64,000 nucleotides of DNA from the NCBI GenBank assembly GCA_964538565.1, contig CAZIGW010000055.1, forward strand, positions 1,344 through 65,343. The letters are read 5' to 3'. Positions 1 through 64,000 of the stretch are shown here, piece after piece (the stretch's first letter is position 1; the number at the start of each line of letters is the position of its first letter). A model generated the notes under the pieces. That model did no database searches. It saw only the letters and a program-made list of their open reading frames with translations, and was not told where the DNA came from. This DNA is from an uncultured Hyphomicrobiales bacterium. GTDB lineage: Bacteria; Pseudomonadota; Alphaproteobacteria; Rhizobiales; Xanthobacteraceae. The position numbers and the translations under genes were made by a program.

Positions 1-165
1 CCCGATGATGGACAGCCCGATGAAGCGCGCCACCGCCGGGATCGCCGCGAGAATCGCCACGTAGTTGGTGAACAGGAACGCCGGATCGCCTGGTTCGCGC
101 TCGATTGCCCGCCATTCGGTTTGCGGCGTCAGCAGGATTGATTTCACGCGCTCGACCACATTCAT
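1..165 (-). CDS. Yip1/DUF1282-family membrane protein, N-terminal fragment (gene runs off the window start)
   Basis: Minus-strand ATG at 165..163, preceded by GGGAGG (revcomp of cctccc 171-176) 5 nt upstream. Translation is MNVVERVKSILLTPQTEWRAIEREPGDPAFLFTNYVAILAAIPAVARFIGLSIIG, typical of Yip1-family N-termini. Not in the ORF track because it is truncated. Confidence 0.5.
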   Translation of the reverse strand, partial: MNVVERVKSILLTPQTEWRAIEREPGDPAFLFTNYVAILAAIPAVARFIGLSIIG

Positions 166-268
166 CCCAGCCTCCCAGTCGTGCGGCCGCATTGGCCTCC
201 GTGGTCCGGAGGGCGAGCGATTTGTGGTGTTTTCGTTGAGCCGCCTCCCCCCGCGACATGTTGGCGCA

Positions 269-1918
269 TCATCCGGACGCGATCAACGCCTTTGCGTCCT
301 CGCGGATCATCGCTGCACCCTTTTCTGCGATCATGATGGTCGGCGAATTGGTGTTGCCGGAGGTGATCGTCGGCATCACCGAGGCATCGACCACCCGCAG
401 CCGATCAAGACCGATGACGCGCAGGCGCTCGTCGACGACGGCGAGCGGATCGCTCGCAAGCCCCATCTTGGCGGTGCCGACGGGATGAAAGATCGTCGTG
501 CCGATGTCGCCGGCGGCGCGCGCGAGCGCAGCGTCATCGCCGTCCGGGGCGGTGTCACGGCCCGGCAGGACCTCGCGCGGCGCGAAGGGCGCGAGCGACG
601 GCTGGGCGGCGATGCGCCGGGCGACGCGGATCGAGTCGGCCGCCACCTGGCGGTCCTCCCCGGTCGAGAGATAGCGCGGCTGGATGCGCGGGGGATCCGC
701 CGGGTCGGGCGAGCGCAGACGAACGTGGCCGCGGCTCGTCGGCTGCAGATTGCAGACGCTCGCCGTGAACGCCGGGAAACGGTGCAGCGGATCGCCGAAC
801 TTGTCCAGCGACAACGGCTGGATGTGGAACTGGATATTGGCGCGCGCCCGCGACGGATCGGACCTTGTGAACAGGCCGAGCTGCGACGGCGCCATGGTCA
901 AGGGGCCGCGGCGGAACAGGAGGTAGTTGAGGCCCATCCCGGCGCGCCCGCGCCAGGAATGATAGACCTCGTTCAAGGTGCGCACACCGCTCACGCGGTA
1001 GATCATGCGCAGCTGTAGGTGATCCTGCAGATTTTCGCCGACGCCCGCCCGTTCCAGCACCACCGGAATGCCGAATCCCTGCAGTTGCGCGCCCGGCCCG
1101 ACGCCGGAGAGCAGCAGCAGCTGCGTCGAGCCGATCGATCCGGCCGCCAGGATCACTTCGCCGCGGCAGCGCGCGCTGCGCGTAACGCCCGCCCGACGCC
1201 AGCGCACGCCGGTTGCGCGCTTTCCCGCGAACGTGACGCCCTCGACAAGACAACCCGTTTCGAGCCGCAGGTTCGGCCGCCGCAGCACCGGCTTGAGAAA
1301 CCCGCGCGCCGCCGACCAGCGCCGGCCGCGCTTCTGGTTGACGTGGAAATAGCTCGAGCCTTCGTTGTCGCCGGTGTTGAAGTCCGCGATCGGCGCGACG
1401 CCGGCTTCGGCGGCGGCGGCCCGGTAGGCGTCGAGGATGTCCCAGCGCAGGCGCGGCGGCTCGATGCGCCATTCGCCGCCGACCGCGTGGTGCTCGCCGG
1501 CCCCGAGGAAATGATCCTCGTGCCGCTTGAAATAGGGCAGCACGTCGTCCCAGCCCCACCCGGTCAACCCGAGCTGGCGCCAATGATCGTAGTCGGCCGC
1601 CTGGCCGCGCATGTAGATCATGGCGTTGATCGCCGAGCATCCGCCGATGACCTTGCCGCGCGGATAGTTGAGGCTGCGTCCGTTGAGCCCCGGTTCCGGC
1701 TCGGTGCGAAAGCACCAGTCGGAACGCGGATTGCCGATGGCGAACAGATAGCCGACCGGGATGTGGAACCAGATCCAGTTGTCGCGCCCGCCGGCTTCGA
1801 GCACCAGCACGCGCGCGTTTGGATCGGCCGAGAGACGGTTGGCGAGCGCGCAGCCCGCCGAGCCGGCCCCCACCACGATGTAGTCGTATTCACCCTCGAT
1901 CTGTCCCGGTCCGTCCAT
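269..1918 (-). CDS. GMC-family FAD oxidoreductase (choline/alcohol dehydrogenase-like)
   Basis: Track ORF 269..2023(-). FAD Rossmann motif YDYIVVGAGSAGCALANRLS follows the internal ATG at 1918. GMC C-terminal motifs HPVGTAKMG and VVDASVMP are present. The 35 upstream codons (non-ATG start) have no support. Confidence 0.9.
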   Translation of the reverse strand: MDGPGQIEGEYDYIVVGAGSAGCALANRLSADPNARVLVLEAGGRDNWIWFHIPVGYLFAIGNPRSDWCFRTEPEPGLNGRSLNYPRGKVIGGCSAINAMIYMRGQAADYDHWRQLGLTGWGWDDVLPYFKRHEDHFLGAGEHHAVGGEWRIEPPRLRWDILDAYRAAAAEAGVAPIADFNTGDNEGSSYFHVNQKRGRRWSAARGFLKPVLRRPNLRLETGCLVEGVTFAGKRATGVRWRRAGVTRSARCRGEVILAAGSIGSTQLLLLSGVGPGAQLQGFGIPVVLERAGVGENLQDHLQLRMIYRVSGVRTLNEVYHSWRGRAGMGLNYLLFRRGPLTMAPSQLGLFTRSDPSRARANIQFHIQPLSLDKFGDPLHRFPAFTASVCNLQPTSRGHVRLRSPDPADPPRIQPRYLSTGEDRQVAADSIRVARRIAAQPSLAPFAPREVLPGRDTAPDGDDAALARAAGDIGTTIFHPVGTAKMGLASDPLAVVDERLRVIGLDRLRVVDASVMPTITSGNTNSPTIMIAEKGAAMIREDAKALIASG

Positions 1919-2185
1919 GGTCGCATGCCTGCTGGAGGGCCGCAGTCTGCGGCTCGCGGGCGAGCCTGGCAATGCCCCCGCGTCTTCGGTGCGTGCCGGC
2001 CGCGCATTTGACCGGCGGCGCAAGCTTGCTAGGATGGGGCTGCGACATGTGGGGTGCCGTAAGCGCCCCGTCTGGTCGCCGCGAGCGATCGATTCGCGGC
2101 CGTCGCGTCATCCGGGATTGTTGGAACCTGCGGATGGGCCGCGCCTGCACGGCGCCGGCGCATCCCGACGCGTGGAGATCTCCTG

Positions 2186-2974
2186 ATGCGCGCACTCGTT
2201 TCCGCGGTGCTTGCCGCCGCCCTTGTGGTCTGTACGGCCGGTGGCACGCCGGGTGTGACCGCCGACCGGCCGTTGCTGATCTTCGCCGCCGCTTCGATGA
2301 AGAACGCGGTCGACGATGTCGACGCGGCCTTCACCAAGAAGACCGGCCTCAAGGTCGTGGCCAGCTACGCGGCAAGCTCGGCCCTGATGAAGCAGATCGA
2401 GCAGGGCGCGCCCGCCGACGTCTTCGCCTCGGCCGACCTCGACTGGATGGACTACGGCTCGCAGCACAAGCTGGTGCAAGACGACACGCGCACCAACCTG
2501 CTCGGCAACCGGCTGGTGCTGATCGCGCCGAAGAGTTCATCGCTCGGAACCGTCGCGATCGGGCCCGGAGTCGATCTCGCCGGGCTCGCCGGCGACGGCC
2601 GGATCGCGACCGGGGACGTGCGCGCCGTACCGGTCTGCAAGTACGCCAAGGCGGCGCTCGAAGCGCTCGGCGTCTGGTCGAAGGCGCAGACGAAGCTCGC
2701 GATGGCGGAAAACGTGCGCGCCGCGCTGACGCTCGTCGCGCGCGGCGAGGCGACGCTCGGCATCGTGTACGAGACCGACGCCAAGGTGGAGCCGAACGTG
2801 AAGATTGTGGGCGTCTTTCCCGACAACTCGCATCCGCCGATCATCTACCCGGTGGCGCTGACCGCGAGCGCGAAACCGGAGGCCCGCCGGTACCTCGAAT
2901 TTCTCCGCTCGCAGGCCGCCAAGACGATCTTCGAGAAGTACGGCTTTTCCGTCCTGCTGCGGCCGACGTCATGA
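2186..2974 (+). CDS. modA: Molybdate ABC transporter periplasmic binding protein
   Basis: ORF 2186..2974. Signal peptide MRALVSAVLAAALVVCTA. ModA-like core LLIFAAASMKNAVDDV and VVASYAASSALMKQIEQGAPADVFASAD. modB and modC lie downstream. Confidence 0.9.
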   Translation: MRALVSAVLAAALVVCTAGGTPGVTADRPLLIFAAASMKNAVDDVDAAFTKKTGLKVVASYAASSALMKQIEQGAPADVFASADLDWMDYGSQHKLVQDDTRTNLLGNRLVLIAPKSSSLGTVAIGPGVDLAGLAGDGRIATGDVRAVPVCKYAKAALEALGVWSKAQTKLAMAENVRAALTLVARGEATLGIVYETDAKVEPNVKIVGVFPDNSHPPIIYPVALTASAKPEARRYLEFLRSQAAKTIFEKYGFSVLLRPTS

Positions 2975-3072
2975 CCGGACGTCCGTCGAAGGGTCCTGAT
3001 GCGGAGCTGCCTCGTGTTGCGCAGCCGGCGATATGATCGGCTTGCTCGGATCGGCCACGCGCGCTGCGTGCG

Positions 3073-3148
3073 CCCTCGCCCCGGCGGGGAGAGGGCCTGC
3101 GCCTCACCCGGCTCGCTGCGCTCGCCGACCTCTCCCAACGGGAGAGGT
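3073..3148. repeat. REP-like pair of GC-rich hairpins in the modA-modB spacer
   Basis: Hairpin 1, 3073-3095: CCCTCgCCCC-GGC-GGGGaGAGGG (one mismatch). Hairpin 2, 3128-3148: ACCTCTCCC-AAC-GGGAGAGGT (perfect 9 bp). The GGGAGAGG/CCTCTCCC motif type is common in Rhizobiales intergenic repeats (from memory; not searchable here). Confidence 0.5.
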
Positions 3149-3201
3149 GATTCCCCGCGGCTGCATCCCGTCGTCACAGCAGGCGACTGCGCCTCGGAAG
3201 G

Positions 3202-3909
3202 GTGACGGCGGCCGTGCTCGAACTCTCTCCGGACGAATGGACCGCTCTGCAGCTGTCGCTGCGGATCGCGCTCGTCGCCACCGCCAGCGCGCTGCCGTTC
3301 GGCATCGCCGTCGCGTGGCTGCTCGCGCGCAAGTCCTTCTGGGGCAAGTCGCTGCTCGACGGGCTCGTGCATCTGCCGCTCGTTCTGCCGCCCGTCGTCA
3401 CCGGCTATCTGCTGCTCGTCGTGTTCGGCCGCAAGGCGCCGGTCGGCGCGTTCCTCGCCGACACGTTCGGCATCGTGTTCTCGTTCCGCTGGACCGGAGC
3501 GGCGCTCGCCTGCGGCGTCATGGGTTTCCCGCTGCTGGTGCGCGCCGTACGGCTGTCGATCGAGGCGATCGACCGCAAGCTCGAAGGCGCGGCGGCGACG
3601 CTCGGCGCGAACCGCTTCTGGGTCTTCGCGACCGTCACGCTGCCGCTCGCGCTGCCCGGGATCATCGCCGGAATCGTGCTGTGCTTCGCCAAGGCGCTCG
3701 GCGAGTTCGGCGCCACCATCACGTTCGTGTCCAACATTCCGGGCGAGACGCAGACGCTGTCGGCCGCGATCTACACCTACACGCAGGTGCCGGCCGGCGA
3801 CGCGGCGGCGCTGCGCCTCGTGCTGGTGGCGATCGCGCTCTCGATGCTCGCGCTCGTCGCCTCCGAATGGCTGGCGCGGCGCGCCGGCGCGCGCATCCAT
3901 GGAGAATAG
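3202..3909 (+). CDS. modB: Molybdate ABC transporter permease
   Basis: ORF 3202..3909 (GTG start; an alternative GTG lies at 3214). N-terminus LSPDEWTALQLSLRIA resembles the ModB N-terminus. Permease EAA-type loop EGAAATLGANRFWVFATVTLPLALPG. Multi-TM. Confidence 0.9.
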   Translation: MTAAVLELSPDEWTALQLSLRIALVATASALPFGIAVAWLLARKSFWGKSLLDGLVHLPLVLPPVVTGYLLLVVFGRKAPVGAFLADTFGIVFSFRWTGAALACGVMGFPLLVRAVRLSIEAIDRKLEGAAATLGANRFWVFATVTLPLALPGIIAGIVLCFAKALGEFGATITFVSNIPGETQTLSAAIYTYTQVPAGDAAALRLVLVAIALSMLALVASEWLARRAGARIHGE

Positions 3910-3910
3910 G

Positions 3911-4597
3911 ATGCTCGAGGTCGACGTCGAAAAACGCCTCGGCGACTTCGCCCTGACCGCCAAGTTCGCGACGAAGGGCGGCGTCACCGCGCTGTTCGGC
4001 CCGTCGGGCGCCGGCAAGTCGACGATCGTCAATCTGGTCGCCGGCCTGCTCACGCCGGAGCGCGGCCGCATCGTGCTCGGCGACACGGTGCTGTTCGACG
4101 GAGCGGTGAAGATCAACGTGCCGCCGTACCGACGCCGCATCGGCTGCGTCTTCCAGGAGGGACGGCTGTTTCCCCACCTGTCGGTGCGCCGCAACCTCGA
4201 CTACGGCCGGTTCATGTGCGGACTTGCGCGCGACGAACAGGTCGAGCGTCACGTCATCGGGCTTCTCGACATCGGCCATCTCCTGGACCGCCGGCCGGGC
4301 CGGCTCTCGGGCGGCGAACGCCAGCGCGTCGCCATCGGGCGTGCGCTTCTGATGCGTCCGCGCCTCCTGCTGCTCGACGAGCCGCTCGCGTCGCTCGATG
4401 CGGCGCGCAAGCGCGAGATCCTGCCCTACCTGCTGCGGTTGCGCGACGAGGGCGGCGTGCCGATGATCTACGTCAGCCACGAGCCGGCAGAAGTGAAGCG
4501 CATCGCCACCGCGGTCGTCCGCGTCGAGGACGGGCGCGTCGTGGCGACCGGCGGCCTCGACCTGCTTCAAGCCGCGACCGCCGACATGCTGGCATAG
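3911..4597 (+). CDS. modC: Molybdate ABC transporter ATP-binding protein, short form without C-terminal TOBE/Mop domain
   Basis: Track ORF 3899..4597. The second ATG (3911) has GGAGAA 4 nt upstream and lies just after the modB stop (3907-3909). Walker A GPSGAGKST, signature LSGGERQRVAIGRAL, Walker B LLLLDEP. Confidence 0.88.
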   Translation: MLEVDVEKRLGDFALTAKFATKGGVTALFGPSGAGKSTIVNLVAGLLTPERGRIVLGDTVLFDGAVKINVPPYRRRIGCVFQEGRLFPHLSVRRNLDYGRFMCGLARDEQVERHVIGLLDIGHLLDRRPGRLSGGERQRVAIGRALLMRPRLLLLDEPLASLDAARKREILPYLLRLRDEGGVPMIYVSHEPAEVKRIATAVVRVEDGRVVATGGLDLLQAATADMLA

Positions 4598-4643
4598 CCT
4601 GTCGCCGAACGTCGTTCCCGCGCCCGAAGCCCAGGTCGGCACC

Positions 4644-5465
4644 ATGTTCCCGCCCGAACGCATCGTCTGCCTGACTGAAGAGACCGTCGAAACGCTCTAT
4701 CTCCTCGGCGAGGAGCGGCGGATCGTCGGCGTCTCCGGCTATGCGGTGCGTCCCGCGCGGGTGCGGCGCGAGAAGCCGCGCGTCTGCGCCTTCATCACGG
4801 CGGACTTCGAGAAGATCCTGGCGCTCGCGCCCGATCTGGTGCTGACGTTCTCCGATCTGCAGGCCGACATCGTCGCCGAGCTCATCCGCCGTGGCGTCGC
4901 GGTGCACGCGTTCAACCAGCGCACGCTCCCCGGCATCTTCGCGATGATCCGCACGCTCGGCGCGCTCGTCGGCGCGCCCGGGAAGGCGCAGGCGCTCGCC
5001 GCGTCGCTCGAATCCCGCCTTGCCGACGTGCGCCGGCGCGCTGCGCTGCGATCGCCGCGTCCGCGAATCTATTTCGAGGAATGGGACGAGCCGATGATCT
5101 CGGGCATCGGCTGGGTGTCGGAGCTCGTCGAGGCGGCCGGCGGGATCGACGTGTTCGCGGGGCTCGCCGGGCGTAAGAGCGCGAGCGAGCGCATCGTCAC
5201 CCCCGAGGAGGTGATCGCCGCGCGGCCCGACATCATCATCGGCTCGTGGTGCGGCAAGAAGTTCGTGCCGCCGAAGGTCGCGGCGCGGCCGGGCTTCGCA
5301 CAGGTGCCGGCCGTGCGCGAGGGCTGGCTGCGGGAGATCAAATCGCCGCTGATCCTGCAGCCGGGTCCGGCCGCATTGACCGACGGTCTCGACCAGCTCG
5401 TGCGCATCATCGAGGACTGGCACGCGGCCGCAGAGGCGAGCGATCAGCGGCGCGGCGCCGGCTGA
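4644..5465 (+). CDS. TroA/BtuF-like (class III) substrate-binding-fold protein lacking a signal peptide
   Basis: ORF 4644..5465. Motifs RIVCLTEETVETLYLLGE, LAPDLVLTFSDLQ and RPDIIIGSWCG resemble cobalamin/iron-siderophore binding proteins. The N-terminus MFPPERIVCL has no hydrophobic leader. Confidence 0.7.
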   Translation: MFPPERIVCLTEETVETLYLLGEERRIVGVSGYAVRPARVRREKPRVCAFITADFEKILALAPDLVLTFSDLQADIVAELIRRGVAVHAFNQRTLPGIFAMIRTLGALVGAPGKAQALAASLESRLADVRRRAALRSPRPRIYFEEWDEPMISGIGWVSELVEAAGGIDVFAGLAGRKSASERIVTPEEVIAARPDIIIGSWCGKKFVPPKVAARPGFAQVPAVREGWLREIKSPLILQPGPAALTDGLDQLVRIIEDWHAAAEASDQRRGAG

Positions 5466-6316
5466 TCCGGCAGCGCCGCCATGACGCCTCCGAGATATTC
5501 GAGCGCCGCGACCGCGGCCGGCCCGCCGCACAGCGTATAGCGCGTCGGCAGCGCGATCCGGCGCTGCTGAGGATAAAGCGCCTTGAGCGCCGGATGCGTG
5601 AAGAGAAGCGCGCCCTGGTCCTCCGTCTCCGACGGCGGATCCTTGAAGAACATCAGGTCGGGGTCGAGCAGCAGCAGGCGTTCGAGCGAGACATATCCGC
5701 CGTTGCCGCCGGGACTGCCGGGCGGCGGATGCAGCCCCGCCTCCGCCAGCACGGCTGCCGCGAGGCTCGCGGTCCCGGCGGTGAAGCCGCCGCGCTCGAC
5801 GACGAGCGCCGTCGAAAAGGCCGGCCGCCGCAGCGCCGCGAGCCGGGCGCGCGCCCGATCGAGCCGGCCGACCAGCGCCTCGCCCCGATCCGGGTGACCG
5901 AGCAGCGCCGCGACCTCGCGGATCTGCGCGCGCGCGGCGTCGAGATCGTCGACAAGCGCGATGTCCACGACCGGCACGCCGAGCGAGCTCAGCAGCTGGC
6001 GCGTCACCGGCCGGTCCCAGGGTCCGACCAGCACCAGATCGGGCTCGAGCGGCAGGACCGACTCGGCCTGCCATTCGAGCCGGCGGAACTTTCGCGCCTC
6101 GACGGCCACGACCGACAGGCGCGGATCGGTCGCGTAGGGCGACAGTCCGGCGATCTGCTGCGGATCGGCGAGCGCGACGACAAGCTGGTCGGCGCAGATG
6201 TTGAAGGAGACGACGCGACGCGGCGCCGCCGCCCCGGCCGACACCGGCAGGCCCGCGGCGAGCGCAAGGCACGCCGCCGCAATCCTCACACCGGCTTTGC
6301 GCCGCCAGAGCGTCAT
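5444..6316 (-). CDS. Periplasmic binding protein of a FecCD/BtuCD-type (iron-siderophore/haem/cobalamin) ABC importer
   Basis: Track ORF 5444..6334(-). Start moved to ATG 6316 (AAGGGA upstream). Signal peptide MTLWRRKAGVRIAAACLALAAGLPVSAGAA. Motifs RVVSFNICADQLV and EPDLVLVG. The 3' end overlaps the convergent gene by 22 nt. Confidence 0.8.
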   Translation of the reverse strand: MTLWRRKAGVRIAAACLALAAGLPVSAGAAAPRRVVSFNICADQLVVALADPQQIAGLSPYATDPRLSVVAVEARKFRRLEWQAESVLPLEPDLVLVGPWDRPVTRQLLSSLGVPVVDIALVDDLDAARAQIREVAALLGHPDRGEALVGRLDRARARLAALRRPAFSTALVVERGGFTAGTASLAAAVLAEAGLHPPPGSPGGNGGYVSLERLLLLDPDLMFFKDPPSETEDQGALLFTHPALKALYPQQRRIALPTRYTLCGGPAAVAALEYLGGVMAALPDQPAPRR

Positions 6317-6402
6317 CCAGCATCGTCCCTTCACGCCGAATTAGCCGCCGACCGCATTGGACCGCAAGCCGGAACCCTGTAGGAAGACGCCCGGAGAGGA
6401 CG

Positions 6403-7413
6403 ATGGCACCCCGAACATCCGGCCGGCGCCTCACGCTGGCGCTGGCGCTGCTCATTGGCCTGCTGATGGTGGTTTCGCTCTCGGTCGGTCCCGCGGGCCT
6501 CTCGCCGCGCGCGGCGATTGCCGGCTTGATCGACGGTCAGGGCCCCGCCGGCATCATCGTGCGCGACATCCGACTGCCGCGCACCCTGCTTGCCGTGCTG
6601 ATCGGCGCGACGCTCGGGCTTTCGGGCGCGGCGCTGCAAGGGCTCCTGCGCAATCCGCTCGCCGAGCCCGCCTTGTTCGGCGCCCCGCAGGCCGCCGCCG
6701 CCGCGGCCTCCACCCTCATCGGCTTCGGCCTCGCCTCGGCGACGTCGTTTGCGGTGCCGCTCGCCGGCATCGCGGGTGCGCTCGTCTCGATCGGCGGTCT
6801 CGTCGCGATCGCGGGCCGGCGGGCAAGCCTGACCGTGACCCTGCTCGCCGGCCTCGCGCTTGCGAGCTTCGCGGGCGCGGCGACGGCGCTCGCGCTCAAC
6901 CTCGCGCCCAACCCGTACGCGGCGCTCGAGATCGCGTTCTGGCTGCTCGGCTCGCTCGAAGACCGCAGCAGCGACCATCTCTTCATCGCGACGCCGTTCT
7001 TCGTCGCGAGCTGGATCCTGCTCGCCTGGAACGCGCGCGCCTACCGGGCGCTCACGCTCGGCGAAGACGCCGCGCAGTCGCTCGGCGTCGACATCGGCCG
7101 CACGCGGATGACGGTGGTGACCGGCGTCGCGCTCGGCGTCGGCGCGGCCGTCGCGGTCGCCGGATCGATCGGGTTCATCGGTCTTGTCGCGCCGCATCTC
7201 GTGCGACGCGCCGTGGGTTCCGATCCGGCGCGTGTCCTGCTGCCCGGCACGCTCGTGGGCGCGGCGCTGCTGATCGCGGCGGACATCGCGGTGCGGATCG
7301 TTCCGGCCGCGGTCGAGCTCAAGGTCGGCGTCGTCACCGCACTCATCGGCGTGCCGTTCTTCCTCGCCATGATCTTCGCCGAGCGGCGCACGCTCGAAGG
7401 GACGCCGTCGTGA
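6403..7413 (+). CDS. FecCD/BtuC-family ABC permease
   Basis: ORF 6403..7413 with GGAGAGGA SD. Hallmark DIRLPRTLLAVLIGATLGLSGAALQGLLRNPLAEP. About 9 TM segments. Confidence 0.9.
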   Translation: MAPRTSGRRLTLALALLIGLLMVVSLSVGPAGLSPRAAIAGLIDGQGPAGIIVRDIRLPRTLLAVLIGATLGLSGAALQGLLRNPLAEPALFGAPQAAAAAASTLIGFGLASATSFAVPLAGIAGALVSIGGLVAIAGRRASLTVTLLAGLALASFAGAATALALNLAPNPYAALEIAFWLLGSLEDRSSDHLFIATPFFVASWILLAWNARAYRALTLGEDAAQSLGVDIGRTRMTVVTGVALGVGAAVAVAGSIGFIGLVAPHLVRRAVGSDPARVLLPGTLVGAALLIAADIAVRIVPAAVELKVGVVTALIGVPFFLAMIFAERRTLEGTPS

Positions 7414-8195
7414 CCGCCGCCGTGCCGCGGGCGCTGATCGCCGAGCATGTCGGGGCGGAACTGTCCGGCCGCACCGTGATCGAGGACGTATCGCTCACGC
7501 TGCGACGCGGCCGCCTCCTCGCCCTGCTCGGGCCGAACGGCGCGGGCAAGACCACGCTGGTGCGCGCGCTCGTCGGGCTCCTGCCGGCGCACGGCAGCAT
7601 CCGGCTCGACGACCAGCCGATGGCCAATCTCTCGCCACGTCAGCGCGCGCGCACGATCGCCTATCTGCCGCAGGGCCACACCTTCGCCTGGCCGATGCCG
7701 GTCGCCTCCGTCGTCGCGCTCGGACGCATCGCGCACGCCGATCCGTTCTCGCCGCCGAGCGCGGCCGACGCAGCGGCGGTGCGCAAGGCGCTGGCGTCGA
7801 CCGCGACGGAGGCGCTCGCGGAGCGGCCGGTGACCGCCCTGTCCGGCGGCGAGCGCGCCCGCGTCGCGCTCGCCCGTGCGCTCGCGGCCGAAGCACCCTT
7901 CCTGCTCGCCGACGAGCCGACCGTGTCGCTCGATCCGCGCCATCAGCTCGTGGTGATGGAACTGCTGCGGCAGGCGGCGCGCGGCGGCACGGCGGTGCTC
8001 GTCGTCGTGCACGATCTCGCGCTCGCGGCACGCTTCGCGGACTCCCTCGTGCTGATGGCGAACGGACGCATCGTCGCCGACGGCCCGCCGCAACGTACGC
8101 TGACGCCGGAGCGGATCGCGGCCGTGTTCGGCGTCGAGGCCTCGACGATCGCCACCGAGTTCGGACAGATGCCGGTCGTGCAGCGGCCGCTGTGA
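7410..8195 (+). CDS. ABC ATP-binding protein of the FecCD-type importer
   Basis: In-frame tail of track ORF 6357..8195. GTG 7410 overlaps the permease stop (GTGA). Walker [10 protein letters not shown], signature [15 protein letters not shown], Walker B FLLADEP. Confidence 0.88.
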
Positions 8196-8457
8196 ACGCG
8201 CGATCCGCGCTCGCGCCGAGTGCGGCGTGGCGGAGGCCGGAATCGCGGAGGCATCCGTTGCCGCCGAACGCCCCGCGACAGCAAGCCGCTGCTCGTCCGC
8301 GGCGCATCTGAAAAAGAACATTTTTTTGCAACCGGATTCGGCTTCCGGCGCTTGTCATCCGCCTTCGACTCCGCAACGCTGCCGGAGCCGAGGCGCCGTT
8401 CGGAACAACTTTCGGAATTTCCGGCTGGCTGATGTTCGATCAAATTGGGGAGAGCGT

Positions 8458-9567
8458 ATGCCAAACCGACACGGAAACCGAGACCAGCGCTCGAAGACGC
8501 AACACTGGATTGCGCGCATGATGGAACGCCCGGTGCGGTCCGCGATGAGCCGTCGCCGCCTCGCACGCGCGATCGCGTTTGCCGCCGTCGGCGCCATGCT
8601 TTTCGCGGTCTCCAGCGCGCACGCGCAGAGAATGCTGCTCAACGTGTCGTACGACCCGACGCGGGAACTCTATCGCGACCTCAATGCGCTGTTCGCGGCC
8701 GACTGGAACAAGCGGACGGGCGAGAGCATCACGATCCGCATGTCGCACGGAGGATCCGGCGCGCAGGCACGTGCGGTGATCGACGGCCTCGCCGCGTCCG
8801 TGGTGACGCTGGCGCTCGCCGCCGACATCGACGCGATCGCGCGCGCGACCGGAAAAATTCCCGCTGACTTGCAGAAGCGCCTGCCCAACAACTCCTCTCC
8901 CTACACCTCCACGATCGTGTTCCTCGTGCGCAAGGGAAACCCCAAGAACATCCGGGACTGGGACGACCTGGTCCGCCGCGACGTGCAGGTGATCACGCCC
9001 AATCCGAAGACGTCGGGCGGCGCACGCTGGAACTACCTTGCGGCCTGGGGCGCCGTGCTCGACAAGTCGCATGACGAAGCGAAAGCGAAAGCGTTCGTCT
9101 CCGCGCTCTACCGCAACGTCCCGGTGCTCGACACCGGCGCGCGCGGCGCCACCACCACGTTCGCCCAGCGCGGCATCGGCGACGTGTTGATCGCCTGGGA
9201 GAACGAGGCCCACCTCGCGCTCGCGCAGTTCGGCGCCGAGAAGTTCGACATCGTGGTTCCGACCATCTCCATCCGCGCCGAACCGCCGGTCGCGCTGGTC
9301 GACGGCAATGTCGATTCCGCGGGGACCCGGGCGCCGGCGCAGGCCTACCTCGAGTTCCTCTACACGCCGGACGCCCAGGCCGTCATGGCGAAGCATTTTT
9401 ACCGCCCCGTCAATCCCGAGCGCGCCGCCAAAGCCGACCTCGACCGCCTGCCGCAGATGAAGCTCTTCACCATCGACCAGATGTTCGGCGGCTGGGACAA
9501 CGTCCAGACGCGGCATTTCGGCGACGGCGGCATCTTCGACGACATCGTGCGCGCGAGTCGCCGTTGA
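8458..9567 (+). CDS. sbp: Sulfate/thiosulfate ABC transporter periplasmic binding protein
   Basis: Tail of ORF 8227..9567. ATG 8458 is preceded by GGGGAGAG; starts at 8518 or 8545 are also possible. Leader [25 protein letters not shown]. Motifs [44 protein letters not shown]. Confidence 0.9.
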
Positions 9568-9600
9568 CGTAGCATCGTGCACCTTCGACACTGGAAAGCG

Positions 9601-10437
9601 ATGCAGCCCCGATTCAAGCGACCAAGCGCCATTCCGGGCTTCGGGCTCGCGCTCGGCTACACGTTCCTCTACCTCGCGCTGATCGTGCTGTTGCCGCTCG
9701 CCGCCCTCCTGCTCAAGGCGTCGGACCTCGGCTTGCACGGCCTGTGGGCGATCGCCGCCGAGCCGCGCGTGCTCGCCGCCCTGCGCACGAGCTTCGGGCT
9801 CGCCGTGCTCGCCGCGTTCGTCGACGCGATCTTCGGCCTGCTGGTCGCCTGGGTGTTGACGCGCTACGCCTTTCCTGGCCGGCGGCTGCTCGACGCCGCC
9901 GTCGACCTGCCGTTCGCGCTGCCGACCGCGGTCGCCGGCATCGCGCTCGCAAGCCGCTACGCGCCGAACGGCTGGCTCGGCGCGCCGCTCGCCGATCTCG
10001 GCCTCAAGGTCGCCTTCACGCCGCTCGGCATCTTCGTGGCGCTCGTGTTCGTCGGCCTTCCGTTCACGGTGCGCACCGTACAACCGCTGATCGTCGAGAT
10101 CGACCGCGAGCTCGAAGAAGCGTCGGCGACGCTCGGGGCGAGCCGCCGGCAGACATTGATGCGCGTCATCGTCCCGATGCTCACGCCGTCGATTCTCACC
10201 GGCTTCGCGCTCGCCTTCGCCCGCTCCGTCAGCGAATACGGCTCGGTCATCTTCATCGCCGGCAACGTTCCCTACGTCTCGGAGATCGCGCCGCTGCTCG
10301 TCGTCATCCGGCTCGAAGAATACAACTACGCCGGCGCGACCGGGATCGCCGCCGTCATGCTGGCGCTGTCGTTCGTGATCCTGCTCATCGTCAATCTGAT
10401 TCAGGCGTGGAGCCGGCGGAGGTTCGGGCATGCGTAG
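9601..10437 (+). CDS. cysT: Sulfate ABC transporter permease CysT
   Basis: Track ORF 9577..10437; ATG 9601 chosen. N-terminus [30 protein letters not shown] is CysT-like. EAA loop [23 protein letters not shown]. Confidence 0.9.
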
Positions 10438-11308
10438 GACGCGTGTGCCGCGAAGGGCGGCGCAAGGCCATCGCGCGGTCACGACCGAATCGCCTGCGGC
10501 GCGTTCGGCCTTGATCGTGCTTGCGGTCGCCTTCCTTGGTCTCTTTCTCATCCTGCCGGTGGTCGTCGTCTTCGCCGAGGCGTTCCGCCGCGGCGTCGGC
10601 GCCTACCTGGCCGAGTTCCACGATCCCGACGCACAGGCCGCGATCCGGCTGACGCTGACGGTCGCGGCGATCGCGGTCCCGCTCAACCTTCTGTTCGGTC
10701 TCGCCGCCTCGTGGTCGATCGCCAAATTCGAGTTTCGCGGCAAGAGTCTCCTGATCACTCTCATCGACCTGCCGTTCTCCGTGTCGCCGGTCGTGGCCGG
10801 TCTCGTCTACGTCCTGGTGTTCGGCACCCAGGGCCTGTTCGGACCCTGGCTGCAGGCGCACGGCGTCGAAGTCATCTTCGCCCTGCCCGGCATCGTGCTC
10901 GCCACGGTGTTCGTCACCTTTCCGTTCATCGCCCGCGAGCTGATCCCGCTCATGCAGGAGCAGGGCACGACCGACGAGGAGGCCGCCTTGACGCTCGGCG
11001 CCGGCGGGCTGCGCACATTCTTCACCGTCACGCTGCCCAACGTACGCTGGGGCCTCCTCTACGGCGTTCTCCTCTGCAACGCGCGCGCCATGGGCGAGTT
11101 CGGCGCGGTCGCGGTCGTCTCCGGCCATATCCGCGTCTTGACCAACACGATGCCGCTGCACGTCGAGATTCTCTACAACGAGTACAACTTCGTCGCCGCC
11201 TTCACGATCGCCTCGCTGCTGGCGCTCCTCGCGCTGGTGACGCTCGCCGCCAAGACGTTTCTCGAATGGCGCTACGGCGAAGCACTCGCCGCGACCACGC
11301 GCCACTGA
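10430..11308 (+). CDS. cysW: Sulfate ABC transporter permease CysW
   Basis: ORF 10430..11308, overlapping cysT by 8 nt. EAA loop [27 protein letters not shown]. Confidence 0.9.
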
Positions 11309-12357
11309 TGGAGCCGACGGTGGACATCCGTATTCTCGGCATCTCCAAGGAGTTCGGCACGACCGGCGCGCTGCGCGACGTGAGCCTCGACATCGCGGAG
11401 GGCGAACTCGTGGCGCTGCTCGGACCCTCCGGCTCGGGCAAGACGACGCTCCTTCGCGTCATCGCCGGGCTCGAGACGCCGAGTGCGGGCCGGGTGCTGA
11501 TCGCCAACGAGGACGCCACGCGGCTGCCCGTGCAGAGCCGGCGCATCGGCTTCGTGTTCCAGCACTACGCGCTGTTCAAGCATCTCACCGTGTTCGAGAA
11601 CATCGCCTACGGCCTTCGCGTGCGCGCGCGGGCCGAGCGCCCGGCGGGAAGCGAGATCGCGCGCCGCGTGCGCGAGCTGCTCGAACTCGTGCAGCTCCCG
11701 GATGTGGAAAAGCGCTATCCGATGCAGCTCTCGGGCGGCCAGCGCCAGCGCGTGGCGCTGGCGCGCGCGCTCGCGGTGGAGCCGCGGGTTCTCCTGCTCG
11801 ACGAGCCGTTCGGCGCGCTCGACGCCAAGGTGCGCAAGGATCTGCGGCGCTGGCTGCGCGAGGTGCACGAGCGCACGGGACACACGACCATCTTCGTCAC
11901 TCATGACCAGGAAGAGGCGCTGGAGCTCGCCGACCGAGTCGCGATCCTCAACGAAGGCCGGCTCGAGCAGATCGGGACCGCCGACGACGTCTACGACCGG
12001 CCCGCCTCCCCTTTCGTCATGGCCTTCGTGGGCGACACGAGCACGCTGCCGATCGAGATGTGCGAGGGGCGTATGAGCGTCGGCGGCGTGACGGTGGCGG
12101 CCGACATCCAGGGCGAGGCGAACGGCCGCGCGCATCTCTACCTGCGGCCCGGCGACGTCGTCCTGACGGACGTCGAATCCTCTCCCCTCCGGGGCACGGT
12201 GAGCGGCATGCGCCGCACTGCGACCGGACGCCGCGTTCAGGTGCAGATCGGTCCTGCCGAGACCGTCATCGAGATCGAGGCGCCGGCGAGCGCCTGCGCG
12301 AAGGTCGGCGACCGCGTCGGCGTCACCATCCGCCAGGGCCGCGTATTCGCCGCCTGA
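11308..12357 (+). CDS. cysA: Sulfate ABC transporter ATP-binding protein CysA
   Basis: Tail of ORF 10711..12357. ATG 11308 overlaps the cysW stop (ATGA). Motifs [35 protein letters not shown], plus a C-terminal regulatory beta-domain. Confidence 0.92.
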
Positions 12358-12450
12358 GGGCCCGGCGCCGTTGAACCCGCGCCCGCCCGCGCGCGACCAA
12401 TGACTATCGAGGCCAGGCGGCCGCCCCCACCTGACGGACGAAAACGCACC

Positions 12451-12693
12451 ATGTCGAACCAGACGAAGATTGTCGTGGCGGCCGCTGCCGCTCTCACCCT
12501 CGGCGCCACCGCGCTCGCCACGACCGGCGCCGCCGAGGCTCACTACGAGCACTTCCACTACGGGTTCGGCTACGGCGGCTTCTGCAACACCGACGATGTC
12601 CCGAGCTACCAGAGCTGCCACTACGTCCCGCGGTACGACCGCTTCGGCGCCTCTATCGGCAGCGTCGAGGTTTGCGACGACGCGGACGACTGA
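12451..12693 (+). CDS. Small exported protein of unknown function (80 aa precursor; His/Tyr/Gly/Cys-rich 50-aa mature part)
   Basis: Tail of ORF 12400..12693 from ATG 12451. Sec-type leader MSNQTKIVVAAAAALTLGATALATTGAAEA. Mature part HYEHFHYGFGYGGFCNTDDVPSYQSCHYVPRYDRFGASIGSVEVCDDADD. Third-position G/C is strongly enriched. A strong terminator follows. Confidence 0.6.
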   Translation: MSNQTKIVVAAAAALTLGATALATTGAAEAHYEHFHYGFGYGGFCNTDDVPSYQSCHYVPRYDRFGASIGSVEVCDDADD

Positions 12694-12750
12694 GCCGACC
12701 CAACCGTCGGTCGGCGCGTGCGCCCCCATCCACCCCCGCGCCGATACGAT

Positions 12751-12788
12751 CGACCCGCCCGGACCCGTTTCGGGCGGGTCGTTGCTTT
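12751..12788 (+). terminator. Rho-independent terminator after the small exported protein gene
   Basis: Perfect 11-bp stem CGACCCGCCCG (12751-12761) / CGGGCGGGTCG (12771-12781), 9-nt loop, tail TTGCTTT. Confidence 0.65.
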
Positions 12789-12892
12789 CCGGGTTGACAC
12801 GGGGCATCTCTGGACGAGCAAATGTCGTGGTTCGACCGATTCCGGTGAGAGGTTCGACGGTCCCTCTCGACGTGCTCGACCAGGAGGCTCAG

Positions 12893-14815
12893 GTGTTTCG
12901 ATCGATCGCCACGGTGTCGCTCGGAGGAACCCTGATCGACAAGATGACCGCCATCGCGGCGGCAGGCTTCGACGGCTTCGAGATCTTCGAGAACGACCTG
13001 CTGTATTTCGACGGCACGCCCGCCGACGTGAAGCGCATCGCCGGCGACCTCGGCCTGCGCATCCTGCTGTTCCAACCGTTCCGCGATTTCGAGGCGGGGC
13101 CGCGCGAGCGCCTGCAGCGCAACCTCGACCGCGCCGAACGCAAGTTCGACGTGATGGAGCAGCTCGACGTCGACCTGATGCTCGTGTGCAGCAGCGTCGC
13201 GCCGGACGCGGTCGACGACGACGCGCTCGCGGCCGGCGATCTGCACGAGCTCGGCCAGCGCGCCGCGCGGCGCGGATTGCGCATCGGCTACGAGGCGCTG
13301 TGCTGGGGCCGCAACGTCAGCACCTATGGGCACGCCTGGAAGATCGTGCAGGCCGCGGACCACCCGGCGGTCGGCCTCGTGGTCGACAGTTTCCACACGC
13401 TCGCGATCCGCGACGACGACAGCGGCATCGCCGAGATCCCGGGCGACCGCATCTTCATGCTGCAGATCGCCGACGCCCCGCTGATCCAGCTCGACCCGCT
13501 GTCGTGGAGCCGGCACTTCCGCCTGTTCCCGGGGCAGGGCGCCTTTCCGCTGACGCGCTTCGTGCGCAACGTCGTGGCTTCCGGCTACGGCGGGCCGATC
13601 TCGCTCGAGATCTTCAACGACGAGTTCCGCGCCGCGCCGCCGCGTCCGACCGCGATCGACGCCATGCGCTCGCTCATCCTGCTGGAGGAGCAGCTGATCG
13701 CCGAATCCGGCGTGAAGCCGGCGAGCCCGGTCGTCGCCGGGATGCTGGCGCCGCCCGCCGCCCCGGTCTGCCGCGGCTTCGAGTTCGTGGAGTTCGCGGT
13801 CGACGCCGATACGCGGCCGCGGCTCGCCGCCATGTTCGACGCCATGGGATTCGCCCAGACCGGCGTGCACCGGTCGAAGGACGTGAGCCTGCACAGCCAG
13901 GGCGACGTGCACCTGATCCTCAACGCCGAGAAGGACTCCTTCGCCCATTCGTATTTCCTGGTGCACGGGCCGTCGGTGTGCGCGCTCGCCTTCCGGGTCG
14001 ACGACGCCCAGCGCGCGACGGAGCGCGCGCTGCGCTACAAGGCGCAGACATTCCGCGGGCGCGTCGGACCGAACGAGCTCGTCATCCCGGCAATCCGCGG
14101 GCTCGAGGGCAGCCTCGTCTATCTGGTCGAGCGTTTCGGCGCGCAGGGCACGATCTACGACGTCGATTTCCGGCCGCCGCCCCAGCCCGCCCGGACCAAC
14201 GACTGCGGCCTCAAGAGCATCGACCACGTGGCGCAGGTGATGCCGCGCGGCCAGCTCGACGGTGCGCTCCTGTTCTACCGCTCGGTGTTCGGCTTCGAGG
14301 CCGAGCCCGCCTTCGAGCTCATCGACCCGTACGGCCTGATTCAGAGCCGCGTGGTGGAGAACGCCGACCGCACCGTGCGCATCCCGCTCAACGCCTCGCT
14401 CAGCCCCAACACGACCAGCGCCCGGTTCGTGGCGACCTACAGCGGCGCCGGCGTGCACCACATCGCCATCACGACCGACGACATCTTCGCCACCATCCGT
14501 GCCATGCGGGCGAACGACGTTCCGCTGCTCGAGATCCCGGCGAACTACTACGAGAACCTGGCGGCGCTCTACGATCTCCCGGCCGACCGGCTCGAGGAGA
14601 TGCGCCGGCTGTCGATCCTCTACGACCGCACCAATGCCGGCGAATTCTTCCACGCCTACACGCTCGCCTTCGACGGCCGCTTCTTCTTCGAGTTCGTCGA
14701 ACGCCGCAACTACGACGGGTTCGGTGCGGCAAACGCGTCCGTGCGCCTCGCCGCACAGGCGGTCCACGACACCTCCCAGCGAACCGCGCGCGTGTCCGGT
14801 CAGGCGGCGATCTGA
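12893..14815 (+). CDS. quiC: Fused 3-dehydroshikimate dehydratase type protein (sugar-phosphate-isomerase-like TIM barrel + HPPD/VOC-like domain; QuiC/QsuB type)
   Basis: Tail of ORF 12470..14815. GTG 12893 has a perfect AGGAGG 5 nt upstream. N-terminal domain motifs GFDGFEIFENDLL, RIGYEALCWG, PISLEIFNDEF. C-terminal domain motifs GFEFVEFAVD, IDHVAQVMP, GAGVHHIAITTDDIF, GRFFFEFVERRNYDGFG. Confidence 0.75.
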   Translation: MFRSIATVSLGGTLIDKMTAIAAAGFDGFEIFENDLLYFDGTPADVKRIAGDLGLRILLFQPFRDFEAGPRERLQRNLDRAERKFDVMEQLDVDLMLVCSSVAPDAVDDDALAAGDLHELGQRAARRGLRIGYEALCWGRNVSTYGHAWKIVQAADHPAVGLVVDSFHTLAIRDDDSGIAEIPGDRIFMLQIADAPLIQLDPLSWSRHFRLFPGQGAFPLTRFVRNVVASGYGGPISLEIFNDEFRAAPPRPTAIDAMRSLILLEEQLIAESGVKPASPVVAGMLAPPAAPVCRGFEFVEFAVDADTRPRLAAMFDAMGFAQTGVHRSKDVSLHSQGDVHLILNAEKDSFAHSYFLVHGPSVCALAFRVDDAQRATERALRYKAQTFRGRVGPNELVIPAIRGLEGSLVYLVERFGAQGTIYDVDFRPPPQPARTNDCGLKSIDHVAQVMPRGQLDGALLFYRSVFGFEAEPAFELIDPYGLIQSRVVENADRTVRIPLNASLSPNTTSARFVATYSGAGVHHIAITTDDIFATIRAMRANDVPLLEIPANYYENLAALYDLPADRLEEMRRLSILYDRTNAGEFFHAYTLAFDGRFFFEFVERRNYDGFGAANASVRLAAQAVHDTSQRTARVSGQAAI

Positions 14816-14845
14816 CCGTCGGCAGGGCTCGTCGGCCGCCCGCGG

Positions 14846-14875
14846 CTTGACAGGGCGGCAGCGTGCTTTCTGTAT
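14846..14875 (+). promoter_or_regulatory. Candidate sigma70-type promoter
   Basis: CTTGAC (14846-14851), 18-nt spacer, CTGTAT (14870-14875), about 40 nt upstream of ATG 14912. Resembles the alphaproteobacterial CTTGAC-N17-CTATAT consensus. Confidence 0.3.
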
Positions 14876-14911
14876 GCCGGGCGGCCAGCGGACGCGGCCG
14901 CGGGGGACGTC

Positions 14912-15742
14912 ATGTCGACCAGAAACCTTTCGCTCAATCTCGGCACCGTGCGCCGGCAGTGGAGCCTGCGCGAGGCGGTGGAGGCCTGCGCGCGCCACGG
15001 CTATGCCGGGGCGGCGCCCTGGCGTGATCAGGTGGCCGAGACCGGCCTTGCGGAAGCCGCGCGCATCTTCAAAGCCAACGGCATCCGGGTGACCGGCTAT
15101 TGCCGCGGCGGCATGTTCGCCGCGCTCGACGACACCGGACGGCGCATGGCGATCGACGACAACAGGCGCATGATCGACGAGGCGGCGGCGCTCGGCGCCG
15201 AGTGCATCGTGATGATCGGCGGCGGGCTGCCGGAGGGTTCGCGCGACATCGCCGCCGCCCGCCGCATGTTCGCCGACGGCATCGCGGCCGTGCTGCCGCA
15301 TGCCCGCGCGTGCGGCGTTGCGCTAGCGCTCGAGCCGCTGCATCCGATGTACGCGGCCGACCGCGGCTGCATCAGCACGCTGGCGGAGGTGAACGAGCTT
15401 TGTGACGCGCTGGGAGAGGGCGTCGGAATTGCCGTCGACGTCTATCACGTCTGGTGGGACCCCGACCTCGCCGGGCAGATCGCGCGCGCAGGCAGACGCA
15501 TCATCGCCCACCACATCTGCGACTGGCTCGTGCCGACCCGGCATCTGCTGACCGATCGTGGCATGATGGGCGACGGCGTGATCGATCTCGCCGGCATCCG
15601 GGCGATGATCGAGCGCGCCGGCTATCGCGGCCTGCAGGAGGTCGAGATCTTTTCCGAGGACTGGTGGAACAAGCCGGGCGACGAGGTCCTGGCGATCGCC
15701 CGCGAGCGCTTCGACAGCGTGTGCCAGGCGGCCCGATCGTGA
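14912..15742 (+). CDS. Xylose-isomerase-like TIM-barrel protein (sugar phosphate isomerase/epimerase family)
   Basis: ORF 14912..15742. Family-type motifs VALALEPLHPMYA and IIAHHICDW, with the alternating beta/alpha pattern. Confidence 0.75.
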   Translation: MSTRNLSLNLGTVRRQWSLREAVEACARHGYAGAAPWRDQVAETGLAEAARIFKANGIRVTGYCRGGMFAALDDTGRRMAIDDNRRMIDEAAALGAECIVMIGGGLPEGSRDIAAARRMFADGIAAVLPHARACGVALALEPLHPMYAADRGCISTLAEVNELCDALGEGVGIAVDVYHVWWDPDLAGQIARAGRRIIAHHICDWLVPTRHLLTDRGMMGDGVIDLAGIRAMIERAGYRGLQEVEIFSEDWWNKPGDEVLAIARERFDSVCQAARS

Positions 15743-15872
15743 ACGGCTCGCGTCGTTCGGTCCCTTGCTTTGCGGGTTGAGTTTTGCATTCATAGCCGCA
15801 GTCAGGCCGCAAGCCGGGCGCGCCGTTTGTGCGTCCCAGCCGATCCAACGACGCGCCTGCGGGAGGAACGCC

Positions 15873-16865
15873 ATGTCTCGCACGATTGCTCGCCTGAAAG
15901 CCCTGTTGCCGCTCGCCTTCGCGATGTCGCTGTTCGCGGGCGCGACATCCGCGCAGACCGAGATCAAGTTCGGCCATGTCGGCGAACCCGGCTCGCTGTT
16001 CGACCGTTCGGCGCAGGAGTTCGCCAAGCGCGCCAACGAGAAGCTCGGCGCGAAGGCCAAGGTGGTGGTGTTCGGATCGAGCCAGCTGGGCGGCGATTCC
16101 GAGCTCCTGAAGAAACTCAAGCTCGGCACCGTCGATCTTGCGCTGCCGTCGACCGTGATGTCCTCGCAGGTCCCGCTGTTCGGCCTGTTCGAGATGCCCT
16201 ATCTGGTGAAGGACCGCGCTCACATGGCGCGCATCCGCGACCAGGTCGTGACGCCCGTCCTGGCGCCGGCGGCCGCCAAGCAGGGCTACAACATCATCGC
16301 GGTGTGGGAGAACGGTTTCCGCCACATCACCAATTCGAAGCGTCCGATCGTCAAGCCCGAGGACCTGAAGGGCCTCAAGCTGCGCGTCCCGCAGGGCGGC
16401 TGGCGCGTGAAGATGTTCCAGGCCTACGGGGCCAACCCGAGCCCGATGGCGCTGTCCGAGGTGTTCGTCGCGTTGCAGACCGGAGTGATGGATGCGCAGG
16501 AAAACCCGCTGGCGCAGATCTACCCGTCGCGCTTCTACGAGGTGCAGAAGTATCTCTCGCTCACCGGCCACGTCTACACGCCGGCCTACGTCACGGCCGG
16601 GCGGAGCTGGGGCAACCTGCCGCCCGACGTGCAGAAGGTGCTCACCGACACCGCGAAGGAGATGCAGCCCGTGGTCGCCAAGATCGCGGCCGAGCTCGAT
16701 GACGACTACCTCAAGAAGCTTAAGGCCGCCGGCATGCAGGTGAACGAGGCCGACAAGGACGCCTTCATCAAGGCCAGCGCCAAGATCTACGAGGAGTTCT
16801 CCAAGGAGGTCCCGGGCGGGAAGGACCTGATCGACAAGTCGCTCGCGCTCGGCAAGTCGTCCTGA
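15873..16865 (+). CDS. dctP: TRAP transporter substrate-binding subunit (DctP family)
   Basis: Tail of ORF 15765..16865 from ATG 15873 (GGGAGGAA SD). Signal peptide MSRTIARLKALLPLAFAMSLFAGATSA. Motifs EIKFGHVGEPGS, KLGTVDLALPS, DAQENPL. Confidence 0.9.
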   Translation: MSRTIARLKALLPLAFAMSLFAGATSAQTEIKFGHVGEPGSLFDRSAQEFAKRANEKLGAKAKVVVFGSSQLGGDSELLKKLKLGTVDLALPSTVMSSQVPLFGLFEMPYLVKDRAHMARIRDQVVTPVLAPAAAKQGYNIIAVWENGFRHITNSKRPIVKPEDLKGLKLRVPQGGWRVKMFQAYGANPSPMALSEVFVALQTGVMDAQENPLAQIYPSRFYEVQKYLSLTGHVYTPAYVTAGRSWGNLPPDVQKVLTDTAKEMQPVVAKIAAELDDDYLKKLKAAGMQVNEADKDAFIKASAKIYEEFSKEVPGGKDLIDKSLALGKSS

Positions 16866-16899
16866 TCGCGACGACGCGGCCGAACCTGGGGGATCGCGG

Positions 16900-17469
16900 G
16901 TGACTTTGGACAGGATGCGGGCCGTGTTCGGGCGATTGCTCGAAGCGATCGTCGTCGCCCTCATGGTCGCGCTGACGCTGCTCGTCATCACCGGCTCCGC
17001 CTTCCGGTATCTCGGCAGCGCGCTTTCCTGGTACGACGAGCTGACCGGCATCGGCATGGTCTGGCTCACCTACTACGGATCGGCGCTCGCCGCGCTCAAG
17101 GGCTCGCACATCGGCGTGCCCGGCTTCGTCAACGCCATGCCGGCCCGTGCGCGGCTCGTCACCACGATCTTCGCCGAGGCCTGCGTGTTCGTGTTCTTCA
17201 TCGTGCTCGCCGTCACGGGCACCGAGGTGCTCATCATCCTCGGCGGCGACACGATGGTGAGCCTGGACTGGGTTCCGCTGCGGCTGACCCAGTCGGTCAT
17301 ACCGATCGGCGCGGTGCTGTTCATCATCGCCGAGGCGCTGCGCCTGCCGCAGGTGCTGCGCGAGGCCCGCGGCAGCGGGTTCATCGACGTCGAGCTCAAG
17401 GAAGCGCTGGAGCACGCGGGCGAGCCGGTGCCGGGCGCCGGCACCACGACGGAAGGCGCGCGCGCATGA
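16900..17469 (+). CDS. dctQ: TRAP transporter small permease (DctQ family)
   Basis: ORF 16900..17469 (GTG with GGGGGA upstream; alternative ATG at 16915). Four hydrophobic segments. Sits between dctP and dctM. Confidence 0.85.
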   Translation: MTLDRMRAVFGRLLEAIVVALMVALTLLVITGSAFRYLGSALSWYDELTGIGMVWLTYYGSALAALKGSHIGVPGFVNAMPARARLVTTIFAEACVFVFFIVLAVTGTEVLIILGGDTMVSLDWVPLRLTQSVIPIGAVLFIIAEALRLPQVLREARGSGFIDVELKEALEHAGEPVPGAGTTTEGARA

Positions 17470-18752
17470 CCATCACGCTGATGCTGGTCGGCATGCTGGC
17501 GCTCGCGGTGCTCAACGTGCCGATCGCGATCGCGCTCGGCCTCGTCGGCATGGCGGCGATCCTGCTGATCCAGGGGCCGTCGATGCTGGCAAACGCGGCG
17601 CTCGTGATGTTCGACGGCGCCTCCAACTTCTCGCTCAGCGCCATCCCGCTGTTCATCCTGGCCGGCGCCATCATGAACGCCTCGTCGATCTCGCGGCGGC
17701 TGATCGCCTTCGCGTCGGCCGTCGTCGGCTTCGTGCGCGGCGGCCTGTCGATGGTGTCGATCGGCGCATCGGTGTTCTTCGCCGAGATTTCCGGTTCGGC
17801 GGTGGCGGACGTCGCCGCACTCGGCACCTTGCTCATTCCGGCGATGAAGAGCCGCGGCTATTCGAAGGAGGTGGCGGCGGCCGTCGTCTCCTCCTCGGCG
17901 AGTCTCGCCATCATCATCCCGCCGTCGATCCCGATGATCCTCTACGCCGTGATGGCGCAGACGTCGGTGGTGAAGCTGTTCGTCGCCGGCATCGTGCCCG
18001 GCCTGATCGGCGCGCTCGGACTGGCGCTCGCCGCCTACTGGCAGGCGGTGCGCTACGACTTCCCGATCGAGGAACGTTTCCGCATCGAGCGCGTCTGGGT
18101 GACGTTCAAGGAAGCCCTGTGGGCCTTCATCCTGCCGGTCGCCATTCTCGGCTCGATCTTCGGCGGCATCGTCACGGCGACCGAAGGCGCCGGCATGGCG
18201 GTGGTGGCTGCGATCGTGGTCGGCGGCTTCATCTACCGCGATCTCGACCTGAAGGAACTGCGCAAGGCGTGCGTCGACGGAGGCGTGCAGACCGCGGTCG
18301 TGATGTTGCTCGTCGCCGCCTCGGCGCTGATCGGCACGTTCCTCACCGAGGCGCAGCTGCCGCAGGCGCTCGCCCACGCGATCACCGGCGTGACGACGAA
18401 CAAGTATGTCGTTCTGCTGCTGCTCAATGTCGCCTTCCTGATCCTCGGGATGTTTCTCCACTCGGCGGCGGCGATCATCCTGGTGATCCCGATCGTCATG
18501 CCGATGGTGACGGCGGTGGGCATCGATCCCATTCACTTCGGCCTGGTGGTCACGCTCAACCTCGCCATCGGCCAGCAGACGCCGCCGGTCGCGAGCGTGC
18601 TGATGGCCTCCTGCGCCATCGCCAAGGCGGACATCTGGGAGACCACCAAGGTCAACCTGCCGTTCATCGCGGCGCTGCTGCTGGTGCTCGTCGTGTGCAC
18701 CTACGTGCCGTTCCTCTCGCTCGGCTTGGTCGAGTTCTTCTACGGGAAATAG
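17466..18752 (+). CDS. dctM: TRAP transporter large permease (DctM family)
   Basis: ORF 17466..18752, ATGA overlap with dctQ. 428 aa polytopic membrane protein of DctM type. Confidence 0.92.
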   Translation: MTITLMLVGMLALAVLNVPIAIALGLVGMAAILLIQGPSMLANAALVMFDGASNFSLSAIPLFILAGAIMNASSISRRLIAFASAVVGFVRGGLSMVSIGASVFFAEISGSAVADVAALGTLLIPAMKSRGYSKEVAAAVVSSSASLAIIIPPSIPMILYAVMAQTSVVKLFVAGIVPGLIGALGLALAAYWQAVRYDFPIEERFRIERVWVTFKEALWAFILPVAILGSIFGGIVTATEGAGMAVVAAIVVGGFIYRDLDLKELRKACVDGGVQTAVVMLLVAASALIGTFLTEAQLPQALAHAITGVTTNKYVVLLLLNVAFLILGMFLHSAAAIILVIPIVMPMVTAVGIDPIHFGLVVTLNLAIGQQTPPVASVLMASCAIAKADIWETTKVNLPFIAALLLVLVVCTYVPFLSLGLVEFFYGK

Positions 18753-18795
18753 GCGCGGACGTTGACGCATCCCGGCCCTTGGTCGCGGCAGGAAC

Positions 18796-21762
18796 TCACA
18801 TCGACGAGGATGCCCGTCGTCCGGCCTGCGCCGCCTCGACCGAGCGCGCCAGCACCCGCGCCACGTGCACCGCTTCGCGGCCGCTGCCGTCACGGATCTG
18901 CTGCCGGCAGGACGTGCCGTCGGCCACGATGACGGCATCGGCGGCGGCCTTGCGCACCGCCGGCAGCAGCGAGAGTTCGCCCATCGCCAGCGAGACATCG
19001 ATCGTCTCGGCGGCATAGCCGAACGCGCCCGCCATGCCGCAGCAGCTCGAATCGATCGTCTCGACCGCGAGACCGGGCACGAGCCGCAGCACCGCCTCGA
19101 CTGCGCTCATGGCGCCGAACGACTTCTGGTGGCAATGGCCGTGCAGCAGCGCGCGCGGGGCGATCGGCGCGAGCGGGAGCGACAGGCGACCGGCCTTCGC
19201 CTCGCGTGCCAGGAATTCCTCGAACAGGAACGATCGAGCGGCCAGTTGCCGCGCGGGCTCGTTGCGCAGGAGCGCCGGGATCTCGTCGCGGAAGCCGAGG
19301 ATGCAGCTCGGCTCGAGACCGACGAGCGGCACGCCGCGCTCGACGAATGGACCAACCGCCGCAAGCACGCGCTCCGCCTCGCGCCGCGCCTCGCCGGTCT
19401 TGCCGACCGAGAGGAAGGTCCGCCCGCAGCACAGCGGGCGCGCCGAGCCGTCGGCGGGCGCCGCGACATGCACGCGATATCCGCCCGCGCCGAGCACGGC
19501 GAGCGCGGCGTCGAGGTTCTCACGCTCGAAGTAGCGGTTGAACGTGTCGGCGAAGAGCAGGACTTCCGGTCCGTCGGCGGGGCCATGCGCGGCCGGATCG
19601 CGAAACACGTCGAAGCGCCAGCCAGGCAGGCGCCGCCGCGCGCTGAAGCCCGTGGCGCGCTCGGCGAGCTTCGCGACGCCGGGCAGCGCGTCGCGCAGGT
19701 TGGCGAGCCACGGCAGCATCGCGGCCCACGGCGCATAGCGCGGCAGATAGCCGACGAGGCGGTCGCGCAGGGAAAGTCCGAATTTCGCCGCGCGCGCCGC
19801 CTGCACCTCGATCTTCATGCGCGCCATGTCGACGCCGGTCGGACACTCGCGCCGGCATCCCTTGCAGGAGACGCAGAGCTTCAGCGTCTCCGCCATCTCG
19901 TCCGAGGTCAGCGCATCGGGTCCGAGCTGGCCGGTGACGGCGAGGCGCAGCGTGTTGGCGCGCCCGCGCGTGACGTCCTTCTCGTCGCGCGTCACCCGAT
20001 ACGATGGACACATCACGCCGCCGGCGAGGGCGCGGCAGGCGCCGTTGTTGTTGCACATCTCGACCGCGCCCTGGAAACCGCCGCCCGTGCCGGGATAGGC
20101 CGACCAGTCGAGATCCGTCGTCATCGGCTCGCCGCGATAGCCGGGGCCGTAGCGGAAATGACTGCGGTCGTCGAATTTCGGCGCGCGCACGATCTTGCCG
20201 GGATTGAACAGGCCGGCGGGATCGAATCGGTCCTTCACCTCCTCGAACGCGCGCACCAGGCGGTCGCCGAACATGGCGGCGTGAAACTCCGAGCGCACGA
20301 GGCCGTCGCCGTGCTCGCCCGAATGCGAGCCCTTGAATTCGCGCACCATGGCGAAGGCCTCTTCGGCGATCGCCCGCATCGCCTTGACGTCCTTGTCGAG
20401 CCGAAGGTTGAGCACCGGGCGCACGTGCAGGCAGCCGACGGACGCGTGCGCGTACCAGGTGCCGCGCGTGCCGTGCTTCTCGAAGATCTCGGTCAGGCGC
20501 GCCGTATAGTCGGCGAGGTGATCGAGCGGGACGGCGCAGTCCTCCACGAAGGAGACCGGCTTTCCCTCCTCCTTCATCGACATCATGATGTTGAGACCGG
20601 CGGTGCGCACGTCGGTGATGGCGGCCTGCAGCTTGGGGTCGAGCACGTCGACGACGCCGCCCCAGTGCGCCCCTGCCCTGTCCCAGGCGAAACCGAGATC
20701 GCCCATGAGTGCGTGCAACTGCTTCAGGCGCCGCAGGTTCTCGTCCCAGTCGTCCTCCGCGAACTCGACCAGCAGGATCGCGTCGGGCTCGCCGCGCAGG
20801 AAAGCGTCGAGCGTCGGACGGAACATGTCGATGTCATGGGCGAGATCGAGCATCGTGCGGTCGACGAGTTCGACCGCGATCGGCCCGAGCCGGACGATGT
20901 GCTGGGCGGCGTCCATCGCCTCGTAGAAGCGGCCGAAGTGACAGGCCCCGACCGCGCGCCGTCCGAGCAGCGGCCAGAGCTTGAGCTCGATGCGCGTCGA
21001 GAAGGCGAGCGTTCCTTCCGAGCCCACCAGCAAGTGGGCAAGATTGTGGGTCGGCGCATTGGGGGCGAGCACGTCGAGATTGTAGCCGCCGACGCGGCGC
21101 TGCACCCTGGGAAAGCGCGCCGCGATCTCGTCGGCCTCGCGCAGCCCGATGGCGAGGAGATCCTGCGCGAGGGGGCGCAGCCGGGAATCCGTCGGCACGT
21201 CGGAGAGGCCGGCGGATACCGCGCCGAAATGCGCGCGCGTCCCGTCCGCCAGCACGGCGTCGATCGAGAGCACGTTGTCGCGCGTCGTGCCGTAGCGCAG
21301 CGAGCGCGCGCCGCACGAATTGTTGCCGGCCATGCCGCCGAGCGTCGCCCGTGAGGCGGTCGAGATGTCGACCGGAAACCACAGGCCGTGTGGCCTGAGC
21401 TGCCGGTTGAGGTCGTCGAGCACGATGCCGGGTTCGACCGCGCAGCGCCAGCCGGCCACGTCGAGATCGACAACGTGGTTAAGGTATTTCGAGCAGTCGA
21501 CGACGAGGGACTCGTTGACCGTCTGCCCGCTCTGCGACGTGCCGCCGCCGCGCGGCAGCACACTCACGCCCTCCGCGCGGGCGATGGCGAGCGCCCGTTC
21601 CGCCTCCGCGACCGTGCGGGGCGCCACCACCCCGATGGGCATCATCTGGTAGTGGGACGCATCCGTGGCGTAGCGCCCGCGCGTGAACGGGTCGAAGGCC
21701 ACGTTCCCGCCCATCTCCGCCCGCAGGCGACGCTCCAGCCCGGGCAGCAGCTTGGCGCCCAT
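18796..21762 (-). CDS. FAD-binding and (Fe-S)-binding oxidoreductase, YdiJ/GlcD-GlcF-fusion type (2-hydroxyacid dehydrogenase-like)
   Basis: Track ORF 18796..21876(-). Start set to ATG 21762 (AAGGAAG SD). FAD/PCMH domain motif LPRGGGTSQSGQ. 4Fe-4S motif CVSCKGCRRECP. C-terminal CCG motifs PLCCGRTF and SSCCGMAGAFG. Confidence 0.85.
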   Translation of the reverse strand: MGAKLLPGLERRLRAEMGGNVAFDPFTRGRYATDASHYQMMPIGVVAPRTVAEAERALAIARAEGVSVLPRGGGTSQSGQTVNESLVVDCSKYLNHVVDLDVAGWRCAVEPGIVLDDLNRQLRPHGLWFPVDISTASRATLGGMAGNNSCGARSLRYGTTRDNVLSIDAVLADGTRAHFGAVSAGLSDVPTDSRLRPLAQDLLAIGLREADEIAARFPRVQRRVGGYNLDVLAPNAPTHNLAHLLVGSEGTLAFSTRIELKLWPLLGRRAVGACHFGRFYEAMDAAQHIVRLGPIAVELVDRTMLDLAHDIDMFRPTLDAFLRGEPDAILLVEFAEDDWDENLRRLKQLHALMGDLGFAWDRAGAHWGGVVDVLDPKLQAAITDVRTAGLNIMMSMKEEGKPVSFVEDCAVPLDHLADYTARLTEIFEKHGTRGTWYAHASVGCLHVRPVLNLRLDKDVKAMRAIAEEAFAMVREFKGSHSGEHGDGLVRSEFHAAMFGDRLVRAFEEVKDRFDPAGLFNPGKIVRAPKFDDRSHFRYGPGYRGEPMTTDLDWSAYPGTGGGFQGAVEMCNNNGACRALAGGVMCPSYRVTRDEKDVTRGRANTLRLAVTGQLGPDALTSDEMAETLKLCVSCKGCRRECPTGVDMARMKIEVQAARAAKFGLSLRDRLVGYLPRYAPWAAMLPWLANLRDALPGVAKLAERATGFSARRRLPGWRFDVFRDPAAHGPADGPEVLLFADTFNRYFERENLDAALAVLGAGGYRVHVAAPADGSARPLCCGRTFLSVGKTGEARREAERVLAAVGPFVERGVPLVGLEPSCILGFRDEIPALLRNEPARQLAARSFLFEEFLAREAKAGRLSLPLAPIAPRALLHGHCHQKSFGAMSAVEAVLRLVPGLAVETIDSSCCGMAGAFGYAAETIDVSLAMGELSLLPAVRKAAADAVIVADGTSCRQQIRDGSGREAVHVARVLARSVEAAQAGRRASSSM

Positions 21763-21958
21763 CGTCTTCCTTAACGCCGTTGCCAACGAGTGAAAGGCTA
21801 CCTCTGCCAAGAGGCTTGACTGACTGTCGCATTCGTCCTTCATGGCGGCAAGCCGCATGCTGCGGCGCATCACCATCGAACCTGATCTCGAATCCCGGCC
21901 GGCGAGCGACTGGGAGCCGGATCACCGGGACTCCAGTCCGAACTCGAAGGAAAGCCTG

Positions 21959-23167
21959 ATGTCGAAGAATTCCTCGCGCGTTGCCGGGCGCCATTTCCTG
22001 CACATTCCGGGGCCGTCGCCGCTGCCCGACCGGGTCCTGCGGGCGATGGACACGCCGATCATCGACCACCGCGGCCCCGAATTTCAGAAGCTGGCCAAGG
22101 GCGTGCTCGAGGGCATCAAGACGATCTTCAAGACCTCCAATCCGGTGATCATCTACACGGCGACCGGCACCGGCGCCTGGGAGGGCGCGCTCGTCAACAC
22201 GCTTTCGCCCGGCGACCGCGTGCTGATGGTGGAGACCGGCCAGTTCGCCGCGCAGTGGAAGAACATGGCGACGCGGCTCGGCCTCAGGCCCGAGGTCATC
22301 CCGACCGACTGGCGCACCGGCGCCGATCCGGCCGTGATCGAGGACCATCTGCGCAAGGACAAGAACCACGAGATCAAGGCGGTCTGCGTCCTCCACAACG
22401 AGACCTCGACCGGGTGCCTCTCCTCGATCGCGGACGTTCGCAAGGCGATCGACGCGGCGCGCCACCCGGCCCTGCTCATGGTCGACACGATCTCCTCGCT
22501 CGCCTCGACCGACTACCGCCATGACGAATGGGGCGTCGACGTCTCGGTGGGCGGCGCCCAGAAGGGCCTGATGCTGCCGCCCGGCATGTCGTTCAACGCG
22601 GTGAGCGACAAGGCGCTCGCGGCCGCCAAGACCTCCAAGCTGCCGAAGTCGTTCCTGTCCTGGGACGACATGCTCGGCATGAACAAGGTCGGCTTCTTCC
22701 CCTACACGCCCGCCACCCAGATGCTGCAGGGGCTGGCGCAGAGCATCGCCATGCTGCACGAGGAAGGCCTCGACAACGTGTTCGCCCGCCACGACCGCCT
22801 CGCCGAGGCGACGCGGCGCGCCGTGCGCGCCTGGGGCCTCGAAACCCTGTGCCGCGAGCCGAAGCAGCACTCGCCGACCATCACGGCCGTGCTCCTGCCC
22901 GAGGGCCACGACGCCGACGCGTTCCGGGCGCTCGCGCTCGAGCACTTCAACATCTCCTACGGGGCGAGCTTCGGCCCCTATGCGGGCAGGTATTTCCGCA
23001 TCGGCCACCTCGGCGACCTCAACGACGGCATGCTGCTCGGCGCGCTCGCCATCACCGAGATGGCGCTCACCCTTGCCGGCGTGCCGATCCGCAAGGGCGG
23101 CGTGCAGGCGGCGATCGACTACATCACGTCGGCCCACAAGCAGCCGGCGCGCGCCGCCGCGGAGTAA
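21959..23167 (+). CDS. Class-V PLP aminotransferase (serine/alanine--glyoxylate aminotransferase family)
   Basis: Tail of ORF 21842..23167 from ATG 21959. N-terminus GRHFLHIPGPSPLPDRVLRAM. PLP-lysine region VSVGGAQKGLMLPPG. Confidence 0.85.
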   Translation: MSKNSSRVAGRHFLHIPGPSPLPDRVLRAMDTPIIDHRGPEFQKLAKGVLEGIKTIFKTSNPVIIYTATGTGAWEGALVNTLSPGDRVLMVETGQFAAQWKNMATRLGLRPEVIPTDWRTGADPAVIEDHLRKDKNHEIKAVCVLHNETSTGCLSSIADVRKAIDAARHPALLMVDTISSLASTDYRHDEWGVDVSVGGAQKGLMLPPGMSFNAVSDKALAAAKTSKLPKSFLSWDDMLGMNKVGFFPYTPATQMLQGLAQSIAMLHEEGLDNVFARHDRLAEATRRAVRAWGLETLCREPKQHSPTITAVLLPEGHDADAFRALALEHFNISYGASFGPYAGRYFRIGHLGDLNDGMLLGALAITEMALTLAGVPIRKGGVQAAIDYITSAHKQPARAAAE

Positions 23168-23196
23168 GCCGCCGCCATTCCCGGATCGAGGACGCA

Positions 23197-23230
23197 CGGG
23201 GTCGGCCCAGGCCGGCCCCGTTTTTCTTTC
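23197..23230 (+). terminator. Rho-independent terminator after the aminotransferase gene
   Basis: Stem CGGGGTCGG (23197-23205) / CCGGCCCCG (23212-23220) with one G-T wobble, followed by TTTTTCTTTC. Confidence 0.7.
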
Positions 23231-23383
23231 GAGGGAGGCCGGATCGGGCCGCTCCGGAAAGGCTGGAGGAATTTTCTTTCCATTGGGCCAAGGAGACGGC
23301 CCGGATCGCCCAGGTCCCGGGGCCCGCGTGCTCACGTGCGATCTCAAGTGCGCCCGCCGGCCGATCCCGGGCCGCCGAGCCGC

Positions 23384-24096
<713 letters not shown>

Positions 24097-24100
<4 letters not shown>

Positions 24101-24858
24101 GACGCGACGGCCTCCTGCTCGCCGAGGTAGGCGCGGCGCACCTCGGCATCGGCCTGGATGGCGGCGGGCGGACCGGAGGCGATGACCCGGCCGTAGACCA
24201 GCACGGTGATGCGGTCAGCGAGCGCGAACACCGCCTCCATGTCGTGCTCGATCAGGAGGATCGTGTACTCGCCCTTGAGCGCGCGCAGAAGCGCGACCAT
24301 GCGGGCGGATTCCTCCGGCCCCATGCCGGCCATCGGCTCGTCGAGCAGCAGCATGTGCGGCTTGGTGGCGAGCGCCATGGCGATCTCGAGCTGGCGATGC
24401 TCGCCGTGACTCAGACGCGAGACGCGCGTGTCGGCGCGTCCGGCGAGCCCGACGCGCTCGAGCGCCGCGCGGGCCGGCTCGCGCAGCGCCGGTTCGCTCC
24501 GTGCCGGCCGCCAGAAGCGGAACGAATGCCCGGCATGCGCCTGCACCGCGAGCGCCACGTTGTCGAGCGCGGTGAGGTCGGGAAAGAGCGAGGTGATCTG
24601 AAACGAGCGGGCGAGCCCGAGCGCGCTGCGGCGATGGACCGGAAGCGCCGTGATGTCGCGTCCGGAAAATTCGATCCGGCCGGCGTTCGGGGCGATCTCG
24701 CCCGCGAGCTGGCCGATCAGCGTCGTCTTGCCGGCCCCGTTCGGGCCGATCACCGCGTGCAGCTCGCCGCGCATGATGTCGAGCGAGATTTCGTCGGCGG
24801 CGACGACGCCGCCGAAGCGTCGGGTCAGGCGCTCGACGCGCAGCAGGGGCTCAGTCAT
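24097..24858 (-). CDS. HAAT-family ABC ATP-binding protein, LivG-like
   Basis: ORF 24097..24858(-), 4-nt overlap with the LivF-like gene. Motifs [24 protein letters not shown]. Confidence 0.9.
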
Positions 24859-25798
24859 GGGCGCCCCTCGTCAACAGACCGTCGATGCCGCCGCGCGCGA
24901 ACAGGATGACGATCAGGAACAACGGGCCGAGCAGGATCTGCGAGTACTCGGTGACGCCCGACAGGACCTCCTCCAGCACCAGCAGCGTCACCGCGCCGAT
25001 CAGCGGGCCGAAGGTCGATCCCATGCCGCCGAGCACCACCATGACGATGAGATCGCCGGAGCGGGTCCAATGCATCATGGCGGGGCTGACGAACTCGGTG
25101 TTGTTGGCGAGCAGCGCGCCGGCCATTCCGCACAGCGTCCCGGCGATCACGAATCCGGCGAGGCGGTAGCGGAAGGTCGGAAAGCCGATCGCGCGCATGC
25201 GGCGCTCGTTCGAACGCGCGCCGCGCAGCACCATGCCGAAGCGCGAGTTGACGAGCCGCCAGACGAGATAGATCGCGGCGAGCAGCAGGGCGAGGCACAG
25301 ATAGTAGAACGCGACCCTGTTGGAGAGATCGAGCAGGCCGCCGAATTGGCTGCGCCGATAGATGGTGAGGCCGTCGTCGCCGCCGTAGCGGTCGAGCCCC
25401 TCGGCCACGTAGTAGGCCATCTGGGCGAACGCCAGCGTGATCATGATGAAGTAGACGCCGCGCGTGCGCAGGCTGAGCGCGCCGACCACGAGGGCAAAGA
25501 GCGCGGAGACGGCGAGCGCGACGGGCCACTGGGCGAAGCCGGAGGCGATCCCCTCGTGCGCCAGGATGCCGATCGCGTAGCCGCCGAGCCCGAGATAGGC
25601 GGCGTGCCCGAAGCTCACCATGCCGCCGTAGCCGAGGATGAGATTGAGACTGGTGGCGGCGAGTGCCAGGATGAGGACGCGGGTGAACAGCGTGAGCGGA
25701 AAGACATTCCCGGTGACGGCCGCATAGAGCGGCACGAGCGCCAGCGCGGTCAGCAGCGTGACGACAACAAGGCTGCGGGGAGCGAGCCGGGATTTCAT
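24851..25798 (-). CDS. HAAT-family ABC permease, LivM-like
   Basis: C-terminal 315 codons of track ORF 24851..26776(-), starting at ATG 25798 (MKSRLAPRSLVVV...). ATGA overlap with the upstream LivH-like gene. Polytopic. Confidence 0.88.
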   Translation of the reverse strand: MKSRLAPRSLVVVTLLTALALVPLYAAVTGNVFPLTLFTRVLILALAATSLNLILGYGGMVSFGHAAYLGLGGYAIGILAHEGIASGFAQWPVALAVSALFALVVGALSLRTRGVYFIMITLAFAQMAYYVAEGLDRYGGDDGLTIYRRSQFGGLLDLSNRVAFYYLCLALLLAAIYLVWRLVNSRFGMVLRGARSNERRMRAIGFPTFRYRLAGFVIAGTLCGMAGALLANNTEFVSPAMMHWTRSGDLIVMVVLGGMGSTFGPLIGAVTLLVLEEVLSGVTEYSQILLGPLFLIVILFARGGIDGLLTRGAHD

Positions 25799-26712
25799 CG
25801 GCCGGAAACCGGAAACAGGCCCTCCGGCCGCAGCACCAGGACCACGGCCATCAGCAGGTAGATCAGCATCGAGGAGATCGCGGGCGCGAGCGTCGAGGCG
25901 GCGGCCGGGCTCATGACGAGCTTGAACAGGTCGGGCAGGAACGCCCTTCCCATCGTGTCGACGAGGCCGACGAACACCGAAGCGACGAAGGCGCCGCGGA
26001 TCGACCCGATGCCGCCGATCACGATGACCAGGAAGGCGAGAATGAGAATGTTCTCGCCCATGCCGATCTGCGCGGTGAGGATCGGCGCCTGCATCAGGCC
26101 GGCGAGGCCGGCGAGCGCCGCGCCGAGCCCGAACACGAAGGTGTAGAGCAGCCTGATGTTGACGCCGAGCGCGCCCACCATCTCGCGGTTCGTGGCGCCG
26201 GCGCGGATCAGCATGCCGACGCGCGTACGCATCACCAGCACGTAGAGAAACGCGGCGACCAGGAGCGCCATCGCGATGATGGCCAGCCGGTAGGCCGGAT
26301 AGGGAACACCGGGCAGGATCTCGACCGACACGCTGAGCCAGGCGGGCAGCGGCAGGTTCATGCCGGCCGGCCCCCACACCACCCGCACCGCCTCGTTGAA
26401 GAACAGGATCAGCCCGAACGTGCCGAGCAAATGATCGAGGTGATCGCGGCCGTTGAGCCGGCGCAGCGCGATCACCTCGACCGCCATGCCGACCACGAGG
26501 GTCGCGGCGAGCGAAAGGACCGCGGCGAGCACGAAGCTGCCGGTCAGCGCCGCGAAGGTCGCCGCGAAATAAGCCCCGATCATGTAGAACGAGCCGTGCG
26601 CCAGATTGACGAGATCCATGATCCCGAACACGAGCGTCAGCCCGGCCGCGAGCAGGAACAGCAGGAGGCCGAACTGCAGACCGTTCAGGCACTGTTCGAT
26701 CAGGAGCACCAT
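25795..26712 (-). CDS. HAAT-family ABC permease, LivH-like
   Basis: ORF 25795..26712(-). N-terminus MVLLIEQCLNGLQFGLLLFLLAAGLTLVFGIMDLVNLAHGSFYMIGAY is typical of LivH. Confidence 0.9.
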   Translation of the reverse strand: MVLLIEQCLNGLQFGLLLFLLAAGLTLVFGIMDLVNLAHGSFYMIGAYFAATFAALTGSFVLAAVLSLAATLVVGMAVEVIALRRLNGRDHLDHLLGTFGLILFFNEAVRVVWGPAGMNLPLPAWLSVSVEILPGVPYPAYRLAIIAMALLVAAFLYVLVMRTRVGMLIRAGATNREMVGALGVNIRLLYTFVFGLGAALAGLAGLMQAPILTAQIGMGENILILAFLVIVIGGIGSIRGAFVASVFVGLVDTMGRAFLPDLFKLVMSPAAASTLAPAISSMLIYLLMAVVLVLRPEGLFPVSGR

Positions 26713-26804
26713 GGCTTTCGGGCGTGGCTGACGGCGATCGCCTCGTCAAATCGGTCGGCGGGCGCGCGTCGCGCACGTCCGCCCGGCGGCGTCCTGGGCC
26801 GCGT

Positions 26805-27977
26805 TCACTTCATCGGGCAGCGATCGTGGAAGCGATCCTGGTCGTTCTCCACGATCGTGGCGACGGTCTTGAGGACGAGCTCGCCGCCCGGGTTCTTCAC
26901 CACGTCCTGCAGATAGAAGCTCTGGATCGGGAAGTGGTTGTTGCCGAACCGGAACGGCCCGCGCACCGACTTGAAGTCCGCCTTCTCCATCGCCTTGCGC
27001 ATCTCGTCCTTTTTTGTGAGGTCGCCCTTCACGGCGACGACCGCGCTGTTGGCGAGATTGGCCGCGTCGTAGGACTGCGCGCCGTAGAACGACGGCGAGG
27101 ACTTGTACTTGCTCCTGTAGTCGGCGACGAACTTGCGGTTGACGTCGTAAGGCAGGTCGTTGACCCATTGCTGCGCGCCGGGCACGCCGAGCGCGAGCTC
27201 CTTCTGGCGCGGCAGCGAAAGTTCGTCGATTGTGAACGCGGTATAGAGCGGGATCTGTCCCTTGAGGCCGGCCTGCGCGTATTGGCCGAGGAACTGCACC
27301 CCCGCCGCGCCCGGATAGAACACGAAGATCGCGTCGGGTCGCGCCGCGCGCGCCTTCGAGAGTTCGGCCGAGAAGTCGAGCTGGTCCGGCCATTTCGTCA
27401 GCTCCTGGCCGACGATCCTGCCCTTGAAGGTCGAGGCGACGCCCGCGAGCATGTCCTTGCCGGCCGCGTAGTTCGGCCCGATCAGGAAGACCGACTTCAC
27501 GCCCTTCTGGTTCATGTAGAGACCCATCGCCTGCGGCGTCTGGTCGTTCTGCCACGAGGTCGAGAAGAAATAGGGCGAGCACAGTTCACCGGCGACCTGC
27601 GAGGGGCCGGCATTCGCGCCGATCAGGAAGGTCTTCGAATCGACGACCGGCTTGAGTGAGGCGAGCAGCACGTTCGACCAGATGTAGCCGACCACGAAGT
27701 CGACGTGGTCCGCCTCGATGAGCTTCTGCGTCTTCTGCTTGCCGACCTCCGGCTTCTGCTGGTCGTCCTCGTAGATCACCTCGACCGGCAGACCGCCCAT
27801 CTTGCGGCCGAGATGATCGAGCGCGAGTTCGAACGAGTTGCGCATGTCGTTGCCGATCACGGCGGTCGGGCCGCTGAACGTGCTGACGAAGCCGATCTTG
27901 ACGTTCTTGCTCTGCGCCAGCGCAGGTCCGCCCGCCAGCGCCAGGATGACGCCGGCTGTCAGTGCGGTCGCTTTCAT
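26805..27977 (-). CDS. HAAT-family periplasmic substrate-binding protein, LivK-like
   Basis: C-terminal 390 codons of track ORF 26805..29747(-), from ATG 27977. Signal peptide MKATALTAGVILALAGGPALA. Type I SBP motif IGFVSTFSGPTAVIG. Confidence 0.88.
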   Translation of the reverse strand: MKATALTAGVILALAGGPALAQSKNVKIGFVSTFSGPTAVIGNDMRNSFELALDHLGRKMGGLPVEVIYEDDQQKPEVGKQKTQKLIEADHVDFVVGYIWSNVLLASLKPVVDSKTFLIGANAGPSQVAGELCSPYFFSTSWQNDQTPQAMGLYMNQKGVKSVFLIGPNYAAGKDMLAGVASTFKGRIVGQELTKWPDQLDFSAELSKARAARPDAIFVFYPGAAGVQFLGQYAQAGLKGQIPLYTAFTIDELSLPRQKELALGVPGAQQWVNDLPYDVNRKFVADYRSKYKSSPSFYGAQSYDAANLANSAVVAVKGDLTKKDEMRKAMEKADFKSVRGPFRFGNNHFPIQSFYLQDVVKNPGGELVLKTVATIVENDQDRFHDRCPMK

Positions 27978-28346
27978 GTGCCCCTCCGGTCGGGTTGTCC
28001 CTTGATCGGGGCGCGATGCTAGCGGATCGGTCCGGTGCGCAAAAGGTCGGTCGGACGGCTCCGGGGTGCCATGTCTGATCGATGGATCGGTGCGAGCCGC
28101 GGATGTGCCGCGCCTCACGCCCGCCCCTCGCCGCTGCCCTCTCGTCCGCTTGCCATCGCGTACCTTTTGTGCAGGTGTCTTGCGCCCGGCGCGGCCCGCC
28201 GACCGATGCCGGATCGTGGCGCAAGCCCCGGCCCGGGCGCCCACGAAGGACCGACAACCGCGCCGAATTCCTCTATACTCCGGCGACCCCCTGCGGTGGC
28301 CGCGCCCGCGCGACGCCACGCTCAAAGAGATCCCAAGGAGAGGGAC

Positions 28347-29639
28347 ATGGATCAGTACCTGCGTGAAATCCACGCCGACGACATCAACCCCCGCTACAAC
28401 TGGAACCGCGCCCTGCCGGCGCTCGGCACCATGGGGGTCGACTTCGAGGAACGGGTGGACTACCGGCGGCTGCACCGCTATCGCCTCAGCCGTGTGAAAC
28501 AGGCGCTGGAGAACTCCGAACTCGGCGCGCTGCTCGTCTTCGACGTCAACAACATCCGCTACATCACCTCGACCAAGATCGGCGAGTGGGAGCGCGACAA
28601 GCTCTGCCGCTGGGCGCTGCTCACCCGCACCGGCGATCCGATCCTGTGGGACTTCGGCTCGGCCGCCGTGCACCACAAGCTGTTCGTGCCGTGGCTCAAG
28701 CCGGAGAACTGCAAGGCCGGGCTCATCGGCCTGCGCGGCACCGTCAATCCCTCGTTCGGGCTGATGACGCGCCACGCCGAGGAGATCGCCGCGCTCATCC
28801 GCGAAGCCGGCGTCGCCGACATGCCGATCGGGGTCGACATCATCGAGCCGCCGATGATGTTCGAGCTGGAGAAGGCCGGCCTGAAGGTCGCCGACGGCCA
28901 GCAGGTGATGCTGGAAGCGCGCGAGATCAAGAACATCGACGAGATCGCGCTGCTCAACCGCGCGGCCGCGATGGTGGACGGCGCCTATCACCTCATCAAC
29001 GAGGAGCTCAAGCCCGGCGTGCGCGAGAACGACATCGTCGCCAAGGTGAACGAGTTTCTCTATCGCAACGGCTCCGACGACGTGGAGGCGATCAACGCCA
29101 TCTCGGGCGAGCGCTGCAATCCGCACCCGCACAACTTCACCGACCGTATGCTGCGGCCGGGCGACCAGGCGTTCTTCGACATCCTGCAGTCGTTCATGGG
29201 CTACCGCACCTGCTACTACCGCACGTTCAACGTCGGCCGCGCCACCCCGGTGCAGCACGACGCCTACAAGAAGGCGCGCGAGTGGCTCGATCGCGCGATC
29301 GAGCTGATCAAGCCCGGCGTCACCACCGACCGCGTCTGCAGCGTGTGGCCGAAGGCCGAGGAGTTCGGCTTCCCGGACGAGATGTCGGCGTTCGGCCTGC
29401 AGTTCGGCCACGGGCTCGGGCTTGCGCTGCACGAGCGCCCGATCATCAGCCGGGTCGTCTCGATGACGCACCCGACCGAGATCAAGGAAGGCATGGTGTT
29501 CGCGCTCGAGACCTACTGCCCCGCGACCGACGGCTATTCGGCCGCGCGCATCGAGGAGGAGGTCGTGGTCACCGACAAGGGCTGCCGCGTGATCACCCTG
29601 TTCCCGGCCGAGGAACTGCCGATCGCCAACCGCTATTGA
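28347..29639 (+). CDS. M24-family (creatinase/prolidase fold) hydrolase with an atypical metal-ligand set
   Basis: Tail of ORF 28035..29639 from ATG 28347 (AAGGAGAGGGA SD). Creatinase-N-like domain followed by a pita-bread domain. Ligand positions are D278, C289 (normally Asp), H355 (GHGLG), E388 and E403. Confidence 0.8.
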   Translation: MDQYLREIHADDINPRYNWNRALPALGTMGVDFEERVDYRRLHRYRLSRVKQALENSELGALLVFDVNNIRYITSTKIGEWERDKLCRWALLTRTGDPILWDFGSAAVHHKLFVPWLKPENCKAGLIGLRGTVNPSFGLMTRHAEEIAALIREAGVADMPIGVDIIEPPMMFELEKAGLKVADGQQVMLEAREIKNIDEIALLNRAAAMVDGAYHLINEELKPGVRENDIVAKVNEFLYRNGSDDVEAINAISGERCNPHPHNFTDRMLRPGDQAFFDILQSFMGYRTCYYRTFNVGRATPVQHDAYKKAREWLDRAIELIKPGVTTDRVCSVWPKAEEFGFPDEMSAFGLQFGHGLGLALHERPIISRVVSMTHPTEIKEGMVFALETYCPATDGYSAARIEEEVVVTDKGCRVITLFPAEELPIANRY

Positions 29640-29663
29640 GCGGCTTCGGTTCGAGATCGAGGG

Positions 29664-29690
29664 GCCCGTCGCGGCAACGCGGCGGGCTTT
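29664..29690 (+). terminator. Terminator-like hairpin between convergent genes
   Basis: GCCCGTCGCG-GCAA-CGCGGCGGGC: 10-bp stem with one G-T wobble and a GCAA loop, followed by only TTT. Confidence 0.4.
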
Positions 29691-29703
29691 GGCGTCGCCC
29701 GCC

Positions 29704-30666
29704 TCAGCCTTCGAGCCCGCTCGGGACGTTCTTGTTCTCGCTCGCAAGCTTCATGCCCGACGCGAGCGCCATCGTCTCCATCAGGGCGGCGAAGTCCTTC
29801 TGCAGATAGGCCTGCGGATCGGGCTGCAGCATCGCGGCGCCGAAGTGGCTCTGCAGCACTTCGCGCGCGGCGGCGGTCACCGGCATCGGCACGTCGTGCT
29901 CGCGCGCGAGTTCGAGGCCGAGATCGAGATCCTTGCGCAGAAGCTCCGGTGTGAACGTCGTCGTCCAGTCGAGATTGACGAGCGCCGGGCTCTTGTAGCG
30001 CGTGAACATCGAGCCCATCACGCTGTTGTTCATGAAGGCGAGGAACGCGTGGCGCGGCACGCCCATCTTGTTGGCGAGCAGCGTGATCTCGATCAGGTTC
30101 TCGATCACGACGCCGAGCATCACGTTGTGGGCGATCTTGCAGATACGCGCGAGCTCTCCGTCGCCTACGAACGAGACGCCCTGCGGCGCGAACACCTCGA
30201 TCATCGGCATCACCGTCTTGCACGCGGCTTCGGGCCCGGAGATCACCGCGGAGAGCCGGCCCGCCTTGATGACCTTGGCGTTGCCGCTCACCGGCGCGGC
30301 GACGAAATCGACGCCCTTTTCCTTGAGCCGGGCGCGGACGGCGGCCGATTCCTCGACCGCGATGGTCGAACAGTCGACGAAGATGCCGGGCAGCTTGTCC
30401 TTGGCGTTGGCGACGATGCCGTCCTTGCCGAAATAGACCTGCTCGAGATCCTTGCCGGTCGACACGATCGCGAACAGCACGTCGACCCCGGCGAGTTCGA
30501 CCGGCTCGTCGACCACCTTTCCGCCGATGGCGGAGAGCGGCTCGGCCTTGGCGCGGGTGCGGTTCCAGATCGACACGTCATAGCCGGCCTTCAACAGCCG
30601 TTCGGCCATCGGGTAGCCCATTCGCCCCACGCCGATCCAGCCGATCTTCTGCTTGCCCTGCGCCAT
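29704..30666 (-). CDS. NAD(P)-dependent beta-hydroxyacid dehydrogenase (HIBADH/tartronate semialdehyde reductase family)
   Basis: ORF 29704..30666(-). Rossmann motif IGWIGVGRMGYPMAERL. 6PGDH-type NAD-binding and C-terminal helical domains. Confidence 0.85.
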   Translation of the reverse strand: MAQGKQKIGWIGVGRMGYPMAERLLKAGYDVSIWNRTRAKAEPLSAIGGKVVDEPVELAGVDVLFAIVSTGKDLEQVYFGKDGIVANAKDKLPGIFVDCSTIAVEESAAVRARLKEKGVDFVAAPVSGNAKVIKAGRLSAVISGPEAACKTVMPMIEVFAPQGVSFVGDGELARICKIAHNVMLGVVIENLIEITLLANKMGVPRHAFLAFMNNSVMGSMFTRYKSPALVNLDWTTTFTPELLRKDLDLGLELAREHDVPMPVTAAAREVLQSHFGAAMLQPDPQAYLQKDFAALMETMALASGMKLASENKNVPSGLEG

Positions 30667-31058
30667 GATTTGTCTCCATCGGGGTACGCGGCGCGCTTGC
30701 CCGCGCGTGAGCCGAGGCCCCTATCACAGCGCCTCCGGGGCTTCAACCGCGTGCGCGCGCAGGTCTGCGCGGCGGTGCGACGAAGGGTCTCCGGCCTGCC
30801 CATGCTTTGCCCGATCCAAGAGCCCGCGCCGCAACGTATGCTTGTCGCGGCGCGCCGGGACGGACTATTCTCGGCGCCCACAGGCCGGGCAACCGACAAC
30901 AACAAACCAGGCCGGACCGGGAGGAAAACGATGGCTCGGGCGTTCCGCGCGGCAGCGCAGCCGGACACCGCAATTTGCGCAGAAATCTCCGCGCCGGCCG
31001 ACCCCGCGGCCGCCGCGCGCCCGCCCGCCTTGCACCGCGCGTGATCGCCCGACGTCCG

Positions 31059-31898
31059 ATGCCCAGCGCCATTCCTGCCGCAGCCCACGACCAGCCGCTT
31101 CCCGCCGAACCGGCAGTGGACAAGACCGGCAGCCGCCTGCGCGCCGCCGCGCGGGTCGCATTTCCGTTCGTCGTCGTTGGAGGCCTGTGGGAGATCGTCG
31201 CCCACCTCGGCATCTTCCCGGCGCGGCTGTTTCCGTCGATCGAGGACGTTTTCGCGACCTTCGTGCAGCTCGCCGCCTCCGGCGTGCTGCTGCACCACGC
31301 GATCGACACCGTCATCCGCCTGCTCGCCGGATTTGCGCTCGCGGCCGTCGCCGGCGTGGCGATCGGCATCGCGATGGGGCGTTCACGCTTCGCCGAAGAC
31401 ATCTTCCTCCCCCTGGTGAGCATCGGAGCGCCCATTCCGGGGCTCGCCTATGCACCGCTTTTTCTGCTGTGGTTCGGACTCGGCAACGTATCCGCCGTCC
31501 TGCTGGTCGGCTTCGTCTCGGCCTTTCCGGTGATCATCAACAGCTGGACGGGTGTGAAAGCCGTCAAGGACATCTGGGTGCGCTCCGCGCAGGCGATGGG
31601 GGCCGACAACCGGCGCCTGTTCCGGCTGGTGATCGTGCCGGGCGCATTGCCCTACATCCTCACCGGCCTGCGTCTCGGGCTGGCGCAGGCCTGGCGCATC
31701 CTCGTGGCGGTGGAGATGCTCGCGGCGGTTCCCTGGGGCCTCGGCTGGCTCATCTTCGGGGCGCGGGAATTCCTCAACACTGACGTCATGCTGGCCGGCA
31801 TCGCGGTGATCGCCGTCATCGGGCTGGCGCTCGAGAAGCTCGTGTTCCAGCGGCTCGAAGAGTTCACGGTCGTGCGCTGGGGGATGATGGTCGCATGA
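31059..31898 (+). CDS. NitT/TauT-family ABC permease (1 of 2)
   Basis: Tail of ORF 30807..31898 from ATG 31059. Motifs FPFVVVGGLWEIVAHLGIFPARLFPS and MGADNRRLFRLVIVPGALPYILTGLRL, typical of SsuC/TauC-like permeases. Confidence 0.85.
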   Translation: MPSAIPAAAHDQPLPAEPAVDKTGSRLRAAARVAFPFVVVGGLWEIVAHLGIFPARLFPSIEDVFATFVQLAASGVLLHHAIDTVIRLLAGFALAAVAGVAIGIAMGRSRFAEDIFLPLVSIGAPIPGLAYAPLFLLWFGLGNVSAVLLVGFVSAFPVIINSWTGVKAVKDIWVRSAQAMGADNRRLFRLVIVPGALPYILTGLRLGLAQAWRILVAVEMLAAVPWGLGWLIFGAREFLNTDVMLAGIAVIAVIGLALEKLVFQRLEEFTVVRWGMMVA

Positions 31899-32686
31899 GC
31901 GGGCGCGGCGAACGCATGCATTCCTTCGTGCGCGCGAGCGTCACGCTCATGTTCGTCGCCGCCGCCTACGAGGCGACCGCGCGCAGCGGCTTCTTCGCCC
32001 CGGCGCTGCTGCCGACGCTGCCGACCGTCACCCACACGCTCGTCGGCATGCTGGCGGACGGCACCATGCTCGACCACGCCGCGCACACGCTCCTGCGCGT
32101 GCTGGTCGGCTTTGCGTTTTCCGTCGCGGTCGGGCTTCCGCTCGGCATCCTGATGGCGCGCGTGCGCGCAGTCGAGAACTTCGTGCTGCCGCTGGCGAGC
32201 GCGCTGATGCCGATCCCCTCGCTCGCCTGGGTGCCGGTGTTCATCCTGTGGTTCGGCATCGGCGACACCGTCGCCGTCCTGATCGTGTTCTACGCCTCGC
32301 TGTTCCCGATGCTGCTCAACACGTGGTCGGGTGTACGCGCGGTCAATCCGCTGTGGCTGCGGGCGGCCGGCGCCATGGGGGCGAGCGAGCGCGCGCTGTT
32401 CTGGAAGGTGATCATCCCGGGCGCCTCGCCGTTCATCATCGTCGGCCTGCGCCAGGCCTTCCTGCGCTCCTGGATCGCGGTGGTCGGCGCCGAAATGCTG
32501 GCGGCCTCCGACTGGGGCCTCGGCTGGGTGATCTTCGACGCCAAGGAATTCCTCAACGCCGACGTCATGCTCGCCGCGCTCGCCGTCATCGGCTGCATCG
32601 GCTTCGTGTTCGAGCGGCTGGTGTTCGGCTCGCTCGAGCGCGCGACCGTCATGCGCTGGGGCATGGTACGGCCGACCAAGACGTAG
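31895..32686 (+). CDS. NitT/TauT-family ABC permease (2 of 2)
   Basis: ORF 31895..32686, ATGA overlap with the previous permease. Motif MGASERALFWKVIIPGASPFIIVGLRQ. Confidence 0.88.
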   Translation: MSGRGERMHSFVRASVTLMFVAAAYEATARSGFFAPALLPTLPTVTHTLVGMLADGTMLDHAAHTLLRVLVGFAFSVAVGLPLGILMARVRAVENFVLPLASALMPIPSLAWVPVFILWFGIGDTVAVLIVFYASLFPMLLNTWSGVRAVNPLWLRAAGAMGASERALFWKVIIPGASPFIIVGLRQAFLRSWIAVVGAEMLAASDWGLGWVIFDAKEFLNADVMLAALAVIGCIGFVFERLVFGSLERATVMRWGMVRPTKT

Positions 32687-32710
32687 AACCGCAGAGAAAC
32701 GGAAACCGGA

Positions 32711-33472
32711 ATGCTGCCGATCGAAGTGCGCGACGTCTCCCTCATCTATGCGACGCCCAGCGGCAAGGTGCCGGGCGTGCAAGGCGTCAGCTTCGCCATG
32801 GAGGCATCGGAGTTCCTCTGCATCGTCGGCCCGAGCGGTTGCGGCAAGTCGACGCTGCTCAACATCATCGCGGGATTCCTGAGCCCGGCGGCCGGCGAGA
32901 TCCGCATCGGCGGCAAGGCGGTGACCGGCCACGGGCTCGACCGCGGCGTCGTGTTCCAGGACTTCGCGCAGCTGTTTCCCTGGCGCACCGCGCTCGGCAA
33001 CGTCGCCTTCGGGCTGGTGATGAAGGGCGTCGGCAAGGCCGAGCGCGAAGAGATCGCCATGAAGCAGCTTCGCCTGGTGAAGCTGGAAAAATTCGCCCGA
33101 TCCTATCCGCATCATCTCTCGGGCGGCATGCAGCAGCGCGTCGCCATCGCCCGCGCGCTCGCCTACAACCCGGCGGTGCTGCTGATGGACGAGCCGTTCG
33201 CCGCGCTCGACGCGCTGACCCGCGACGATATGCAGCGGCTGTTGGCCGACGTATGGCGCGAGACGCGCAAGACCGTGATCTACGTGACCCACAACGTCGC
33301 GGAAGCGGTCTATCTCGCCGACCGGGTCATCGTCATGACCCCGCACCCCGGCACGGTGAAGACCGAGGTGCCGATCGCGCTGCCGCGGCCGCGCGATCCG
33401 CTGAGCGTCGAATTTCTGGAGCACCAGAAGGAACTCCTTCGCTACCTCGGCGAACAGGCCGGGAGCGCCTGA
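32711..33472 (+). CDS. NitT/TauT-family ABC ATP-binding protein
   Basis: ORF 32711..33472. Motifs GPSGCGKST, LSGGMQQRVAIARAL, LLMDEPFAALD. Confidence 0.9.
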   Translation: MLPIEVRDVSLIYATPSGKVPGVQGVSFAMEASEFLCIVGPSGCGKSTLLNIIAGFLSPAAGEIRIGGKAVTGHGLDRGVVFQDFAQLFPWRTALGNVAFGLVMKGVGKAEREEIAMKQLRLVKLEKFARSYPHHLSGGMQQRVAIARALAYNPAVLLMDEPFAALDALTRDDMQRLLADVWRETRKTVIYVTHNVAEAVYLADRVIVMTPHPGTVKTEVPIALPRPRDPLSVEFLEHQKELLRYLGEQAGSA

Positions 33473-33516
33473 CGAGGAGCAAAGGGCCGATCCGTCACCG
33501 AGAGGGAGGAAGCAAC

Positions 33517-34509
33517 ATGACAACACGGCACGCAGGAATGACCCGCCGCCAGGTCCTCGCCGCCAGCGGCGCGGGCGTGCTGGCCGCCGGGCTCGGACCC
33601 TCGCTGCCCGCGCTCGCACTCGCGACCGTGCGCCAGGGGTATCAGACGAACATCTGGGGCATGCCGACTTACTATCTGATGCGGTCGGGCCTGCTGGAGA
33701 AGCACGGCATCAAGTTCGAGGAATTCGCGGTGCCGTCCGGCAACCTCACCATGCAGCAGATGGTCGCCCGCCAGGTCGATCTCGGCACCTATGCGGGCCA
33801 GTCCTTCATCATCGGCAATGCGCGCGGCGGCCTCGTCGCGATCGCCAACATCGAATACGTGGGCCGCACCACGCGCGTCATGGCGCGCAAGGAGCTCAAC
33901 ATCAAGAAGATCGAGGACCTGCGCGGCAAGAAGGTCGCCAACCAGACCGGCTCCTCGATCGGCAACGTGTTCGTCGACACGATCGCGCCGGCGCACGGCC
34001 TCAAGAAGGGCGACTATCAGGAAGTCCGCATGGACGTGAACGACATGGTGGCGGCCATGGCGGCCAAGACCGTGGACGCCATGGTCAACGTTGAGCCCTA
34101 CAACGCCATCGCCGAAGCGGACGGCATCGCGACGACCATCATGGACTACTGGGACGTCGACAAGATGCCGGTGTTCATGGCGGCGACGCCCGAATTCGTG
34201 CAGCAGAATCCCGACACGGTCGTGGCCTATCTGAAGGCCTGGCTCGACGCCGGGCGCGACTTCAAGGAGAACCCGAAGAAGGTGGCCGACGTGATCTACG
34301 CCTTCTACAAGGAGAAGGGCTACAAGATGTCGCTCGACACCTTCCAGAAGGCGATGTCGCGCATCGAGGTCAACCCCGGCTTTCCGAAGGACCTCGACCC
34401 CTACATGCAGGAGCAGGCGGAGATCCTGCTCAAGGCGAAGAAGATCAAGGCGATTCCGGACTGGAAAAAGGCACTGCGCACGGAATTCATGGACAAGGCC
34501 CGGGCCTGA
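33517..34509 (+). CDS. NitT/TauT-family (NMT1/SsuA-like) periplasmic binding protein with Tat-type signal
   Basis: Tail of ORF 32248..34509 from ATG 33517 (GGAGGAAG SD). Signal MTTRHAGMTRRQVLAASGAGVLAAGLGPSLPALALA. Confidence 0.82.
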   Translation: MTTRHAGMTRRQVLAASGAGVLAAGLGPSLPALALATVRQGYQTNIWGMPTYYLMRSGLLEKHGIKFEEFAVPSGNLTMQQMVARQVDLGTYAGQSFIIGNARGGLVAIANIEYVGRTTRVMARKELNIKKIEDLRGKKVANQTGSSIGNVFVDTIAPAHGLKKGDYQEVRMDVNDMVAAMAAKTVDAMVNVEPYNAIAEADGIATTIMDYWDVDKMPVFMAATPEFVQQNPDTVVAYLKAWLDAGRDFKENPKKVADVIYAFYKEKGYKMSLDTFQKAMSRIEVNPGFPKDLDPYMQEQAEILLKAKKIKAIPDWKKALRTEFMDKARA

Positions 34510-34576
34510 ACCCGGCCGCCGCCGGGCGCGCCGTGCAGGCCTGTTGATCCCCGCGCGCATGAAGACTAAACGAGGA

Positions 34577-34600
34577 GGCCGGCGCGTCGCCGGCCCTTTC
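34577..34600 (+). terminator. Intercistronic hairpin (possible attenuating terminator or mRNA stabiliser) between the SBP gene and the LVIVD gene
   Basis: GGCCGGCG-CGT-CGCCGGCC (perfect 8 bp) followed by the weak tail CTTTC. Confidence 0.3.
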
Positions 34601-34649
34601 GCCGCCGGACCCGAATTTCCGTTTTTGTTGATCCCGCATGGAGAGCCGC

Positions 34650-35900
34650 ATGAACGTCGCCGAGAAGAACCCGACAAAAAAGGGCATGTCCGAACCGATT
34701 ACGTGGAATTTCAAGCTGCTCGCCCAGCACGAACTCGACGGCTTCGGCGGCATGGGCGAAGGGATGGCGGTCCAGGTCGCCAAGGACGGCCGCCGCATCA
34801 TCTGGCTCGCGCACGAGAGCGCGCCGAAGAACTTCACGGCCGTCGACGTCTCCGACCCGCGCAAGCCGAAGGTCGTGGTGCAGACGGATCTGCCGCAGAG
34901 CCACATGCGCTCGAACTCGCTGGAGATCTCGGGCGACATCATGGCGGTCGCCTACCAGACCCAGAAGGTCGGGCAGCAGCCGGCCGGCTTCGAGCTGTTC
35001 GACATCTCCGTGCCGGAGAAGCCGAAGTCGATCGTCTTCGTGGACGCCTCGGGTCCCTATTCGCGCGGCGTTCACCAGCTCTGGTTCTGCGACGGCGAAT
35101 ACGTCCACATGGCGTCCGGCGCGGCCGACTTCAAGCCGACGCATCCGCTCGACGACCAGTGCTACCGCATCTTCGACGTGCGCAACCCCTCGAAGCCGAC
35201 CGAGGTCGGCCGCTGGTGGCTGCCCGGCACGCGCGAGGGCGACGGCGCGCCGCCGCCGGTGCGCCACACGCACATGGACAAGGGCTTCCGCGCCCACAAC
35301 ACCAACGTCTATCCGCAGCGTCCCGACCGCTGCTACCTCGGCTACATCGACGCCGGCATGTTCATCATGGATATTTCCGACAAGTCGAAGCCGAAGCCGA
35401 TCGCCCGCTGGGACAATTCGCCGCCCTACACCGGCTTCACCCACACGGTGCTGCCGCTGTTCGAGCGCAACCTGCTGGTCGTCACCGACGAGTCGACCGT
35501 CGACGACGCCAAGGACTGGCCGAAGCTGATCTGGATCCTCGACGCGCGCGAGGAGAGCAATCCGGTTCCGATCGCCACCTGCCCGATTCCGGACTACGAG
35601 TCGTTCATGCACCGCGGCGGGCGCTTCGGCGCGCACAACATCTTCGAGAACACGCCCTCGCCGTACGCCTGGCACTCCGACCAGGTGATCGTCGGCACGT
35701 TCTTCAACGGCGGGCTGCGCGCCTACGACATCTCCAATCCGTACCAGCCGAAGCCGGCCGCGACCTTCGTGCCGCCGGCCCCGGCACTCAATCCGCACGG
35801 CACGATCCAGCTCAACGACGTGTTCATCGACGAGCGCGAGATCGTCTACACGGTCGACCGCCACAGCGGTGGGCTCTACATCCTGGAGATGGACTTCTGA
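34650..35900 (+). CDS. Cytoplasmic LVIVD-repeat beta-propeller protein, function unknown
   Basis: Track ORF 34638..35900. The second ATG (34650) has GGAGAG 4 nt upstream. Repeated blade motif: NFTAVDVSDPRKPKVV, GFELFDISVPEKPKSI, CYRIFDVRNPSKPTEV, GMFIMDISDKSKPKPI, GLRAYDISNPYQPKPA. No signal peptide. Confidence 0.8.
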   Translation: MNVAEKNPTKKGMSEPITWNFKLLAQHELDGFGGMGEGMAVQVAKDGRRIIWLAHESAPKNFTAVDVSDPRKPKVVVQTDLPQSHMRSNSLEISGDIMAVAYQTQKVGQQPAGFELFDISVPEKPKSIVFVDASGPYSRGVHQLWFCDGEYVHMASGAADFKPTHPLDDQCYRIFDVRNPSKPTEVGRWWLPGTREGDGAPPPVRHTHMDKGFRAHNTNVYPQRPDRCYLGYIDAGMFIMDISDKSKPKPIARWDNSPPYTGFTHTVLPLFERNLLVVTDESTVDDAKDWPKLIWILDAREESNPVPIATCPIPDYESFMHRGGRFGAHNIFENTPSPYAWHSDQVIVGTFFNGGLRAYDISNPYQPKPAATFVPPAPALNPHGTIQLNDVFIDEREIVYTVDRHSGGLYILEMDF

Positions 35901-35989
35901 CCGCGCTGCGGATCTTCCCCTCCGCGGAGGCGGGACTCTTCGGCCGCCGGCACAAGCGCGAACGCGGCACGCGTCTCCCGGTCACGATC

Positions 35990-36955
35990 GTGACCGGGTT
36001 TCTCGGAGCCGGAAAGACCACTCTGGTGAGGCACTTTCTGGCTTCGCCGGAAGGGCGCGGCACCGCCGTGGTGGTCAACGAGTTCGGGGCGACCGGCATC
36101 GACGATGCGCTCCTGCGCGGCAGCACCGACGAGACCGTGCTGCTCGGCAACGGCTGCCTGTGCTGCAACGTCCGCACCGACCTGCAGGTCGCGCTGCGCA
36201 CGCTGGTCGCCGAGCGCGAGCGCGGCCTCGTCCCGCACTTCGGCCGCATCGTGATCGAGACGAGCGGTCTCGCGGACCCCGGCCCCATTCTCTCGACATT
36301 TGCGACCGACCGGGCGCTGGGCGGCGAATTTTGCGTCGAGACGGTGCTGGTGGCGGTCGATGCCGCGACCGGCATTTCGACCCTCGATCAGTTCTCCGAG
36401 GCGCGCCGCCAGGCGATCCTCGCCGACCGGCTGGTGTTGACGAAGACCGATCTCGCCGACGACGCCACCCTCGTGCAGCTGCGCGCGCGCCTGCGCGTGC
36501 TCAATCCGCGCGCGGACATCAGGCTGGCGCGGCACGGCGCGCTTGATCCGGCCTGCTTCGTCTCGGCGCCCGCGCAGGCCGGACCCGCGTCGGGATTCCT
36601 CGCCGAGGCCGCGCACAGCGACGGCATCCAGAGCTTCGTGCTGGTCGATGAACGTCCGATCGCCTGGGAGACGTTCGAACGCGCGATGCAGACGCTCCTT
36701 TCGCTGCGCGGGCGCGATCTTCTGCGCATCAAGGGGCTGCTGCATGTCGCGGGAGCGCGCGGGCCGATCGTGGTGCAGTTCGTTCAGCACCTCGCGCATC
36801 CGCCGGTCGAGCTCACCGCCTGGCCCGATGCGGGGCGCGCGAGCCGCCTCGTCTTCATCGCCCGCGACGTGAGCCAGCGCCAGGTCGAGGACCTGTTCGC
36901 GGCCGTGCGTGCGCTGGGAACATCCTCCCGCGAGGGGAATTCCGTTTCGCCGTAG
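35990..36955 (+). CDS. COG0523 / CobW-family G3E GTPase (putative metallochaperone); true start probably upstream and non-canonical
   Basis: Tail of track ORF 34544..36955. P-loop GFLGAGKTT, CxCC motif GCLCCN, ETSGLADP, LTKTDL, CobW C-terminal domain. The only canonical start after the upstream stop is GTG 35990, which would remove the conserved beta-1 strand LPVTIV. CTG 35897 overlaps the upstream TGA. Confidence 0.8.
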   Translation: MTGFLGAGKTTLVRHFLASPEGRGTAVVVNEFGATGIDDALLRGSTDETVLLGNGCLCCNVRTDLQVALRTLVAERERGLVPHFGRIVIETSGLADPGPILSTFATDRALGGEFCVETVLVAVDAATGISTLDQFSEARRQAILADRLVLTKTDLADDATLVQLRARLRVLNPRADIRLARHGALDPACFVSAPAQAGPASGFLAEAAHSDGIQSFVLVDERPIAWETFERAMQTLLSLRGRDLLRIKGLLHVAGARGPIVVQFVQHLAHPPVELTAWPDAGRASRLVFIARDVSQRQVEDLFAAVRALGTSSREGNSVSP

Positions 36956-37010
36956 AGCGTACGATCGAGAAGGACGGCGCGGGCGCGGCGGACCGCCGCC
37001 TCGCCGTTGC

Positions 37011-37868
37011 TCAATTGTGGTCGCGGCCGGTGATTTCCTCCTGCCAGGGCGCGACCCAATGCTCGAACACGCCGATCAGGCTGTTGAGACCGATCGCCAT
37101 CACCATCAGGATGATGATCGGCACGAACATCGTCGCGGTGTCGAAATTGTTGGCGGAGTTGATGATGATGGCGCCGAGCCCGGAAATCGTGGTGAAGAAC
37201 TCGGCGATCACCATGCCGACCACGGCGCGGCCGACCGCGAGGCGGATGCCCGCCATGATGTAGGGCAGCGTCGCCGGCAGGATGATGCGCCGCAGGATCA
37301 CGTGATCCGGCGCCACGAAGGACTTGCCGACCTCGATCAGGCTCTTGGGGACCGCGGTCACACCGAGCCAGGTGTTGATGCAGATCGGGAACACCGACAT
37401 CAGCAGCACGACCGCCGCCTTCACGGCAAAGCCGAGCCCGAGCCACAGCACGAGCAGCGGCACCAGCGCAACCAGCGGCATGGCGTAGCCGGCGGTGACG
37501 TAGATTCCGAGCCCGGCCTCGAGTGCGCGGAAGCGCCCGATCACGAGCCCGAGCGGCACCCCGATGAGGATCGCGAGCCCGTAGCCGAGCACGAACGGCT
37601 GCAGACTCTCGAACAGGGCCGAGCCCAGCTTGCCGCTGCGCAGGAGATCCACGAAGGCGACCGCGATGGCGCTCGGATAGGACCCGAACACCGGATTGAT
37701 GTCGCGGCCGAAGATCTCCCACAGGACGACCGCTCCGCCGAGCGACAGCGTGGTGATCGCCCAGCGCGGCAACGTGCGTCTTGCGGGCGCGGTCACGGGC
37801 TTGTCCGCGGCATCCTGAGGCTGCGTTGTCTGAACCCGGGCGGTTTGACTGCCGACGATCTCGGTCAT
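37011..37868 (-). CDS. NitT/TauT-family ABC permease (second system)
   Basis: C-terminal 285 codons of track ORF 37011..38543(-), from ATG 37868. Motifs LSLGGAVVLWEIFGRDINPVFGSYPS and KSFVAPDHVILRRIILPATLPYIMAGIRL. Confidence 0.85.
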   Translation of the reverse strand: MTEIVGSQTARVQTTQPQDAADKPVTAPARRTLPRWAITTLSLGGAVVLWEIFGRDINPVFGSYPSAIAVAFVDLLRSGKLGSALFESLQPFVLGYGLAILIGVPLGLVIGRFRALEAGLGIYVTAGYAMPLVALVPLLVLWLGLGFAVKAAVVLLMSVFPICINTWLGVTAVPKSLIEVGKSFVAPDHVILRRIILPATLPYIMAGIRLAVGRAVVGMVIAEFFTTISGLGAIIINSANNFDTATMFVPIIILMVMAIGLNSLIGVFEHWVAPWQEEITGRDHN

Positions 37869-37900
37869 GGTGTTTCCACTCGTCGAATTCGGTGAAGCGT

Positions 37901-38683
37901 TCAGTGCAGCACGGCGCCGTCCGCGTGCAGCGCCTTCCACACCCGATACCGGGTCTCGGCGAATTCCTTGAGGCCGCGCACGACGCCGAGGTCCCCGCGC
38001 GGCCGCTTCAACGGAACGTCCATTGTCTCCGTCACGCGGCCCTCGCGCATCACCACGATGCGGTCGGCGATGAGCACCGCCTCGTCGAGGTCGTGCGTGA
38101 CGAACAGGATCGTCTTCCGGGTACGGGCGTGAATGTCGAGCAGCTCCGCCTGCATGGTCTCGCGGGTCTGCGCGTCGAGCGCGCCGAACGGCTCGTCCAT
38201 CAGCAGCACCTTGGGGTCGATCGCCAGCGCCCGGGCGATGCCGACGCGCTGCTTCATGCCGCCGGAGAGCTGATGCGGCCGCCGGTTCCAGGAATCGCGC
38301 AGGCCGACGAGGTCGAGATAGCGACTGGCCGTATCGCGCAGCTGCGCGCCGCGCATCCCCTTCATCTCGAGCGCGAACATCACGTTCTGCAGGGCGGTCA
38401 GCCACGGCAGCAGCTCGGCATGCTGGAACACCATGCCGCGATCGTGGCCACAGCCCTTGACCTCGCGCCCGTCGACCGTCACGCGGCCGCCGGTCGCGGA
38501 ATCGAGCCCCATGGCGATGCGCAGCGCGGTCGTCTTGCCGCAACCGCTCGGGCCGATGAGAGCAACGATCTCACCGTCGCGGACGGTGAAATTCACCCGC
38601 CGAAGCGCGTCGATCGTCTGCAGTTCACCCCCCACACGGAGCGTGAACCGTTTGGAAACGTCGATCAGACTGACTTCGCCCAT
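37901..38683 (-). CDS. NitT/TauT-family ABC ATP-binding protein (second system)
   Basis: C-terminal 260 codons of track ORF 37901..38962(-), from ATG 38683. Motifs [35 protein letters not shown]. Confidence 0.88.
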   Translation of the reverse strand: MGEVSLIDVSKRFTLRVGGELQTIDALRRVNFTVRDGEIVALIGPSGCGKTTALRIAMGLDSATGGRVTVDGREVKGCGHDRGMVFQHAELLPWLTALQNVMFALEMKGMRGAQLRDTASRYLDLVGLRDSWNRRPHQLSGGMKQRVGIARALAIDPKVLLMDEPFGALDAQTRETMQAELLDIHARTRKTILFVTHDLDEAVLIADRIVVMREGRVTETMDVPLKRPRGDLGVVRGLKEFAETRYRVWKALHADGAVLH

Positions 38684-39005
38684 ACCGCACTCCGCTGACG
38701 TTGCGCCGGCGCGACCGGCCGAGCCGAAGCACTGCCGCCCGTGCCCCGACCCTGCAAGTTCGAGGCCGATGCCGGTCCCGGGCACCCCGGTCCGGCGGCA
38801 GCCCTCGCAGCCATGCCTTCCGGCCCCTTTTTGGTTCGAAAACCGGTGCCCCGGCAACGTCGCCCGGCCCCGCCCCGGGCGGCAATCTAGCGACACCGGG
38901 CGGTTTGGTACACCGGTGTCTTTGCCGCAAGCCCACGGTCGGGGCCGGCACCCCGGCCCCACCGGCCCCGTGCCGGGATCTCGGAGCCTGCGACCTCGCG
39001 TCCCG

Positions 39006-39033
39006 CAAGAACTGCGTCACAAGAATTGCGTCG
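39006..39033 (+). promoter_or_regulatory. Tandem 14-bp direct repeat, candidate regulator binding site
   Basis: CAAGAACTGCGTCA (39006-39019) is directly followed by CAAGAATTGCGTCG (39020-39033), 12/14 identical. It lies about 135 nt upstream of the iorA-like ATG 39166. Confidence 0.35.
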
Positions 39034-39165
39034 CGCCGATGTTCCAATGACCGCGCGTCTGGACTAGGCTCGCGGTTCCGAAGCGTTCGTCAAGACGCCG
39101 CACGCCCGGGCTACGGCGGCCCCTGGATCCGCCGGACCTGGCAATTTCCGGGAGGCACTCCAGCC

Positions 39166-39633
39166 ATGCGCCAAAAATTTTCCCTGAACGTCAACGGGCA
39201 GGTCCACTCGGTGGAAGCCGATCCCGACATGCCGTTGCTCTATGCGCTGCGTAACGACATCGGCCTCAACAATCCGCATTTCGGTTGCGGGCTCGCGCAG
39301 TGCGGCGCCTGCACGGTTCATCTCGACGGCCAGCCCACCCGTTCGTGCATCACACCGCTCTCGGCCGTCGGCGACGCCAAGATCGTCACGCTGGCCGGGC
39401 TCGGCACGGAGGAGCATCCGCATCCGCTGCAGAAGGCCTACGTGGAAGAGCAGGTGCCGCAGTGCGGCTACTGCATCAACGGCTGGATCATGACCGCCGC
39501 CGCGCTCCTGCGCGAGAAGAAGAAGCCGACCGACGCCGAGATCAAGGACGCCCTGTCGGGGTTGAAGTGCCGCTGCGGGACGCATGTCGGCATTCTGCGC
39601 GCGGTGCGCCGCGCCGCCGAGATGATGGGCTGA
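39166..39633 (+). CDS. (2Fe-2S)-binding small subunit of an IorAB/aldehyde-oxidase-type molybdoenzyme (pair 1)
   Basis: Tail of ORF 38701..39633 from ATG 39166 (GGGAGG SD). Cluster motifs [29 protein letters not shown]. Confidence 0.9.
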   Translation: MRQKFSLNVNGQVHSVEADPDMPLLYALRNDIGLNNPHFGCGLAQCGACTVHLDGQPTRSCITPLSAVGDAKIVTLAGLGTEEHPHPLQKAYVEEQVPQCGYCINGWIMTAAALLREKKKPTDAEIKDALSGLKCRCGTHVGILRAVRRAAEMMG

Positions 39634-39644
39634 GGGAGGCGATC

Positions 39645-41948
39645 ATGACCAAGATGGACAAAGCCACCGCGTTCTCCCGCCGCGCAATCCTCAGGTCGGG
39701 TGGCGCGCTCGTCGTTTCGATCGGCATGCCGGTCGGTTTCAACACGGTGCTCGACATCCAAGCGGCTTACGCGCAGGGAGCGGCCTTCGCCGTCGACACC
39801 AAGCCGCCGCTCGTGCCGAGCGAGCTTGCCTCCTACATCGCGATCAACGCCGACGGCTCCGTCTCCGCCTTCTTCGGCAAGATGGACATGGGCCAGGGCC
39901 TGTTCGTCGCCATCGGCCAGATCGTGGCCGAAGAACTCGACGTGCCGTTCCACAGCGTCAAGGTGTTCATGGGGGACACCGCGACGAGCGTGAACCAGGG
40001 CGGCGCCTCCGGCTCGACCGGCATCCAGGACGGCGGCAAGCAGATGCGCGTGGCCGCCGCCGAGGCGCGGCGCGTGCTCGTCGAAATGGCCGCCGCCAAG
40101 CTCGGGCTGCCGTCCGATCAGCTGACGGTGACCGACGGCATCGTGCACGCCAAGAGCGACCTGTCGAAGAAAGTCAGCTACGGCGAGCTGATCGGCGGCC
40201 GCTACTTCAACGTCCAGCTCGACTGGAACAAGAAGTACGGAAACCCGCTCTACGCGCCCGGCAAGGCGCAGCCGAAGCCGGCGAGCGCGCACAGGATCGT
40301 CGGCCAGCCGATCAAGCGCGAGGACATCGCCCCGAAGGTCTACGCGCGGCAGGACTTCGTCACCGACATCAGGCGGCCCGGCATGCTGCACGGGCGGATG
40401 ATCCGCCCGGCGGTCGCCGGATCGGTCCCGGTGAAGGTCGACGAAAGCTCGATCAAGGACATCGCGGGCGCGAAGGTCGTCTGGCAGAAGGGTTTCCTTG
40501 CCGTCGTCGCCGAGCACGAATGGGACGCGATCCAGGCGGCGCAGAAGCTGAAGGTCGAGTGGTCGAACGCCAGCCCGCCCTTCCCCGAGCAGGCCTCGCT
40601 CTACGACCACATCCGCAAGACCGCCGCGCGCACGCGCCAGGTCGAGAAGGAGAACGGCAACGTCGAGGAGGCGTTCAAGAACGCCGCCCGTGTGATCGAA
40701 GCCGAGTACGAGTGGCCGTTCCAGTCGCACGCCAGCATGGGCCCGGCCTGCGCCGTGGTGGAGATCAAGGACGGCCTCGTCACCTGCTGGACCGGCTCGC
40801 AGAAGTCGCACTTCGTGCGCGAGGGCCTCGCCGACACGCTCGGCATTCCGGTCGAGAAGATCCATGCGATCTGGGTGCCGGGCCCCGGCTCCTACGGCCG
40901 CAACGACGCCGACGACGCCGCCATGGACGCGGCGGTGCTGGCGCAGGCGACCGGCCGCCCGGTGCGCGTGCAGTACATGCGTGAACAGGGCACCGGCTGG
41001 GATCCCAAGGGCCCGGCCTCGATCCACCGCGCGCGCGTGGCGATCGACGCGTCCGGCAAGGTGGTGGCCTACGAGTTCCTCAGCAAGGGATTCTCGCGCG
41101 TCGACGTCAACACCAACGGCGGCCACGCCAGGGACACGCTCGCCGGGCACTTCCGCGACGTGGCGCTGAAGTCGGGCGACGGGTTCGGCGTGCCGGCGGA
41201 ATCCTACGTGTTCGACAACAAGCGGCTCGCCTGGGAAACGATCCCGCCGCTGCTCGACCGCGCCTCGCCGCTGCGCAGTTCGCATCTGCGCGACCCGGTC
41301 GGACCGCAGATCCACTTCGCGAGCGAGTCCTTCATGGACGAGGTCGCGGCGGCCCTCAACGTCGACCCGGTCGAATTCCGGCTGCGCCACATCAAGGACC
41401 CGCGCGACGTCGCCGTCATCAAGGCGGCGGTGGGGAAGTCGGGCTGGCAGACGCGGCCCTCGCCGCGCAAGGACCAGACCGGCGAGACCGTCTCCGGCCG
41501 CGGCATCGCCTACGCGCAGCGCAACGGGACGCGCGTCGCCATCGTGGCGGAGGTCGAGATCAACCGCCGCACCGGCAAGATCTGGGCGCGCAAGTTCACC
41601 GTCGCGCACGACTGCGGCCAGATCATCAACCCGGACGGTCTGACCAAGACGATCGAGGCCAACATCGTGCAGGGGACGAGCCGCACGCTGTGGGAGGAGG
41701 TGAAGTTCGACAGGAAGTCGGTCACCAGCGTCGACTGGATGACCTACCCGATCCTCGACATCACCGAGACCCCGGAGACGATCGACGTGACGCTGATCAA
41801 CCGGCCCGAGATCGCGCCTTCCGGCGCCGGCGAGCCGTCGACCCGTCCGGTCGCGGCGGCCATCGCCAACGCGATCTTCGACGCGACCGGCGTGCGCATC
41901 CGGCGCGTGCCGTTCTCGCCTGACCACGTGAAATCGGCCCTGTCCTGA
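39645..41948 (+). CDS. Molybdopterin-binding large subunit, IorB/aldehyde-oxidase family, Tat-exported (pair 1)
   Basis: Tail of ORF 39285..41948 from ATG 39645 (GGGAGG SD). Tat signal FSRRAILRSGGALVV. XDH-family a/b hammerhead and Mo-binding domains (GQGLFVAIGQIVAEEL, SGAGEPSTRPVAAAIANAI). Confidence 0.88.
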   Translation: MTKMDKATAFSRRAILRSGGALVVSIGMPVGFNTVLDIQAAYAQGAAFAVDTKPPLVPSELASYIAINADGSVSAFFGKMDMGQGLFVAIGQIVAEELDVPFHSVKVFMGDTATSVNQGGASGSTGIQDGGKQMRVAAAEARRVLVEMAAAKLGLPSDQLTVTDGIVHAKSDLSKKVSYGELIGGRYFNVQLDWNKKYGNPLYAPGKAQPKPASAHRIVGQPIKREDIAPKVYARQDFVTDIRRPGMLHGRMIRPAVAGSVPVKVDESSIKDIAGAKVVWQKGFLAVVAEHEWDAIQAAQKLKVEWSNASPPFPEQASLYDHIRKTAARTRQVEKENGNVEEAFKNAARVIEAEYEWPFQSHASMGPACAVVEIKDGLVTCWTGSQKSHFVREGLADTLGIPVEKIHAIWVPGPGSYGRNDADDAAMDAAVLAQATGRPVRVQYMREQGTGWDPKGPASIHRARVAIDASGKVVAYEFLSKGFSRVDVNTNGGHARDTLAGHFRDVALKSGDGFGVPAESYVFDNKRLAWETIPPLLDRASPLRSSHLRDPVGPQIHFASESFMDEVAAALNVDPVEFRLRHIKDPRDVAVIKAAVGKSGWQTRPSPRKDQTGETVSGRGIAYAQRNGTRVAIVAEVEINRRTGKIWARKFTVAHDCGQIINPDGLTKTIEANIVQGTSRTLWEEVKFDRKSVTSVDWMTYPILDITETPETIDVTLINRPEIAPSGAGEPSTRPVAAAIANAIFDATGVRIRRVPFSPDHVKSALS

Positions 41949-41972
41949 ACCGGGTCGCTCTCGACGCTTCGA

Positions 41973-42003
41973 GGGGCCGGCGCTCGCCGGCCCCTTCTTT
42001 GTG
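41973..42003 (+). terminator. Rho-independent terminator after IorAB pair 1
   Basis: GGGGCCGGC-GCTC-GCCGGCCCC (perfect 9 bp) followed by TTCTTTGTG. Confidence 0.7.
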
Positions 42004-42151
42004 CGGGCCGGACGGCCTCGCTGCGATCCCCGCCGGGCCCCGCGCCGCGGCCGAAAGACCGTTTGCGCCCACCCCGGGTTCGTGGTTTTTATCGCTGCCG
42101 CCCGGGCGGCCGTGACTCGAACCAAACCCAACAAGCTGCGAGGAAACGTCG

Positions 42152-43234
42152 GTGAAGCAGGTCGAAGCTGCGGTGATCGGAACCGGATGGTGCGGGGGCA
42201 TCCGCGCCGAAACGCTGTCGCGCTCGGCGCTCGTGGACAAGCTGCACGTGTGCGAGATCCGCCCCGATCGGCTGGCGGAAATCAAGGCGGTCACCAACGC
42301 GGCGACCGCAACGCTCGACTATCAGGACATCATCCGCAATCCCGACATCTCGGTCGTCTACGTCTGCACCACGCCGGAGCAGACGCACTTTCCCATCACA
42401 CGCGACTGCCTGAAGGCCGGCAAGCACGTTCTGCTGGAGAAGCCGATCGCGATGCAACTGTGGGAGGCCGACGAGCTGATCACGATCGCGCGCCGCGGCG
42501 GCCTGAAATTCACCATCGGATATTCGCAGCGCTTCAACACCAAGTTCGCCTTCGCCAAGAAGAAGATCGTCGACGGCACGCTCGGCCGTCCGGTGAGCGT
42601 GATGGTCAGCCGCCACCTCAGCCGCAGCCTCGGCAAGAAGATCGCGAGCCGCGTGAAGCTCTCGCCGGTCGTCATGGAATCGACCCACGACCTCGATTTC
42701 GTGTTCTGGCTGCTCGAGCCGGCAAAGCCGGTGCGGGTCTACTCGCAGGGATCCTACGGCTACATGCAGGCGGTGAACGGCTCCTACGACTGCATGTGGA
42801 CCACGGTGACGATGGACAACGGCGTCGTGGTCGTGCTGGGCGGCGGCTGGAACCTGCCGCCGAGCTATCCGAACTACTGCTCGACCTGGGTGGAGATCAC
42901 CGGCACCGAAGGCGCGCTCATCCTCGACGACACTCATCGCGACAACTGGCTCAACACCGTGCAGGAGGGCACGCGCTTCCCGATGTCCACCATGCCGGGC
43001 GAGCAGGTCGACCACGTGTTCGCCGGGCAGATGGGCCCGGAGACGATCCATTTCCTCGAGTCCTGCATCATGGATCGCCCCGTCATGGTGACGCCGGAGA
43101 GCGCCCGCATGGTGATGGAGTGCTATACGGCCGCCGATCTCTCGGCCGAGCGCAACGAGCCGATCGACCTGCCGCTGTCGAACGAGGCCCTCTCCGCCAT
43201 CGCCGAGAACCATCAGCGGCAGGCCGTCGGCTGA
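42152..43234 (+). CDS. Gfo/Idh/MocA-family NAD(P)-dependent oxidoreductase
   Basis: ORF 42152..43234 (GTG start). Rossmann motif AAVIGTGWCGG. Family motif VLLEKPIA. Confidence 0.85.
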   Translation: MKQVEAAVIGTGWCGGIRAETLSRSALVDKLHVCEIRPDRLAEIKAVTNAATATLDYQDIIRNPDISVVYVCTTPEQTHFPITRDCLKAGKHVLLEKPIAMQLWEADELITIARRGGLKFTIGYSQRFNTKFAFAKKKIVDGTLGRPVSVMVSRHLSRSLGKKIASRVKLSPVVMESTHDLDFVFWLLEPAKPVRVYSQGSYGYMQAVNGSYDCMWTTVTMDNGVVVVLGGGWNLPPSYPNYCSTWVEITGTEGALILDDTHRDNWLNTVQEGTRFPMSTMPGEQVDHVFAGQMGPETIHFLESCIMDRPVMVTPESARMVMECYTAADLSAERNEPIDLPLSNEALSAIAENHQRQAVG

Positions 43235-43268
43235 GCCGGCACCGTCCTTCACGATCGCAGGAGGCATC

Positions 43269-45608
43269 ATGGCTGCGGCGACCGCCACGAACTCCGATCG
43301 CGCCTTGCGCCTCGAGGATCCGCCGCTGCTGCGCGGGGAAGGCCGTTTCGTCGACGACGTGCGGCGACCCAACCAGGCGTTTGCCGCGTTCGTCCGCTCG
43401 CCGCATGCCGCCGGCCGCATCCGCAAGATCGACACCGCGGACGCGTCGCGCGCGCCCGGCGTGGTCGCGGTTCTGACCGGGGCCGACATGATAGCAGCGG
43501 GCGCCGGCAGCATCTCGCGCCACCCGCCGATGGTCGGCCGCGGCGGCGCCAGGCTCGTGATGCCGTTCCGGCCCGCGCTCGCCGACGAACGGGTGGCGCA
43601 CGTCGGCCAGGCGGTTGCGCTCGTGATCGCCGATTCCGCCGGCCAGGCGCAGGACGCCGCCGAACGGGTCGCGGTCGACTACGAACCGCTGCCCGCCGTC
43701 ACGGACGTCCGCGCGGCCCTCGAAAAGGATGCGCCGCAGGTCTGGAGCGAAGCACCCGGCAACGTGGCGCTCGACTGGCCGGGCCCCGTGGCGGACGACG
43801 GCGCGAACGCGCGCGCGGTCGAGGAGGCATTCGCCGCGGCCGCGCACATCGCCCGGGTCTCGCTCGTCAACCAGCGGCTCGTCGTCGCCACCATGGAGCC
43901 GCGCGGCGCGACCGCCGAGTACGACGCAGCCGGTGATACCTATACGCTGCGCACCTGCTCGCAGAGCGCCGCGGTGGTGCGCGACCAGCTTGTCTCGATC
44001 ATGAACTGGCCGCGCGAGCGCCTGCGGGTCATCAGCGAGGATGTGGGCGGTGCCTTCGGGATGAAGACCCCCGTATACCCGGAGTACCCGGCGCTGCTCG
44101 TCGCCGCCAAGCACACCCGCCGGCCGGTGCACTGGATGTCGACCCGCTCCGAGGCGTTTCTGAGCGACAACCAGGGACGCGACGGAATTCTCGAGGCGGA
44201 GCTGGCGCTCGACGAAAAGGGAAAATTCCTCGCGCTGCGCGTACGCGAGCTTGCGAGCCTCGGCGCCTTCGTGACGCCGGCCGGCGCGCATCTCGCGACC
44301 ACCAATTTCGCGCGCTGCTTTCCCGGCATGTACCGCATTCCCCGCATCGACGTCGGGGTGAAGTGCGTGTTCACCAACACGGTGCCGACCGGACCCTATC
44401 GCGGCGCCGGACGGCCGGAAGCGAACTATCTGCTCGAGCGGCTGGTCGACGAGGCCGCGCGCGTCAGCGGCATCGACCGCGTGAGCCTGCGGCGGCGCAA
44501 CCTCATTCCGAAATCGGCGATGCCGTATCGCACGCCGGTCGGCACCACATACGACAGCGGCGATTTCCCGGCCGTGTTCGACAGGGCGCTAGCAGCGAGC
44601 GGCTACAAGGAATTTTCCCAACGCCGGCGCGAGGCCAGAAAGCGCGGAAAGTTTCGCGGCATCGGCATCTGCTGTTTCGTCGAGCACTCGGGCGGCCTGC
44701 CGACCGAGGGCGCCGCGATGACGTTTCCGGGCGATGGCCGGATCGAGGTGGGCATCGGCGTGCAGGCGACCGGCCAGGGCCATGCGTCGGTGTTCGGCCG
44801 CCTCGCCGCCGCGCGGCTCGGCGTGCCGGCCGATCGCGTCACGGTGCGGCAGGGCGACACGCAGCTCGGCGTGGCGAGCTCGGCTTCGGTCGCGTCCCGC
44901 TCGGCGATGGTGGTCGGCACCGCGATCGTGCGCGTCGCAGAGGCGGTGGTCGAGAAGGGACGCAAGGTTGCCGCGCAACTGCTCGAAGCGGCCGATTCCG
45001 ACATCACCTACCGGGACGGCATGTTCGCGGTCGCGGGCACCGACCGGCGGCTGTCGCTGTTCGAGGTCGCGGCACGGGCGAAAGACCTTCATGCACGCGG
45101 CGAGATCGCCGAGACGCTCGACACCAATCTCACGGCCGACACGCCTCAGACGTTTCCCAACGGCTGCCACGTCGCCGAGGTGGAGGTCGATCCGGAGACC
45201 GGCGTCGTCTGCGTGGTCACCTACACGGCGGTCGACGATTGCGGCAACGTGCTCGACCACATGATCGTCGAGGGACAGGTGCAGGGCGGCATCGCCCAGG
45301 GGCTCGGCCAGGCGCTGTTCGAGAATGTCGTGTACGACGGCGACAGCGGTCAACTCGTTACCGGGTCGTTCATGGACTACGCCATGCCGCGCGCGAGCGA
45401 CATGCCGGCGATCGTCGGCTCGGAGCTGTCCGTCGCCGCCACGACCAATCCGCTCGGCGTGAAGGGCGTCGGCGAGGCGGGCACGATCGGTTCGCTCGCC
45501 GCCATCATGAACGCCATCGCGGATGCGCTGCCGGAAGGAGCCGGCGCCAGGCTCGACATGCCGGCGACGCCCCAGCGGGTGTGGGACGCTTGCCGGTCGG
45601 CGTCATAG
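43269..45608 (+). CDS. Xanthine dehydrogenase/CoxL-family molybdopterin-binding large subunit (form II CoxL-like loop), no adjacent FAD subunit
   Basis: ORF 43269..45608. N-terminus LRLEDPPLLRGEGRFVDDV. Active-site loop GPYRGAGRPEA (about 44391-44414). C-terminus GVKGVGEAGTIGSLAAIMNAIADAL. Confidence 0.88.
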   Translation: MAAATATNSDRALRLEDPPLLRGEGRFVDDVRRPNQAFAAFVRSPHAAGRIRKIDTADASRAPGVVAVLTGADMIAAGAGSISRHPPMVGRGGARLVMPFRPALADERVAHVGQAVALVIADSAGQAQDAAERVAVDYEPLPAVTDVRAALEKDAPQVWSEAPGNVALDWPGPVADDGANARAVEEAFAAAAHIARVSLVNQRLVVATMEPRGATAEYDAAGDTYTLRTCSQSAAVVRDQLVSIMNWPRERLRVISEDVGGAFGMKTPVYPEYPALLVAAKHTRRPVHWMSTRSEAFLSDNQGRDGILEAELALDEKGKFLALRVRELASLGAFVTPAGAHLATTNFARCFPGMYRIPRIDVGVKCVFTNTVPTGPYRGAGRPEANYLLERLVDEAARVSGIDRVSLRRRNLIPKSAMPYRTPVGTTYDSGDFPAVFDRALAASGYKEFSQRRREARKRGKFRGIGICCFVEHSGGLPTEGAAMTFPGDGRIEVGIGVQATGQGHASVFGRLAAARLGVPADRVTVRQGDTQLGVASSASVASRSAMVVGTAIVRVAEAVVEKGRKVAAQLLEAADSDITYRDGMFAVAGTDRRLSLFEVAARAKDLHARGEIAETLDTNLTADTPQTFPNGCHVAEVEVDPETGVVCVVTYTAVDDCGNVLDHMIVEGQVQGGIAQGLGQALFENVVYDGDSGQLVTGSFMDYAMPRASDMPAIVGSELSVAATTNPLGVKGVGEAGTIGSLAAIMNAIADALPEGAGARLDMPATPQRVWDACRSAS

Positions 45609-45774
45609 GACACCGCGGCAACGCTGGCGACGCCGCCTTGCCGGGCGCTTGGCAACCCTCGCCGGGGACGCCGTACGCAAACCGCGACGCGCGTCCCACC
45701 ATGCGGGTCACCTTCGCGCGACCGCGCCCCGTCACGATTCTGTGAGACCGAGCGGAGCCGTCATAGGCGGGCCT

Positions 45775-45803
45775 TTTTGTAACAATTCAAAGCAGGCTAT
45801 GAT
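45775..45803 (+). promoter_or_regulatory. Candidate sigma70-type promoter in an AT-rich patch upstream of iorA2
   Basis: TTTTGT (45775-45780), 17-nt spacer, TATGAT (45798-45803), 50 nt upstream of ATG 45854. It is the only AT-rich stretch in the 245-bp spacer. Confidence 0.3.
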
Positions 45804-45853
45804 CCCGGCAAAACGAACGCACGCAAACGCGCAGCGACTGCGAGGAGGAAGGG

Positions 45854-46306
45854 ATGATTCGTCTTACCATCAACGGAACCGCGCATGAGGTCGACGTCGA
45901 GCCCGACACTCCGCTGCTGTGGGTCTTGCGCGAACAGGTCGGCCTGACTGGCACCAAGTACGGCTGCGGCATCGCCCAGTGCGGCGCCTGCACGGTCCAC
46001 ATCGACGGCGTGGCGACCCGCTCCTGCGGTCTGCAGGTGGGCGACGCGGTCGGAAAGCAGATCACCACGATCGAAGGTCTCGCTTCCAACGGCAGCATGC
46101 ACCCGGTGCAGAAGGCCTGGCTCGATCTCGACGTGCCCCAGTGCGGCTATTGCCAGAGCGGCATGATCATGGCGGTCGCGGCCCTCCTGAAGGAGAAGCC
46201 CAAGCCCACCGATGCCGATATCGACGAGGCGATCACCAACATCTGCCGATGCGGCACGTACCAGCAGGTTCGCGCCGCGATCCACGCTGCTGCCACGAAC
46301 GCGTAA
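45854..46306 (+). CDS. (2Fe-2S)-binding small subunit of an IorAB-type molybdoenzyme (pair 2)
   Basis: ORF 45854..46306 (GAGGAGGAAGGG SD). Cluster motifs [28 protein letters not shown]. Confidence 0.92.
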
Positions 46307-46320
46307 AGGGGGAGGCAGCC

Positions 46321-48495
46321 ATGACCATCATGCCGAAGATCGATCGCCGTTCGTTCCTCGTTGGCAGCGCCGCCGCGGGCGGCGGTCTCGCCCTCGGATT
46401 GCAGCTCCCGCTCGGTCCGGACACGGTTCGCGCGGCCGGCAGCGCGCCCGAGGTCAACGCCTGGGTGGTGATCCGGCCGGACGACACCGTCGTCATCCGC
46501 ATCGCCCGCTCGGAAATGGGCCAGGGCACGCTGACCGGCCTGGCGCAGCTCGTCGCCGAAGAGCTCGACTGCGACTGGTCGAAGGTCACGACCGAATATC
46601 CGACGCCCGGCCAGAACGTGGCGCGCAAGCGCGTATGGGGCGACTTCGCCACCGGCGGCAGCCGCGGCATTCGCGCCTCGGAGGATTACGTGCGCAAGGG
46701 CGGCGCGGCCGCCCGCATGATGCTGATCCAGGCGGCGGCGAACGAATGGAAAGTGTCGCCCGCCGAGTGCAGCGCCGCGAACAGCGTCATCACCCACAAG
46801 GCGAGCGGACGCTCGACGACCTACGGGAAGGTCGCGGACGCCGCCGCCAAGCTCGAGCCGCCGAAGGACATCAAGCTCAAGGATCCGAAGGACTGGAAGA
46901 TCGCCGGCAAGCCGCTGAAGCGGCTCGACACCCTTCCCAAGCTGAGCGGCAAGCAGATCTACGGCATCGATCTCAAGTTGCCCGGCATGCTCAACGCCGC
47001 CATCAAGGCCTGCCCGGTGTTCGGCGGCACGGTGAAGAGCTTCGACTCCGCCAAGGTCGAAGGCATGAAGGGCGTGAAGAAGGTCATGCAGGTCGGCAAT
47101 GACGCGGTCGCCGTCGTCGCCGACACCTGGTGGCACGCCAAGACGGCGCTCGACGCGCTCCCGATCGTCTGGGACGAGGGTCCGAACGCCAAGGTCTCAA
47201 GCGCCTCGATCGCCGAATTCCTGAAGGAGGGACTGACGGCCGAGCAGGCGTTCGTCGGCAACCGCAACGGTGACGTGAAGGCGGCGCTCTCCGGCGCGGC
47301 GAAGACGGTGGAAGCCGTGTACGGCTATCCCTACCAGAACCACGCCACGATGGAGCCGATGAACGCGACCGCGCTCTACACGCCGGATCGTTGCGAGGTG
47401 TGGTGCCCGACGCAGAACGGCGAAGCGGCGTTCGCGGCCGTGCTCGAAGCCTCGGGCCTGCCGGCGTCGAAGTGCGACGTGCACAAGCTCCTGTGCGGCG
47501 GCGGCTTCGGCCGGCGCGGGCGCAGCGACTACGTCACCCAGGCCGTCCTCATCGCCAAGCAGATGCCGGGCACGCCGATCAAGCTCATCTGGTCGCGCGA
47601 AGAGGACATGACCCACTGCACCTATCATCCGATCACGCAGGCCAAGCTGGTCGGCGGGCTGGATGCGGCGGGCAACCTTCAGACCCTCCACATCCGCATA
47701 TCGGGACAGTCGATCCTCACCTCGCTGTTCCCCTCGCGGCTGCAGAACGGCATGGATCCGGCGACGTTCCAAGGCCTCGCCCCCAAGGGCGAAGCCGCCA
47801 TCGGCTACACGGTGCCGAACCTCCTGGTGGAGCACGCGATGCGCAATCCGCACGTGCCGCCGGGCTTCTGGCGCGGCGTCAACGTCAACCAGAACGCCAT
47901 CTATCTCGAGTGCTTCATGGACGAGCTGGCGCATGCGGCCGGACAGGATCCGCTCGAGTTCCGGCGCAAGCTGATGGCCAACCACCCGTTGCATCTCGGC
48001 GTGCTCAACGCGGTCGCCGAGAAGGCCGGATGGGGCAAGCCGGCGCCGGCCGGCGTCTTCCGGGGCATCGCCCAGCACATGGGGTACGGCAGCTACGTCG
48101 CCGCCGTCGCCGAAGTGTCGGTCAGCGACAAGGGCGAGTTGAAGATCCACCGCATCGTCGCCGCGACCAATCCCGGCTACGCCGTCAATCCGGCGCAGAT
48201 CGAGCGGCAGGTCGCGGGTTCGTTCGTCTACGGGCTCTCCGCCATGCTGTACGGCGAATGCACCGTCAAGGACGGCGCCATCGAGCAGACGAACTTCGAC
48301 ACTTACAACGTGATGCGCATCGCCGAGATGCCGAAGGTCGAGGTGATCGTCATGCCGACCGGCGGCTTCTGGGGTGGCGTCGGCGAGCCGACGATCTGCG
48401 TCGCGGCGCCGGCGGTGCTCAACGCGATCTTTGCGGCGACCGGCAAGCGCATCCGCACGATCCCGCTCAAGAACCACGACCTGCGCAAGGCGTGA
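46321..48495 (+). CDS. Molybdopterin-binding large subunit, IorB family, Tat-exported (pair 2)
   Basis: Tail of ORF 45919..48495 from ATG 46321 (GGGGGAGG SD). Tat signal IDRRSFLVGSAAAGGGLALG. Motifs SEMGQGTLTGLAQLVAEEL and GGVGEPTICVAAPAVLNAI. Confidence 0.9.
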   Translation: MTIMPKIDRRSFLVGSAAAGGGLALGLQLPLGPDTVRAAGSAPEVNAWVVIRPDDTVVIRIARSEMGQGTLTGLAQLVAEELDCDWSKVTTEYPTPGQNVARKRVWGDFATGGSRGIRASEDYVRKGGAAARMMLIQAAANEWKVSPAECSAANSVITHKASGRSTTYGKVADAAAKLEPPKDIKLKDPKDWKIAGKPLKRLDTLPKLSGKQIYGIDLKLPGMLNAAIKACPVFGGTVKSFDSAKVEGMKGVKKVMQVGNDAVAVVADTWWHAKTALDALPIVWDEGPNAKVSSASIAEFLKEGLTAEQAFVGNRNGDVKAALSGAAKTVEAVYGYPYQNHATMEPMNATALYTPDRCEVWCPTQNGEAAFAAVLEASGLPASKCDVHKLLCGGGFGRRGRSDYVTQAVLIAKQMPGTPIKLIWSREEDMTHCTYHPITQAKLVGGLDAAGNLQTLHIRISGQSILTSLFPSRLQNGMDPATFQGLAPKGEAAIGYTVPNLLVEHAMRNPHVPPGFWRGVNVNQNAIYLECFMDELAHAAGQDPLEFRRKLMANHPLHLGVLNAVAEKAGWGKPAPAGVFRGIAQHMGYGSYVAAVAEVSVSDKGELKIHRIVAATNPGYAVNPAQIERQVAGSFVYGLSAMLYGECTVKDGAIEQTNFDTYNVMRIAEMPKVEVIVMPTGGFWGGVGEPTICVAAPAVLNAIFAATGKRIRTIPLKNHDLRKA

Positions 48496-48500
48496 GGCGA

Positions 48501-48528
48501 CGGGCGGCGGCCCCGCAGCCGCCGCCCG
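48501..48528 (+). other. GC-rich intercistronic stem-loop between iorB2 and the cytochrome c gene
   Basis: CGGGCGGCGGC (48501-48511) pairs with GCCGCCGCCCG (48518-48528). No T-tail follows. Confidence 0.5.
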
Positions 48529-48539
48529 CACGTTTGCCG

Positions 48540-48839
48540 ATGAGGGCAGCATTCCTCTGCATCGGCGCGGCAGCGGCCGTCATCTCGACTGCCCCTGCAT
48601 TCGCCGGCCAAGCCGGGACGCCGTTCGGCGTCGCCGCCTGCACGGGCTGTCATCCTGCCCACGCCGGCGCGCCGAACGCGATTCCCTCGTTGGCGGGTCG
48701 CAAGGCGACCGAGATCGAGGATGCGATGCGAGGGTTTCGCGCCGGCGAGCGGCCCGCGACGGTGATGGACCGCATCGCCAAGGGATTTTCCGACGACGAG
48801 ATCCGGGCCATTGCCGCCTGGTACGCCGCCCGGAAATGA
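48540..48839 (+). CDS. Monohaem class I cytochrome c (FccA/SoxE-like partner of the flavoprotein, or electron acceptor of IorAB pair 2)
   Basis: Tail of ORF 47391..48839 from ATG 48540. Signal peptide MRAAFLCIGAAAAVISTAPAFA. Haem motif CTGCH. Confidence 0.8.
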   Translation: MRAAFLCIGAAAAVISTAPAFAGQAGTPFGVAACTGCHPAHAGAPNAIPSLAGRKATEIEDAMRGFRAGERPATVMDRIAKGFSDDEIRAIAAWYAARK

Positions 48840-48858
48840 CGAAGGACGCCGCGCCCGC

Positions 48859-50133
48859 ATGAGCGGACCCAACATCGACCGGCGCGCGCTTCTGGCTTCC
48901 GCGGCCGCCGCGGGATGCACGGCGGTTTTCGCCCCGGCGATCGCGCAGGCGGCGCCGCGCGTCGTCGTCATCGGCGGCGGCTTCGCGGGCGCGAGTTGCG
49001 CGCGCGCGCTCAAGCAGGCCGACGCACGCATCGCGGTGACGCTGATCGAGGCAAACGCGACCTTCACGGCCTGCCCGTTCAGCAACAGCGTGATCGCCGG
49101 CCTGCGCGACCTCAGGCAGCAGCAGTTCACCTACGATCGCCTCGCCGCCGGGGGCATCGCGGTGAGGATCGCGACCGCCGCCGCGGTCGATCCGCACGCC
49201 CGCACGGTCATGCTCGCCGACCGCACGCGGATCTCCTACGACCGTCTGGTGGTGGCGCCCGGCATCGGCTTTCGCTGGGGCGCGCTCCAGGGCTACGACG
49301 AGGTCGCCGCGCAGACCATGCCGCACGCCTGGATGGGCGGTGACCAGATCGACCTCTTGCGGCGGCAGCTGGAGGCCATGCGCGACGGCGGCGTGGTCGC
49401 GATCGCGGCGCCGGTCAATCCGTCGCGGTGTCCACCCGGCGCCTACGAACGCGCCAGCCTGATCGCGTACTACCTCAAGACGCGCAAGCCGCGCTCGAAG
49501 CTGTTCGTGCTCGACGCCAAGGACACCTTCTCGATGCAGAAGCTGTTCCAGAGCGCCTGGAAGGAACTCTATGCCGGCCTGATCGAGTGGGTGCCGCTCT
49601 CGTCCGGCGGCAATCTCACCTCGGTCGAGGTCGCGACCAGGACGCTCGTGACCGAATTCGACAGCTACAAGGTCGACGTCGCCAACGTCATTCCGCCGCA
49701 GAAGGCCGGTCCGCTCGCCGAGCGCGCCGGCGTCGCGGACCGCACGGGCTGGTGCCCGGTCGACCCGGCGACATTCGAATCGAAGCTGCAGAAGAACATT
49801 CACGTGATCGGCGATGCGGCCATCGCCGGCGCCATGCCGAAGTCGGCATTCGCCGCCAGCACGCAAGGCAAGCTGTGCGCGGCCGCCATCGTCAGGCTGC
49901 TTCGCAACGAGGCCCCGCCGGCGCCGGTGCTGGTGAGCACGTGCTACAGCCTGGTAGCGCCCGACGACGCGATCTCGATCGCCGGGGTTTACCGGCCGGT
50001 CGAGGGCCAATATCTGGAGGTCGAGAACTCGGGCGGTGTGAGCCCCGCCGATGCGCCGCGCGCGTTTCGCGCCCGGGAAGCGAAATTCGCCGATGCATGG
50101 TTCAAGACGGTGACCAATGAGATCTTCGGGTGA
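48859..50133 (+). CDS. soxF: Flavocytochrome c sulfide dehydrogenase flavoprotein subunit (FccB/SoxF)
   Basis: Tail of ORF 48811..50133 from ATG 48859. Tat signal IDRRALLASAAAAG. FAD motif RVVVIGGGFAGASCA. FccB-like motifs CPFSN and RCPPGAYERA. Confidence 0.88.
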   Translation: MSGPNIDRRALLASAAAAGCTAVFAPAIAQAAPRVVVIGGGFAGASCARALKQADARIAVTLIEANATFTACPFSNSVIAGLRDLRQQQFTYDRLAAGGIAVRIATAAAVDPHARTVMLADRTRISYDRLVVAPGIGFRWGALQGYDEVAAQTMPHAWMGGDQIDLLRRQLEAMRDGGVVAIAAPVNPSRCPPGAYERASLIAYYLKTRKPRSKLFVLDAKDTFSMQKLFQSAWKELYAGLIEWVPLSSGGNLTSVEVATRTLVTEFDSYKVDVANVIPPQKAGPLAERAGVADRTGWCPVDPATFESKLQKNIHVIGDAAIAGAMPKSAFAASTQGKLCAAAIVRLLRNEAPPAPVLVSTCYSLVAPDDAISIAGVYRPVEGQYLEVENSGGVSPADAPRAFRAREAKFADAWFKTVTNEIFG

Positions 50134-50626
50134 AAAGGCGGGTGCGCGACTCGCGGTTGCCGTCCTCACCGCGGCGTGGCTCGTGGGCCTCTCGGCGTGG
50201 CCGGCGCGCGCCGAGGACGCGACGCTGCGGCCCTATGTGGTGGTGGGCGACGCCATCCCGGCCTCGCTGACCGGCACGCCGGGCAATCCGGCGCGCGGGC
50301 GCGCGATCGTGGCCAATCGCCAAGTCGGGCTCTGCCTCCTCTGCCATGCCGGTCCGTTTCCCGAGCAGAAGTTCCAGGGCACCATCGGGCCCGATCTGGA
50401 CGGGGCCGGCGCGCGCTGGAGCGAGGGCCAGTTGCGGTTGCGCATCGTCGACGCGAGCCGCATCAATCCCGCCACCATCATGCCGCCTTACTATCGCATC
50501 GATGGACTGGCGCGCGTCGCCCCGGCGTATCGCGGCAAGCCGGTGCTGAGCGCGGAGCAGATCGAGGACGTGGTGGCTTATCTCGAGACCCTGCGCGGGA
50601 ACGCCAACGAGACGAGGACGCCATGA
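50117..50626 (+). CDS. soxX: SoxX monohaem cytochrome c
   Basis: ORF 50117..50626, overlapping the soxF 3' end by 17 nt. Signal peptide present. Motif GNPARGRAIVANRQVGLCLLCH, haem motif CLLCH. Confidence 0.88.
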   Translation: MRSSGEKAGARLAVAVLTAAWLVGLSAWPARAEDATLRPYVVVGDAIPASLTGTPGNPARGRAIVANRQVGLCLLCHAGPFPEQKFQGTIGPDLDGAGARWSEGQLRLRIVDASRINPATIMPPYYRIDGLARVAPAYRGKPVLSAEQIEDVVAYLETLRGNANETRTP

Positions 50627-51108
50627 CGGCATCATTTCGCCATCCGTCACGCCGCGACGTGCTCCGCGCCACCGGTACGATGGCGGCGGGCGGCATCGTC
50701 TCCGTGCTTCTTGTGCGCGGCGCCCGGGCCACGCCTGCGTCGATGCAGATCGCCATCCACAAGGTCGTCGGCGAGGCGAGCATCAAGCCGGGCAGGGTGA
50801 AGATCGACATTCCGCCCGTGGTCGAGAACGGCAACACCGTGCCGATGACGGTCGCGGTGGAGAGCCCGATGACGGCGTCCGACCACGTGAAGGCCATCCA
50901 TGTGTTCAACGAGAAAAATCCGCAGCCCAAAGTCATCAGCGTGCGTCTTGGCCCGCGCGCCGGGCGCGCCAGGATCTCGACCCGCATCAGGCTCGCCGAC
51001 TCGCAGAAGGTGATCGCCATCGCCGAGTTCAGCGACGGCTCGTTCTGGTCGGATTCCGCCGACGTGATCGTGACGCTCGCGGCCTGCGTCGAGGATCTGA
51101 CGCCATGA
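50623..51108 (+). CDS. soxY: SoxY-related sulfur carrier protein with an AACVE (not GGCGG) C-terminal arm
   Basis: Tail of ORF 50176..51108 from ATG 50623 (ATGA overlap with soxX). Tat signal SRRDVLRATG. SoxY core ENGNTVPMTVAVESPMTASDHVKAIHVFNEKNP. C-terminus VIVTLAACVEDLTP; the Cys codon is 51085-51087. Confidence 0.85.
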   Translation: MTASFRHPSRRDVLRATGTMAAGGIVSVLLVRGARATPASMQIAIHKVVGEASIKPGRVKIDIPPVVENGNTVPMTVAVESPMTASDHVKAIHVFNEKNPQPKVISVRLGPRAGRARISTRIRLADSQKVIAIAEFSDGSFWSDSADVIVTLAACVEDLTP

Positions 51109-51425
51109 CCCGCGCGCTCATCCACGTCCCCCCCAAGGCCAAACGCGGCGAGATCATCGAGGTCAAGACCCTGATCTCGCACGTCATGGAGACCGGTTTC
51201 CGCCACAGCTCGATCGGCGTGCGGATTCCGCGCGACATCATCACGACGCTCGTGTGCACCTACAACGGCGAAGAGATCTTTCGCGCTGAGCTCTCGCCGG
51301 CGATCGCCGCCAATCCGTTCGTCACCTTCTTCACGGTCGCGACCGAGAGCGGAACGATCGCGTTCAACTGGACCGGCGACAACGGATTCTCCGCCAACGC
51401 CTCGGCGAACATCACGGTCGAATGA
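51105..51425 (+). CDS. soxZ: SoxZ
   Basis: ORF 51105..51425, ATGA overlap with soxY. Motifs KRGEIIEVKTLISHVMETG and ANPFVTFFTVATESGTIAFNW are typical of SoxZ. Confidence 0.88.
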   Translation: MTRALIHVPPKAKRGEIIEVKTLISHVMETGFRHSSIGVRIPRDIITTLVCTYNGEEIFRAELSPAIAANPFVTFFTVATESGTIAFNWTGDNGFSANASANITVE

Positions 51426-52228
51426 CGCTCACCCGCAAGCCTCCGAGATCTTCGGCGTGGATGCTGGCGCTCGTGCTTGCGGGCTGCGGGCTCGTGCCCC
51501 CTGCGCGCTCCGGCGAGATCGCGCCGGCCGATCGGCGCTCGGACTACGAGTTCATGAGCGCCGAGACGCGCGCCATGCAGGACGACGACACCGCCAACCC
51601 GGGCATGCTGTGGGTGCTCGACGGCGAAGCCCTGTGGAACCGCAAGATCGGAGCGGCCGATCGCTCGTGCGCCGACTGCCACGGCGATGCGAAGACGAGC
51701 ATGAAGGGCGTGGCCGCGCGCTATCCGGCGTTCGACTCGACCCGCGACAAGCCGGTCGACATCGAGGAGCGCATCAACATCTGCCGCAGCAACCACCAGA
51801 AAGCGACGCCGCTGCCGTTCGAGAGCCGCGAGCTCCTGGCGCTGACCGCCTATGTGGCGCTGCAGTCGCGCGGCATGCCGATTGCGCCTCCCGCCGACGA
51901 GCGCCTGCGGCCCTACAAGGAGGCCGGGCGGGAGATCTTTCGCCGCCGCCAGGGGCAGCTCAACATCTCCTGCAGCCAGTGCCACGACGACAACTGGGGC
52001 AGGAAGCTCGCCGGCAACATCGTGCCGCAGGCACACCCGACCGGCTATCCGATCTATCGCCTCGAATGGCAAAGCCTCGGCTCGCTGCAGCGACGTCTGC
52101 GCAATTGTCTCATCGGCATGCGCGCCGAAGCCTATCCGTACGGCTCGCCCGAATACCTGGCGCTGGAAGTCTTCCTGATGGCGCGGGCGCGCGGCATGAA
52201 GATGGAGACGCCGGCGGTGCGACCTTGA
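51422..52228 (+). CDS. soxA: SoxA dihaem cytochrome c
   Basis: ORF 51422..52228, ATGA overlap with soxZ. Haem motifs CADCH and CSQCH. Conserved distal Cys in LQRRLRNC. Confidence 0.9.
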   Translation: MTLTRKPPRSSAWMLALVLAGCGLVPPARSGEIAPADRRSDYEFMSAETRAMQDDDTANPGMLWVLDGEALWNRKIGAADRSCADCHGDAKTSMKGVAARYPAFDSTRDKPVDIEERINICRSNHQKATPLPFESRELLALTAYVALQSRGMPIAPPADERLRPYKEAGREIFRRRQGQLNISCSQCHDDNWGRKLAGNIVPQAHPTGYPIYRLEWQSLGSLQRRLRNCLIGMRAEAYPYGSPEYLALEVFLMARARGMKMETPAVRP

Positions 52229-52234
52229 GGCCGC

Positions 52235-53038
52235 TCACAGGCCGGGCGGCACGCGCGCAGGCCCGCCCGTCGGTTTCGTCGCCTCGACCGTGAGTTCGAA
52301 CACCATGGTGGTCTCGAGCCGGTCGCCGAACCAGGCCGAGACGGCAGCCGAGCGGGCTTCGACATAGCGGGGCTCGCCGTCGTCGAGGACCATCGGCAGA
52401 TCGTGGCCGGGCACGACGATGCTGCCGGGTCGGCGCCGCCACAGCTCCCAGATCCGCTCGATCGATCGGCGGCTGACCGCCGCGTCATAGGTCATGTCGG
52501 CCTCGCGCGAGACGAGCTCGGTACGGTTCTTGGCCGCATCGCCGGTGAAGATCACGTCGCGATCGCCGCCCGAAAGAACGAACACGAGGTGGCCCGGCGT
52601 GTGTCCGGGTGCATCGGCCGCCGTGATCCCGGGGATCACCTCGTCTGCGCCGCGCACGCGGCGCACCTGCCTCGAGCGGTCGAGTTCGTGCACGTAGAGT
52701 TCCGGGACCGACGTGAGGCCGAAAGGCTCCTTCACGGCCCAGGCCAGCTCCTCCGCGCCCACGTGCACCGTCGCGTTGGCGAACGCCAGCCAGTTCACGC
52801 AATGATCGTAGTGGGCATGCGTAAGCAACACGTCGGTGACATCGGCCGGCTCGAGGCCGCGCGCGGCGAGCCGCTCGACGAGCAGCCGGCGATAGCCGAA
52901 CGAGCCGACGTCGACGAGCGCGACACGCCCGTTGCCGCGCAGCAGCGCCACGGTGCTCCAGCCGAGCGGCCCGTGGCACACGGACTTGCCCGGGAACCCC
53001 TGCACCACGAGGTCGATCTCGAAGCCGCCGACGTTCAT
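52235..53038 (-). CDS. MBL-fold metallo-hydrolase (AHL-lactonase-like)
   Basis: ORF 52235..53038(-). HxHxDH motif LLTHAHYDHC and downstream GHTPGH. No signal peptide. Its stop lies 6 nt from the soxA stop (convergent). Confidence 0.82.
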   Translation of the reverse strand: MNVGGFEIDLVVQGFPGKSVCHGPLGWSTVALLRGNGRVALVDVGSFGYRRLLVERLAARGLEPADVTDVLLTHAHYDHCVNWLAFANATVHVGAEELAWAVKEPFGLTSVPELYVHELDRSRQVRRVRGADEVIPGITAADAPGHTPGHLVFVLSGGDRDVIFTGDAAKNRTELVSREADMTYDAAVSRRSIERIWELWRRRPGSIVVPGHDLPMVLDDGEPRYVEARSAAVSAWFGDRLETTMVFELTVEATKPTGGPARVPPGL

Positions 53039-53084
53039 GCGACCGATTCCGGCTGGCCGGGGCGAGCCCGGCTTCGGCGACGTC

Positions 53085-53837
53085 TTACCCCAGATAGGCG
53101 CCGCCGTTGACGTGGATCGTCTGCCCGGTGATGTAGCGCGCGCCCGGCCCGCACAGGAAGCGCACCGTCGCCGCGATGTCCTCCGGGGCGCCGCGCTTCC
53201 CGGTCAGAGTGTTGTGCACGAGGTGATGCTGCGGCTCCGGACCCGAGCGCGGCGTGCCGATCAGGCCGGGCACCACCAGGTTGGCGGTGACCCCGTCCAT
53301 CGCGAGGTCCTGCGCCAGGGCGCGCGTGAGCCCGACGAGGCCCGCCTTGGCGGTGACCACGTGCGCCCGGTGCTTCGAGCCGGTGTGCGCGCTCAGGCCG
53401 CCGATGTTGACGATCGCGGCGCTTCCGCTCGCCTTGAGCTGCGGCAGGCACGCCTTCACGCACAGAAAGGGGCCGTCGAGCGCGATCGCCATGACCTCGC
53501 GCCAATCGGCGTAGGTCATGTCTTCGAGCGGCTTCTCGCGCCGCACAGCCGCATTGTTGATCAGGCAATCGATGCGACCGAACTGCGCGACGGTCGCCGA
53601 CGCCATCTTCTCCACCGCCGCGGCGTCGGCGACGTCGGCCATCGCCACGGCCGCCTTGCCGCCGCGCGCCGCGATCTCCTGCGCGACCCCCTCGGCTTGC
53701 GCCTTGTTGCTGCGCGCATTGACGACGACGGCAGCGCCGGCGTCGGCGAGCGCGAGCGCGATCGCCCGGCCGATGTTGCGCCCCGCGCCCGTCACGATGG
53801 CGACGCGGCCTTCGAGCTCCCGTCCATTTGCAGTCAT
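53085..53837 (-). CDS. SDR-family protein with non-canonical catalytic positions
   Basis: ORF 53085..53837(-). Cofactor motif TGAGRNIGRAIA and NNAA. A gapless by-eye alignment to E. coli FabG puts Gly at the catalytic Ser and Val at the catalytic Tyr position (NIGGLSAHTGSKHRAHVVTAKAG). Confidence 0.8.
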   Translation of the reverse strand: MTANGRELEGRVAIVTGAGRNIGRAIALALADAGAAVVVNARSNKAQAEGVAQEIAARGGKAAVAMADVADAAAVEKMASATVAQFGRIDCLINNAAVRREKPLEDMTYADWREVMAIALDGPFLCVKACLPQLKASGSAAIVNIGGLSAHTGSKHRAHVVTAKAGLVGLTRALAQDLAMDGVTANLVVPGLIGTPRSGPEPQHHLVHNTLTGKRGAPEDIAATVRFLCGPGARYITGQTIHVNGGAYLG

Positions 53838-53843
53838 CTGAAT

Positions 53844-55217
53844 TCACCCGCGCAAGATACGAAGATCGACAGCGCGCTCGAAAAAGCCGTTGGCGAGCGC
53901 GAGTGCAGCCGCGATCCGGGCGTCGTCCCAGCCGCCGTGGCGCGCGTTGAGCGTGAATTTTTGCTCGATGTCGGAGCGGCTCAAGGGCTCGTGCGCGCCG
54001 CCGCGAATGTGCGGCTGGCGCTCCTCGACCACGCGGCCGTCGCGCAGTTCGGCGCGGATGTGGCCGGTGAAATTGTTCGGGTAGGGATTGTCGGGATCGA
54101 TCACGTAGCGCACCTTCTCGGCGACCGCGACGACCGCCGGGTCCTTGACGGCGGCGTCGGTGAAGGAATCTAGCCCGACGTTGCCGCGGACGAAGCCGGC
54201 GGCGATGCAATAGGGCGTCGAGAACTTGGCGCCGTAGCCGTTCGACGGCTTCTGTTTGGCGGCGAGCGGCTCCCACAGCCGGTGCACGGTGCCCTCGCCG
54301 ACCTCGCAGACGAGCGCCGCGATGTCCTCGGCCTTGATGCCGGTGGCCGCCAGCCGGCGTGCGCAGTCGATGTACGGATGGGTCATCGTGCCGCACGGAT
54401 AGAGCTTGAACGCCAGCGTTTCGGTCACCCAGCGCGTGCCGAAGTCGCCGATCAGCGCGTCATAGTCGCCCTTGGGAGTGTGCGCAAAGGCGTAGAACAG
54501 CCCGTGCGTGCCCTCGATCACGGTGCGCGGGCCGTTGAACCCGTGCCGTGCAAGCAGTGCCGCGCGCACCCCCGACTGGGCCGCCCAACCAGGATGCAGC
54601 CGCTTGGTCCAGGCGCCTTCCGCCAGGTACTCGATGATGCCGCTTGCCAGGCTGCCGGCGATCCCGAGCGCATCGACGATCTGGCGCCGCTCGAGGCGCA
54701 GCGCGGCAGCGACGCCCGCCGCCGCCGCCATGGCCCCGAGCACGGCGGTCGGATGGAAGCCGGCGCGGTGCACCGCCTTGGGGACGACGAGCCCCAGCCG
54801 GCACAGGGTTTCGACACCGACCGCGATGCCAAGCAGTGCGCTCGCGCCGTCGGGCTTGTAGCGCTCGCACGCCGCGAGCACCGCCGGCACGATGACGGCG
54901 CCCGCATGCACCGGCCCGCCCTCGAACGTGTCGTCGAAATCCTCGCCGTGGATCGCGGTGCCGTTGACGAAGGCGGCGCCGGCGGCGCTGAGCGTGGGCG
55001 CATGGCCGATCGCCGTGCAGGGCCCCTCCTCGTCCCAGCCGCCGAGCGCGCTTTTCACGTAGTCCTCGTTGCGCGCCGTGAGGCAGAGCCCCATCACGTC
55101 GACCAGCAGGTCCTCGCATTTCGCCCGCAGGCTCTGCGGCAGACGCCCTGCGTCGAGCCCGCGGATGCGGTCGGCGAGATGTTCGGCGACCGCGACGTCA
55201 GGAAGCAATTCGGTCAT
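53844..55217 (-). CDS. MmgE/PrpD-family protein (2-methylcitrate dehydratase-like)
   Basis: ORF 53844..55217(-). 457 aa. PrpD-type motifs GAAFVNGTAIHGEDFDD and HPTAVLGAMAAAAG. Confidence 0.85.
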   Translation of the reverse strand: MTELLPDVAVAEHLADRIRGLDAGRLPQSLRAKCEDLLVDVMGLCLTARNEDYVKSALGGWDEEGPCTAIGHAPTLSAAGAAFVNGTAIHGEDFDDTFEGGPVHAGAVIVPAVLAACERYKPDGASALLGIAVGVETLCRLGLVVPKAVHRAGFHPTAVLGAMAAAAGVAAALRLERRQIVDALGIAGSLASGIIEYLAEGAWTKRLHPGWAAQSGVRAALLARHGFNGPRTVIEGTHGLFYAFAHTPKGDYDALIGDFGTRWVTETLAFKLYPCGTMTHPYIDCARRLAATGIKAEDIAALVCEVGEGTVHRLWEPLAAKQKPSNGYGAKFSTPYCIAAGFVRGNVGLDSFTDAAVKDPAVVAVAEKVRYVIDPDNPYPNNFTGHIRAELRDGRVVEERQPHIRGGAHEPLSRSDIEQKFTLNARHGGWDDARIAAALALANGFFERAVDLRILRG

Positions 55218-55220
55218 GGA

Positions 55221-56939
55221 TCAGTTGTTCCGGAGACGATAGCCGCCGAAGCCGGGAATCCGGTTGGCGAGGATGACGACAGCGAGCGTGATGGCGAGCA
55301 TGATGAGGCCGAGCACCGCGATGGCGCCGAGGTCGCCGCTTTCGTTGAGATCGAAGATCAGCACCGACACGACCTTCGTCTCCGAGGTGAACAGCATGAT
55401 GGCGGCGGAGAGTTCGCGGATGACGCCGACGAAGATGAAGCACCAAGTGGCGATCACGCTGGTGCGCAGCAGCGGCGCGGTGATCCGCGCCAGCGTGCGC
55501 AGGCGCGTCGCGCCGAGAATACGGCTCGCCTCCTCGAGGTCGGGATGCACGACCCGGAAGGCCGACTGGAGCTGCTGGTAGGCCGCGGGCAGCGCGATGG
55601 TGACGAACGCGATGAGCAGGATCCACAACGTGCCGTAGAGCACGAACGGCGGGCGCGCGTAGCTGAGAAAGAGCCCGACGCCGAGCACGATGCCGGGCAC
55701 GGCGACCGGCGCGGTCGCCAGGAATCCCAGCACCCGGTGGCCGGCGATCGCCTTGCGGGTGGTCAGATAGGCGATCACCACCGCCATCACCGTGCCGATG
55801 GTCGCGGTGAGGGTGCAGAGGATGAAGGTGTTCTTGAAGGCGAGCCTGGTGGCCGAGAGCTCGAAGAAGACGAAATCGATGTTGTGGAAGGTGAAGTTGT
55901 CGAACCACACGACCTGCGAGGGAATGCGCGAGAACGCGGCGTTGAGAAGCGCGCCGTAGGGAAGAATGACAGGGTTGAGCAGGACGATGAACGAGATGGC
56001 GAGCGCGAGCCATTTCCAGCCGCCGAGACGGACGAGGCGCGGATTGCCCTGCCGGCCGCCGACCACCGAGTAGCTGCGCCGGCCCAAAATCGCATGCTCG
56101 GCGCGCAGCAGCAGCACGGTGAGGACGAGCAGCGGCAGCGAGGCTGCGGCGGCGAGCTCGGGCTTGGGCGGATACTGAAAGAGGCTCCAGATCTTGGTCG
56201 TCATCGTGTGGAAGCCGGCGGGCAGCGCCAGGATCGCCGGCGAGCCGAACAAGGTCATGGCCTGCAGGAAGGCGACGAGCGCGCCGGCGAGCACGGCCGG
56301 GAGGGCGAGCGGAATGGTCACGCGCCGCGCCGTCGTCCAGATGCGCCCGCCGAGGATCGAGGATGCATCCTCGAGGTCGCCCGGGATGCGATCGAGCGAG
56401 TTGGCGACCAGCACGAAGACGTAGGGGAACGTGTAGCAGGAGATGACGAAAATCAGGCCGGGCAGCGTATAGATGTTGAACAGATACTCGTCCTGCGGGG
56501 CGTCGGTGAGGGCGCGGAAGGCCTTGTTGAGAAGACCGCTGTTCGGCGCCGCCAGCAGTTCCCAGGCGATGGCGCCGAGGAACGGGGGCGTGACGAAGGA
56601 GGCCGTCACCAGGGCGCGCATGGTTCGCCGGAACGGCATGTCGGTGCGCGCGACCAGCCAGCCCATCGGGGCGGCGACGAGGCAGCAGATGATGCTCGAG
56701 CTCGTCGCCAGGATCACGGTTGTCACCAGGGGGTCGACGAACACCGGACTGGTGACGAGCTGGCGGAAATTGTCGAACGTGAAGGAGCCCGCCTGGTCGG
56801 TCAGGCTGAAGTAGACCAGCCACGACAGCGGCATCAGGATGAGGATGCAGAGCAGCGCGACGAAGCCGAACAGGATCGGCCACGAGGCGTCGAATCGGAA
56901 GGTCCGGGGCTCGGCCGGAGCCGGCAGGGCGACGGTCAA
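55221..56939 (-). CDS. Two-module ABC permease of the ferric/thiamine/polyamine (FbpB-like) type
   Basis: ORF 55221..56939(-). TTG start with GGAGGAA 4-5 nt upstream. 572 aa with two MetI-like modules (about 12 TM). Confidence 0.85.
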   Translation of the reverse strand: MTVALPAPAEPRTFRFDASWPILFGFVALLCILILMPLSWLVYFSLTDQAGSFTFDNFRQLVTSPVFVDPLVTTVILATSSSIICCLVAAPMGWLVARTDMPFRRTMRALVTASFVTPPFLGAIAWELLAAPNSGLLNKAFRALTDAPQDEYLFNIYTLPGLIFVISCYTFPYVFVLVANSLDRIPGDLEDASSILGGRIWTTARRVTIPLALPAVLAGALVAFLQAMTLFGSPAILALPAGFHTMTTKIWSLFQYPPKPELAAAASLPLLVLTVLLLRAEHAILGRRSYSVVGGRQGNPRLVRLGGWKWLALAISFIVLLNPVILPYGALLNAAFSRIPSQVVWFDNFTFHNIDFVFFELSATRLAFKNTFILCTLTATIGTVMAVVIAYLTTRKAIAGHRVLGFLATAPVAVPGIVLGVGLFLSYARPPFVLYGTLWILLIAFVTIALPAAYQQLQSAFRVVHPDLEEASRILGATRLRTLARITAPLLRTSVIATWCFIFVGVIRELSAAIMLFTSETKVVSVLIFDLNESGDLGAIAVLGLIMLAITLAVVILANRIPGFGGYRLRNN

Positions 56940-56969
56940 GACGTTCCTCCGCTCGCGTTCATCGGCGTC

Positions 56970-58031
56970 TCACACACGGAAGAGCTTCGCGTAGCGCGCC
57001 TTGATGTCCTCGCTCTGCGCCTCGACCGCCGCCGGATCCTCCTTCATCAGCTTGATGTCGCGCAACGCCTTGCGCCCGGGTTTTTCCTTCACGAGCGCGT
57101 GGACCGAATGCTGAGCGGCAAAATCCACCAGGATCTGCTGCCCTTCCGCGGACAGGAGCCAGTTCTGGAACAGCCGCGCCGCGTTCGGATTGGGCGCGGA
57201 CTTGAGAATGGCGCTCGGCCCGCTCACCACCGGGGTGCCCTCGAGCGGATAGACCACCTCGACCGGCTGCCCGCGCTCCTTGAGCTGCACCAGGTTGTAG
57301 TCGTTGCCGTCCGCCATGACGGCGCGCTCGCCGAGCGCCAGCTTCTTCGGCGGATCGGTGGAGGATTGGAGCTGCAGCACCTTCTGCTTCGCGAGCTTTT
57401 CCAGATACTCCCAGCCGAGGTCGCGCGCGATCTGGAACGTCGCCGTCATGATCGTGCCGCTGTAGGCGGGGTGCGCCTTGACGATCTTGCCGGTCCATTT
57501 CGGATCGAGCAGGTCGGCGAAGCTCTTCGGCGCCTCCTCCGCCTTCACCAGGTTGGTGTTGTAGCCGAGCGAGCTCAGCCAGATGCGCGAGGTCGCATAC
57601 ATTCCGTCAGGATCGACGTAGCGCGGGTCGAAGTGACGCGCGACGTCTTCCGGCAGATGCGGCGCGAGCCAGCCCTTGCGCTTCCAGAACAGAAAGTGAG
57701 CGGCATCCGCGCTGTTGACGACATCGGCCGCATAGATGCCGCTCCCGTATTCCTGGCCGAGCCGCTGAAACAGCCGTTCGCTGCCCGTGCGTTCGACCCG
57801 CACGGATATGCCCGGAAACTTCGCCTCGAACGATCGCGCCAGATGCTCGCCGACCGGGAGGTCCATGACGCTGTACCAGACGACCTTGCCCTCGCGGCGC
57901 GCCGCGTCGACGAGCTGCGGGGTGATGGCCGAGGCCTCGGGCGCCGCCGCCCGCAACGGCTCGGCGAAGAGCGTCAGGGCGGCGGCGGCCGAGCCCTTGA
58001 GGAGCGTGCGTCTCGAAAGTCCCGCATGCAT
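56970..58031 (-). CDS. Extracellular solute-binding protein, FbpA/family-1 type (paralogue 1)
   Basis: Tail of ORF 56970..58214(-) from ATG 58031. Tat-like leader MHAGLSRRTLLKGSAAAALTLFAEPLRAAA. Motifs GKVVWYSVMDLP and GYNTNLVKAEEAPKSFADLLDPKW. Confidence 0.85.
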   Translation of the reverse strand: MHAGLSRRTLLKGSAAAALTLFAEPLRAAAPEASAITPQLVDAARREGKVVWYSVMDLPVGEHLARSFEAKFPGISVRVERTGSERLFQRLGQEYGSGIYAADVVNSADAAHFLFWKRKGWLAPHLPEDVARHFDPRYVDPDGMYATSRIWLSSLGYNTNLVKAEEAPKSFADLLDPKWTGKIVKAHPAYSGTIMTATFQIARDLGWEYLEKLAKQKVLQLQSSTDPPKKLALGERAVMADGNDYNLVQLKERGQPVEVVYPLEGTPVVSGPSAILKSAPNPNAARLFQNWLLSAEGQQILVDFAAQHSVHALVKEKPGRKALRDIKLMKEDPAAVEAQSEDIKARYAKLFRV

Positions 58032-58119
58032 GGCGTCCTCCCCCGAACGGGCGCGTCCCGGTCGCGTAGCGGGAGCGCCGTTGCGAACCGCGGTCCCGCT
58101 CAGTCTCTTCTGGCTCAGA

Positions 58120-58207
58120 GCATGATCCTTTCCGAAAAACGATATCCACTTTTCGGGATCATGCCCTGGAGCACGTTCCGGTCTGGAAGATTCGGAACGC
58201 GCTCCAG
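58120..58207. repeat. REP-like double hairpin between the two binding-protein genes
   Basis: Hairpin 1, 58120-58164: GCATGATCC..CGAAAA / TTTTCG..GGATCATGC, with a 4-nt bulge. Hairpin 2, 58166-58207: CTGGAGCaCGTTCCG / CGGAACGcGCTCCAG, 15 bp with one mismatch. The GATCATGC/TTTTCGG core resembles a repeat family common in Rhizobiales intergenic DNA (from memory). Confidence 0.5.
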
Positions 58208-58262
58208 ACTCCATATTCGGTCGCGTCTTGCGCGGCGAACCGGTCCGCTTCGCCGGAATGCT

Positions 58263-59330
58263 CTAGACGTGGAAGATCTTGACGTATCGCGCCTTGATCT
58301 CCTCGCCCATCTTCTCGACGGCGGCCGCGTCGTCCTTCATCACCTTGATGTCCTTGAACGGACGGCGGCCGGGCTTCTCCTTCGTCAGCGGATGCATCGA
58401 ACGCAGCCCGCCGACGTCGATGATGAGCTGCTGCGCCGCCGGCGTGAAGCAGTAGCTCTGGAACAGGCGCCCGGCGTTCGGGTTCGGCGCGTTCTTCATC
58501 AGGCCGTTCGGTCCGACGATGAGCGGCGCGCCTTCGGTCGGATAGACGATCTCCACCGGTCGGCCCGATTCCTTGAGCTGGAACATGTTGTATTCATTGC
58601 CGTCGGCCATCACGGCGCGCTCGCCGAGCGCCAACTTCTTCGGCGGATCGGCGGAGGACTGCTCCTGCATGATATTCTGCTTGGCGAGCTTCTCGTAGTA
58701 TTCCCAGCCGAGGTCGCGCGACATCTGGTAGGTCGCGGTCATGATCGTGCCGCTGTAGCCCGGATGCGCCTTGACGATCTTGCCCTTCCATTTGGGATCG
58801 AGCAGGTCGGCGAAGCTCTTCGGCGCCTCCTCGGCCTTCACGAGATTCGTGTTGTAGCCGATCACGCTGAGCCACACGCGGAAGCTCGCGAACATGCCGT
58901 CCGGGTCCTTGTGCTCGGCCGGGTAGTGCTTGGCGACGTCCTCGGGGACGTACGGGGCGAGGATGCCGTTGCGCTTCCAGACGATGAAGTGCGCGGCGTC
59001 CGAGGAGTTGACCACGTCGACGGCGTGAATTCCGCTGCCGTATTCCTGGCCGATGCGCTGGAACACGCGCTCGGCGCCGGTGCGCTCGACCCGCACCGAG
59101 ATGCCCGAGTATTTTTCCTCGAACGACTTGGCGATCTTCTCGGCGAGCGGCAGGTCCACCGACGTATACCACACGACCTTGCCCTCCTTGCGCGCCGCCT
59201 CGATCAACTGCGGGGTGATCGCGGTCGCCTCGGGCGCGGCCGCCCGGATCGGCGAGGCAAAGACCGTCGTCGCGGCAAGCGCCGTCGACCCTTTCAAGAC
59301 ATCGCGTCTCGAGAACTTGCTTTCTCGCAT
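58263..59330 (-). CDS. Extracellular solute-binding protein, FbpA/family-1 type (paralogue 2)
   Basis: Tail of ORF 58263..59399(-) from ATG 59330. Leader MRESKFSRRDVLKGSTALAATTVFASPIRAAA. About two-thirds identical to paralogue 1 by eye. Confidence 0.85.
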   Translation of the reverse strand: MRESKFSRRDVLKGSTALAATTVFASPIRAAAPEATAITPQLIEAARKEGKVVWYTSVDLPLAEKIAKSFEEKYSGISVRVERTGAERVFQRIGQEYGSGIHAVDVVNSSDAAHFIVWKRNGILAPYVPEDVAKHYPAEHKDPDGMFASFRVWLSVIGYNTNLVKAEEAPKSFADLLDPKWKGKIVKAHPGYSGTIMTATYQMSRDLGWEYYEKLAKQNIMQEQSSADPPKKLALGERAVMADGNEYNMFQLKESGRPVEIVYPTEGAPLIVGPNGLMKNAPNPNAGRLFQSYCFTPAAQQLIIDVGGLRSMHPLTKEKPGRRPFKDIKVMKDDAAAVEKMGEEIKARYVKIFHV

Positions 59331-59377
59331 GGTGCTCCTCCCTTGTCGCCCGGCCTTCGTTGTGCCTGAACGTCGGT

Positions 59378-60442
59378 CTATCCGGTCAGCGCCCGGCAAC
59401 GCTCGGGCGGGACATGCAGCCAGACCTGCGTGCCTTGCGGAACACTCGTTTCCGGCGCGGTGACGACGCGCAGTTGTGTCCGATCGGCAAGTTCAACCAT
59501 ATAGTCGCGCGTGCCCCCGAGAAAGACGTTTCGCACCACCGTCGCCGGCAGCACGTTCTCGCCCGCGTCGGCCGGCGGCGCCGTCAGCAGCCGAATGTCG
59601 TGCTGACGGATCGACAGGGCCGTCTCGCCTCCCGGAACGAGCCTGCCACCGGCGCAGCGCACCGGCACGCCGGCGAGCGCGATGCGGCTGTCGTCGAGCG
59701 TCTTGCCCTTGACGACGTTGCTGGCGCCGATGAAGCGGGCGACGAATTCCGAGCGCGGTCGGTCGTAGATCTCCTAGGGCGGGCCGACCTGTTCGACCTT
59801 TCCGGCGTTCATCACGGCGATCAGATCGGCCGTCGTCATCGCTTCCGACTGGTCGTGTGTGACGTAAATGGTCGTGTAGCGGTATTCGTCGTGCAGCCGC
59901 CGCACCTCGAAACGCATCTCTTCGCGCAGGTTGGCGTCAAGATTCGACAGCGGCTCGTCGAGCAGCAGGGTCTGCGGCTCGACGATCAGCGCGCGGGCGA
60001 GCGCGACCCGTTGCTGCTGGCCGCCGGAAAGCTCGCCCGGATAGCGCCCGGCGAGGTCGGACAGGCGAGTCGTCGCCAGGATCCCCTCGACCTTCTTGGC
60101 GATCACCTCGCGGCCGAGCTTGCGCAGGGTCATCCCGTACGCGACGTTCTCGGCCCCCGTCATGTGCGGCCAGAGCGCATAGCTCTGGAAGATCATCGAC
60201 ATGTTGCGGGTCTCCGGCGGCAGCGTGCGGGCCGGCGAGGAGACCACGCGGTCGCCGACGGCGATCTCGCCCGCCGTCGGTTCGACGAAGCCCGCGATCA
60301 AGCGCAGGGTCGTCGTCTTGCCGCACCCCGAGGGGCCGAGCAGGCACACGAGCAGTCCGTGGTCGATGCGCAGCGACACGTCATCGACGACGGCAAGACC
60401 GCCGTAGTGCTTGGTCAGTCCACGCAACTCGACCGAGGCCAC
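59378..60442 (-). pseudogene. ABC ATP-binding protein (FbpC/PotA-like with C-terminal TOBE domain) interrupted by one in-frame TAG
   Basis: GTG 60442 (GGAAGGAA upstream) opens a frame with [24 protein letters not shown] and LLLDEPLSNLD. The frame stops at TAG 59776..59774 inside the conserved ..VEQVGPP*EIYDRPRSEFVARFIGASNVV.. region. The same frame then continues through the TOBE domain to the stop at 59378. The track splits it into ORFs 59774..61261 and 59378..59668. Confidence 0.75.
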
Positions 60443-60567
60443 TTCCTTCCCCCCATCGCCCTTCTGCCGGACGCGGCGCCGCGCCCGGCCCGGGGCATCG
60501 TTCAGCCTACCAACATCGCACTCCCGATCGATCAGCCTGTGTCTTTTCGTCGCGCACGGGGCGGCGA

Positions 60568-61359
60568 TCAGGTGCCGGTGAAATTCGGCTTGCGCTTCTC
60601 CATGAAGGCCGTGCGGCCTTCGACATAGTCGTTGCTGGCGAAGCACTGCCTGACCATCTCGGAGCAGCGCGCCATGTCGCGCTTGCCCTCGTCCTTGATC
60701 GCCTCGCCGACGATGAACTTGACGGAGTTGACCGTCAGCGGCGCATTGCCGGCGATCGTGTCGGCGTAGTTCGCGACGTAGCTTTCGAGCTCCGCCTCCG
60801 GCACGACCCGGTTGACGAGACCCATGGCGAGCGCCTCCCCGGCGTCGAACTGGCGCGCCGTGAAGAAGATCTCCTTGGCGAAGGACGGCCCGACCACGTC
60901 GATCAGCCGCTTGAGTCCCGGATAGTCGTAGCCGAGGCCGAGCTTCGCCGCCGGCACCGCGAAGCGCGAGTTGTCGGAGCAGATGCGCAGGTCGCAGGCG
61001 ACCGCCAGACCGAGGCCGCCGCCGATGCAATAGCCGCGGATCATGGCGATCGTCGGCTTGGGAAATTCGTGCACGCTGGCGTAGGTCTTCTCGGTCATGG
61101 CGTTGTAGCGGGCAACCGCATCGAGGGTCGCGCGCTCGTCGCCGAACCTGGAAATGTCGGCGCCGGAAACGAAGGCCTTGCCGCCCGCGCCGGTGAGCAC
61201 GACGACGCGCACCTCGGGATCGGCGGCGAAATCCGCGAGCATGCGGGCGGTGGCTTCCCACATGTCGAACGACACGGCGTTGTGCCGCTGCGGATTGTTG
61301 AAGATCACGTAGCCGACGCGACCCTCCTTGCGGGACAGCATCTTGTCGGTTTGCGTCAT
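60568..61359 (-). CDS. Enoyl-CoA hydratase/isomerase (crotonase) family protein
   Basis: ORF 60568..61359(-). Oxyanion-hole region LTGAGGKAFVSGADIS and GYCIGGGLGLAVACDLR. Confidence 0.9.
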   Translation of the reverse strand: MTQTDKMLSRKEGRVGYVIFNNPQRHNAVSFDMWEATARMLADFAADPEVRVVVLTGAGGKAFVSGADISRFGDERATLDAVARYNAMTEKTYASVHEFPKPTIAMIRGYCIGGGLGLAVACDLRICSDNSRFAVPAAKLGLGYDYPGLKRLIDVVGPSFAKEIFFTARQFDAGEALAMGLVNRVVPEAELESYVANYADTIAGNAPLTVNSVKFIVGEAIKDEGKRDMARCSEMVRQCFASNDYVEGRTAFMEKRKPNFTGT

Positions 61360-61425
61360 CTCACCAGGTCCTTCATGGCAAATCCCTCACGTCAGCCGTC
61401 CCTGCTTTCTCGCGCATGGAGCCGA

Positions 61426-62619
61426 TCATATCGCATCGGCCGCACGCAGGGCGGCGATCTCCTTGCCGGAGAATCCGAATTCCCTGAGCACCGCGTCGGT
61501 GTGCTCGCCGAGGTCGGGCGGCGGCGCGGCGAGCCGGCTCGGCGTGCGCGACAGGGATACCGGCTGGGCGAGCAGCCGCAGCGGCTTGCGCCCGCGCCGC
61601 TCGACCGTCTGGGCGACGCCGAGATGCTTCACCTGTGGGTCGTCGAACACCTGGTCGATCGAATAGATCGGCCCGCACGGCACCCCGCTCTTGTTGAAAC
61701 GCTCGACCCATTCGGCGCTCGTCTTGCCGACGAGGTAGCGGTCGATCTCGGCATTGAGCGCGTCGCGGTTCTTCGAGCGCGCGGCGGCGGTGGCGTACTC
61801 CGGACGCTCCATCAGCGTCGGCACTTCGATCGCGTGGCAGAACCGCTCCCAGATCTTCTGGCCCGTGGTGGCGATGTTGATGTAGCCGTCGGCCGTCTTG
61901 AACACGCCGGTCGGAATGCTGGTCGGATGATTGTTGCCGGCCTGCTTCGGGACCTCGCCATTGACCAGCCAGCGCGCGCCCTGAAAGTCGAGCATGAAGA
62001 TCTGTGCCTGCAGCAGCGAGGTCTCGACCTGCTGCCCCTTGCCGGATTTCTCGCGCTCGATCAGCGCGAGGAGAATGCCCTGGGCGCAGAACAATCCGGC
62101 GCAGAGGTCGGCGATCGGGATGCCGACGCGTACCGGCCCCTGCCCGGGCAGTCCGGTGATCGACATGAGGCCGCCCATGCCTTGCGCGATCTGGTCGAAG
62201 CCCGGCCGGTCGCGATAGGGGCCGGTCTGCCCGAAGCCCGAGATGCTGGCGTAGATGAGCCGCGGGTTGATGCGGCGCAGGCTCTTGTAGTCGATGCCGA
62301 GCCGCTCCTTCACATCCGGGCGGAAGTTCTCCACCACCACGTCGGCCTTGCGCACCATGCGGCGGAAGGCGGCCACGCCCTGTGGCGATTTCAGGTTGAG
62401 CGTGATGCCGCGCTTGTTGCGGTGGAGATTCTGAAAATCGGGCCCTTCGCGCGGGCCGCCGAGGGGCTCGCCCGTTTCCAGATGGGCCGGCGTTTCGATC
62501 TTGATTACGTTGGCGCCCCAGTCCGCGAGCTGGCGCACGCAGGTCGGACCCGAGCGGACACGTGTGAGATCGAGGACGGTGAACCGCGAAAGGGCCTTGG
62601 AAGCCCGGGGAAACGGCAT
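61426..62619 (-). CDS. Family III CoA-transferase (CaiB/BaiF/Frc family)
   Basis: ORF 61426..62619(-). Motifs FTVLDLTRVRSGPTCVRQLADWGANVIKIE and RPGFDQIAQGMGGLMS (catalytic Asp region). Confidence 0.9.
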   Translation of the reverse strand: MPFPRASKALSRFTVLDLTRVRSGPTCVRQLADWGANVIKIETPAHLETGEPLGGPREGPDFQNLHRNKRGITLNLKSPQGVAAFRRMVRKADVVVENFRPDVKERLGIDYKSLRRINPRLIYASISGFGQTGPYRDRPGFDQIAQGMGGLMSITGLPGQGPVRVGIPIADLCAGLFCAQGILLALIEREKSGKGQQVETSLLQAQIFMLDFQGARWLVNGEVPKQAGNNHPTSIPTGVFKTADGYINIATTGQKIWERFCHAIEVPTLMERPEYATAAARSKNRDALNAEIDRYLVGKTSAEWVERFNKSGVPCGPIYSIDQVFDDPQVKHLGVAQTVERRGRKPLRLLAQPVSLSRTPSRLAAPPPDLGEHTDAVLREFGFSGKEIAALRAADAI

Positions 62620-62822
62620 TCTGGACGTCTCCTGAAAAACTCGTTCTTGCGATCACGGTTTTTGGCCGGGCCCCTCGTGGTCCGGCGCGAAACCTTCCCC
62701 GATCTTCGCCGGATTGTCCACCGCCCACCCGCAAGGTCCGAACCCTTGTGTTTCGCCGGCCCGGCATCTTGACGCCGGCAATCCCGCCTGATGGCATCCC
62801 GCCGCGAACGAGGGGAGACGAA

Positions 62823-63890
62823 ATGACGGAGCGGAATGACGGAACCGCGCGGGTGCGCGCCGAAGACCTCAAGGCGTTCGTGGACCGTGCCTTCCGTGCG
62901 GCCGGCATCCCGGCGGACGACGCCGTGGTGCTGGCCGACCTGATCACGCTCGCCGATCTGCGCGGATCAGATACGCACGGCATCATCCGCCTGCCGCTCT
63001 ATGTGCGGCGCCTGCGTGCCGGCGGCGTGAACCCGCGACCGCAATTCAAGATAATCGACGAGCGACCGGCGAGCGCCCTCGTCGACGGCGACAACGGCAT
63101 GGGCCATCTGGTCATGCGCTTCGCCGCGCAGCGCGCCATCGAAAAGGCGAAGACGACCGGCGTCGCCTGGGTCGGGGCGCGCATGAGCAACCACGCCGGT
63201 CCGGCCGCGCTCTACGCCATGATGGCGCTGCCGCATGACATGATCGGCATCTATCTGGCGGTCGGCAGCAACAATCATCTTCCGCCCTGGGGCGGCAGTG
63301 AGCCTTTGCTCGGCACCAATCCGATGGCGGTCGCCATTCCGACCCACGCGGAGCCGCCGATCGTGCTCGACATGTCGCCGACCGTCGCCGCCTACGGCAA
63401 GGTGCGCCGCAAGGTGCAGCTCGGCGAGGAGATGCCGGTCGGCTGGATGATCGACCGGGAGGGTCGGCCGCTGACCGATCCGCGGCGGCACGAGGAGGGT
63501 TATCTGCTGCCGATCGGCGAATACAAGGGCTACGGCCTGGCGCTGATCATCGGCCTGCTCGCCGGCACGCTGAACCGCGCCGCGTTCGGACGTCGCATGG
63601 TCGACTTCGTCAAGGAGGTCGGCGCGACCTCGAACACCGGACAGTGCATCATCGCCGTGTCGATCGTCGCCTTTTCGCCGCCGGACGAATTCAAACGGCA
63701 GGTCGACGAAGCCGTCCGCACGATCCGCGAGTCGCCACGCCTGCCGGGCGTCGAACGCATCTGGTTGCCGGGCGAGCAGAGCTACGCCAAGGAAGCGGAT
63801 CGTCGCGTCAACGGCGTTCCGTTGCCGGCGGCGCTGCGCAGGAGCCTCGACGACCTCGCGCGCGATCTCGGGGTCGAGCCGCTCTCCTGA
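62823..63890 (+). CDS. Ldh2-family (type 2 malate/L-lactate/ureidoglycolate) dehydrogenase
   Basis: Tail of ORF 62748..63890 from ATG 62823 (AGGGGAGA SD). Motifs DLRGSDTHGIIRLPLYV, SNHAGPAALYA, GEYKGYGLALIIGLLAG. Confidence 0.88.
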   Translation: MTERNDGTARVRAEDLKAFVDRAFRAAGIPADDAVVLADLITLADLRGSDTHGIIRLPLYVRRLRAGGVNPRPQFKIIDERPASALVDGDNGMGHLVMRFAAQRAIEKAKTTGVAWVGARMSNHAGPAALYAMMALPHDMIGIYLAVGSNNHLPPWGGSEPLLGTNPMAVAIPTHAEPPIVLDMSPTVAAYGKVRRKVQLGEEMPVGWMIDREGRPLTDPRRHEEGYLLPIGEYKGYGLALIIGLLAGTLNRAAFGRRMVDFVKEVGATSNTGQCIIAVSIVAFSPPDEFKRQVDEAVRTIRESPRLPGVERIWLPGEQSYAKEADRRVNGVPLPAALRRSLDDLARDLGVEPLS

Positions 63891-63918
63891 CCGAACGGCG
63901 CGCGGCGACAGCGGATCT

Positions 63919-64000
63919 TCAGCCCGCCTCCGCGTCGGGCGGATCGATCCAGCCGATGTGACCGTCGGGCCGACGGTAGACAACGTTGACCCGGCCGTGC
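63919..64000 (-). CDS. C-terminal fragment of an unidentified protein (ending resembles FAD-monooxygenase C-termini); gene runs off the window end
   Basis: Minus-strand frame reads ..HGRVNVVYRRPDGHIGWIDPPDAEAG, with the stop at 63921..63919. The RPDGH(I/V)xW ending is reminiscent of PheA/TfdB-type flavin monooxygenases. Only 27 codons are visible. Confidence 0.3.
   Translation of the reverse strand, partial: HGRVNVVYRRPDGHIGWIDPPDAEAG

Follow-up and report, generated by a model that had tools for sequence, protein, structure and literature searches.

A cytoplasmic LVIVD beta-propeller homologous to a phosphotriesterase and its COG0523 GTPase neighbour: a candidate enzyme-chaperone pair behind a NitT/TauT-type importer

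Among the closest known systems for the locus described here are the client pairs of COG0523 GTPases, namely Fe-type nitrile hydratase and Nha3, CobW and cobaltochelatase, ZNG1 and METAP1, as well as ZagA and FolE. ZNG1 is a eukaryotic COG0523 protein that loads METAP1, an enzyme of the M24 family. Eukaryotic COG0523 proteins fall into subfamily 5 (Haas 2009), and established clients are few for the bacterial members, CobW and Nha3 being the cases in point (PMC11672702). With respect to solute uptake, the tauABCD and ssuEADCB operons each combine a NitT/TauT importer and an SsuA/TauA-like binding protein with a single enzyme attacking the imported compound, TauD being an Fe/2-oxoglutarate dioxygenase and SsuD a flavin monooxygenase. 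Sb-PTE, the phosphotriesterase of Sphingobium TCM1 (a haloalkylphosphorus hydrolase, PDB 5hrm and 5ioj), is to our knowledge the sole beta-propeller of solved structure that has a binuclear metal centre. Finally, propellers of the LVIVD/COG5276 family have been seen earlier as 'mtrY' in gammaproteobacterial methionine-salvage clusters, where 'its role is a mystery' (PMC3228920), and as cadB1 in a chloranilic-acid cluster (PMC13191619), the latter likened to the protein studied here through its annotation as 'LVIVD repeat-containing' and its size of 409 aa alone.

In the window, i.e., the whole stretch of 64,000 nucleotides that was analysed, six genes occupy the + strand from 31059 to 36955, and their order as read in the original prediction (two permeases, an ATPase, a Tat-signal binding protein, an LVIVD propeller and a COG0523 GTPase) is borne out by the translations and by Pfam. 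The two NitT/TauT family permease genes (31059..31898 and 31895..32686; BPD_transp_1, E 3.9e-20 and E 3.4e-23) overlap, with the start of the second lying across the stop of the first, and are followed by the ATPase gene (32711..33472; ABC_tran, E 1.2e-32). The periplasmic solute-binding protein of the SsuA/NMT1 type (~33517..34509; NMT1, E 1e-21) begins with MTTRHAGMTRRQVLAASGAG..., a twin-arginine signal (TIGR01409 TAT_signal_seq, 17.5 bits at a cut-off of 16.7). Its score of 141.7 bits against SsuA_fam lies below the cut-off of 163.5, and sulfonate is therefore just one possible solute; the nearest solved structure, E. coli SsuA (2x26), is found at merely E 8e-10. In the spacer between the genes for the binding protein and the propeller there is a GC-rich hairpin, GGCCGGCG-CGU-CGCCGGCC (34571..34601, + strand), seen in both the minimum-energy and the centroid fold at a z-score for the region of just -0.38, and 10-14 of the 46 homologous spacers contain related words (GGCCGGCGC / GCCGGCCTT). 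Zur-, Fur- or CysB-type boxes had been proposed as a thing to look for in this spacer; a search of the locus for a Zur or an Irr box found neither, and no B12 riboswitch context was seen there. Outside the six genes, the window also encodes an M24 creatinase/prolidase-like protein (28347-29639) and a Mo-hydroxylase (39133-41948), with a sox cluster for thiosulfate oxidation 13 kb downstream.

The propeller gene (34650..35900, + strand), with GGAG 5-10 nt 5' of its ATG at 34650, encodes 416 aa, as does that of a 96% identical relative (P0001), and the product matches Pfam LVIVD with 31.9 bits over the whole protein (cut-off 20.2). The five blade motifs originally quoted, as well as the stretch PPVRHTHMDKGFRAHN, are all found in the translation, and the AlphaFold2 model (pLDDT 93.5, pTM 0.92) raises the count of 'at least five' blades to seven by adding a sixth motif, WILDAREESNP, and a closing blade, to which the strand formed by residues 17-27 probably belongs, judging from the strand order of the model. 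The protein is cytoplasmic, as had been foreseen: no signal peptide was found, the most hydrophobic 12-mer within the first 50 residues having a mean KD of only 0.68.

A finding new here is that the propeller and Sb-PTE are truly, if remotely, homologous. Searching PDB sequences with the family profile identified 5hrm_A with E 1.7e-20, hhalign gave a probability of 99.65% (E 3e-24) for the propeller family against Sb-PTE, and 5hrm is also the best Foldseek match of the propeller model (E 4e-15, TM 0.69), with generic WD40 proteins trailing by six orders of magnitude (E 5e-9). Both proteins have seven blades and 'D-x-S-D-P-x-x-P' motifs, at a sequence identity of merely ~15-21%. With the chain numbering of 5hrm verified against ten His, Glu and Cys positions from the literature, the hhalign alignment shows four of the six metal ligands of Sb-PTE to be identical in the propeller, namely His258 (H142), His317 (H216), His389 (H265) and Glu407 (E281), and these four positions are conserved to ~97-98% in the family. 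In fact, just 30 positions are conserved to at least 95% over 187 family sequences, and if the Asp, Gly and Pro residues of the blades are set aside only H142, H216, H265, E281, H329, N330, E333 and R357 are left, the last four being invariant in the propeller family but absent from Sb-PTE. Of the 'His-rich stretch' singled out in the original prediction, which is indeed present, H216 alone is conserved while H206 and H208 are not. The window protein keeps neither of the remaining Sb-PTE ligands: M86 stands opposite the bridging Glu201, in a segment reading MRSNS here as opposed to THSHK or TWNxH in mtrY-type relatives, and His475 aligns with F332, although 166 of the 187 relatives (89%) have His at this position. 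With two of six ligands missing, the metal site must therefore differ from that of Sb-PTE.

On the strength of this homology and of the four kept and conserved ligands the propeller looks like a metalloenzyme, as had been suggested from the sequence at the outset, whereas the accompanying remark that no characterised enzyme has this architecture needs qualification, since the fold has a characterised homologue in Sb-PTE and members of the family had already been noticed as mtrY and cadB1. The two proteins differ in several further respects. The propeller is cytoplasmic and lacks a signal peptide, it is ~90-170 residues shorter than Sb-PTE, none of its cysteines aligns with the disulfide cysteines Cys146, 242, 411 and 443 in the aligned region, its gene lies in the context of an ABC importer and a COG0523 gene, and nothing points to a phosphotriester as its substrate.

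The last gene (35897..36955, + strand) codes for a YjiA-like COG0523 (G3E) GTPase metallochaperone (cobW, E 5.7e-46; CobW_C, E 1.7e-21) with the motifs GFLGAGKTT, GCLCCN, ETSGLADP and TKTD, which matches E. coli YjiA (1nij) at E 2e-48 and does not reach the NCBIfam cut-off of YjiA (PRK11537), CobW or ZigA. As originally noted, its reading frame overlaps the TGA of the propeller gene; however, from 35669 up to the GTG at 35990 this frame holds no ATG, GTG or TTG, and a start at that GTG would delete the strand before the P-loop. The ATG used by most relatives reads GCG in the window, and a CTG at 35897 overlaps the propeller stop codon (CTGA). This non-canonical CTG is the likely start, and between 35906 and 35990 all three substitutions relative to the homologous locus L167 are synonymous in the COG0523 frame.

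Across close loci, a COG0523 gene follows the propeller gene on the same strand within 3 kb in 53 of 69 cases, the junction being an overlap or a short spacer, and is missing in the other 16. The pairing persists in loci whose GTPase has dropped to 36-52% identity while the propeller remains at 74-79% (L027, L037, L042, L048, L059 and L071), divergent pairs of this kind occurring in Xanthobacter, Ancylobacter, Bosea and an Acetobacterales MAG, and a further pair (L125) has a propeller of 65% and a GTPase of 43% identity. However, loci with 30-65% identical propellers have an adjacent COG0523 gene in just one of 84 cases, so that the conserved neighbourhood originally predicted holds for the clade and not for the family. 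This restriction, together with the 16 close loci lacking the gene, implies that the chaperone is not intrinsically required by the fold. The link to the importer, also part of the prediction, reaches further: the binding-protein gene lies immediately 5' of the propeller gene in 48 of 65 close loci, and NMT1-type ABC genes flank 40% identical propeller relatives too. Orthologues of permease 1 (69-84% identity) precede the propeller gene in 41 close loci, and permease 2 is kept in 43; identities amount to 73-82% for the propeller, 72% for the binding protein, 76-78% for the permeases and 84% for the ATPase (median of 49 matches). The 80 close loci all belong to related genomes of the Hyphomicrobiales type, so part of this synteny is due to common descent.

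We consider it somewhat more probable than not (about 0.55) that the locus is an 'import plus one enzyme' module in which the propeller is a metalloenzyme with a dedicated metallochaperone. The Tat-exported binding protein and the NitT/TauT ABC transporter would import a small polar organic solute, on which the cytoplasmic propeller would act through a metal centre with His and Glu ligands, located where the central channel opens, of common descent with the binuclear Mn centre of Sb-PTE and probably formed by H142, H216, H265 and E281 together with the family-specific H329, N330 and E333. The GTPase, probably coupled to the propeller in translation, would load or maintain this metal by means of its CxCC site and GTP hydrolysis. 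The genes present, the fold, the homology and the conservation of both ligand positions and neighbourhood are shown, while metal binding by the propeller and the identity of the metal are inferred; the reaction of the propeller may, by analogy to Sb-PTE, be hydrolytic, the metal would pass from the GTPase to the propeller, and the solute of the transporter would be the substrate of the enzyme. As in the known COG0523 client pairs, the gene of a G3E GTPase (Walker A, CxCC, switch, CobW_C) adjoins that of a putative metalloenzyme, and the two are probably co-translated in an arrangement like that of nitrile hydratase and its activator, whereas no COG0523 client with the beta-propeller fold of the present candidate has been reported. 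The proposed division of labour also resembles that encoded by tauABCD and ssuEADCB, with the propeller in the place of TauD or SsuD.

A less probable but still serious alternative is that the GTPase works in metal homeostasis generally or has a different client, its place behind the propeller being an operon structure inherited within one lineage. By analogy to ZNG1 and METAP1 the M24 protein would be one candidate client, and the Mo-hydroxylase another. The clade-specific pairing speaks for this. So do the genes for M24 and beta-hydroxyacid dehydrogenase proteins, found a short way upstream both in the window and in several loci, including ones without the ABC genes (L001, L004, L041), as well as Fe-S and Mo subunit genes behind COG0523, of which different ways of counting give 13 to 25 cases among the close loci. 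However, within 10 kb an M24 gene is found in only eight of 56 loci and the dehydrogenase gene in 22, as compared to the 53 of 69 with COG0523 directly after the propeller, and this adjacency outlasts strong divergence of the GTPase and retains its tight junctions. Moreover, the GTPase is YjiA-like, and the missing Zur box also counts against this reading.

It is rather unlikely that the propeller is no enzyme at all and serves the importers as a cytoplasmic binding, scaffold or regulatory protein, e.g., in solute capture or transporter modulation, with COG0523 supplying a structural metal only or being unrelated. Among 84 immediate neighbours across the family, genes for solute-binding proteins are the commonest kind and fall into three unrelated classes (14 Peripla_BP_4, 6 NMT1 and 3 SBP_bac), a breadth unusual for a single chemistry, and the beta-propellers listed by Foldseek are for the most part interaction scaffolds. 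The mtrY and cadB1 genes, too, adjoin the gene of an importer's solute-binding protein; unlike in the window, these are Peripla_BP_4 (sugar-type) or TAXI proteins (cadB2 is an example of the latter), and the company is MtnK/MtnA or an FAD monooxygenase with no COG0523 partner. Proteins of the mtrY type, ~400 aa long and 30-35% identical to the propeller, likewise lack a signal peptide. Against a mere scaffold, the sole specific homologue is an enzyme, no residues in the family are better conserved than its catalytic metal ligands, and some relatives are encoded directly after FAD monooxygenases or between amidohydrolases in catabolic clusters. The identity of the propeller, similar to that of the transporter subunits, indicates no relaxed constraint, though by itself it does not separate enzyme from scaffold.

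The likeness to SBP56/methanethiol oxidase raised in the original prediction did not hold up, and a copper enzyme of this or the thiocyanate-dehydrogenase/N2O-reductase type oxidising an imported sulfur compound is highly improbable. In its favour are the sox cluster, a distant propeller subclade in methylthioribose salvage clusters and a weak local match to NCBIfam MtoX (18.4 bits, residues 348-373), but this match spans a single blade motif and the MtoX cut-off is 650. The top 50 Foldseek hits, clearly led by Sb-PTE, include none of these enzymes. In addition, the propeller is cytoplasmic, in contrast to the periplasmic thiocyanate dehydrogenase, N2O reductase and Hyphomicrobium MTO, and COG0523 proteins are not known as copper chaperones.

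The propeller is best read as a metal-dependent catabolic enzyme for the imported solute, with the GTPase as a dedicated metallochaperone specific to the clade; the two make a good candidate for a new enzyme-chaperone pair.

On its forward strand the window, with a G + C content of about 68%, carries six consecutive genes, of which the first four make up a complete NitT/TauT importer set, namely two BPD_transp_1 permeases (31059-31898 and 31895-32686, overlapping by 4 nt), an ABC_tran ATPase (32711-33472) and a periplasmic binding protein of the NMT1/SsuA type with a twin-arginine leader (approximately 33517-34509). They are followed by the LVIVD propeller of 416 aa (34650-35900) and by a COG0523 GTPase ending at 36955, and all motifs quoted in the original prediction were found in the translations. 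We consider it somewhat favoured, at a probability of roughly 0.55, that these genes form an import-plus-one-enzyme module, in which the NitT/TauT system would bring a solute into the cell, the propeller would act on this solute as a metal-dependent enzyme, and the YjiA-like GTPase would load or maintain the metal of the propeller. With respect to the importer, the binding protein reaches 141.7 bits against the SsuA_fam model TIGR01728, below the cut-off of 163.5, and its closest solved relative, E. coli SsuA (2x26), is found at only E = 8e-10. The distance from the stop codon of the binding-protein gene to residue 14 of the propeller varies across homologous loci from 55 to about 400 nt, and in several of them only roughly 15-30 nt separate the binding-protein stop from the propeller start codon; such short spacers fit co-transcription of the two genes in many genomes. 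In some loci the ABC cluster is interrupted by inserted genes, mostly for TctC-type binding proteins, that separate its permease, ATPase and binding-protein genes.

Comparison of 80 genome loci with propellers 73-82% identical to the query (close loci), the hosts of which are mostly Xanthobacteraceae, Pseudolabrys and other Hyphomicrobiales MAGs, together with Xanthobacter, Ancylobacter novellus, Bosea and an Acetobacterales MAG, reveals that 53 of the 69 close loci with enough downstream sequence have a COG0523 gene after the propeller gene, in the same orientation, and that 48 of 65 have a gene for an SsuA-like binding protein immediately before it. The pairing is kept even in loci where the GTPase is only 36-52% and the propeller 74-79% identical (L027, L037, L042, L048, L059, L071), the median identities being 77% for the propeller and 65% for the COG0523 protein, and when the look-up was reversed and begun from a COG0523 homologue, this too lay after an LVIVD gene. 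Therefore, the coupling of the two genes assumed in the original prediction holds among close loci, but it does not extend to the 84 loci whose propellers share 30-65% identity with the query (distant loci), where an adjacent COG0523 gene was found only once (L125). The pairing is confined to one lineage, the COG0523 partner being a clade-specific addition to the window propeller and its close relatives.

In the distant loci, the commonest immediate neighbours are solute-binding proteins of three unrelated classes (Peripla_BP_4 in 14/84, NMT1 in 6/84 and SBP_bac_1/6/11 in 3/84), with FAD monooxygenases coming next (6/84). Over the family as a whole, the binding proteins whose genes adjoin the propeller gene most often fall into three or four structural classes. 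These varied binding-protein neighbours, together with the single COG0523 neighbour, suggest that the theme of the family is "importer plus cytoplasmic propeller". In one branch of 30-35% identity, the propeller gene resides between a sugar-type ABC system, directly after its binding-protein gene, and MtnK/MtnA, both of which score above their NCBIfam cut-offs, with an Fe-type alcohol dehydrogenase also adjoining (L130, L132, L136, L141, L145, L152, L155, L159, L163 and L168, the last on a Rahnella plasmid). This context is found in Klebsiella and Rahnella too, and the branch corresponds to the "mtrY" of methionine-salvage clusters, which was called a mystery gene in 2011 (PMC3228920). Also cadB1 of the chloranilic-acid cluster adjoins genes for an FAD monooxygenase, cadA, and a TAXI binding protein, cadB2 (PMC13191619), and another distant propeller gene lies inside an NMT1-ABC operon with an amidohydrolase on each side. 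A search of plasmids yielded relatives of only 33% identity.

Upstream of the importer, the window contains a gene for an M24 creatinase/prolidase-like protein (28347-29639, forward strand), whose best NCBIfam match is DddP, with just 123 bits where the cut-off is 600. In eukaryotes, ZNG1 serves the M24 enzyme METAP1, and in line with this precedent the client of the GTPase might be a protein other than the propeller, with the M24 protein as the attractive candidate; however, an M24 gene lies within 10 kb of the propeller gene in just 8 of 56 close loci, and we regard this explanation as unlikely. Divergent from the M24 gene is a gene for a beta-hydroxyacid dehydrogenase (29704-30666, reverse strand), a type of gene present within 10 kb in 22 of 56 close loci and still adjacent to the propeller gene in loci without ABC genes (L001, L004, L041, L061, L067).

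Directly after the COG0523 gene, a second NitT/TauT-type permease and ATPase pair is encoded on the reverse strand (37011-38698), for which the window shows no separate binding-protein gene; five related loci have, beside this pair, a gene for an SBP-like protein with an N-terminal signal-like sequence. Further downstream on the forward strand there are two molybdenum-hydroxylase systems, the first consisting of a 2Fe-2S small subunit and a Tat-signal large subunit (39133-41948) and the second with a CoxL/glyceraldehyde-dehydrogenase-like large subunit (43269-45608). Genes for Fe-S and Mo subunits follow the propeller and its COG0523 partner in 13 to 25 close loci, the figure varying with how they are counted. 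The same strand carries a thiosulfate-oxidation (sox) cluster (48811-52228), the products of which pass their cut-offs (SoxX 83 bits vs 61, SoxZ 82.6 vs 76, SoxA 232.6 vs 110), and from which the host is probably a sulfur-oxidising alphaproteobacterium. Alongside this cluster a flavoprotein resembling sulfide dehydrogenase/SQR is encoded.

The GTPase itself consists of a cobW domain (PF02492, E = 5.7e-46), in which the motifs GFLGAGKTT, GCLCCN, ETSGLADP and LTKTD are all present, and a CobW_C domain (PF07683, E = 1.7e-21). It is most similar to E. coli YjiA (1nij, E = 2e-48, full-length alignment) and scores below every named NCBIfam equivalog tested (PRK11537/YjiA 197 vs 361, CobW 139 vs 332, ZigA 110 vs 600). 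In most loci an ATG is located 31 codons before the P-loop; the same codon is GCG in the window, where no in-frame ATG, GTG or TTG precedes a GTG at 35990, and a protein begun at this GTG would lack the strand ahead of the P-loop. At 35897 there is a CTG that overlaps the TGA of the propeller gene (CTGA). For the closest GTPases, P0271 and P0272 (308-310 aa), gene callers put the start at the downstream GTG. In L167, an independent contig whose junction is 98% identical, three of three substitutions in the segment 35906-35990 are synonymous in the COG0523 frame, which, three substitutions being few, is only a hint that this segment may be translated, via a non-canonical start or termination-reinitiation.

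In a survey of COG0523 proteins, subgroup 5 was linked with "WD40" proteins in the arrangement znuCBA-COG0523-WD40-sapB under the control of Zur (Haas 2009); this arrangement differs from that of the window, and no COG0523 subgroup with NitT/TauT genes was described there. As to a regulation by Zur as in COG0523 subfamilies 1 and 5, no Zur box was found for the window GTPase: a scan of all 64 kb for the core of the alphaproteobacterial box, with the consensus given in Additional file 5 of Haas 2009 and as many as three mismatches allowed, yielded nothing. Nor does the Irr ICE box match in the 64-kb window, and searches found no sigma-70-like promoter at 30500-37300 and no significant inverted repeat in the two intergenic regions. 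Between the binding-protein and the propeller genes there is a GC-rich hairpin with an 8-bp G/C stem (34571-34601), which might serve to stabilise the mRNA or act in attenuation; in DNA this rich in G + C, however, it does not stand out statistically. Hairpin-like words occur in 10-14 of 46 homologous spacers, where a k-mer comparison yielded nothing else.

Since a GGAG is located 5-10 nt upstream and the 96%-identical homologue P0001 is also 416 aa long, the ATG at 34650 is the most likely start codon of the propeller gene. As predicted, the propeller has no signal peptide, its N-terminus showing no hydrophobic segment, and an AlphaFold2 model with seven blades (pLDDT 93.5, pTM 0.92) has residues 17-27 in a strand that, from the strand order, is probably part of the closing blade; both observations point to a cytoplasmic location. 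An N-terminal extension of about 50 aa, which is rich in Lys, Ala, Pro and Thr, resembles histone H1 and is not a signal peptide, is common in close homologues, e.g., MAKKSAKKTSKKAAKKVAKKTVKK (examples are P0010, P0092 and P0068 as well as loci L043, L044 and L166; two clusters with the extension have 131 and 152 member sequences), and the window propeller keeps a short remnant of it, MNVAEKNPTKKG. Against the Pfam LVIVD model PF08309, which is also the precomputed domain of its homologues, the whole protein scores 31.9 bits (cut-off 20.2), with all single repeats below. The LVIVD/COG5276 family is abundant in soil metagenomes, and the query has 5,740 homologues scored in one search and, in a separate search, at least 2,794 matching clusters at 50% identity.

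As to the function of the propeller, the most informative relative is the phosphotriesterase Sb-PTE of Sphingobium sp. TCM1 (PDB 5hrm), which Mabanglo et al. are said to have described in 2016 as a beta-propeller with a binuclear Mn centre. In a search of PDB sequences with the propeller as single query 5hrm was marginal (E = 0.09), and significance was reached only with a family profile (E = 1.7e-20) built from an alignment of the query and 26 full-length relatives of 32-44% identity; hhalign gives a probability of 99.65%, and Foldseek against the PDB places 5hrm at rank 1 (E = 4e-15, TMq 0.69), with generic WD40 proteins from 5e-9. In Sb-PTE, we take Glu201 to bridge the two metals, His258 and His317 to be the beta-site ligands, and His389, Glu407 and His475 to be the alpha-site ligands; with 87 added to the chain index of 5hrm, these six ligands and four disulfide cysteines all fall on the right residue types (10/10).

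Four of the six ligands are identical in the hhalign alignment (His258/H142, His317/H216, His389/H265, Glu407/E281), the set being incomplete in the window propeller in that Glu201 corresponds to M86 and His475 to F332. The segment around M86 varies by subfamily, reading MRSNS in the window propeller and THSHK or TWNxH elsewhere. Of 187 family sequences, 166 have His at position 332; Phe is found there in the window propeller (codon 35643-35645, forward strand), eight close loci and the distant P0249 of this set, as well as in P0001 outside it, so that F332 looks like a natural ligand-position variant inside an otherwise highly conserved site. The eight close loci are L005, L010, L014, L015, L026, L041, L052 and L077, most of which retain the adjacent COG0523 gene. 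Across the 187 sequences, conservation of at least 95% is reached at only 30 positions, comprising the Asp, Gly and Pro of each blade and H142, H216, H265, E281, H329, N330, E333 and R357, a pattern that would be expected of a catalytic metal site related but not identical to that of Sb-PTE. Sb-PTE differs in being secreted or periplasmic with three disulfides, whereas the window propeller has no signal peptide; none of Cys146, 242, 411 and 443 is aligned with a cysteine of the window propeller, and the alignment does not reach the third disulfide. In the literature on the LVIVD/COG5276 family and Sb-PTE, no characterised family member was found. By homology, the propeller would most simply be a hydrolase; however, oxygenase chemistry is kept in play as an alternative because relatives adjoin FAD monooxygenases.

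The adjoining binding-protein genes might also be taken to mean that the propeller is a non-catalytic, transporter-associated protein, but this is rendered distinctly improbable by the conservation of catalytic-type residues and by the catabolic gene contexts. The likeness to SBP56 and methanethiol oxidase raised in the original prediction, and with it a copper-type enzyme, can practically be dismissed, as the MtoX model NF052453 gives the propeller 18.4 bits (cut-off 650) and the top 50 Foldseek matches in the PDB include no structure of this type. A likeness to thiocyanate dehydrogenase and N2O reductase found no Foldseek support.

The fold and metal centre of Sb-PTE, operons of COG0523 proteins and their clients (nitrile hydratase) and a mystery COG5276 gene were already known, and, as far as the literature shows, the homology of COG5276/LVIVD proteins to Sb-PTE with retained ligands, the systematic coupling to importers and the conserved COG0523 pairing are new. 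More tentatively than for the window itself, one might suppose that the cytoplasmic COG5276/LVIVD propellers, including "mtrY", cadB1 and the window clade, are a large class of metalloenzymes coupled to importers, with a His4-5/Glu centre, an ancestor shared with Sb-PTE and a different chemistry, and that a dedicated YjiA-like COG0523 protein was recruited in Xanthobacteraceae-type soil bacteria. The link to Sb-PTE would be the first mechanistic handle on the family, since it assigns a predicted metal centre to named residues, and once the solute bound by the SsuA-like protein is identified, a new catabolic or nutrient-scavenging reaction would come to light. If the wider supposition is right, COG0523 metallochaperones would gain their first client with a beta-propeller fold, in a bacterial chaperone-client pair that is tractable. 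As a conserved and translationally coupled pair, the two proteins would offer a testable new chaperone-client system, the candidate client being compact, confidently modelled and provided with a clear candidate ligand set.

Follow-up and report, generated by a model that had tools for sequence, protein, structure and literature searches.

A conserved iorAB-sox gene unit in soil bacteria of several phyla places a predicted periplasmic molybdenum hydroxylase beside a variant SoxYZ carrier

Within a 64,000-nucleotide stretch of DNA from an uncultured Hyphomicrobiales bacterium (hereafter the window) lies an eight-gene operon, iorA-iorB-cyt c-soxF-soxX-soxY-soxZ-soxA, which is real and is found as a conserved unit in many soil bacteria belonging to several phyla. 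An IorAB-type molybdenum hydroxylase, SoxXA and a variant SoxYZ carrier make up the obligatory core of the unit, while SoxF, alone or with a small cytochrome c, is often present as an accessory outside this core. The gene cluster is not new to the literature, having been noticed earlier in at least one cultured species. Read from sequence, the eight genes may constitute one self-contained and horizontally mobile periplasmic operon in which the molybdenum enzyme and the variant carrier serve one pathway for the oxidation of a reduced sulfur (or organosulfur) compound that is not thiosulfate, a reading that we hold to be evenly balanced between right and wrong.

Gene organisation and limits of the operon

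Inspection of the open reading frames and searches against NCBIfam and Pfam confirmed the eight genes as a co-directional string on the + strand. A gap of 14 nt separates iorA from iorB (46306/46321), 44 nt separate iorB from the cytochrome gene (48495/48540) and 19 nt the cytochrome gene from soxF (48839/48859), soxF and soxX overlap by 17 nt (50133/50117) and the soxX/soxY, soxY/soxZ and soxZ/soxA junctions are each a 4-nt ATGA overlap. A sequence-only reading of this DNA had listed these reading frames, spacings and overlaps along with an 11-bp hairpin, all of which were recovered at the positions given, and the gaps and overlaps bear out its proposal of one operon-like string. Export signals are predicted from sequence for every product except IorA.

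Downstream, a convergent MBL-fold gene on the minus strand (52235-53038) ends 6 nt after soxA. Upstream, a terminator-like stem-loop with a T run (45758..45770, + strand; CCGTCATAGGCGG then GCCTTTTTGT), which is a consensus match only, lies between a CoxL-like gene and iorA and would be the likely 5' boundary of the iorA-to-soxA unit. No flanking gene family was common to more than 31 of 80 loci, those that were shared being generic transporter parts, and as the flanks are not conserved the unit runs from iorA to soxA. The spacer behind iorB holds an intercistronic G+C stem-loop (48501..48528, + strand) with an 11-bp stem, a 6-nt loop and no U tract, only UUU following it (-33.3 kcal/mol, z = -3.0 against shuffles). 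Of 105 related loci, 87 have a stem of at least 8 bp in the post-iorB spacer, its sequence varying from locus to locus, and the structure would probably set unequal levels of IorAB and the proteins encoded downstream.

The IorAB molybdenum enzyme

The small subunit with two [2Fe-2S] clusters is encoded by iorA (45854..46306; Pfam Fer2 and Fer2_2) and the molybdopterin-binding large subunit of a two-subunit xanthine-oxidase-family hydroxylase by iorB (46321..48495; MoCoBD_1 and MoCoBD_2). IorB carries a Tat signal (KIDRRSFLVGSAAAGGG; TIGR01409, 24.4 bits against a cut-off of 16.7) while IorA is without a signal peptide and is probably exported by hitch-hiking with IorB through the Tat system. 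The best solved relative of IorB is the large subunit of a Gluconobacter aldehyde dehydrogenase (8gy3_C, E = 1e-75, full length), and its GEP motif, GVGEPTICVAAPAV, is aligned with GLGEPGVTVVAPAI of that structure. The Glu of this motif, near the C-terminus, acts as the catalytic base in the xanthine-oxidase family. A domain search found no FAD-binding gene in the eight-gene string, and in NCBIfam no equivalog model was reached by IorAB, all matches lying far under the cut-offs. By these features we assign the protein to the IorAB-type two-subunit xanthine-oxidase-family molybdenum hydroxylases, with a periplasmic location predicted by the Tat signal of the large subunit.

With IorAB isoquinoline 1-oxidoreductase and Gluconobacter AldFGH (PDB 8gy3) the enzyme shares a small subunit with two [2Fe-2S] clusters, a Moco large subunit with Tat signal and catalytic Glu motif, the absence of an FAD subunit and a cytochrome c acceptor. 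Unlike AldFGH it has no trihaem membrane-anchoring subunit, and it falls in a clade of its own that is tightly conserved and is defined by adjacency to sox genes.

Cytochromes, SoxF and the variant carrier

The gene following iorB (48540..48839) encodes a monohaem c-type cytochrome (CTGCH) of 99 aa with a Sec signal and a match to Pfam Cytochrome_CBB3 at the cut-off (27.2 bits), which is probably the cytochrome partner of SoxF. The soxF/fccB product (48859..50133) is the Tat-exported flavoprotein of flavocytochrome c sulfide dehydrogenase (FCSD_central, 147 bits; FCSD-flav_bind, 90 bits), so that the flavoprotein domains and adjacent c-type cytochrome that define FccAB/SoxEF are both present, the cytochrome being monohaem. 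Of 66 related loci, 63 have SoxF and 37 the small cytochrome, the 29 without the cytochrome including those of Bradyrhizobium type. Both parts of the SoxXA of the canonical Sox system were recognised, the monohaem SoxX (50117..50626) by TIGR04485 with 83.2 bits (cut-off 61) and the dihaem SoxA (51422..52228) by TIGR04484 with 232.6 bits (cut-off 110). SoxA also matches Pfam SoxA-TsdA_cyt-c in two stretches and contains two CxxCH motifs and a conserved C-terminal Cys in RNCLIG.

The soxY paralogue (50623..51108) encodes a protein with a Tat signal that belongs to TIGR04487, 'SoxY-related AACIE arm protein' (222.9 bits, cut-off 172), and falls under the cut-off of the true-SoxY model TIGR04488 (109.8 bits against 125). 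Its C-terminal arm reads ...VTLAACVEDLTP, with AACVE and not the GGCGG swinging arm of canonical SoxY, and among 122 orthologues the arm follows the consensus [LI][AG]AC[TVLI]E[EDG] with the carrier Cys invariant. The arm had been rightly recognised as a variant, although it is not new as the family is already curated in NCBIfam. The carrier partner SoxZ (51105..51425; Pfam SoxZ) scores 82.6 bits against TIGR04490 (cut-off 76), and SoxX, SoxZ and SoxA each lie above the curated 'true Sox' cut-offs.

The earlier claim that soxB and soxCD are missing from the window holds, as neither SoxB (Metallophos/5_nucleotid_C) nor SoxC (Oxidored_molyb) domains were found in its 20 largest plausible ORFs. 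In 80 loci no SoxB-type gene was found as a conserved neighbour. Primer-derived SoxB motifs, a weak test, gave zero matches in 2.1 Mb, and by weak motif testing no SoxB or SoxCD lay within 10 kb in 160 related loci.

Conservation across genomes

A survey for the co-occurrence of iorAB, AACIE-arm soxYZ and soxXA, as the sequence-only reading had proposed, showed IorA and IorB encoded upstream of soxY, in its orientation, in 66 of 66 related genome loci, these being the loci with enough upstream DNA and chosen by SoxY-arm similarity only. Identity at these loci was 69-86% for IorA and IorB and 72-86% for IorA alone, and the organisms belong to the Alphaproteobacteria, Burkholderiales and Rokubacteria/Methylomirabilota. 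SoxA was present in all 70 loci with enough downstream DNA and SoxYZ with its invariant cysteine was likewise kept in 70 of 70. When metagenome contigs were chosen by IorB only, soxXYZA was found in 25 of the 32 with at least 4.2 kb downstream, several of the apparent exceptions having iorAB in tandem with cyt c and soxF behind it. Since the same string was seen in well over 100 independent loci, chance falls far short of explaining the arrangement, and iorAB is strictly co-inherited with soxXYZA across classes and phyla. The lack of conservation of the iorAB linkage, which the sequence-only reading had named among the grounds for its refutation, is thus not borne out, and its description of a distinct, uncharacterised periplasmic module is a fair one.

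Reading frames are intact in more than 100 loci with protein identities of 60-86% across phyla, which implies a dN/dS well below 1, and sequences of relatives occur in soil metatranscriptomes. No protein of the unit is more conserved than IorB, which is 69-80% identical across phyla with 180 of 724 positions at least 97% invariant among 152 relatives. In the IorB tree the copies next to sox genes occupy a clade with support 99 and the sister of that clade, and Rokubacteria and Burkholderiales nest within the alphaproteobacterial diversity, which points to transfer of the whole unit. The same clade also includes about seven IorAB pairs (74-79% identical) with no sox genes within 3-10 kb, and tandem iorAB duplications and one triplication occur among loci L099, L007, L038 and L041.

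Gene content varies around the core. Some variants (L018, L065, L110, L142 and L153) are without soxF and cyt c, in others (L074, L115 and L126) soxYZ comes immediately after iorB, and in both cases IorAB still adjoins the carrier genes. The Bradyrhizobium species surveyed have iorAB-soxF-soxXYZA with an AACIE arm, the small cytochrome being absent. Three PQQ methanol/ethanol-type dehydrogenases come after the module in L074.

Relation to known systems

An XDH-family molybdoenzyme in a sox string had been taken as not previously described, however Starkeya novella has precisely this arrangement according to Kappler et al. 2013 (PMC3797975). Their 'second sox gene cluster' (Snov_1975-1982), one operon according to the authors, comprises a molybdenum enzyme (Snov_1975/1976), a flavocytochrome c (Snov_1977-1978) and SoxAX/SoxYZ (Snov_1979-1982) without SoxB/CD (PMC3797975). 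Compared by this published description the eight-gene unit has the same gene content and, by locus tags, the same order, the one cluster coming from an uncultured soil Xanthobacteraceae-like bacterium and the other from a cultured species. Expression of the S. novella cluster was very low in all conditions tested (glucose, methanol and thiosulfate) and the authors considered that it might be without functional significance; the paper assigns no function and surveys no other genomes (PMC3797975).

Relative to the canonical Sox system of Paracoccus type (SoxXA, SoxYZ, SoxB and SoxCD), SoxX, SoxZ and SoxA here exceed the equivalog cut-offs and SoxY is of the same fold family, with a Tat signal and a Cys near the C-terminus. 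Unlike that system the unit has no SoxB/SoxCD and has a molybdenum hydroxylase as obligatory partner, and the GGCGG arm is replaced by A-A-C-x-E-(D/E)-x(1-3). A precedent for a non-GGCGG carrier working with a non-Sox periplasmic dehydrogenase is the quinoprotein dehydrogenase-associated SoxYZ-like carrier (TIGR04557), which differs in being a SoxY-SoxZ fusion with a PQQ enzyme as partner; SoxY (65 bits) and SoxZ (37 bits) are both under its cut-off. A second soxY homologue of Bradyrhizobium, soxY2, was reportedly noted by Masuda et al. in 2010. In Bradyrhizobium diazoefficiens/japonicum this gene lies outside the canonical sox locus (Masuda et al. 2017) and is dispensable for thiosulfate oxidation in B. 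diazoefficiens (PMC5748708), and we infer that it belongs to the AACIE-arm iorAB-sox cluster type.

Proposed function and alternatives

From the combination of genes we infer one shared pathway in which the molybdenum enzyme and the carrier would oxidise some reduced sulfur or organosulfur compound that is not thiosulfate. In the likeliest scheme, itself of low confidence, SoxXA would load the substrate on the SoxY cysteine as a disulfide or persulfide, as would SoxF from sulfide, the molybdenum centre of IorAB would oxidise the carrier-bound adduct by adding water-derived oxygen, and electrons would pass through the [2Fe-2S] clusters of IorA to the haems of cyt c, SoxX and SoxA and then to the respiratory chain. 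It is doubtful whether IorAB acts directly on the adduct of the AACIE-arm SoxY, giving a Sox pathway for which SoxB and SoxCD are both dispensable. Were this so, IorAB would be the first member of the xanthine-oxidase family to act on a sulfur or organosulfur group bound to a protein, and the pathway would be a common one among soil Alphaproteobacteria, Burkholderiales and Rokubacteria.

Several points count against a joint pathway. Enzymes of the xanthine-oxidase family hydroxylate carbon centres (aldehydes, N-heterocycles and CO) and we know of no precedent for their action on a protein-bound sulfur adduct, nor of any step that releases the carrier without SoxB. Among solved structures IorB lies nearest to an aldehyde dehydrogenase, the IorAB pairs of its clade that stand apart from sox genes mean that the enzyme may work alone, and the conserved post-iorB hairpin could uncouple iorAB from the sox genes. 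The very low expression of the S. novella copy also weighs against it (PMC3797975). Thiosulfate is probably not the substrate, given that the S. novella copy is barely expressed on it (PMC3797975) and that soxY2, presumed to be of this cluster type, is dispensable for its oxidation (PMC5748708).

It is possible, if rather unlikely, that IorAB is an ordinary periplasmic dehydrogenase of a small free aldehyde or N-heterocycle, placed beside sox only for the shared c-type cytochromes (cyt c, SoxX and SoxA), with the Sox chemistry separate. The membrane aldehyde dehydrogenase of Gluconobacter, its closest structure, uses a cytochrome c subunit, and a module without an FAD subunit or a dedicated multihaem subunit needs an external cytochrome; stand-alone IorAB pairs of the same clade moreover exist, and the tandem copies resemble diversification of substrate specificity. 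Electron sharing however leaves unexplained why SoxYZ and its invariant cysteine are kept throughout and why in the most reduced variants soxYZ comes immediately after iorB, and the passage of the unit as a whole between phyla speaks for a single function. The earlier suggestion, in which IorAB does no more than share the monohaem cytochrome, also loses force, as 29 of 66 loci lack this cytochrome while IorAB and SoxXYZA are together in every case. Less probable still, by analogy, is that the variant SoxYZ is not a sulfur carrier but a periplasmic protein thiol that would trap a reactive aldehyde as thiohemiacetal for a molybdenum aldehyde oxidoreductase. Glutathione captures aldehydes as thiohemiacetal and the TIGR04557 cassette offers a further analogue, with sub-cut-off matches of SoxY and SoxZ, the likeness of IorB to aldehyde dehydrogenase and the PQQ dehydrogenases of L074 as supporting points. 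Those dehydrogenases are not conserved neighbours however, SoxX and SoxA above the 'true' thiosulfate-system cut-offs and SoxF as a sulfide dehydrogenase point to sulfur, and to our knowledge molybdenum aldehyde oxidoreductases need no thiol carrier.

The joint pathway can also be set against the view, considered by Kappler et al. for S. novella, that the cluster is a redundant and functionally insignificant duplicate of part of canonical sox. This would fit the very low S. novella expression on glucose, methanol and thiosulfate (PMC3797975) and the lack of a thiosulfate phenotype for soxY2 of B. diazoefficiens, if that gene is of this cluster type (PMC5748708), but we find it highly improbable given intact frames and high protein identity across phyla, an arm motif that differs from GGCGG yet is itself strongly conserved, the horizontal spread of the unit and the occurrence of its relatives in soil metatranscriptomes.

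Gene content of the iorA-soxA unit

The string consists of eight genes on the forward strand, with iorA (45854-46306) followed after a gap of 14 nt by iorB (46321-48495), after 44 nt by a cytochrome c gene of 99 codons (48540-48839) and after a further 19 nt by soxF (48859-50133). soxF overlaps soxX (50117-50626) by 17 nt, and soxY (50623-51108), soxZ (51105-51425) and soxA (51422-52228) each share a 4-nt ATGA overlap with the preceding gene. A terminator-like site (45758-45770) precedes iorA and a convergent MBL-fold hydrolase gene (52235-53038, reverse strand) has its stop 6 nt past soxA. The ORF table and junction sequences reproduced all of the coordinates and junctions proposed for this string in the sequence-only reading.

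IorA, the [2Fe-2S] small subunit of a xanthine-oxidase-family molybdenum enzyme, contains Fer2 and Fer2_2 domains (Pfam) and no signal peptide, while IorB, the large subunit, combines a Tat signal with the two Moco-binding domains (NCBIfam/Pfam). In SoxF a Tat motif accompanies the domain pair of flavocytochrome-c sulfide dehydrogenase, and SoxX, SoxZ and SoxA score above the thresholds that NCBIfam curates for true Sox proteins. SoxY scores 109.8 bits against the true-SoxY model, under the cut-off of 125, and 222.9 bits against TIGR04487, the 'SoxY-related AACIE arm protein' (cut-off 172), so the variant carrier already belongs to a named and curated family, one without an assigned function. 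Its C-terminus ends in ...VTLAACVEDLTP and across 122 SoxY orthologues the arm reads [LI][AG]AC[TVLI]E[EDG] followed by 1-3 residues. Among solved structures IorB is closest to 8gy3_C, the large subunit of a membrane aldehyde dehydrogenase from Gluconobacter, which matches over the full length (E = 1e-75) with the G-E-P glutamate motif aligned. In an alignment of 152 IorB sequences 180 of 724 positions were at least 97% invariant; there was no cysteine among them and a cysteine relay in IorB was rejected. A lipobox-like LAGC in the SoxA signal peptide (51422-51520, forward strand) was likewise dropped, being kept in only 12 of 108 orthologues.

In order to look for the missing components of the Sox cycle, genes of the window outside the string were picked by codon-position G+C and the 20 largest were scanned against Pfam. 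Neither the Metallophos/5'-nucleotidase domains of SoxB nor the Oxidored_molyb domain of SoxC were found in these 20 largest plausible genes, which bears out the proposed absence of SoxB and SoxCD from the window. The neighbouring MBL-fold hydrolase, weakly similar to AHL lactonases, was rejected as a SoxB substitute as it has no signal peptide, is convergent and had a single match (32%) in 160 loci, and it is probably unrelated to the unit since it is not kept beside it in relatives.

Linkage of iorAB with the variant sox genes

With an alignment of 20 close SoxY relatives as query, a scan of GTDB at one genome per species yielded at least 577 loci with a relative of the variant SoxY, and metagenome proteins 65-83% identical to it number in the thousands. 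The best 80 of these loci were fetched with 10-kb flanks and compared with the window proteins by tblastn. They derive from Xanthobacteraceae/Bradyrhizobium, Hyphomicrobiaceae, Stellaceae and Telmatospirillum on the alphaproteobacterial side and also from Burkholderiales/Betaproteobacteria and Rokubacteria/Methylomirabilota. The sequence-only reading had held that a lack of iorAB linkage in other genomes would speak against a module, and the linkage was kept throughout, with IorA and IorB encoded upstream of soxY on its strand, at 60% identity or more, in 66 of the 66 loci having at least 4.9 kb upstream of that gene. SoxF was present in 63 and the small cytochrome in 37 of the same 66 loci, and SoxA in all 70 loci with enough downstream DNA. 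Conservation within the string is highest for IorA (72-86% identity) and IorB (69-80%). The MBL-fold gene and all other genes of the window were not conserved neighbours by tblastn across the 80 loci, and de novo clustering of flanking ORFs revealed no conserved regulator or accessory gene, with no family present in more than 31 of the 80 loci and the commonest encoding components of ABC transporters and comparably generic products. The boundaries of the unit are therefore iorA and soxA.

The reverse comparison used metagenome contigs chosen by IorB alone. IorA was always upstream of IorB, and of the 32 contigs reaching 4.2 kb or more downstream, 25 carried soxXYZA. Several contigs seemingly without soxXYZA represent tandem iorAB copies, and about seven IorAB pairs are truly alone. 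Among the related loci (designated by L-numbers) tandem duplication of iorAB upstream of the cytochrome c gene and soxF was seen in L007, L035, L038, L041, L051, L062, L108, L147 and L154, and a triplication followed by the same two genes in L099 (82-8614). In the tandem loci the sox-proximal IorB copy belongs to a separate sister clade.

Reduced and rearranged variants were also observed. L018, L110, L142 and L153 carry iorAB-soxXYZA without soxF or the cytochrome gene, and in L065 the order is iorAB-soxYZ-soxXA. L074 (7377-20471), from a Burkholderiales MAG, encodes iorAB-soxYZ(AACIE) and then a second set, iorAB'-soxX-soxY'Z'-soxA, in which iorAB' has diverged (51% identical) and SoxY' ends in ...VTESACLDQS, with three tandem PQQ methanol/ethanol-type dehydrogenases after soxA. 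These variants indicate that IorAB keeps its place beside the carrier genes irrespective of other losses. In the IorB tree the sox-adjacent copies fill two sister clades, one of them tight (support 99), and the stand-alone copies are scattered within these. Rokubacteria/Methylomirabilota and Burkholderiales sequences are nested in the alphaproteobacterial diversity, which indicates that the whole unit has moved between phyla.

Our surveys show that the variant carrier has the molybdenum enzyme as an obligatory partner and not as a chance neighbour. The unit is one conserved, self-contained and horizontally mobile operon with periplasmic products, of which IorAB, SoxXA and SoxYZ(AACIE) are the obligatory core.

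A conserved stem-loop downstream of iorB

The 11-bp GC hairpin without a T-tail that had been noticed between iorB and the cytochrome gene was recovered by folding (48501-48528), with an 11-bp G+C stem, a 6-nt loop, a free energy of -33.3 kcal/mol (z = -3.0 versus shuffles) and only UUU after it. Counting stems of at least 8 uninterrupted pairs in loci with a spacer of 30-250 nt, we found a post-iorB stem in 87 of 105 related loci (56 of 57 with soxF next, 30 of 44 with the cytochrome next; median z -3.0), with sequences differing between loci. This recurrence marks the stem as a conserved feature and not a chance palindrome. Since a U tract is lacking, the simplest reading is a putative intercistronic attenuator or RNA-stabilising element, through which IorAB and the downstream proteins would be present in different amounts.

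In ten Rokubacteria/Methylomirabilota loci (L002, L003, L005, L008, L011, L026, L046, L071, L080 and L144) the cytochrome gene starts at or overlaps the iorB stop, and a long perfect palindrome of ~16-17 bp (GCCGCGGCGATCGG...CCGATCGCCGCGGC-like) lies inside its signal-peptide coding region.

Soil metatranscriptomes contained many short contigs of relatives, in which depth over iorAB was far above that over the sox genes, a difference confounded by the conservation of IorAB and by paralogues; at 97% likeness the matches were 40-90-nt unitigs only. In runs matching a Bradyrhizobium locus contigs spanned iorB-soxF and soxF-soxX, with equal depth in the flanks, so these reads may be DNA. Just past soxA in Bradyrhizobium tropiciagri (L042, ~11570-11690) contig depth was 10-40x that of the surroundings with many loose ends, a pattern typical for REP-like dispersed repeats.

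Relationship to known systems

A cluster encoding SoxAX, SoxYZ and flavocytochrome c without SoxB or SoxCD (Snov_1977-1982), with a xanthine-oxidase-family Mo enzyme (Snov_1975/1976) in its operon, has been described in Starkeya novella by Kappler et al. (PMC3797975), and judged by locus-tag order its arrangement is that of the window string. On glucose, methanol and thiosulfate alike it was expressed only at very low levels, and the authors considered that it may be without functional significance or relevant under other conditions (PMC3797975). In Bradyrhizobium diazoefficiens thiosulfate oxidation needs only soxY1 of the canonical locus and soxY2 is dispensable (PMC5748708); soxY2 is an unconfirmed candidate only for the AACIE-arm gene of such a cluster. 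Our literature searches on the AACIE arm, or on isoquinoline 1-oxidoreductase together with soxY, returned nothing relevant. The window cluster is a fresh example of a type that the literature and NCBIfam had recorded before and not a new kind. The original proposal is supported in part: the module is distinct and uncharacterised and its linkage is real, while the molybdoenzyme is a candidate substitute for SoxCD.

The variant unit is common in soil as well as across species-representative genomes, yet standard marker sets miss it, as one survey's marker table defines soxY by the true-SoxY model TIGR04488 (PMC6662431) and a study of the SoxY family dropped sequences lacking the 'GGC' motif, through which the AACIE-arm family escaped it (PMC11237559). 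Given the obligatory molybdenum partner, the 'redundant second sox cluster' becomes a clearly delimited set of seven or eight genes to study, and with cultured hosts (Bradyrhizobium, Starkeya) making deletions and biochemistry straightforward its function is tractable.

Possible function of the module

We infer a single pathway for IorAB, SoxXA and SoxYZ(AACIE). Its substrate is probably a compound other than thiosulfate, given the S. novella expression data and the soxY2 result, the latter from a cluster of unconfirmed type. The most likely mechanism, proposed with low confidence, is that SoxXA, plus SoxF from sulfide, would attach a sulfur species to the carrier cysteine, the bound adduct would be oxidised by the molybdenum centre and electrons would leave via the IorA iron-sulfur clusters to c-type haems. 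Such chemistry, if true, would widen both Sox biochemistry and that of the xanthine oxidase family, whose members to our knowledge act only on carbon centres, which counts against it, as do the aldehyde dehydrogenase nearest in structure to IorB, the IorAB pairs standing alone and the absence of a carrier-releasing hydrolase.

In the main rival explanation IorAB would act as a dehydrogenase in its own right, having only cytochromes in common with the Sox proteins; this leaves unexplained both the invariable retention of SoxYZ and the position of soxYZ directly behind iorB in reduced variants. There are also weak hints only that the variant carrier might bind an aldehyde, by analogy with the quinoprotein-associated SoxYZ-like cassette (TIGR04557).

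Other molybdoenzyme genes in the window

A second IorA/IorB-type pair is present at ~39170-41948 (forward strand), with Fer2 and Fer2_2 followed by MoCoBD_1/2 and a Tat-like N-terminus MTKMDKATAFSRRAIL. Its identity to the relatives that the sox-linked pair has among the fetched loci is only ~47% for IorA and ~26% for IorB, and it represents a different subfamily with no sox genes after it. A Gfo/Idh/MocA oxidoreductase gene (42152-43234, forward strand) is followed by one for a CoxL/XdhA-like Moco large subunit with a hammerhead domain (43269-45608, forward strand), beside which no small or FAD subunit genes were seen. Three xanthine-oxidase-family large subunits, two IorB and one CoxL/XdhA-like, are therefore encoded within 10 kb.

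Follow-up and report, generated by a model that had tools for sequence, protein, structure and literature searches.

The soxY' gene (50623-51108, + strand) of the 64-kb window, i.e., the whole stretch of DNA that was analysed, encodes a further member of TIGR04487, the 'SoxY-related AACIE arm protein' family, which has already been named yet is uncharacterised. It lies within a contiguous block of eight genes (45854-52228) in the order iorA-iorB-cytochrome c-fccB-soxX-soxY'-soxZ-soxA, with intergenic gaps of at most 44 nt and four gene overlaps. What is new in the present analysis is the tight block formed with iorAB, the genes of a molybdenum (Mo) enzyme of the xanthine-oxidase (XO) family, and the breadth of the association between soxY' and iorAB. 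It can tentatively be hypothesized, as a possibility rather than a probability, that an AAC-arm SoxYZ loaded by SoxXA hands bound sulfur or organosulfur to the XO-family Mo enzyme, in a periplasmic pathway independent of both SoxB and SoxCD.

The soxY' reading frame extends from an ATG at 50623 to a stop codon at 51106-51108 and encodes 161 amino acids. The N-terminus (MTASFRHPSRRDVLRATG...) contains the twin arginine R10-R11, both residues being invariant among 28 homologues, within a Tat signal peptide that spans residues 1-36 (SRRDVL to ARA; 50623-50730, + strand; TIGR01409, 16.8 bits for a cut-off of 16.7) and whose cleavage site, between ARA and TP, is inferred from the AxA motif. The protein, the core of which reads ENGNTVPMTVAVESPMTASDHVKAIHVFNEKNP, matches PF13501 (Pfam SoxY) with 114 bits, and its AF2 model is matched to 2oxg_Y by Foldseek with a TM of 0.79. 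The product thus has the SoxY fold and, judging from its sequence, is predicted to be a Tat-exported periplasmic protein.

The protein ends with ..VTLAACVEDLTP, the C-terminal stretch read from the sequence being ..SADVIVTLAACVEDLTP. Its arm, A153-A-C155-V-E157-D-L-T-P161 (51079-51105, + strand), aligns with the GGC of 2ox5_Y, as VIVTLAAC of soxY' pairs with VKVTIGGC of this Paracoccus pantotrophus SoxY structure in the HMMER alignment. Residues 153-157 are AACVE and Cys155 (tgc, 51085-51087) is followed by the six residues V E D L T P; the protein ends with AACVEDLTP, GGCGG being absent from its extreme C-terminus. The position of the Cys at the carrier site, as claimed in the first-pass annotation, is upheld by this alignment and by conservation: the best 120 homologues all end with [AG]AC[VILT]E plus 0-5 residues (120/120), and A154, C155, and E157 are invariant in an alignment of 28 sequences. 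A carboxylate two residues past the Cys is present in 431 of 437 AAC arms and in 11 of 12 GGC arms, and three arm subtypes, AACxE, AACxDGG, and AACVVL, can be found among the AAC-arm loci. In the AF2 model, pLDDT is about 55 in the arm, beyond the last β-strand (141-151); as in true SoxY, this strand ends in a flexible modeled arm that bears the Cys at the carrier position.

That soxY' is a frameshifted gene, a pseudogene or a decaying soxY duplicate could only be argued from its odd C-terminus and is extremely improbable. A frameshift restoring GGCGG, which had been named beforehand as a possible refutation, was searched for in the other two reading frames and not found (~51040-51130). Since no frame gives GGCGG and the same arm occurs in the best 120/120 homologues, a frameshift or sequencing artefact is ruled out; against decay, the arm is present with invariant residues in hundreds of species, the Tat signal is intact, the gene is translationally coupled and the curated family model is passed.

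Regarding family assignment, soxY' scores 222.9 bits with TIGR04487 (SoxY_para_1; cut-off 172), residues 9-157 covering profile positions 1-146 of 146, but fails TIGR04488 (SoxY_true_GGCGG; 109.8 bits, cut-off 125) as well as TIGR04557, the fused SoxYZ-like model (65.2 bits, cut-off 140, Y half only). The label given in the first-pass annotation was thus the right one, and its description of a SoxY-like protein with an AACVE arm, a Tat signal and coupling to soxZ agrees with the reading frame, the Pfam and TIGR04487 matches and the ATGA overlap. The score, the AAC-[aliphatic]-E arm, the SoxY fold and the Tat signal that characterize the family are all present in soxY'. No fewer than 8000 clusters at the 90% identity level were matched, and AAC-arm soxY' genes can be found in hundreds of species-level genomes, including soil Xanthobacteraceae, Bradyrhizobium, and Rokubacteria, and also in marine metagenomes. 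A literature search found no paper containing 'AACIE', and the AAC-arm relatives routinely go under the label 'sulfur-oxidizing protein SoxY', sometimes under 'thiosulfate oxidation carrier protein SoxY'.

All genes of the block are on the + strand. The first, iorA (45854-46306), encodes the small subunit, with two [2Fe-2S] clusters, of an XO-family Mo enzyme; its NCBIfam matches are iron-sulfur subunits of XDH and aldehyde-DH, all under the equivalog cut-offs, and its Cys motifs, including NICRCGT, are kept in 63 orthologues. The Mo-cofactor-binding large subunit, IorB (46321-48495), has a Tat signal (MTIMPKIDRRSFLVGS..), and among solved structures it is closest, over its full length, to 8gy3_C (E 1e-75), a membrane-bound aldehyde dehydrogenase large subunit; it retains GGGFGRR and GVGEP, the latter, with the catalytic Glu, being found in 62 of 68 orthologues. 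A small monohaem cytochrome c of 99 amino acids (48540-48839), read from the sequence by its CTGCH and having no NCBIfam match, is presumed to be an FccA/SoxE-like partner of the flavoprotein; the same slot is occupied by a 95-118-amino-acid reading frame in Luteimonas, Ancylobacter, and Azospirillum, and both this cytochrome and fccB are missing from the AACxDGG clade. The product of the fccB/soxF-like gene (48859-50133), the flavoprotein of a flavocytochrome c sulfide dehydrogenase, carries a Tat signal (MSGPNIDRRALL; Pfam FCSD_central 147 bits, FCSD-flav_bind 89.5 bits). SoxX, the monohaem cytochrome c subunit of SoxXA (50117-50626; TIGR04485, 83.2 bits, cut-off 61), displays a C.LCHSGPFP motif conserved among orthologues. 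Translational coupling by ATGA overlaps is seen at soxX/soxY', soxY'/soxZ, and soxZ/soxA. Downstream of soxY' are soxZ (51105-51425; TIGR04490, 82.6 bits, cut-off 76) and soxA, for the dihaem cytochrome c subunit of SoxXA (51422-52228; TIGR04484, 232.6 bits, cut-off 110); 59 orthologues of SoxA share its two CxxCH motifs and the Cys within GSLQRRLR.C. Catalytic motifs are intact in SoxA, SoxX, FccB, IorA, and IorB, and no canonical sox genes were found among the reading frames scanned elsewhere in the 64-kb window.

Synteny was compared for about 170 loci, from both soil and marine bacteria, counts being given for informative loci only. Next to soxY' are found IorB in 96/98, IorA in 92/93, SoxX in 141/143, SoxZ in 151/151, and SoxA in 124/125 loci, one informative locus (L115) being without iorAB; FccB is present in 111/117 and absent from the D-arm (AACxDGG) clade. 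The adjacency of iorB is common to the three arm subtypes, and the synteny of the module, which spans Alpha-, Beta-, and Gammaproteobacteria as well as Rokubacteria, is kept both in the AACxDGG clade without fccAB and in the marine AACVVL clade; in Roseomonas, the gene content is kept and the order rearranged. By tblastn, neither the 64-kb window nor any of the AAC-arm loci yielded a SoxB match, and the 2.34 Mb of window and loci contain SoxB in two canonical clusters only. No Metallophos or Oxidored_molyb neighbours were found in six Pfam-labeled loci, nor any other conserved neighbour family, SoxH-like hydrolase included, around the AAC-arm loci. Other genes near the block were rejected as parts of the system: the downstream MBL-fold, SDR, and PrpD-like genes are unconserved (0-5 of 80 loci), an upstream CoxL-like gene is found in 9 of 80 loci at varying positions, and the adjacent OmpR/EnvZ-type two-component system, considered as a clue to the signal, gives generic matches and is unconserved. 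The earlier suggestion that a different arm implies different partners is supported by this genomic context, with SoxXA and SoxZ kept, SoxB absent, and an XO-family Mo enzyme adjacent in ~98% of informative loci. The candidate partner iorAB, in the same operon, had been missed by the first-pass annotation.

In the operon, SoxX, SoxZ, and SoxA each score above the 'true' Sox equivalog cut-offs, and a complete sox cluster is also present in the model hosts Starkeya novella and Bradyrhizobium diazoefficiens (PMC3797975, PMC5748708). This would fit a redundant or condition-specific thiosulfate carrier: its own SoxXA would load it, and canonical SoxB and SoxCD from another part of the genome would process it in trans. 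Such a role is nevertheless improbable: every Gly of GGCGG is altered, a change under strong selection, and SoxB is never adjacent while iorAB almost always is. Moreover, the second cluster of S. novella, described in 2013 as soxX2Y2Z2A2F2 (Snov_1982-1977) with an XO-family Mo enzyme (Snov_1975/1976) and without SoxB/CD, is almost silent on thiosulfate (PMC3797975), and of the two soxY homologues of B. diazoefficiens, soxY1 alone is essential for thiosulfate oxidation (PMC5748708). Because other Bradyrhizobium species carry an AAC-type soxY, soxY2 of B. diazoefficiens is probably of the AAC type, by analogy. The S. novella cluster of the same type and the soxY1 genetics were both missed in the earlier annotation.

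With regards to function, the reading put forward here, with somewhat less than an even chance, is that SoxXA loads sulfur on Cys155 and that the Mo enzyme, not SoxB/SoxCD, takes part in handling the adduct. The soxY' product would be a functional periplasmic sulfur-carrier subunit, made alongside a SoxZ and a SoxXA of its own, and SoxXA would couple a sulfur anion oxidatively to Cys155. Since two model organisms do not express or do not need the cluster on thiosulfate, a sulfide-derived sulfane would be a likelier anion than thiosulfate for growth. Glu157, the Cys+2 carboxylate, may mimic the terminal carboxylate of GGCGG, and the arm would therefore still be recognisable to SoxXA, while the bulkier Ala-Ala/Val arm would pass the adduct to the Mo enzyme, or swap sulfur with it, in place of SoxB/SoxCD; electrons would exit via the [2Fe-2S] clusters to c-type cytochromes. 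Counting against this model, the module is without a hydrolase for product release, we know of no XO-family enzyme acting on a protein-bound sulfur substrate, and locus L115 is without iorAB.

A further point against this model is that the Mo enzyme can also be found alone. On plasmids of Methylosinus, Sinorhizobium, Agrobacterium, and Rhizobium, IorB orthologues that are 62-71% identical occur unaccompanied by sox genes, and in a tree they interleave with the IorBs of the module; the enzyme thus has its own activity and does not serve the carrier exclusively. The module IorB forms a tight orthogroup (at least 62% identity inside, at most 43% to the next relatives), with two conserved Cys that are Ala and Met in 8gy3_C. 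Enzymes of the XO family require a labile sulfido ligand, normally installed in the cytoplasm. With IorAB predicted to be Tat-exported, the Sox' set could be its accessory, a Cys155 persulfide formed by SoxXA with FccAB supplying or repairing sulfur of IorAB, e.g., the cyanolysable Mo=S, or activating or protecting the enzyme. The asymmetry of the linkage, AAC-arm soxY' being beside iorAB in ~98% of loci and iorAB occurring without sox, speaks for this possibility, which is nonetheless unlikely, considering that a set of four to six genes, two cytochrome complexes among them, is costly for repair, that related IorAB/ALDH enzymes function without the Sox' set and that it has no precedent. Genes for cofactor maturation of the xdhC and mocA types adjoin the module in the marine clade, where the normal cytoplasmic route is therefore present; a replacement of XdhC-type maturation by the Sox' set is discarded on this ground.

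An aldehyde dehydrogenase being the closest solved relative of IorB, the carrier Cys and the Mo dehydrogenase might instead act on a non-sulfur or organosulfur substrate, e.g., an aldehyde held as a thiohemiacetal, or SoxXA might be the cytochrome partner of IorAB. The module would then resemble SoxYZ-like carriers linked to periplasmic PQQ dehydrogenases. In favour of this, a separate SoxYZ-like family, TIGR04557, is curated as quinoprotein-dehydrogenase-associated (PMC12997753), and the operon of the D-arm clade encodes no c-type cytochromes other than SoxX and SoxA. This alternative is given little probability when it is weighed against the co-inheritance of SoxXA (SoxA 124/125, SoxX 141/143 loci), the nature of FccB, a sulfide dehydrogenase, and the lack of a conserved SoxH-like hydrolase around the loci. 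The known chemistry of SoxXA is the formation of S-S bonds.

Because AAC-arm proteins are routinely labeled SoxY, gene-centric surveys that count soxY, soxZ, soxA, or soxX can over-call thiosulfate oxidation, and curated SoxY studies discard them: sequences without 'GGC' were dropped from one such study (PMC11237559) and clusters without soxB were left out of another (PMC13500833). With the near-obligate tie to one Mo-enzyme orthogroup, the purpose of the second sox cluster becomes a well-defined experimental question involving six to eight proteins. Processing of carrier-bound sulfur by the Mo enzyme, if it occurs, would be a new enzymatic route in the sulfur cycle; if the handover reading is true, the pathway, present in soil and marine bacteria, would provide the first case of an XO-family enzyme acting on, or serviced by, carrier-protein-bound sulfur.

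Compared with canonical SoxY (P. pantotrophus 2ox5/2oxg, TIGR04488), soxY' shares the β-sandwich fold, Tat export, pairing with SoxZ, a co-encoded SoxXA and a flexible arm with a Cys at the aligned position and a carboxylate two residues past it, but it is only ~34% identical, ends with AACVE plus four residues rather than GGCGG-COOH, is never beside soxB and has an XO-family Mo enzyme as its genomic partner. The SoxCD sulfane dehydrogenase is likewise a periplasmic molybdoenzyme and c-type cytochrome encoded with SoxYZ and SoxXA, and by analogy could conceivably be a functional counterpart of IorAB; however, SoxC belongs to the sulfite-oxidase and not the XO family, SoxCD has no [2Fe-2S] subunit, and its action is on GGCGG arms and depends on SoxB. 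With the membrane-bound aldehyde dehydrogenase/IorAB-type Mo hydroxylases (8gy3), IorAB has in common the two-subunit architecture, Mo and 2x[2Fe-2S], and a cytochrome c acceptor. TIGR04557 (PP_2677, ped cluster) also associates a SoxY-like carrier with a periplasmic cytochrome c-linked dehydrogenase and not with SoxB, but there the carrier is a fused YZ protein without SoxXA, whereas soxZ is a separate gene in the window, and the partners of PP_2677-type carriers are PQQ enzymes, a rhodanese and a SoxH-like hydrolase (PMC12997753). The closest counterpart in gene content is the second sox cluster of S. novella, with the same SoxX/Y/Z/A, flavocytochrome c and two-subunit XO-family Mo enzyme and no SoxB/SoxCD; the arm motif and the breadth of the association go unremarked in its description (PMC3797975). 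Unlike in that cluster, iorAB and fccAB come first in the gene order of the window. Relatives of S. novella in Ancylobacter display an AACIE arm together with the same block.

The soxY' gene, the ORF whose product carries an AACVE arm in place of GGCGG, lies at 50623-51108 on the plus strand and encodes 161 amino acids, with a twin-arginine N-terminus (PSRRDVLRATG), the core ENGNTVPMTVAVESPMTASDHVKAIHVFNEKNP and the C-terminus ..VIVTLAACVEDLTP, in which Cys155 is encoded by tgc at 51085-51087. Its stop codon overlaps the soxZ start codon (ATGA), and the identical 4-nt overlap is found at soxX/soxY' and soxZ/soxA. The first-pass annotation had described a SoxY-like ORF with a Tat signal, coupling to soxZ and an AACVE arm, all of which the sequence bears out. 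It had also raised a frameshift hiding GGCGG; read in the other two frames, the 3' end does not give this motif either. An artefact as the origin of the arm is excluded.

The family label given at that stage was correct. Since soxY' scores 222.9 bits against the NCBIfam model TIGR04487 ('SoxY-related AACIE arm protein', cut-off 172) and 109.8 bits against TIGR04488 ('SoxY_true_GGCGG'), under the cut-off of 125, it belongs to a named, curated but uncharacterised family; clusters of this type had also been described earlier. None of the papers searched has the term 'AACIE'. The Pfam SoxY match reaches 114 bits, and the best solved-structure matches are SoxY from P. pantotrophus (2ox5/2oxg) and Thermus (4uwq). 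As VIVTLAAC aligns with VKVTIGGC, Cys155 corresponds in position to the carrier Cys. In an AlphaFold2 model built with 28 homologues as input, the beta-sandwich is confident (block pLDDT 79-94) and has P. pantotrophus SoxY as its top Foldseek match (TM 0.79 on target); the tail after strand 141-151 is predicted with low confidence, consistent with a mobile arm. The soxY' finding is real and correctly identified.

A homologue search of 5.8 billion proteins (E <= 1e-5) returned at least 8000 candidates. When orthologue C-termini are aligned, as had been proposed, the arm Cys is kept: every one of the 120 homologues listed (65-77% identity) has [AG]AC[VILT]E plus 0-5 variable residues at its end, and a 28-sequence alignment shows no variation at A154, C155 or E157. 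Across the SoxY superfamily, 2001 representatives were found when a database clustered at 50% identity was searched, and in a distance tree the AAC proteins form a radiation apart from the GGC proteins. Three AAC arm subtypes can be recognized, AAC[ILVT]E.., AAC[IL]DG[GST] and AACV[VI][LG]-COOH, with TIGR04487 as the best match for each. The first carboxylate past the Cys, belonging to an Asp/Glu side chain or to the end of the chain, stands at Cys+2 in 431/437 AAC arms, the position occupied by the terminal carboxylate of GGCGG in 11 of 12 GGC arms. Judging from these sequences, the Cys+2 carboxylate may be a recognition element retained for the shared partner SoxXA. Loss of all four glycines would make the AAC arm bulkier and less flexible.

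Some AAC-arm proteins fall just below the TIGR04487 cut-off (163 and 155 bits) and also below that of true SoxY, so that a gap exists between the two curated models. D-type or GACVETG-arm proteins (L172, P0391), for example, score 155-163 bits with the former, under 172, and about 95-103 bits with the latter, under 125; the public name of such proteins is 'thiosulfate oxidation carrier protein SoxY'. The L172 protein is encoded at 10509-10949 of its Roseomonas marmotae plasmid locus. Recent surveys filtered the AAC-arm class out, one by deleting SoxY sequences without the 'GGC' motif (PMC11237559), the other by retaining only soxB-containing Sox clusters (PMC13500833).

In the window, soxY' belongs to a module of eight head-to-tail genes (45854 to 52228, gaps <=44 nt): iorA (2x[2Fe-2S]) and iorB (Mo-cofactor subunit, Tat signal), which form a two-subunit xanthine-oxidase (XO)-family enzyme, a small monohaem cytochrome c of 99 amino acids, a fccB/soxF-like flavoprotein with a Tat signal, and soxX, soxY', soxZ and soxA. 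The window SoxX, SoxZ and SoxA score above the 'true' Sox equivalog cut-offs. An MBL-fold (lactonase-like) gene at 52235-53038 on the minus strand converges on the end of soxA; as a SoxH-like hydrolase of the module it was rejected, since it adjoins the module in 0/80 loci. The window holds three separate XO-family loci, at 39285-41948, 43269-45608 and 45854-48495, the last being the iorAB of the module and the others including an 887-aa IorB-like protein and a CoxL/glyceraldehyde-DH-like large subunit, and a ModABC-like ABC transporter (SBP_bac_11, permease, ATPase) at 2186-4597.

The block was compared among 80 loci from species-representative genomes, six contigs with Pfam labels that hold more distant members, 80 metagenome loci found with the marine arm type as seed, and annotated plasmid regions, counting only loci with sufficient flanking DNA. 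Among these informative loci, soxY' is adjoined by soxZ in 151/151, soxX in 141/143, soxA in 124/125, iorA in 92/93, iorB in 96/98 and fccB in 111/117. One of the iorB misses (L058, an uncultured alphaproteobacterial MAG) is due to a group II intron inside the operon, whose reverse transcriptase/maturase lies between soxX and soxY' (7904-9418, minus strand). The other, L115 (marine, arm AACVL), is a genuine exception and the sole informative locus without iorAB upstream; two amidohydrolase genes stand in their place (4878-7906). Hosts include Xanthobacteraceae, Bradyrhizobium, Microvirga, Ancylobacter, Azospirillum, Methylobacterium, Neorhizobium and Roseomonas, as well as Luteimonas (Gammaproteobacteria), Betaproteobacteria and Rokubacteria/Methylomirabilota. 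In Roseomonas the content is kept and the order changed (fccAB after soxA), and several Bradyrhizobium species have an NCBI-named AACIE-arm protein (arm AACTEE) within the block. Because the AACxDGG clade is without both fccB and the small cytochrome, the invariant core is iorAB plus soxX-soxY'-soxZ-soxA. Clustering of all neighbouring ORFs gave no further family whose share of the loci exceeded about a quarter, and none of SoxB or SoxC size in >14/166. Haem, flavin-site and Fe-S motifs are kept in all module partners.

No SoxB/SoxCD-like gene was found elsewhere among the ORFs scanned in the 64-kb window, and tblastn of a bona fide SoxB (Methylosinus OB3b) against the window and 176 loci (2.34 Mb) matched solely two canonical clusters, included incidentally. 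The soxY' product is an exported carrier of SoxY fold, under selection, whose Cys arm is mobile; it is inherited together with SoxZ, a SoxXA that is catalytically intact and one particular XO-family Mo enzyme, and in no case with SoxB. Canonical SoxB/CD might serve it in trans, or it might have a non-sulfur or electron-relay role; both readings seem very unlikely and are less supported than the leading ones. In B. diazoefficiens, soxY1 of sox locus I alone is essential for thiosulfate oxidation despite a second soxY (PMC5748708). USDA110 soxY2 is probably of the AACIE-arm type. For the second cluster of S. novella, in which soxX2Y2Z2A2F2 go with an XO-family Mo enzyme and SoxB/CD are absent, SoxAX and SoxYZ were undetected, and on glucose, methanol or thiosulfate the level of its transcripts was very low (PMC3797975). 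From these two results, thiosulfate is an unlikely growth substrate.

Module IorB forms a tight orthogroup (36 plasmid records at 60-80% identity, next best <=43%), members of which also occur without a nearby sox gene in Methylosinus trichosporium OB3b, Sinorhizobium meliloti, Agrobacterium and Rhizobium. These stand-alone orthologues (plasmid loci L167, L168, L169 and L174; 62-71% identical to the IorAB of the module) have a c-type cytochrome as neighbour, in some cases also genes for cofactor maturation of the XdhC/MocA type, and interleave with module IorBs in a neighbour-joining tree. This makes the linkage asymmetric: an AAC-arm Sox set is hardly ever without this Mo enzyme, whereas the enzyme also occurs by itself and must have its own activity. 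Some adjoin an arylsulfatase and a multihaem cytochrome, or an OmpR/EnvZ-type two-component system. On plasmid pOB3b1 of M. trichosporium OB3b (L175, 7254-11407), a soxY-like match, for which the plasmid gene table has no annotated CDS, is directly preceded by an IS6 transposase; soxZ, soxB and two DsrE-family genes come after it, and the stand-alone iorAB is ~95 kb away. The asymmetry fits the main rival, an inverted dependency in which the Sox' set services the Mo enzyme, e.g., as a periplasmic sulfur donor, but this is without precedent and appears rather improbable. In the marine AACV[VI][LG] clade, xdhC- and mocA-like genes directly flank the module (L121, L122, L123, L126, L131, L132, L102, L105, L108 and L116), which indicates a normal Mo cofactor matured in the cytoplasm and rules out replacement of XdhC by the Sox' set.

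The preferred reading, held tentatively at a little under an even chance, is that SoxXA would couple a sulfur anion oxidatively to Cys155, the adduct then being handled at or with the Mo enzyme and not by SoxB/SoxCD; flavocytochrome c, where present, would supply sulfide-derived sulfur or electrons. What is new here is that AAC-type arms of all kinds go with a single Mo-enzyme orthogroup and have no link to SoxB, which yields a concrete, testable hypothesis and a warning for annotation that relies on soxY. The nearest solved relative of IorB is the large subunit of a membrane-bound aldehyde dehydrogenase (8gy3_C, E 1e-75, full length), and IorB (46321-48495) keeps the GGGFGRR and GVGEP (catalytic Glu) motifs. 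The Cys residues of its AEELDCDW and RCEVW motifs are shared by no fewer than 90% of the IorB orthologues from the module; 8gy3_C has Ala and Met at these positions.
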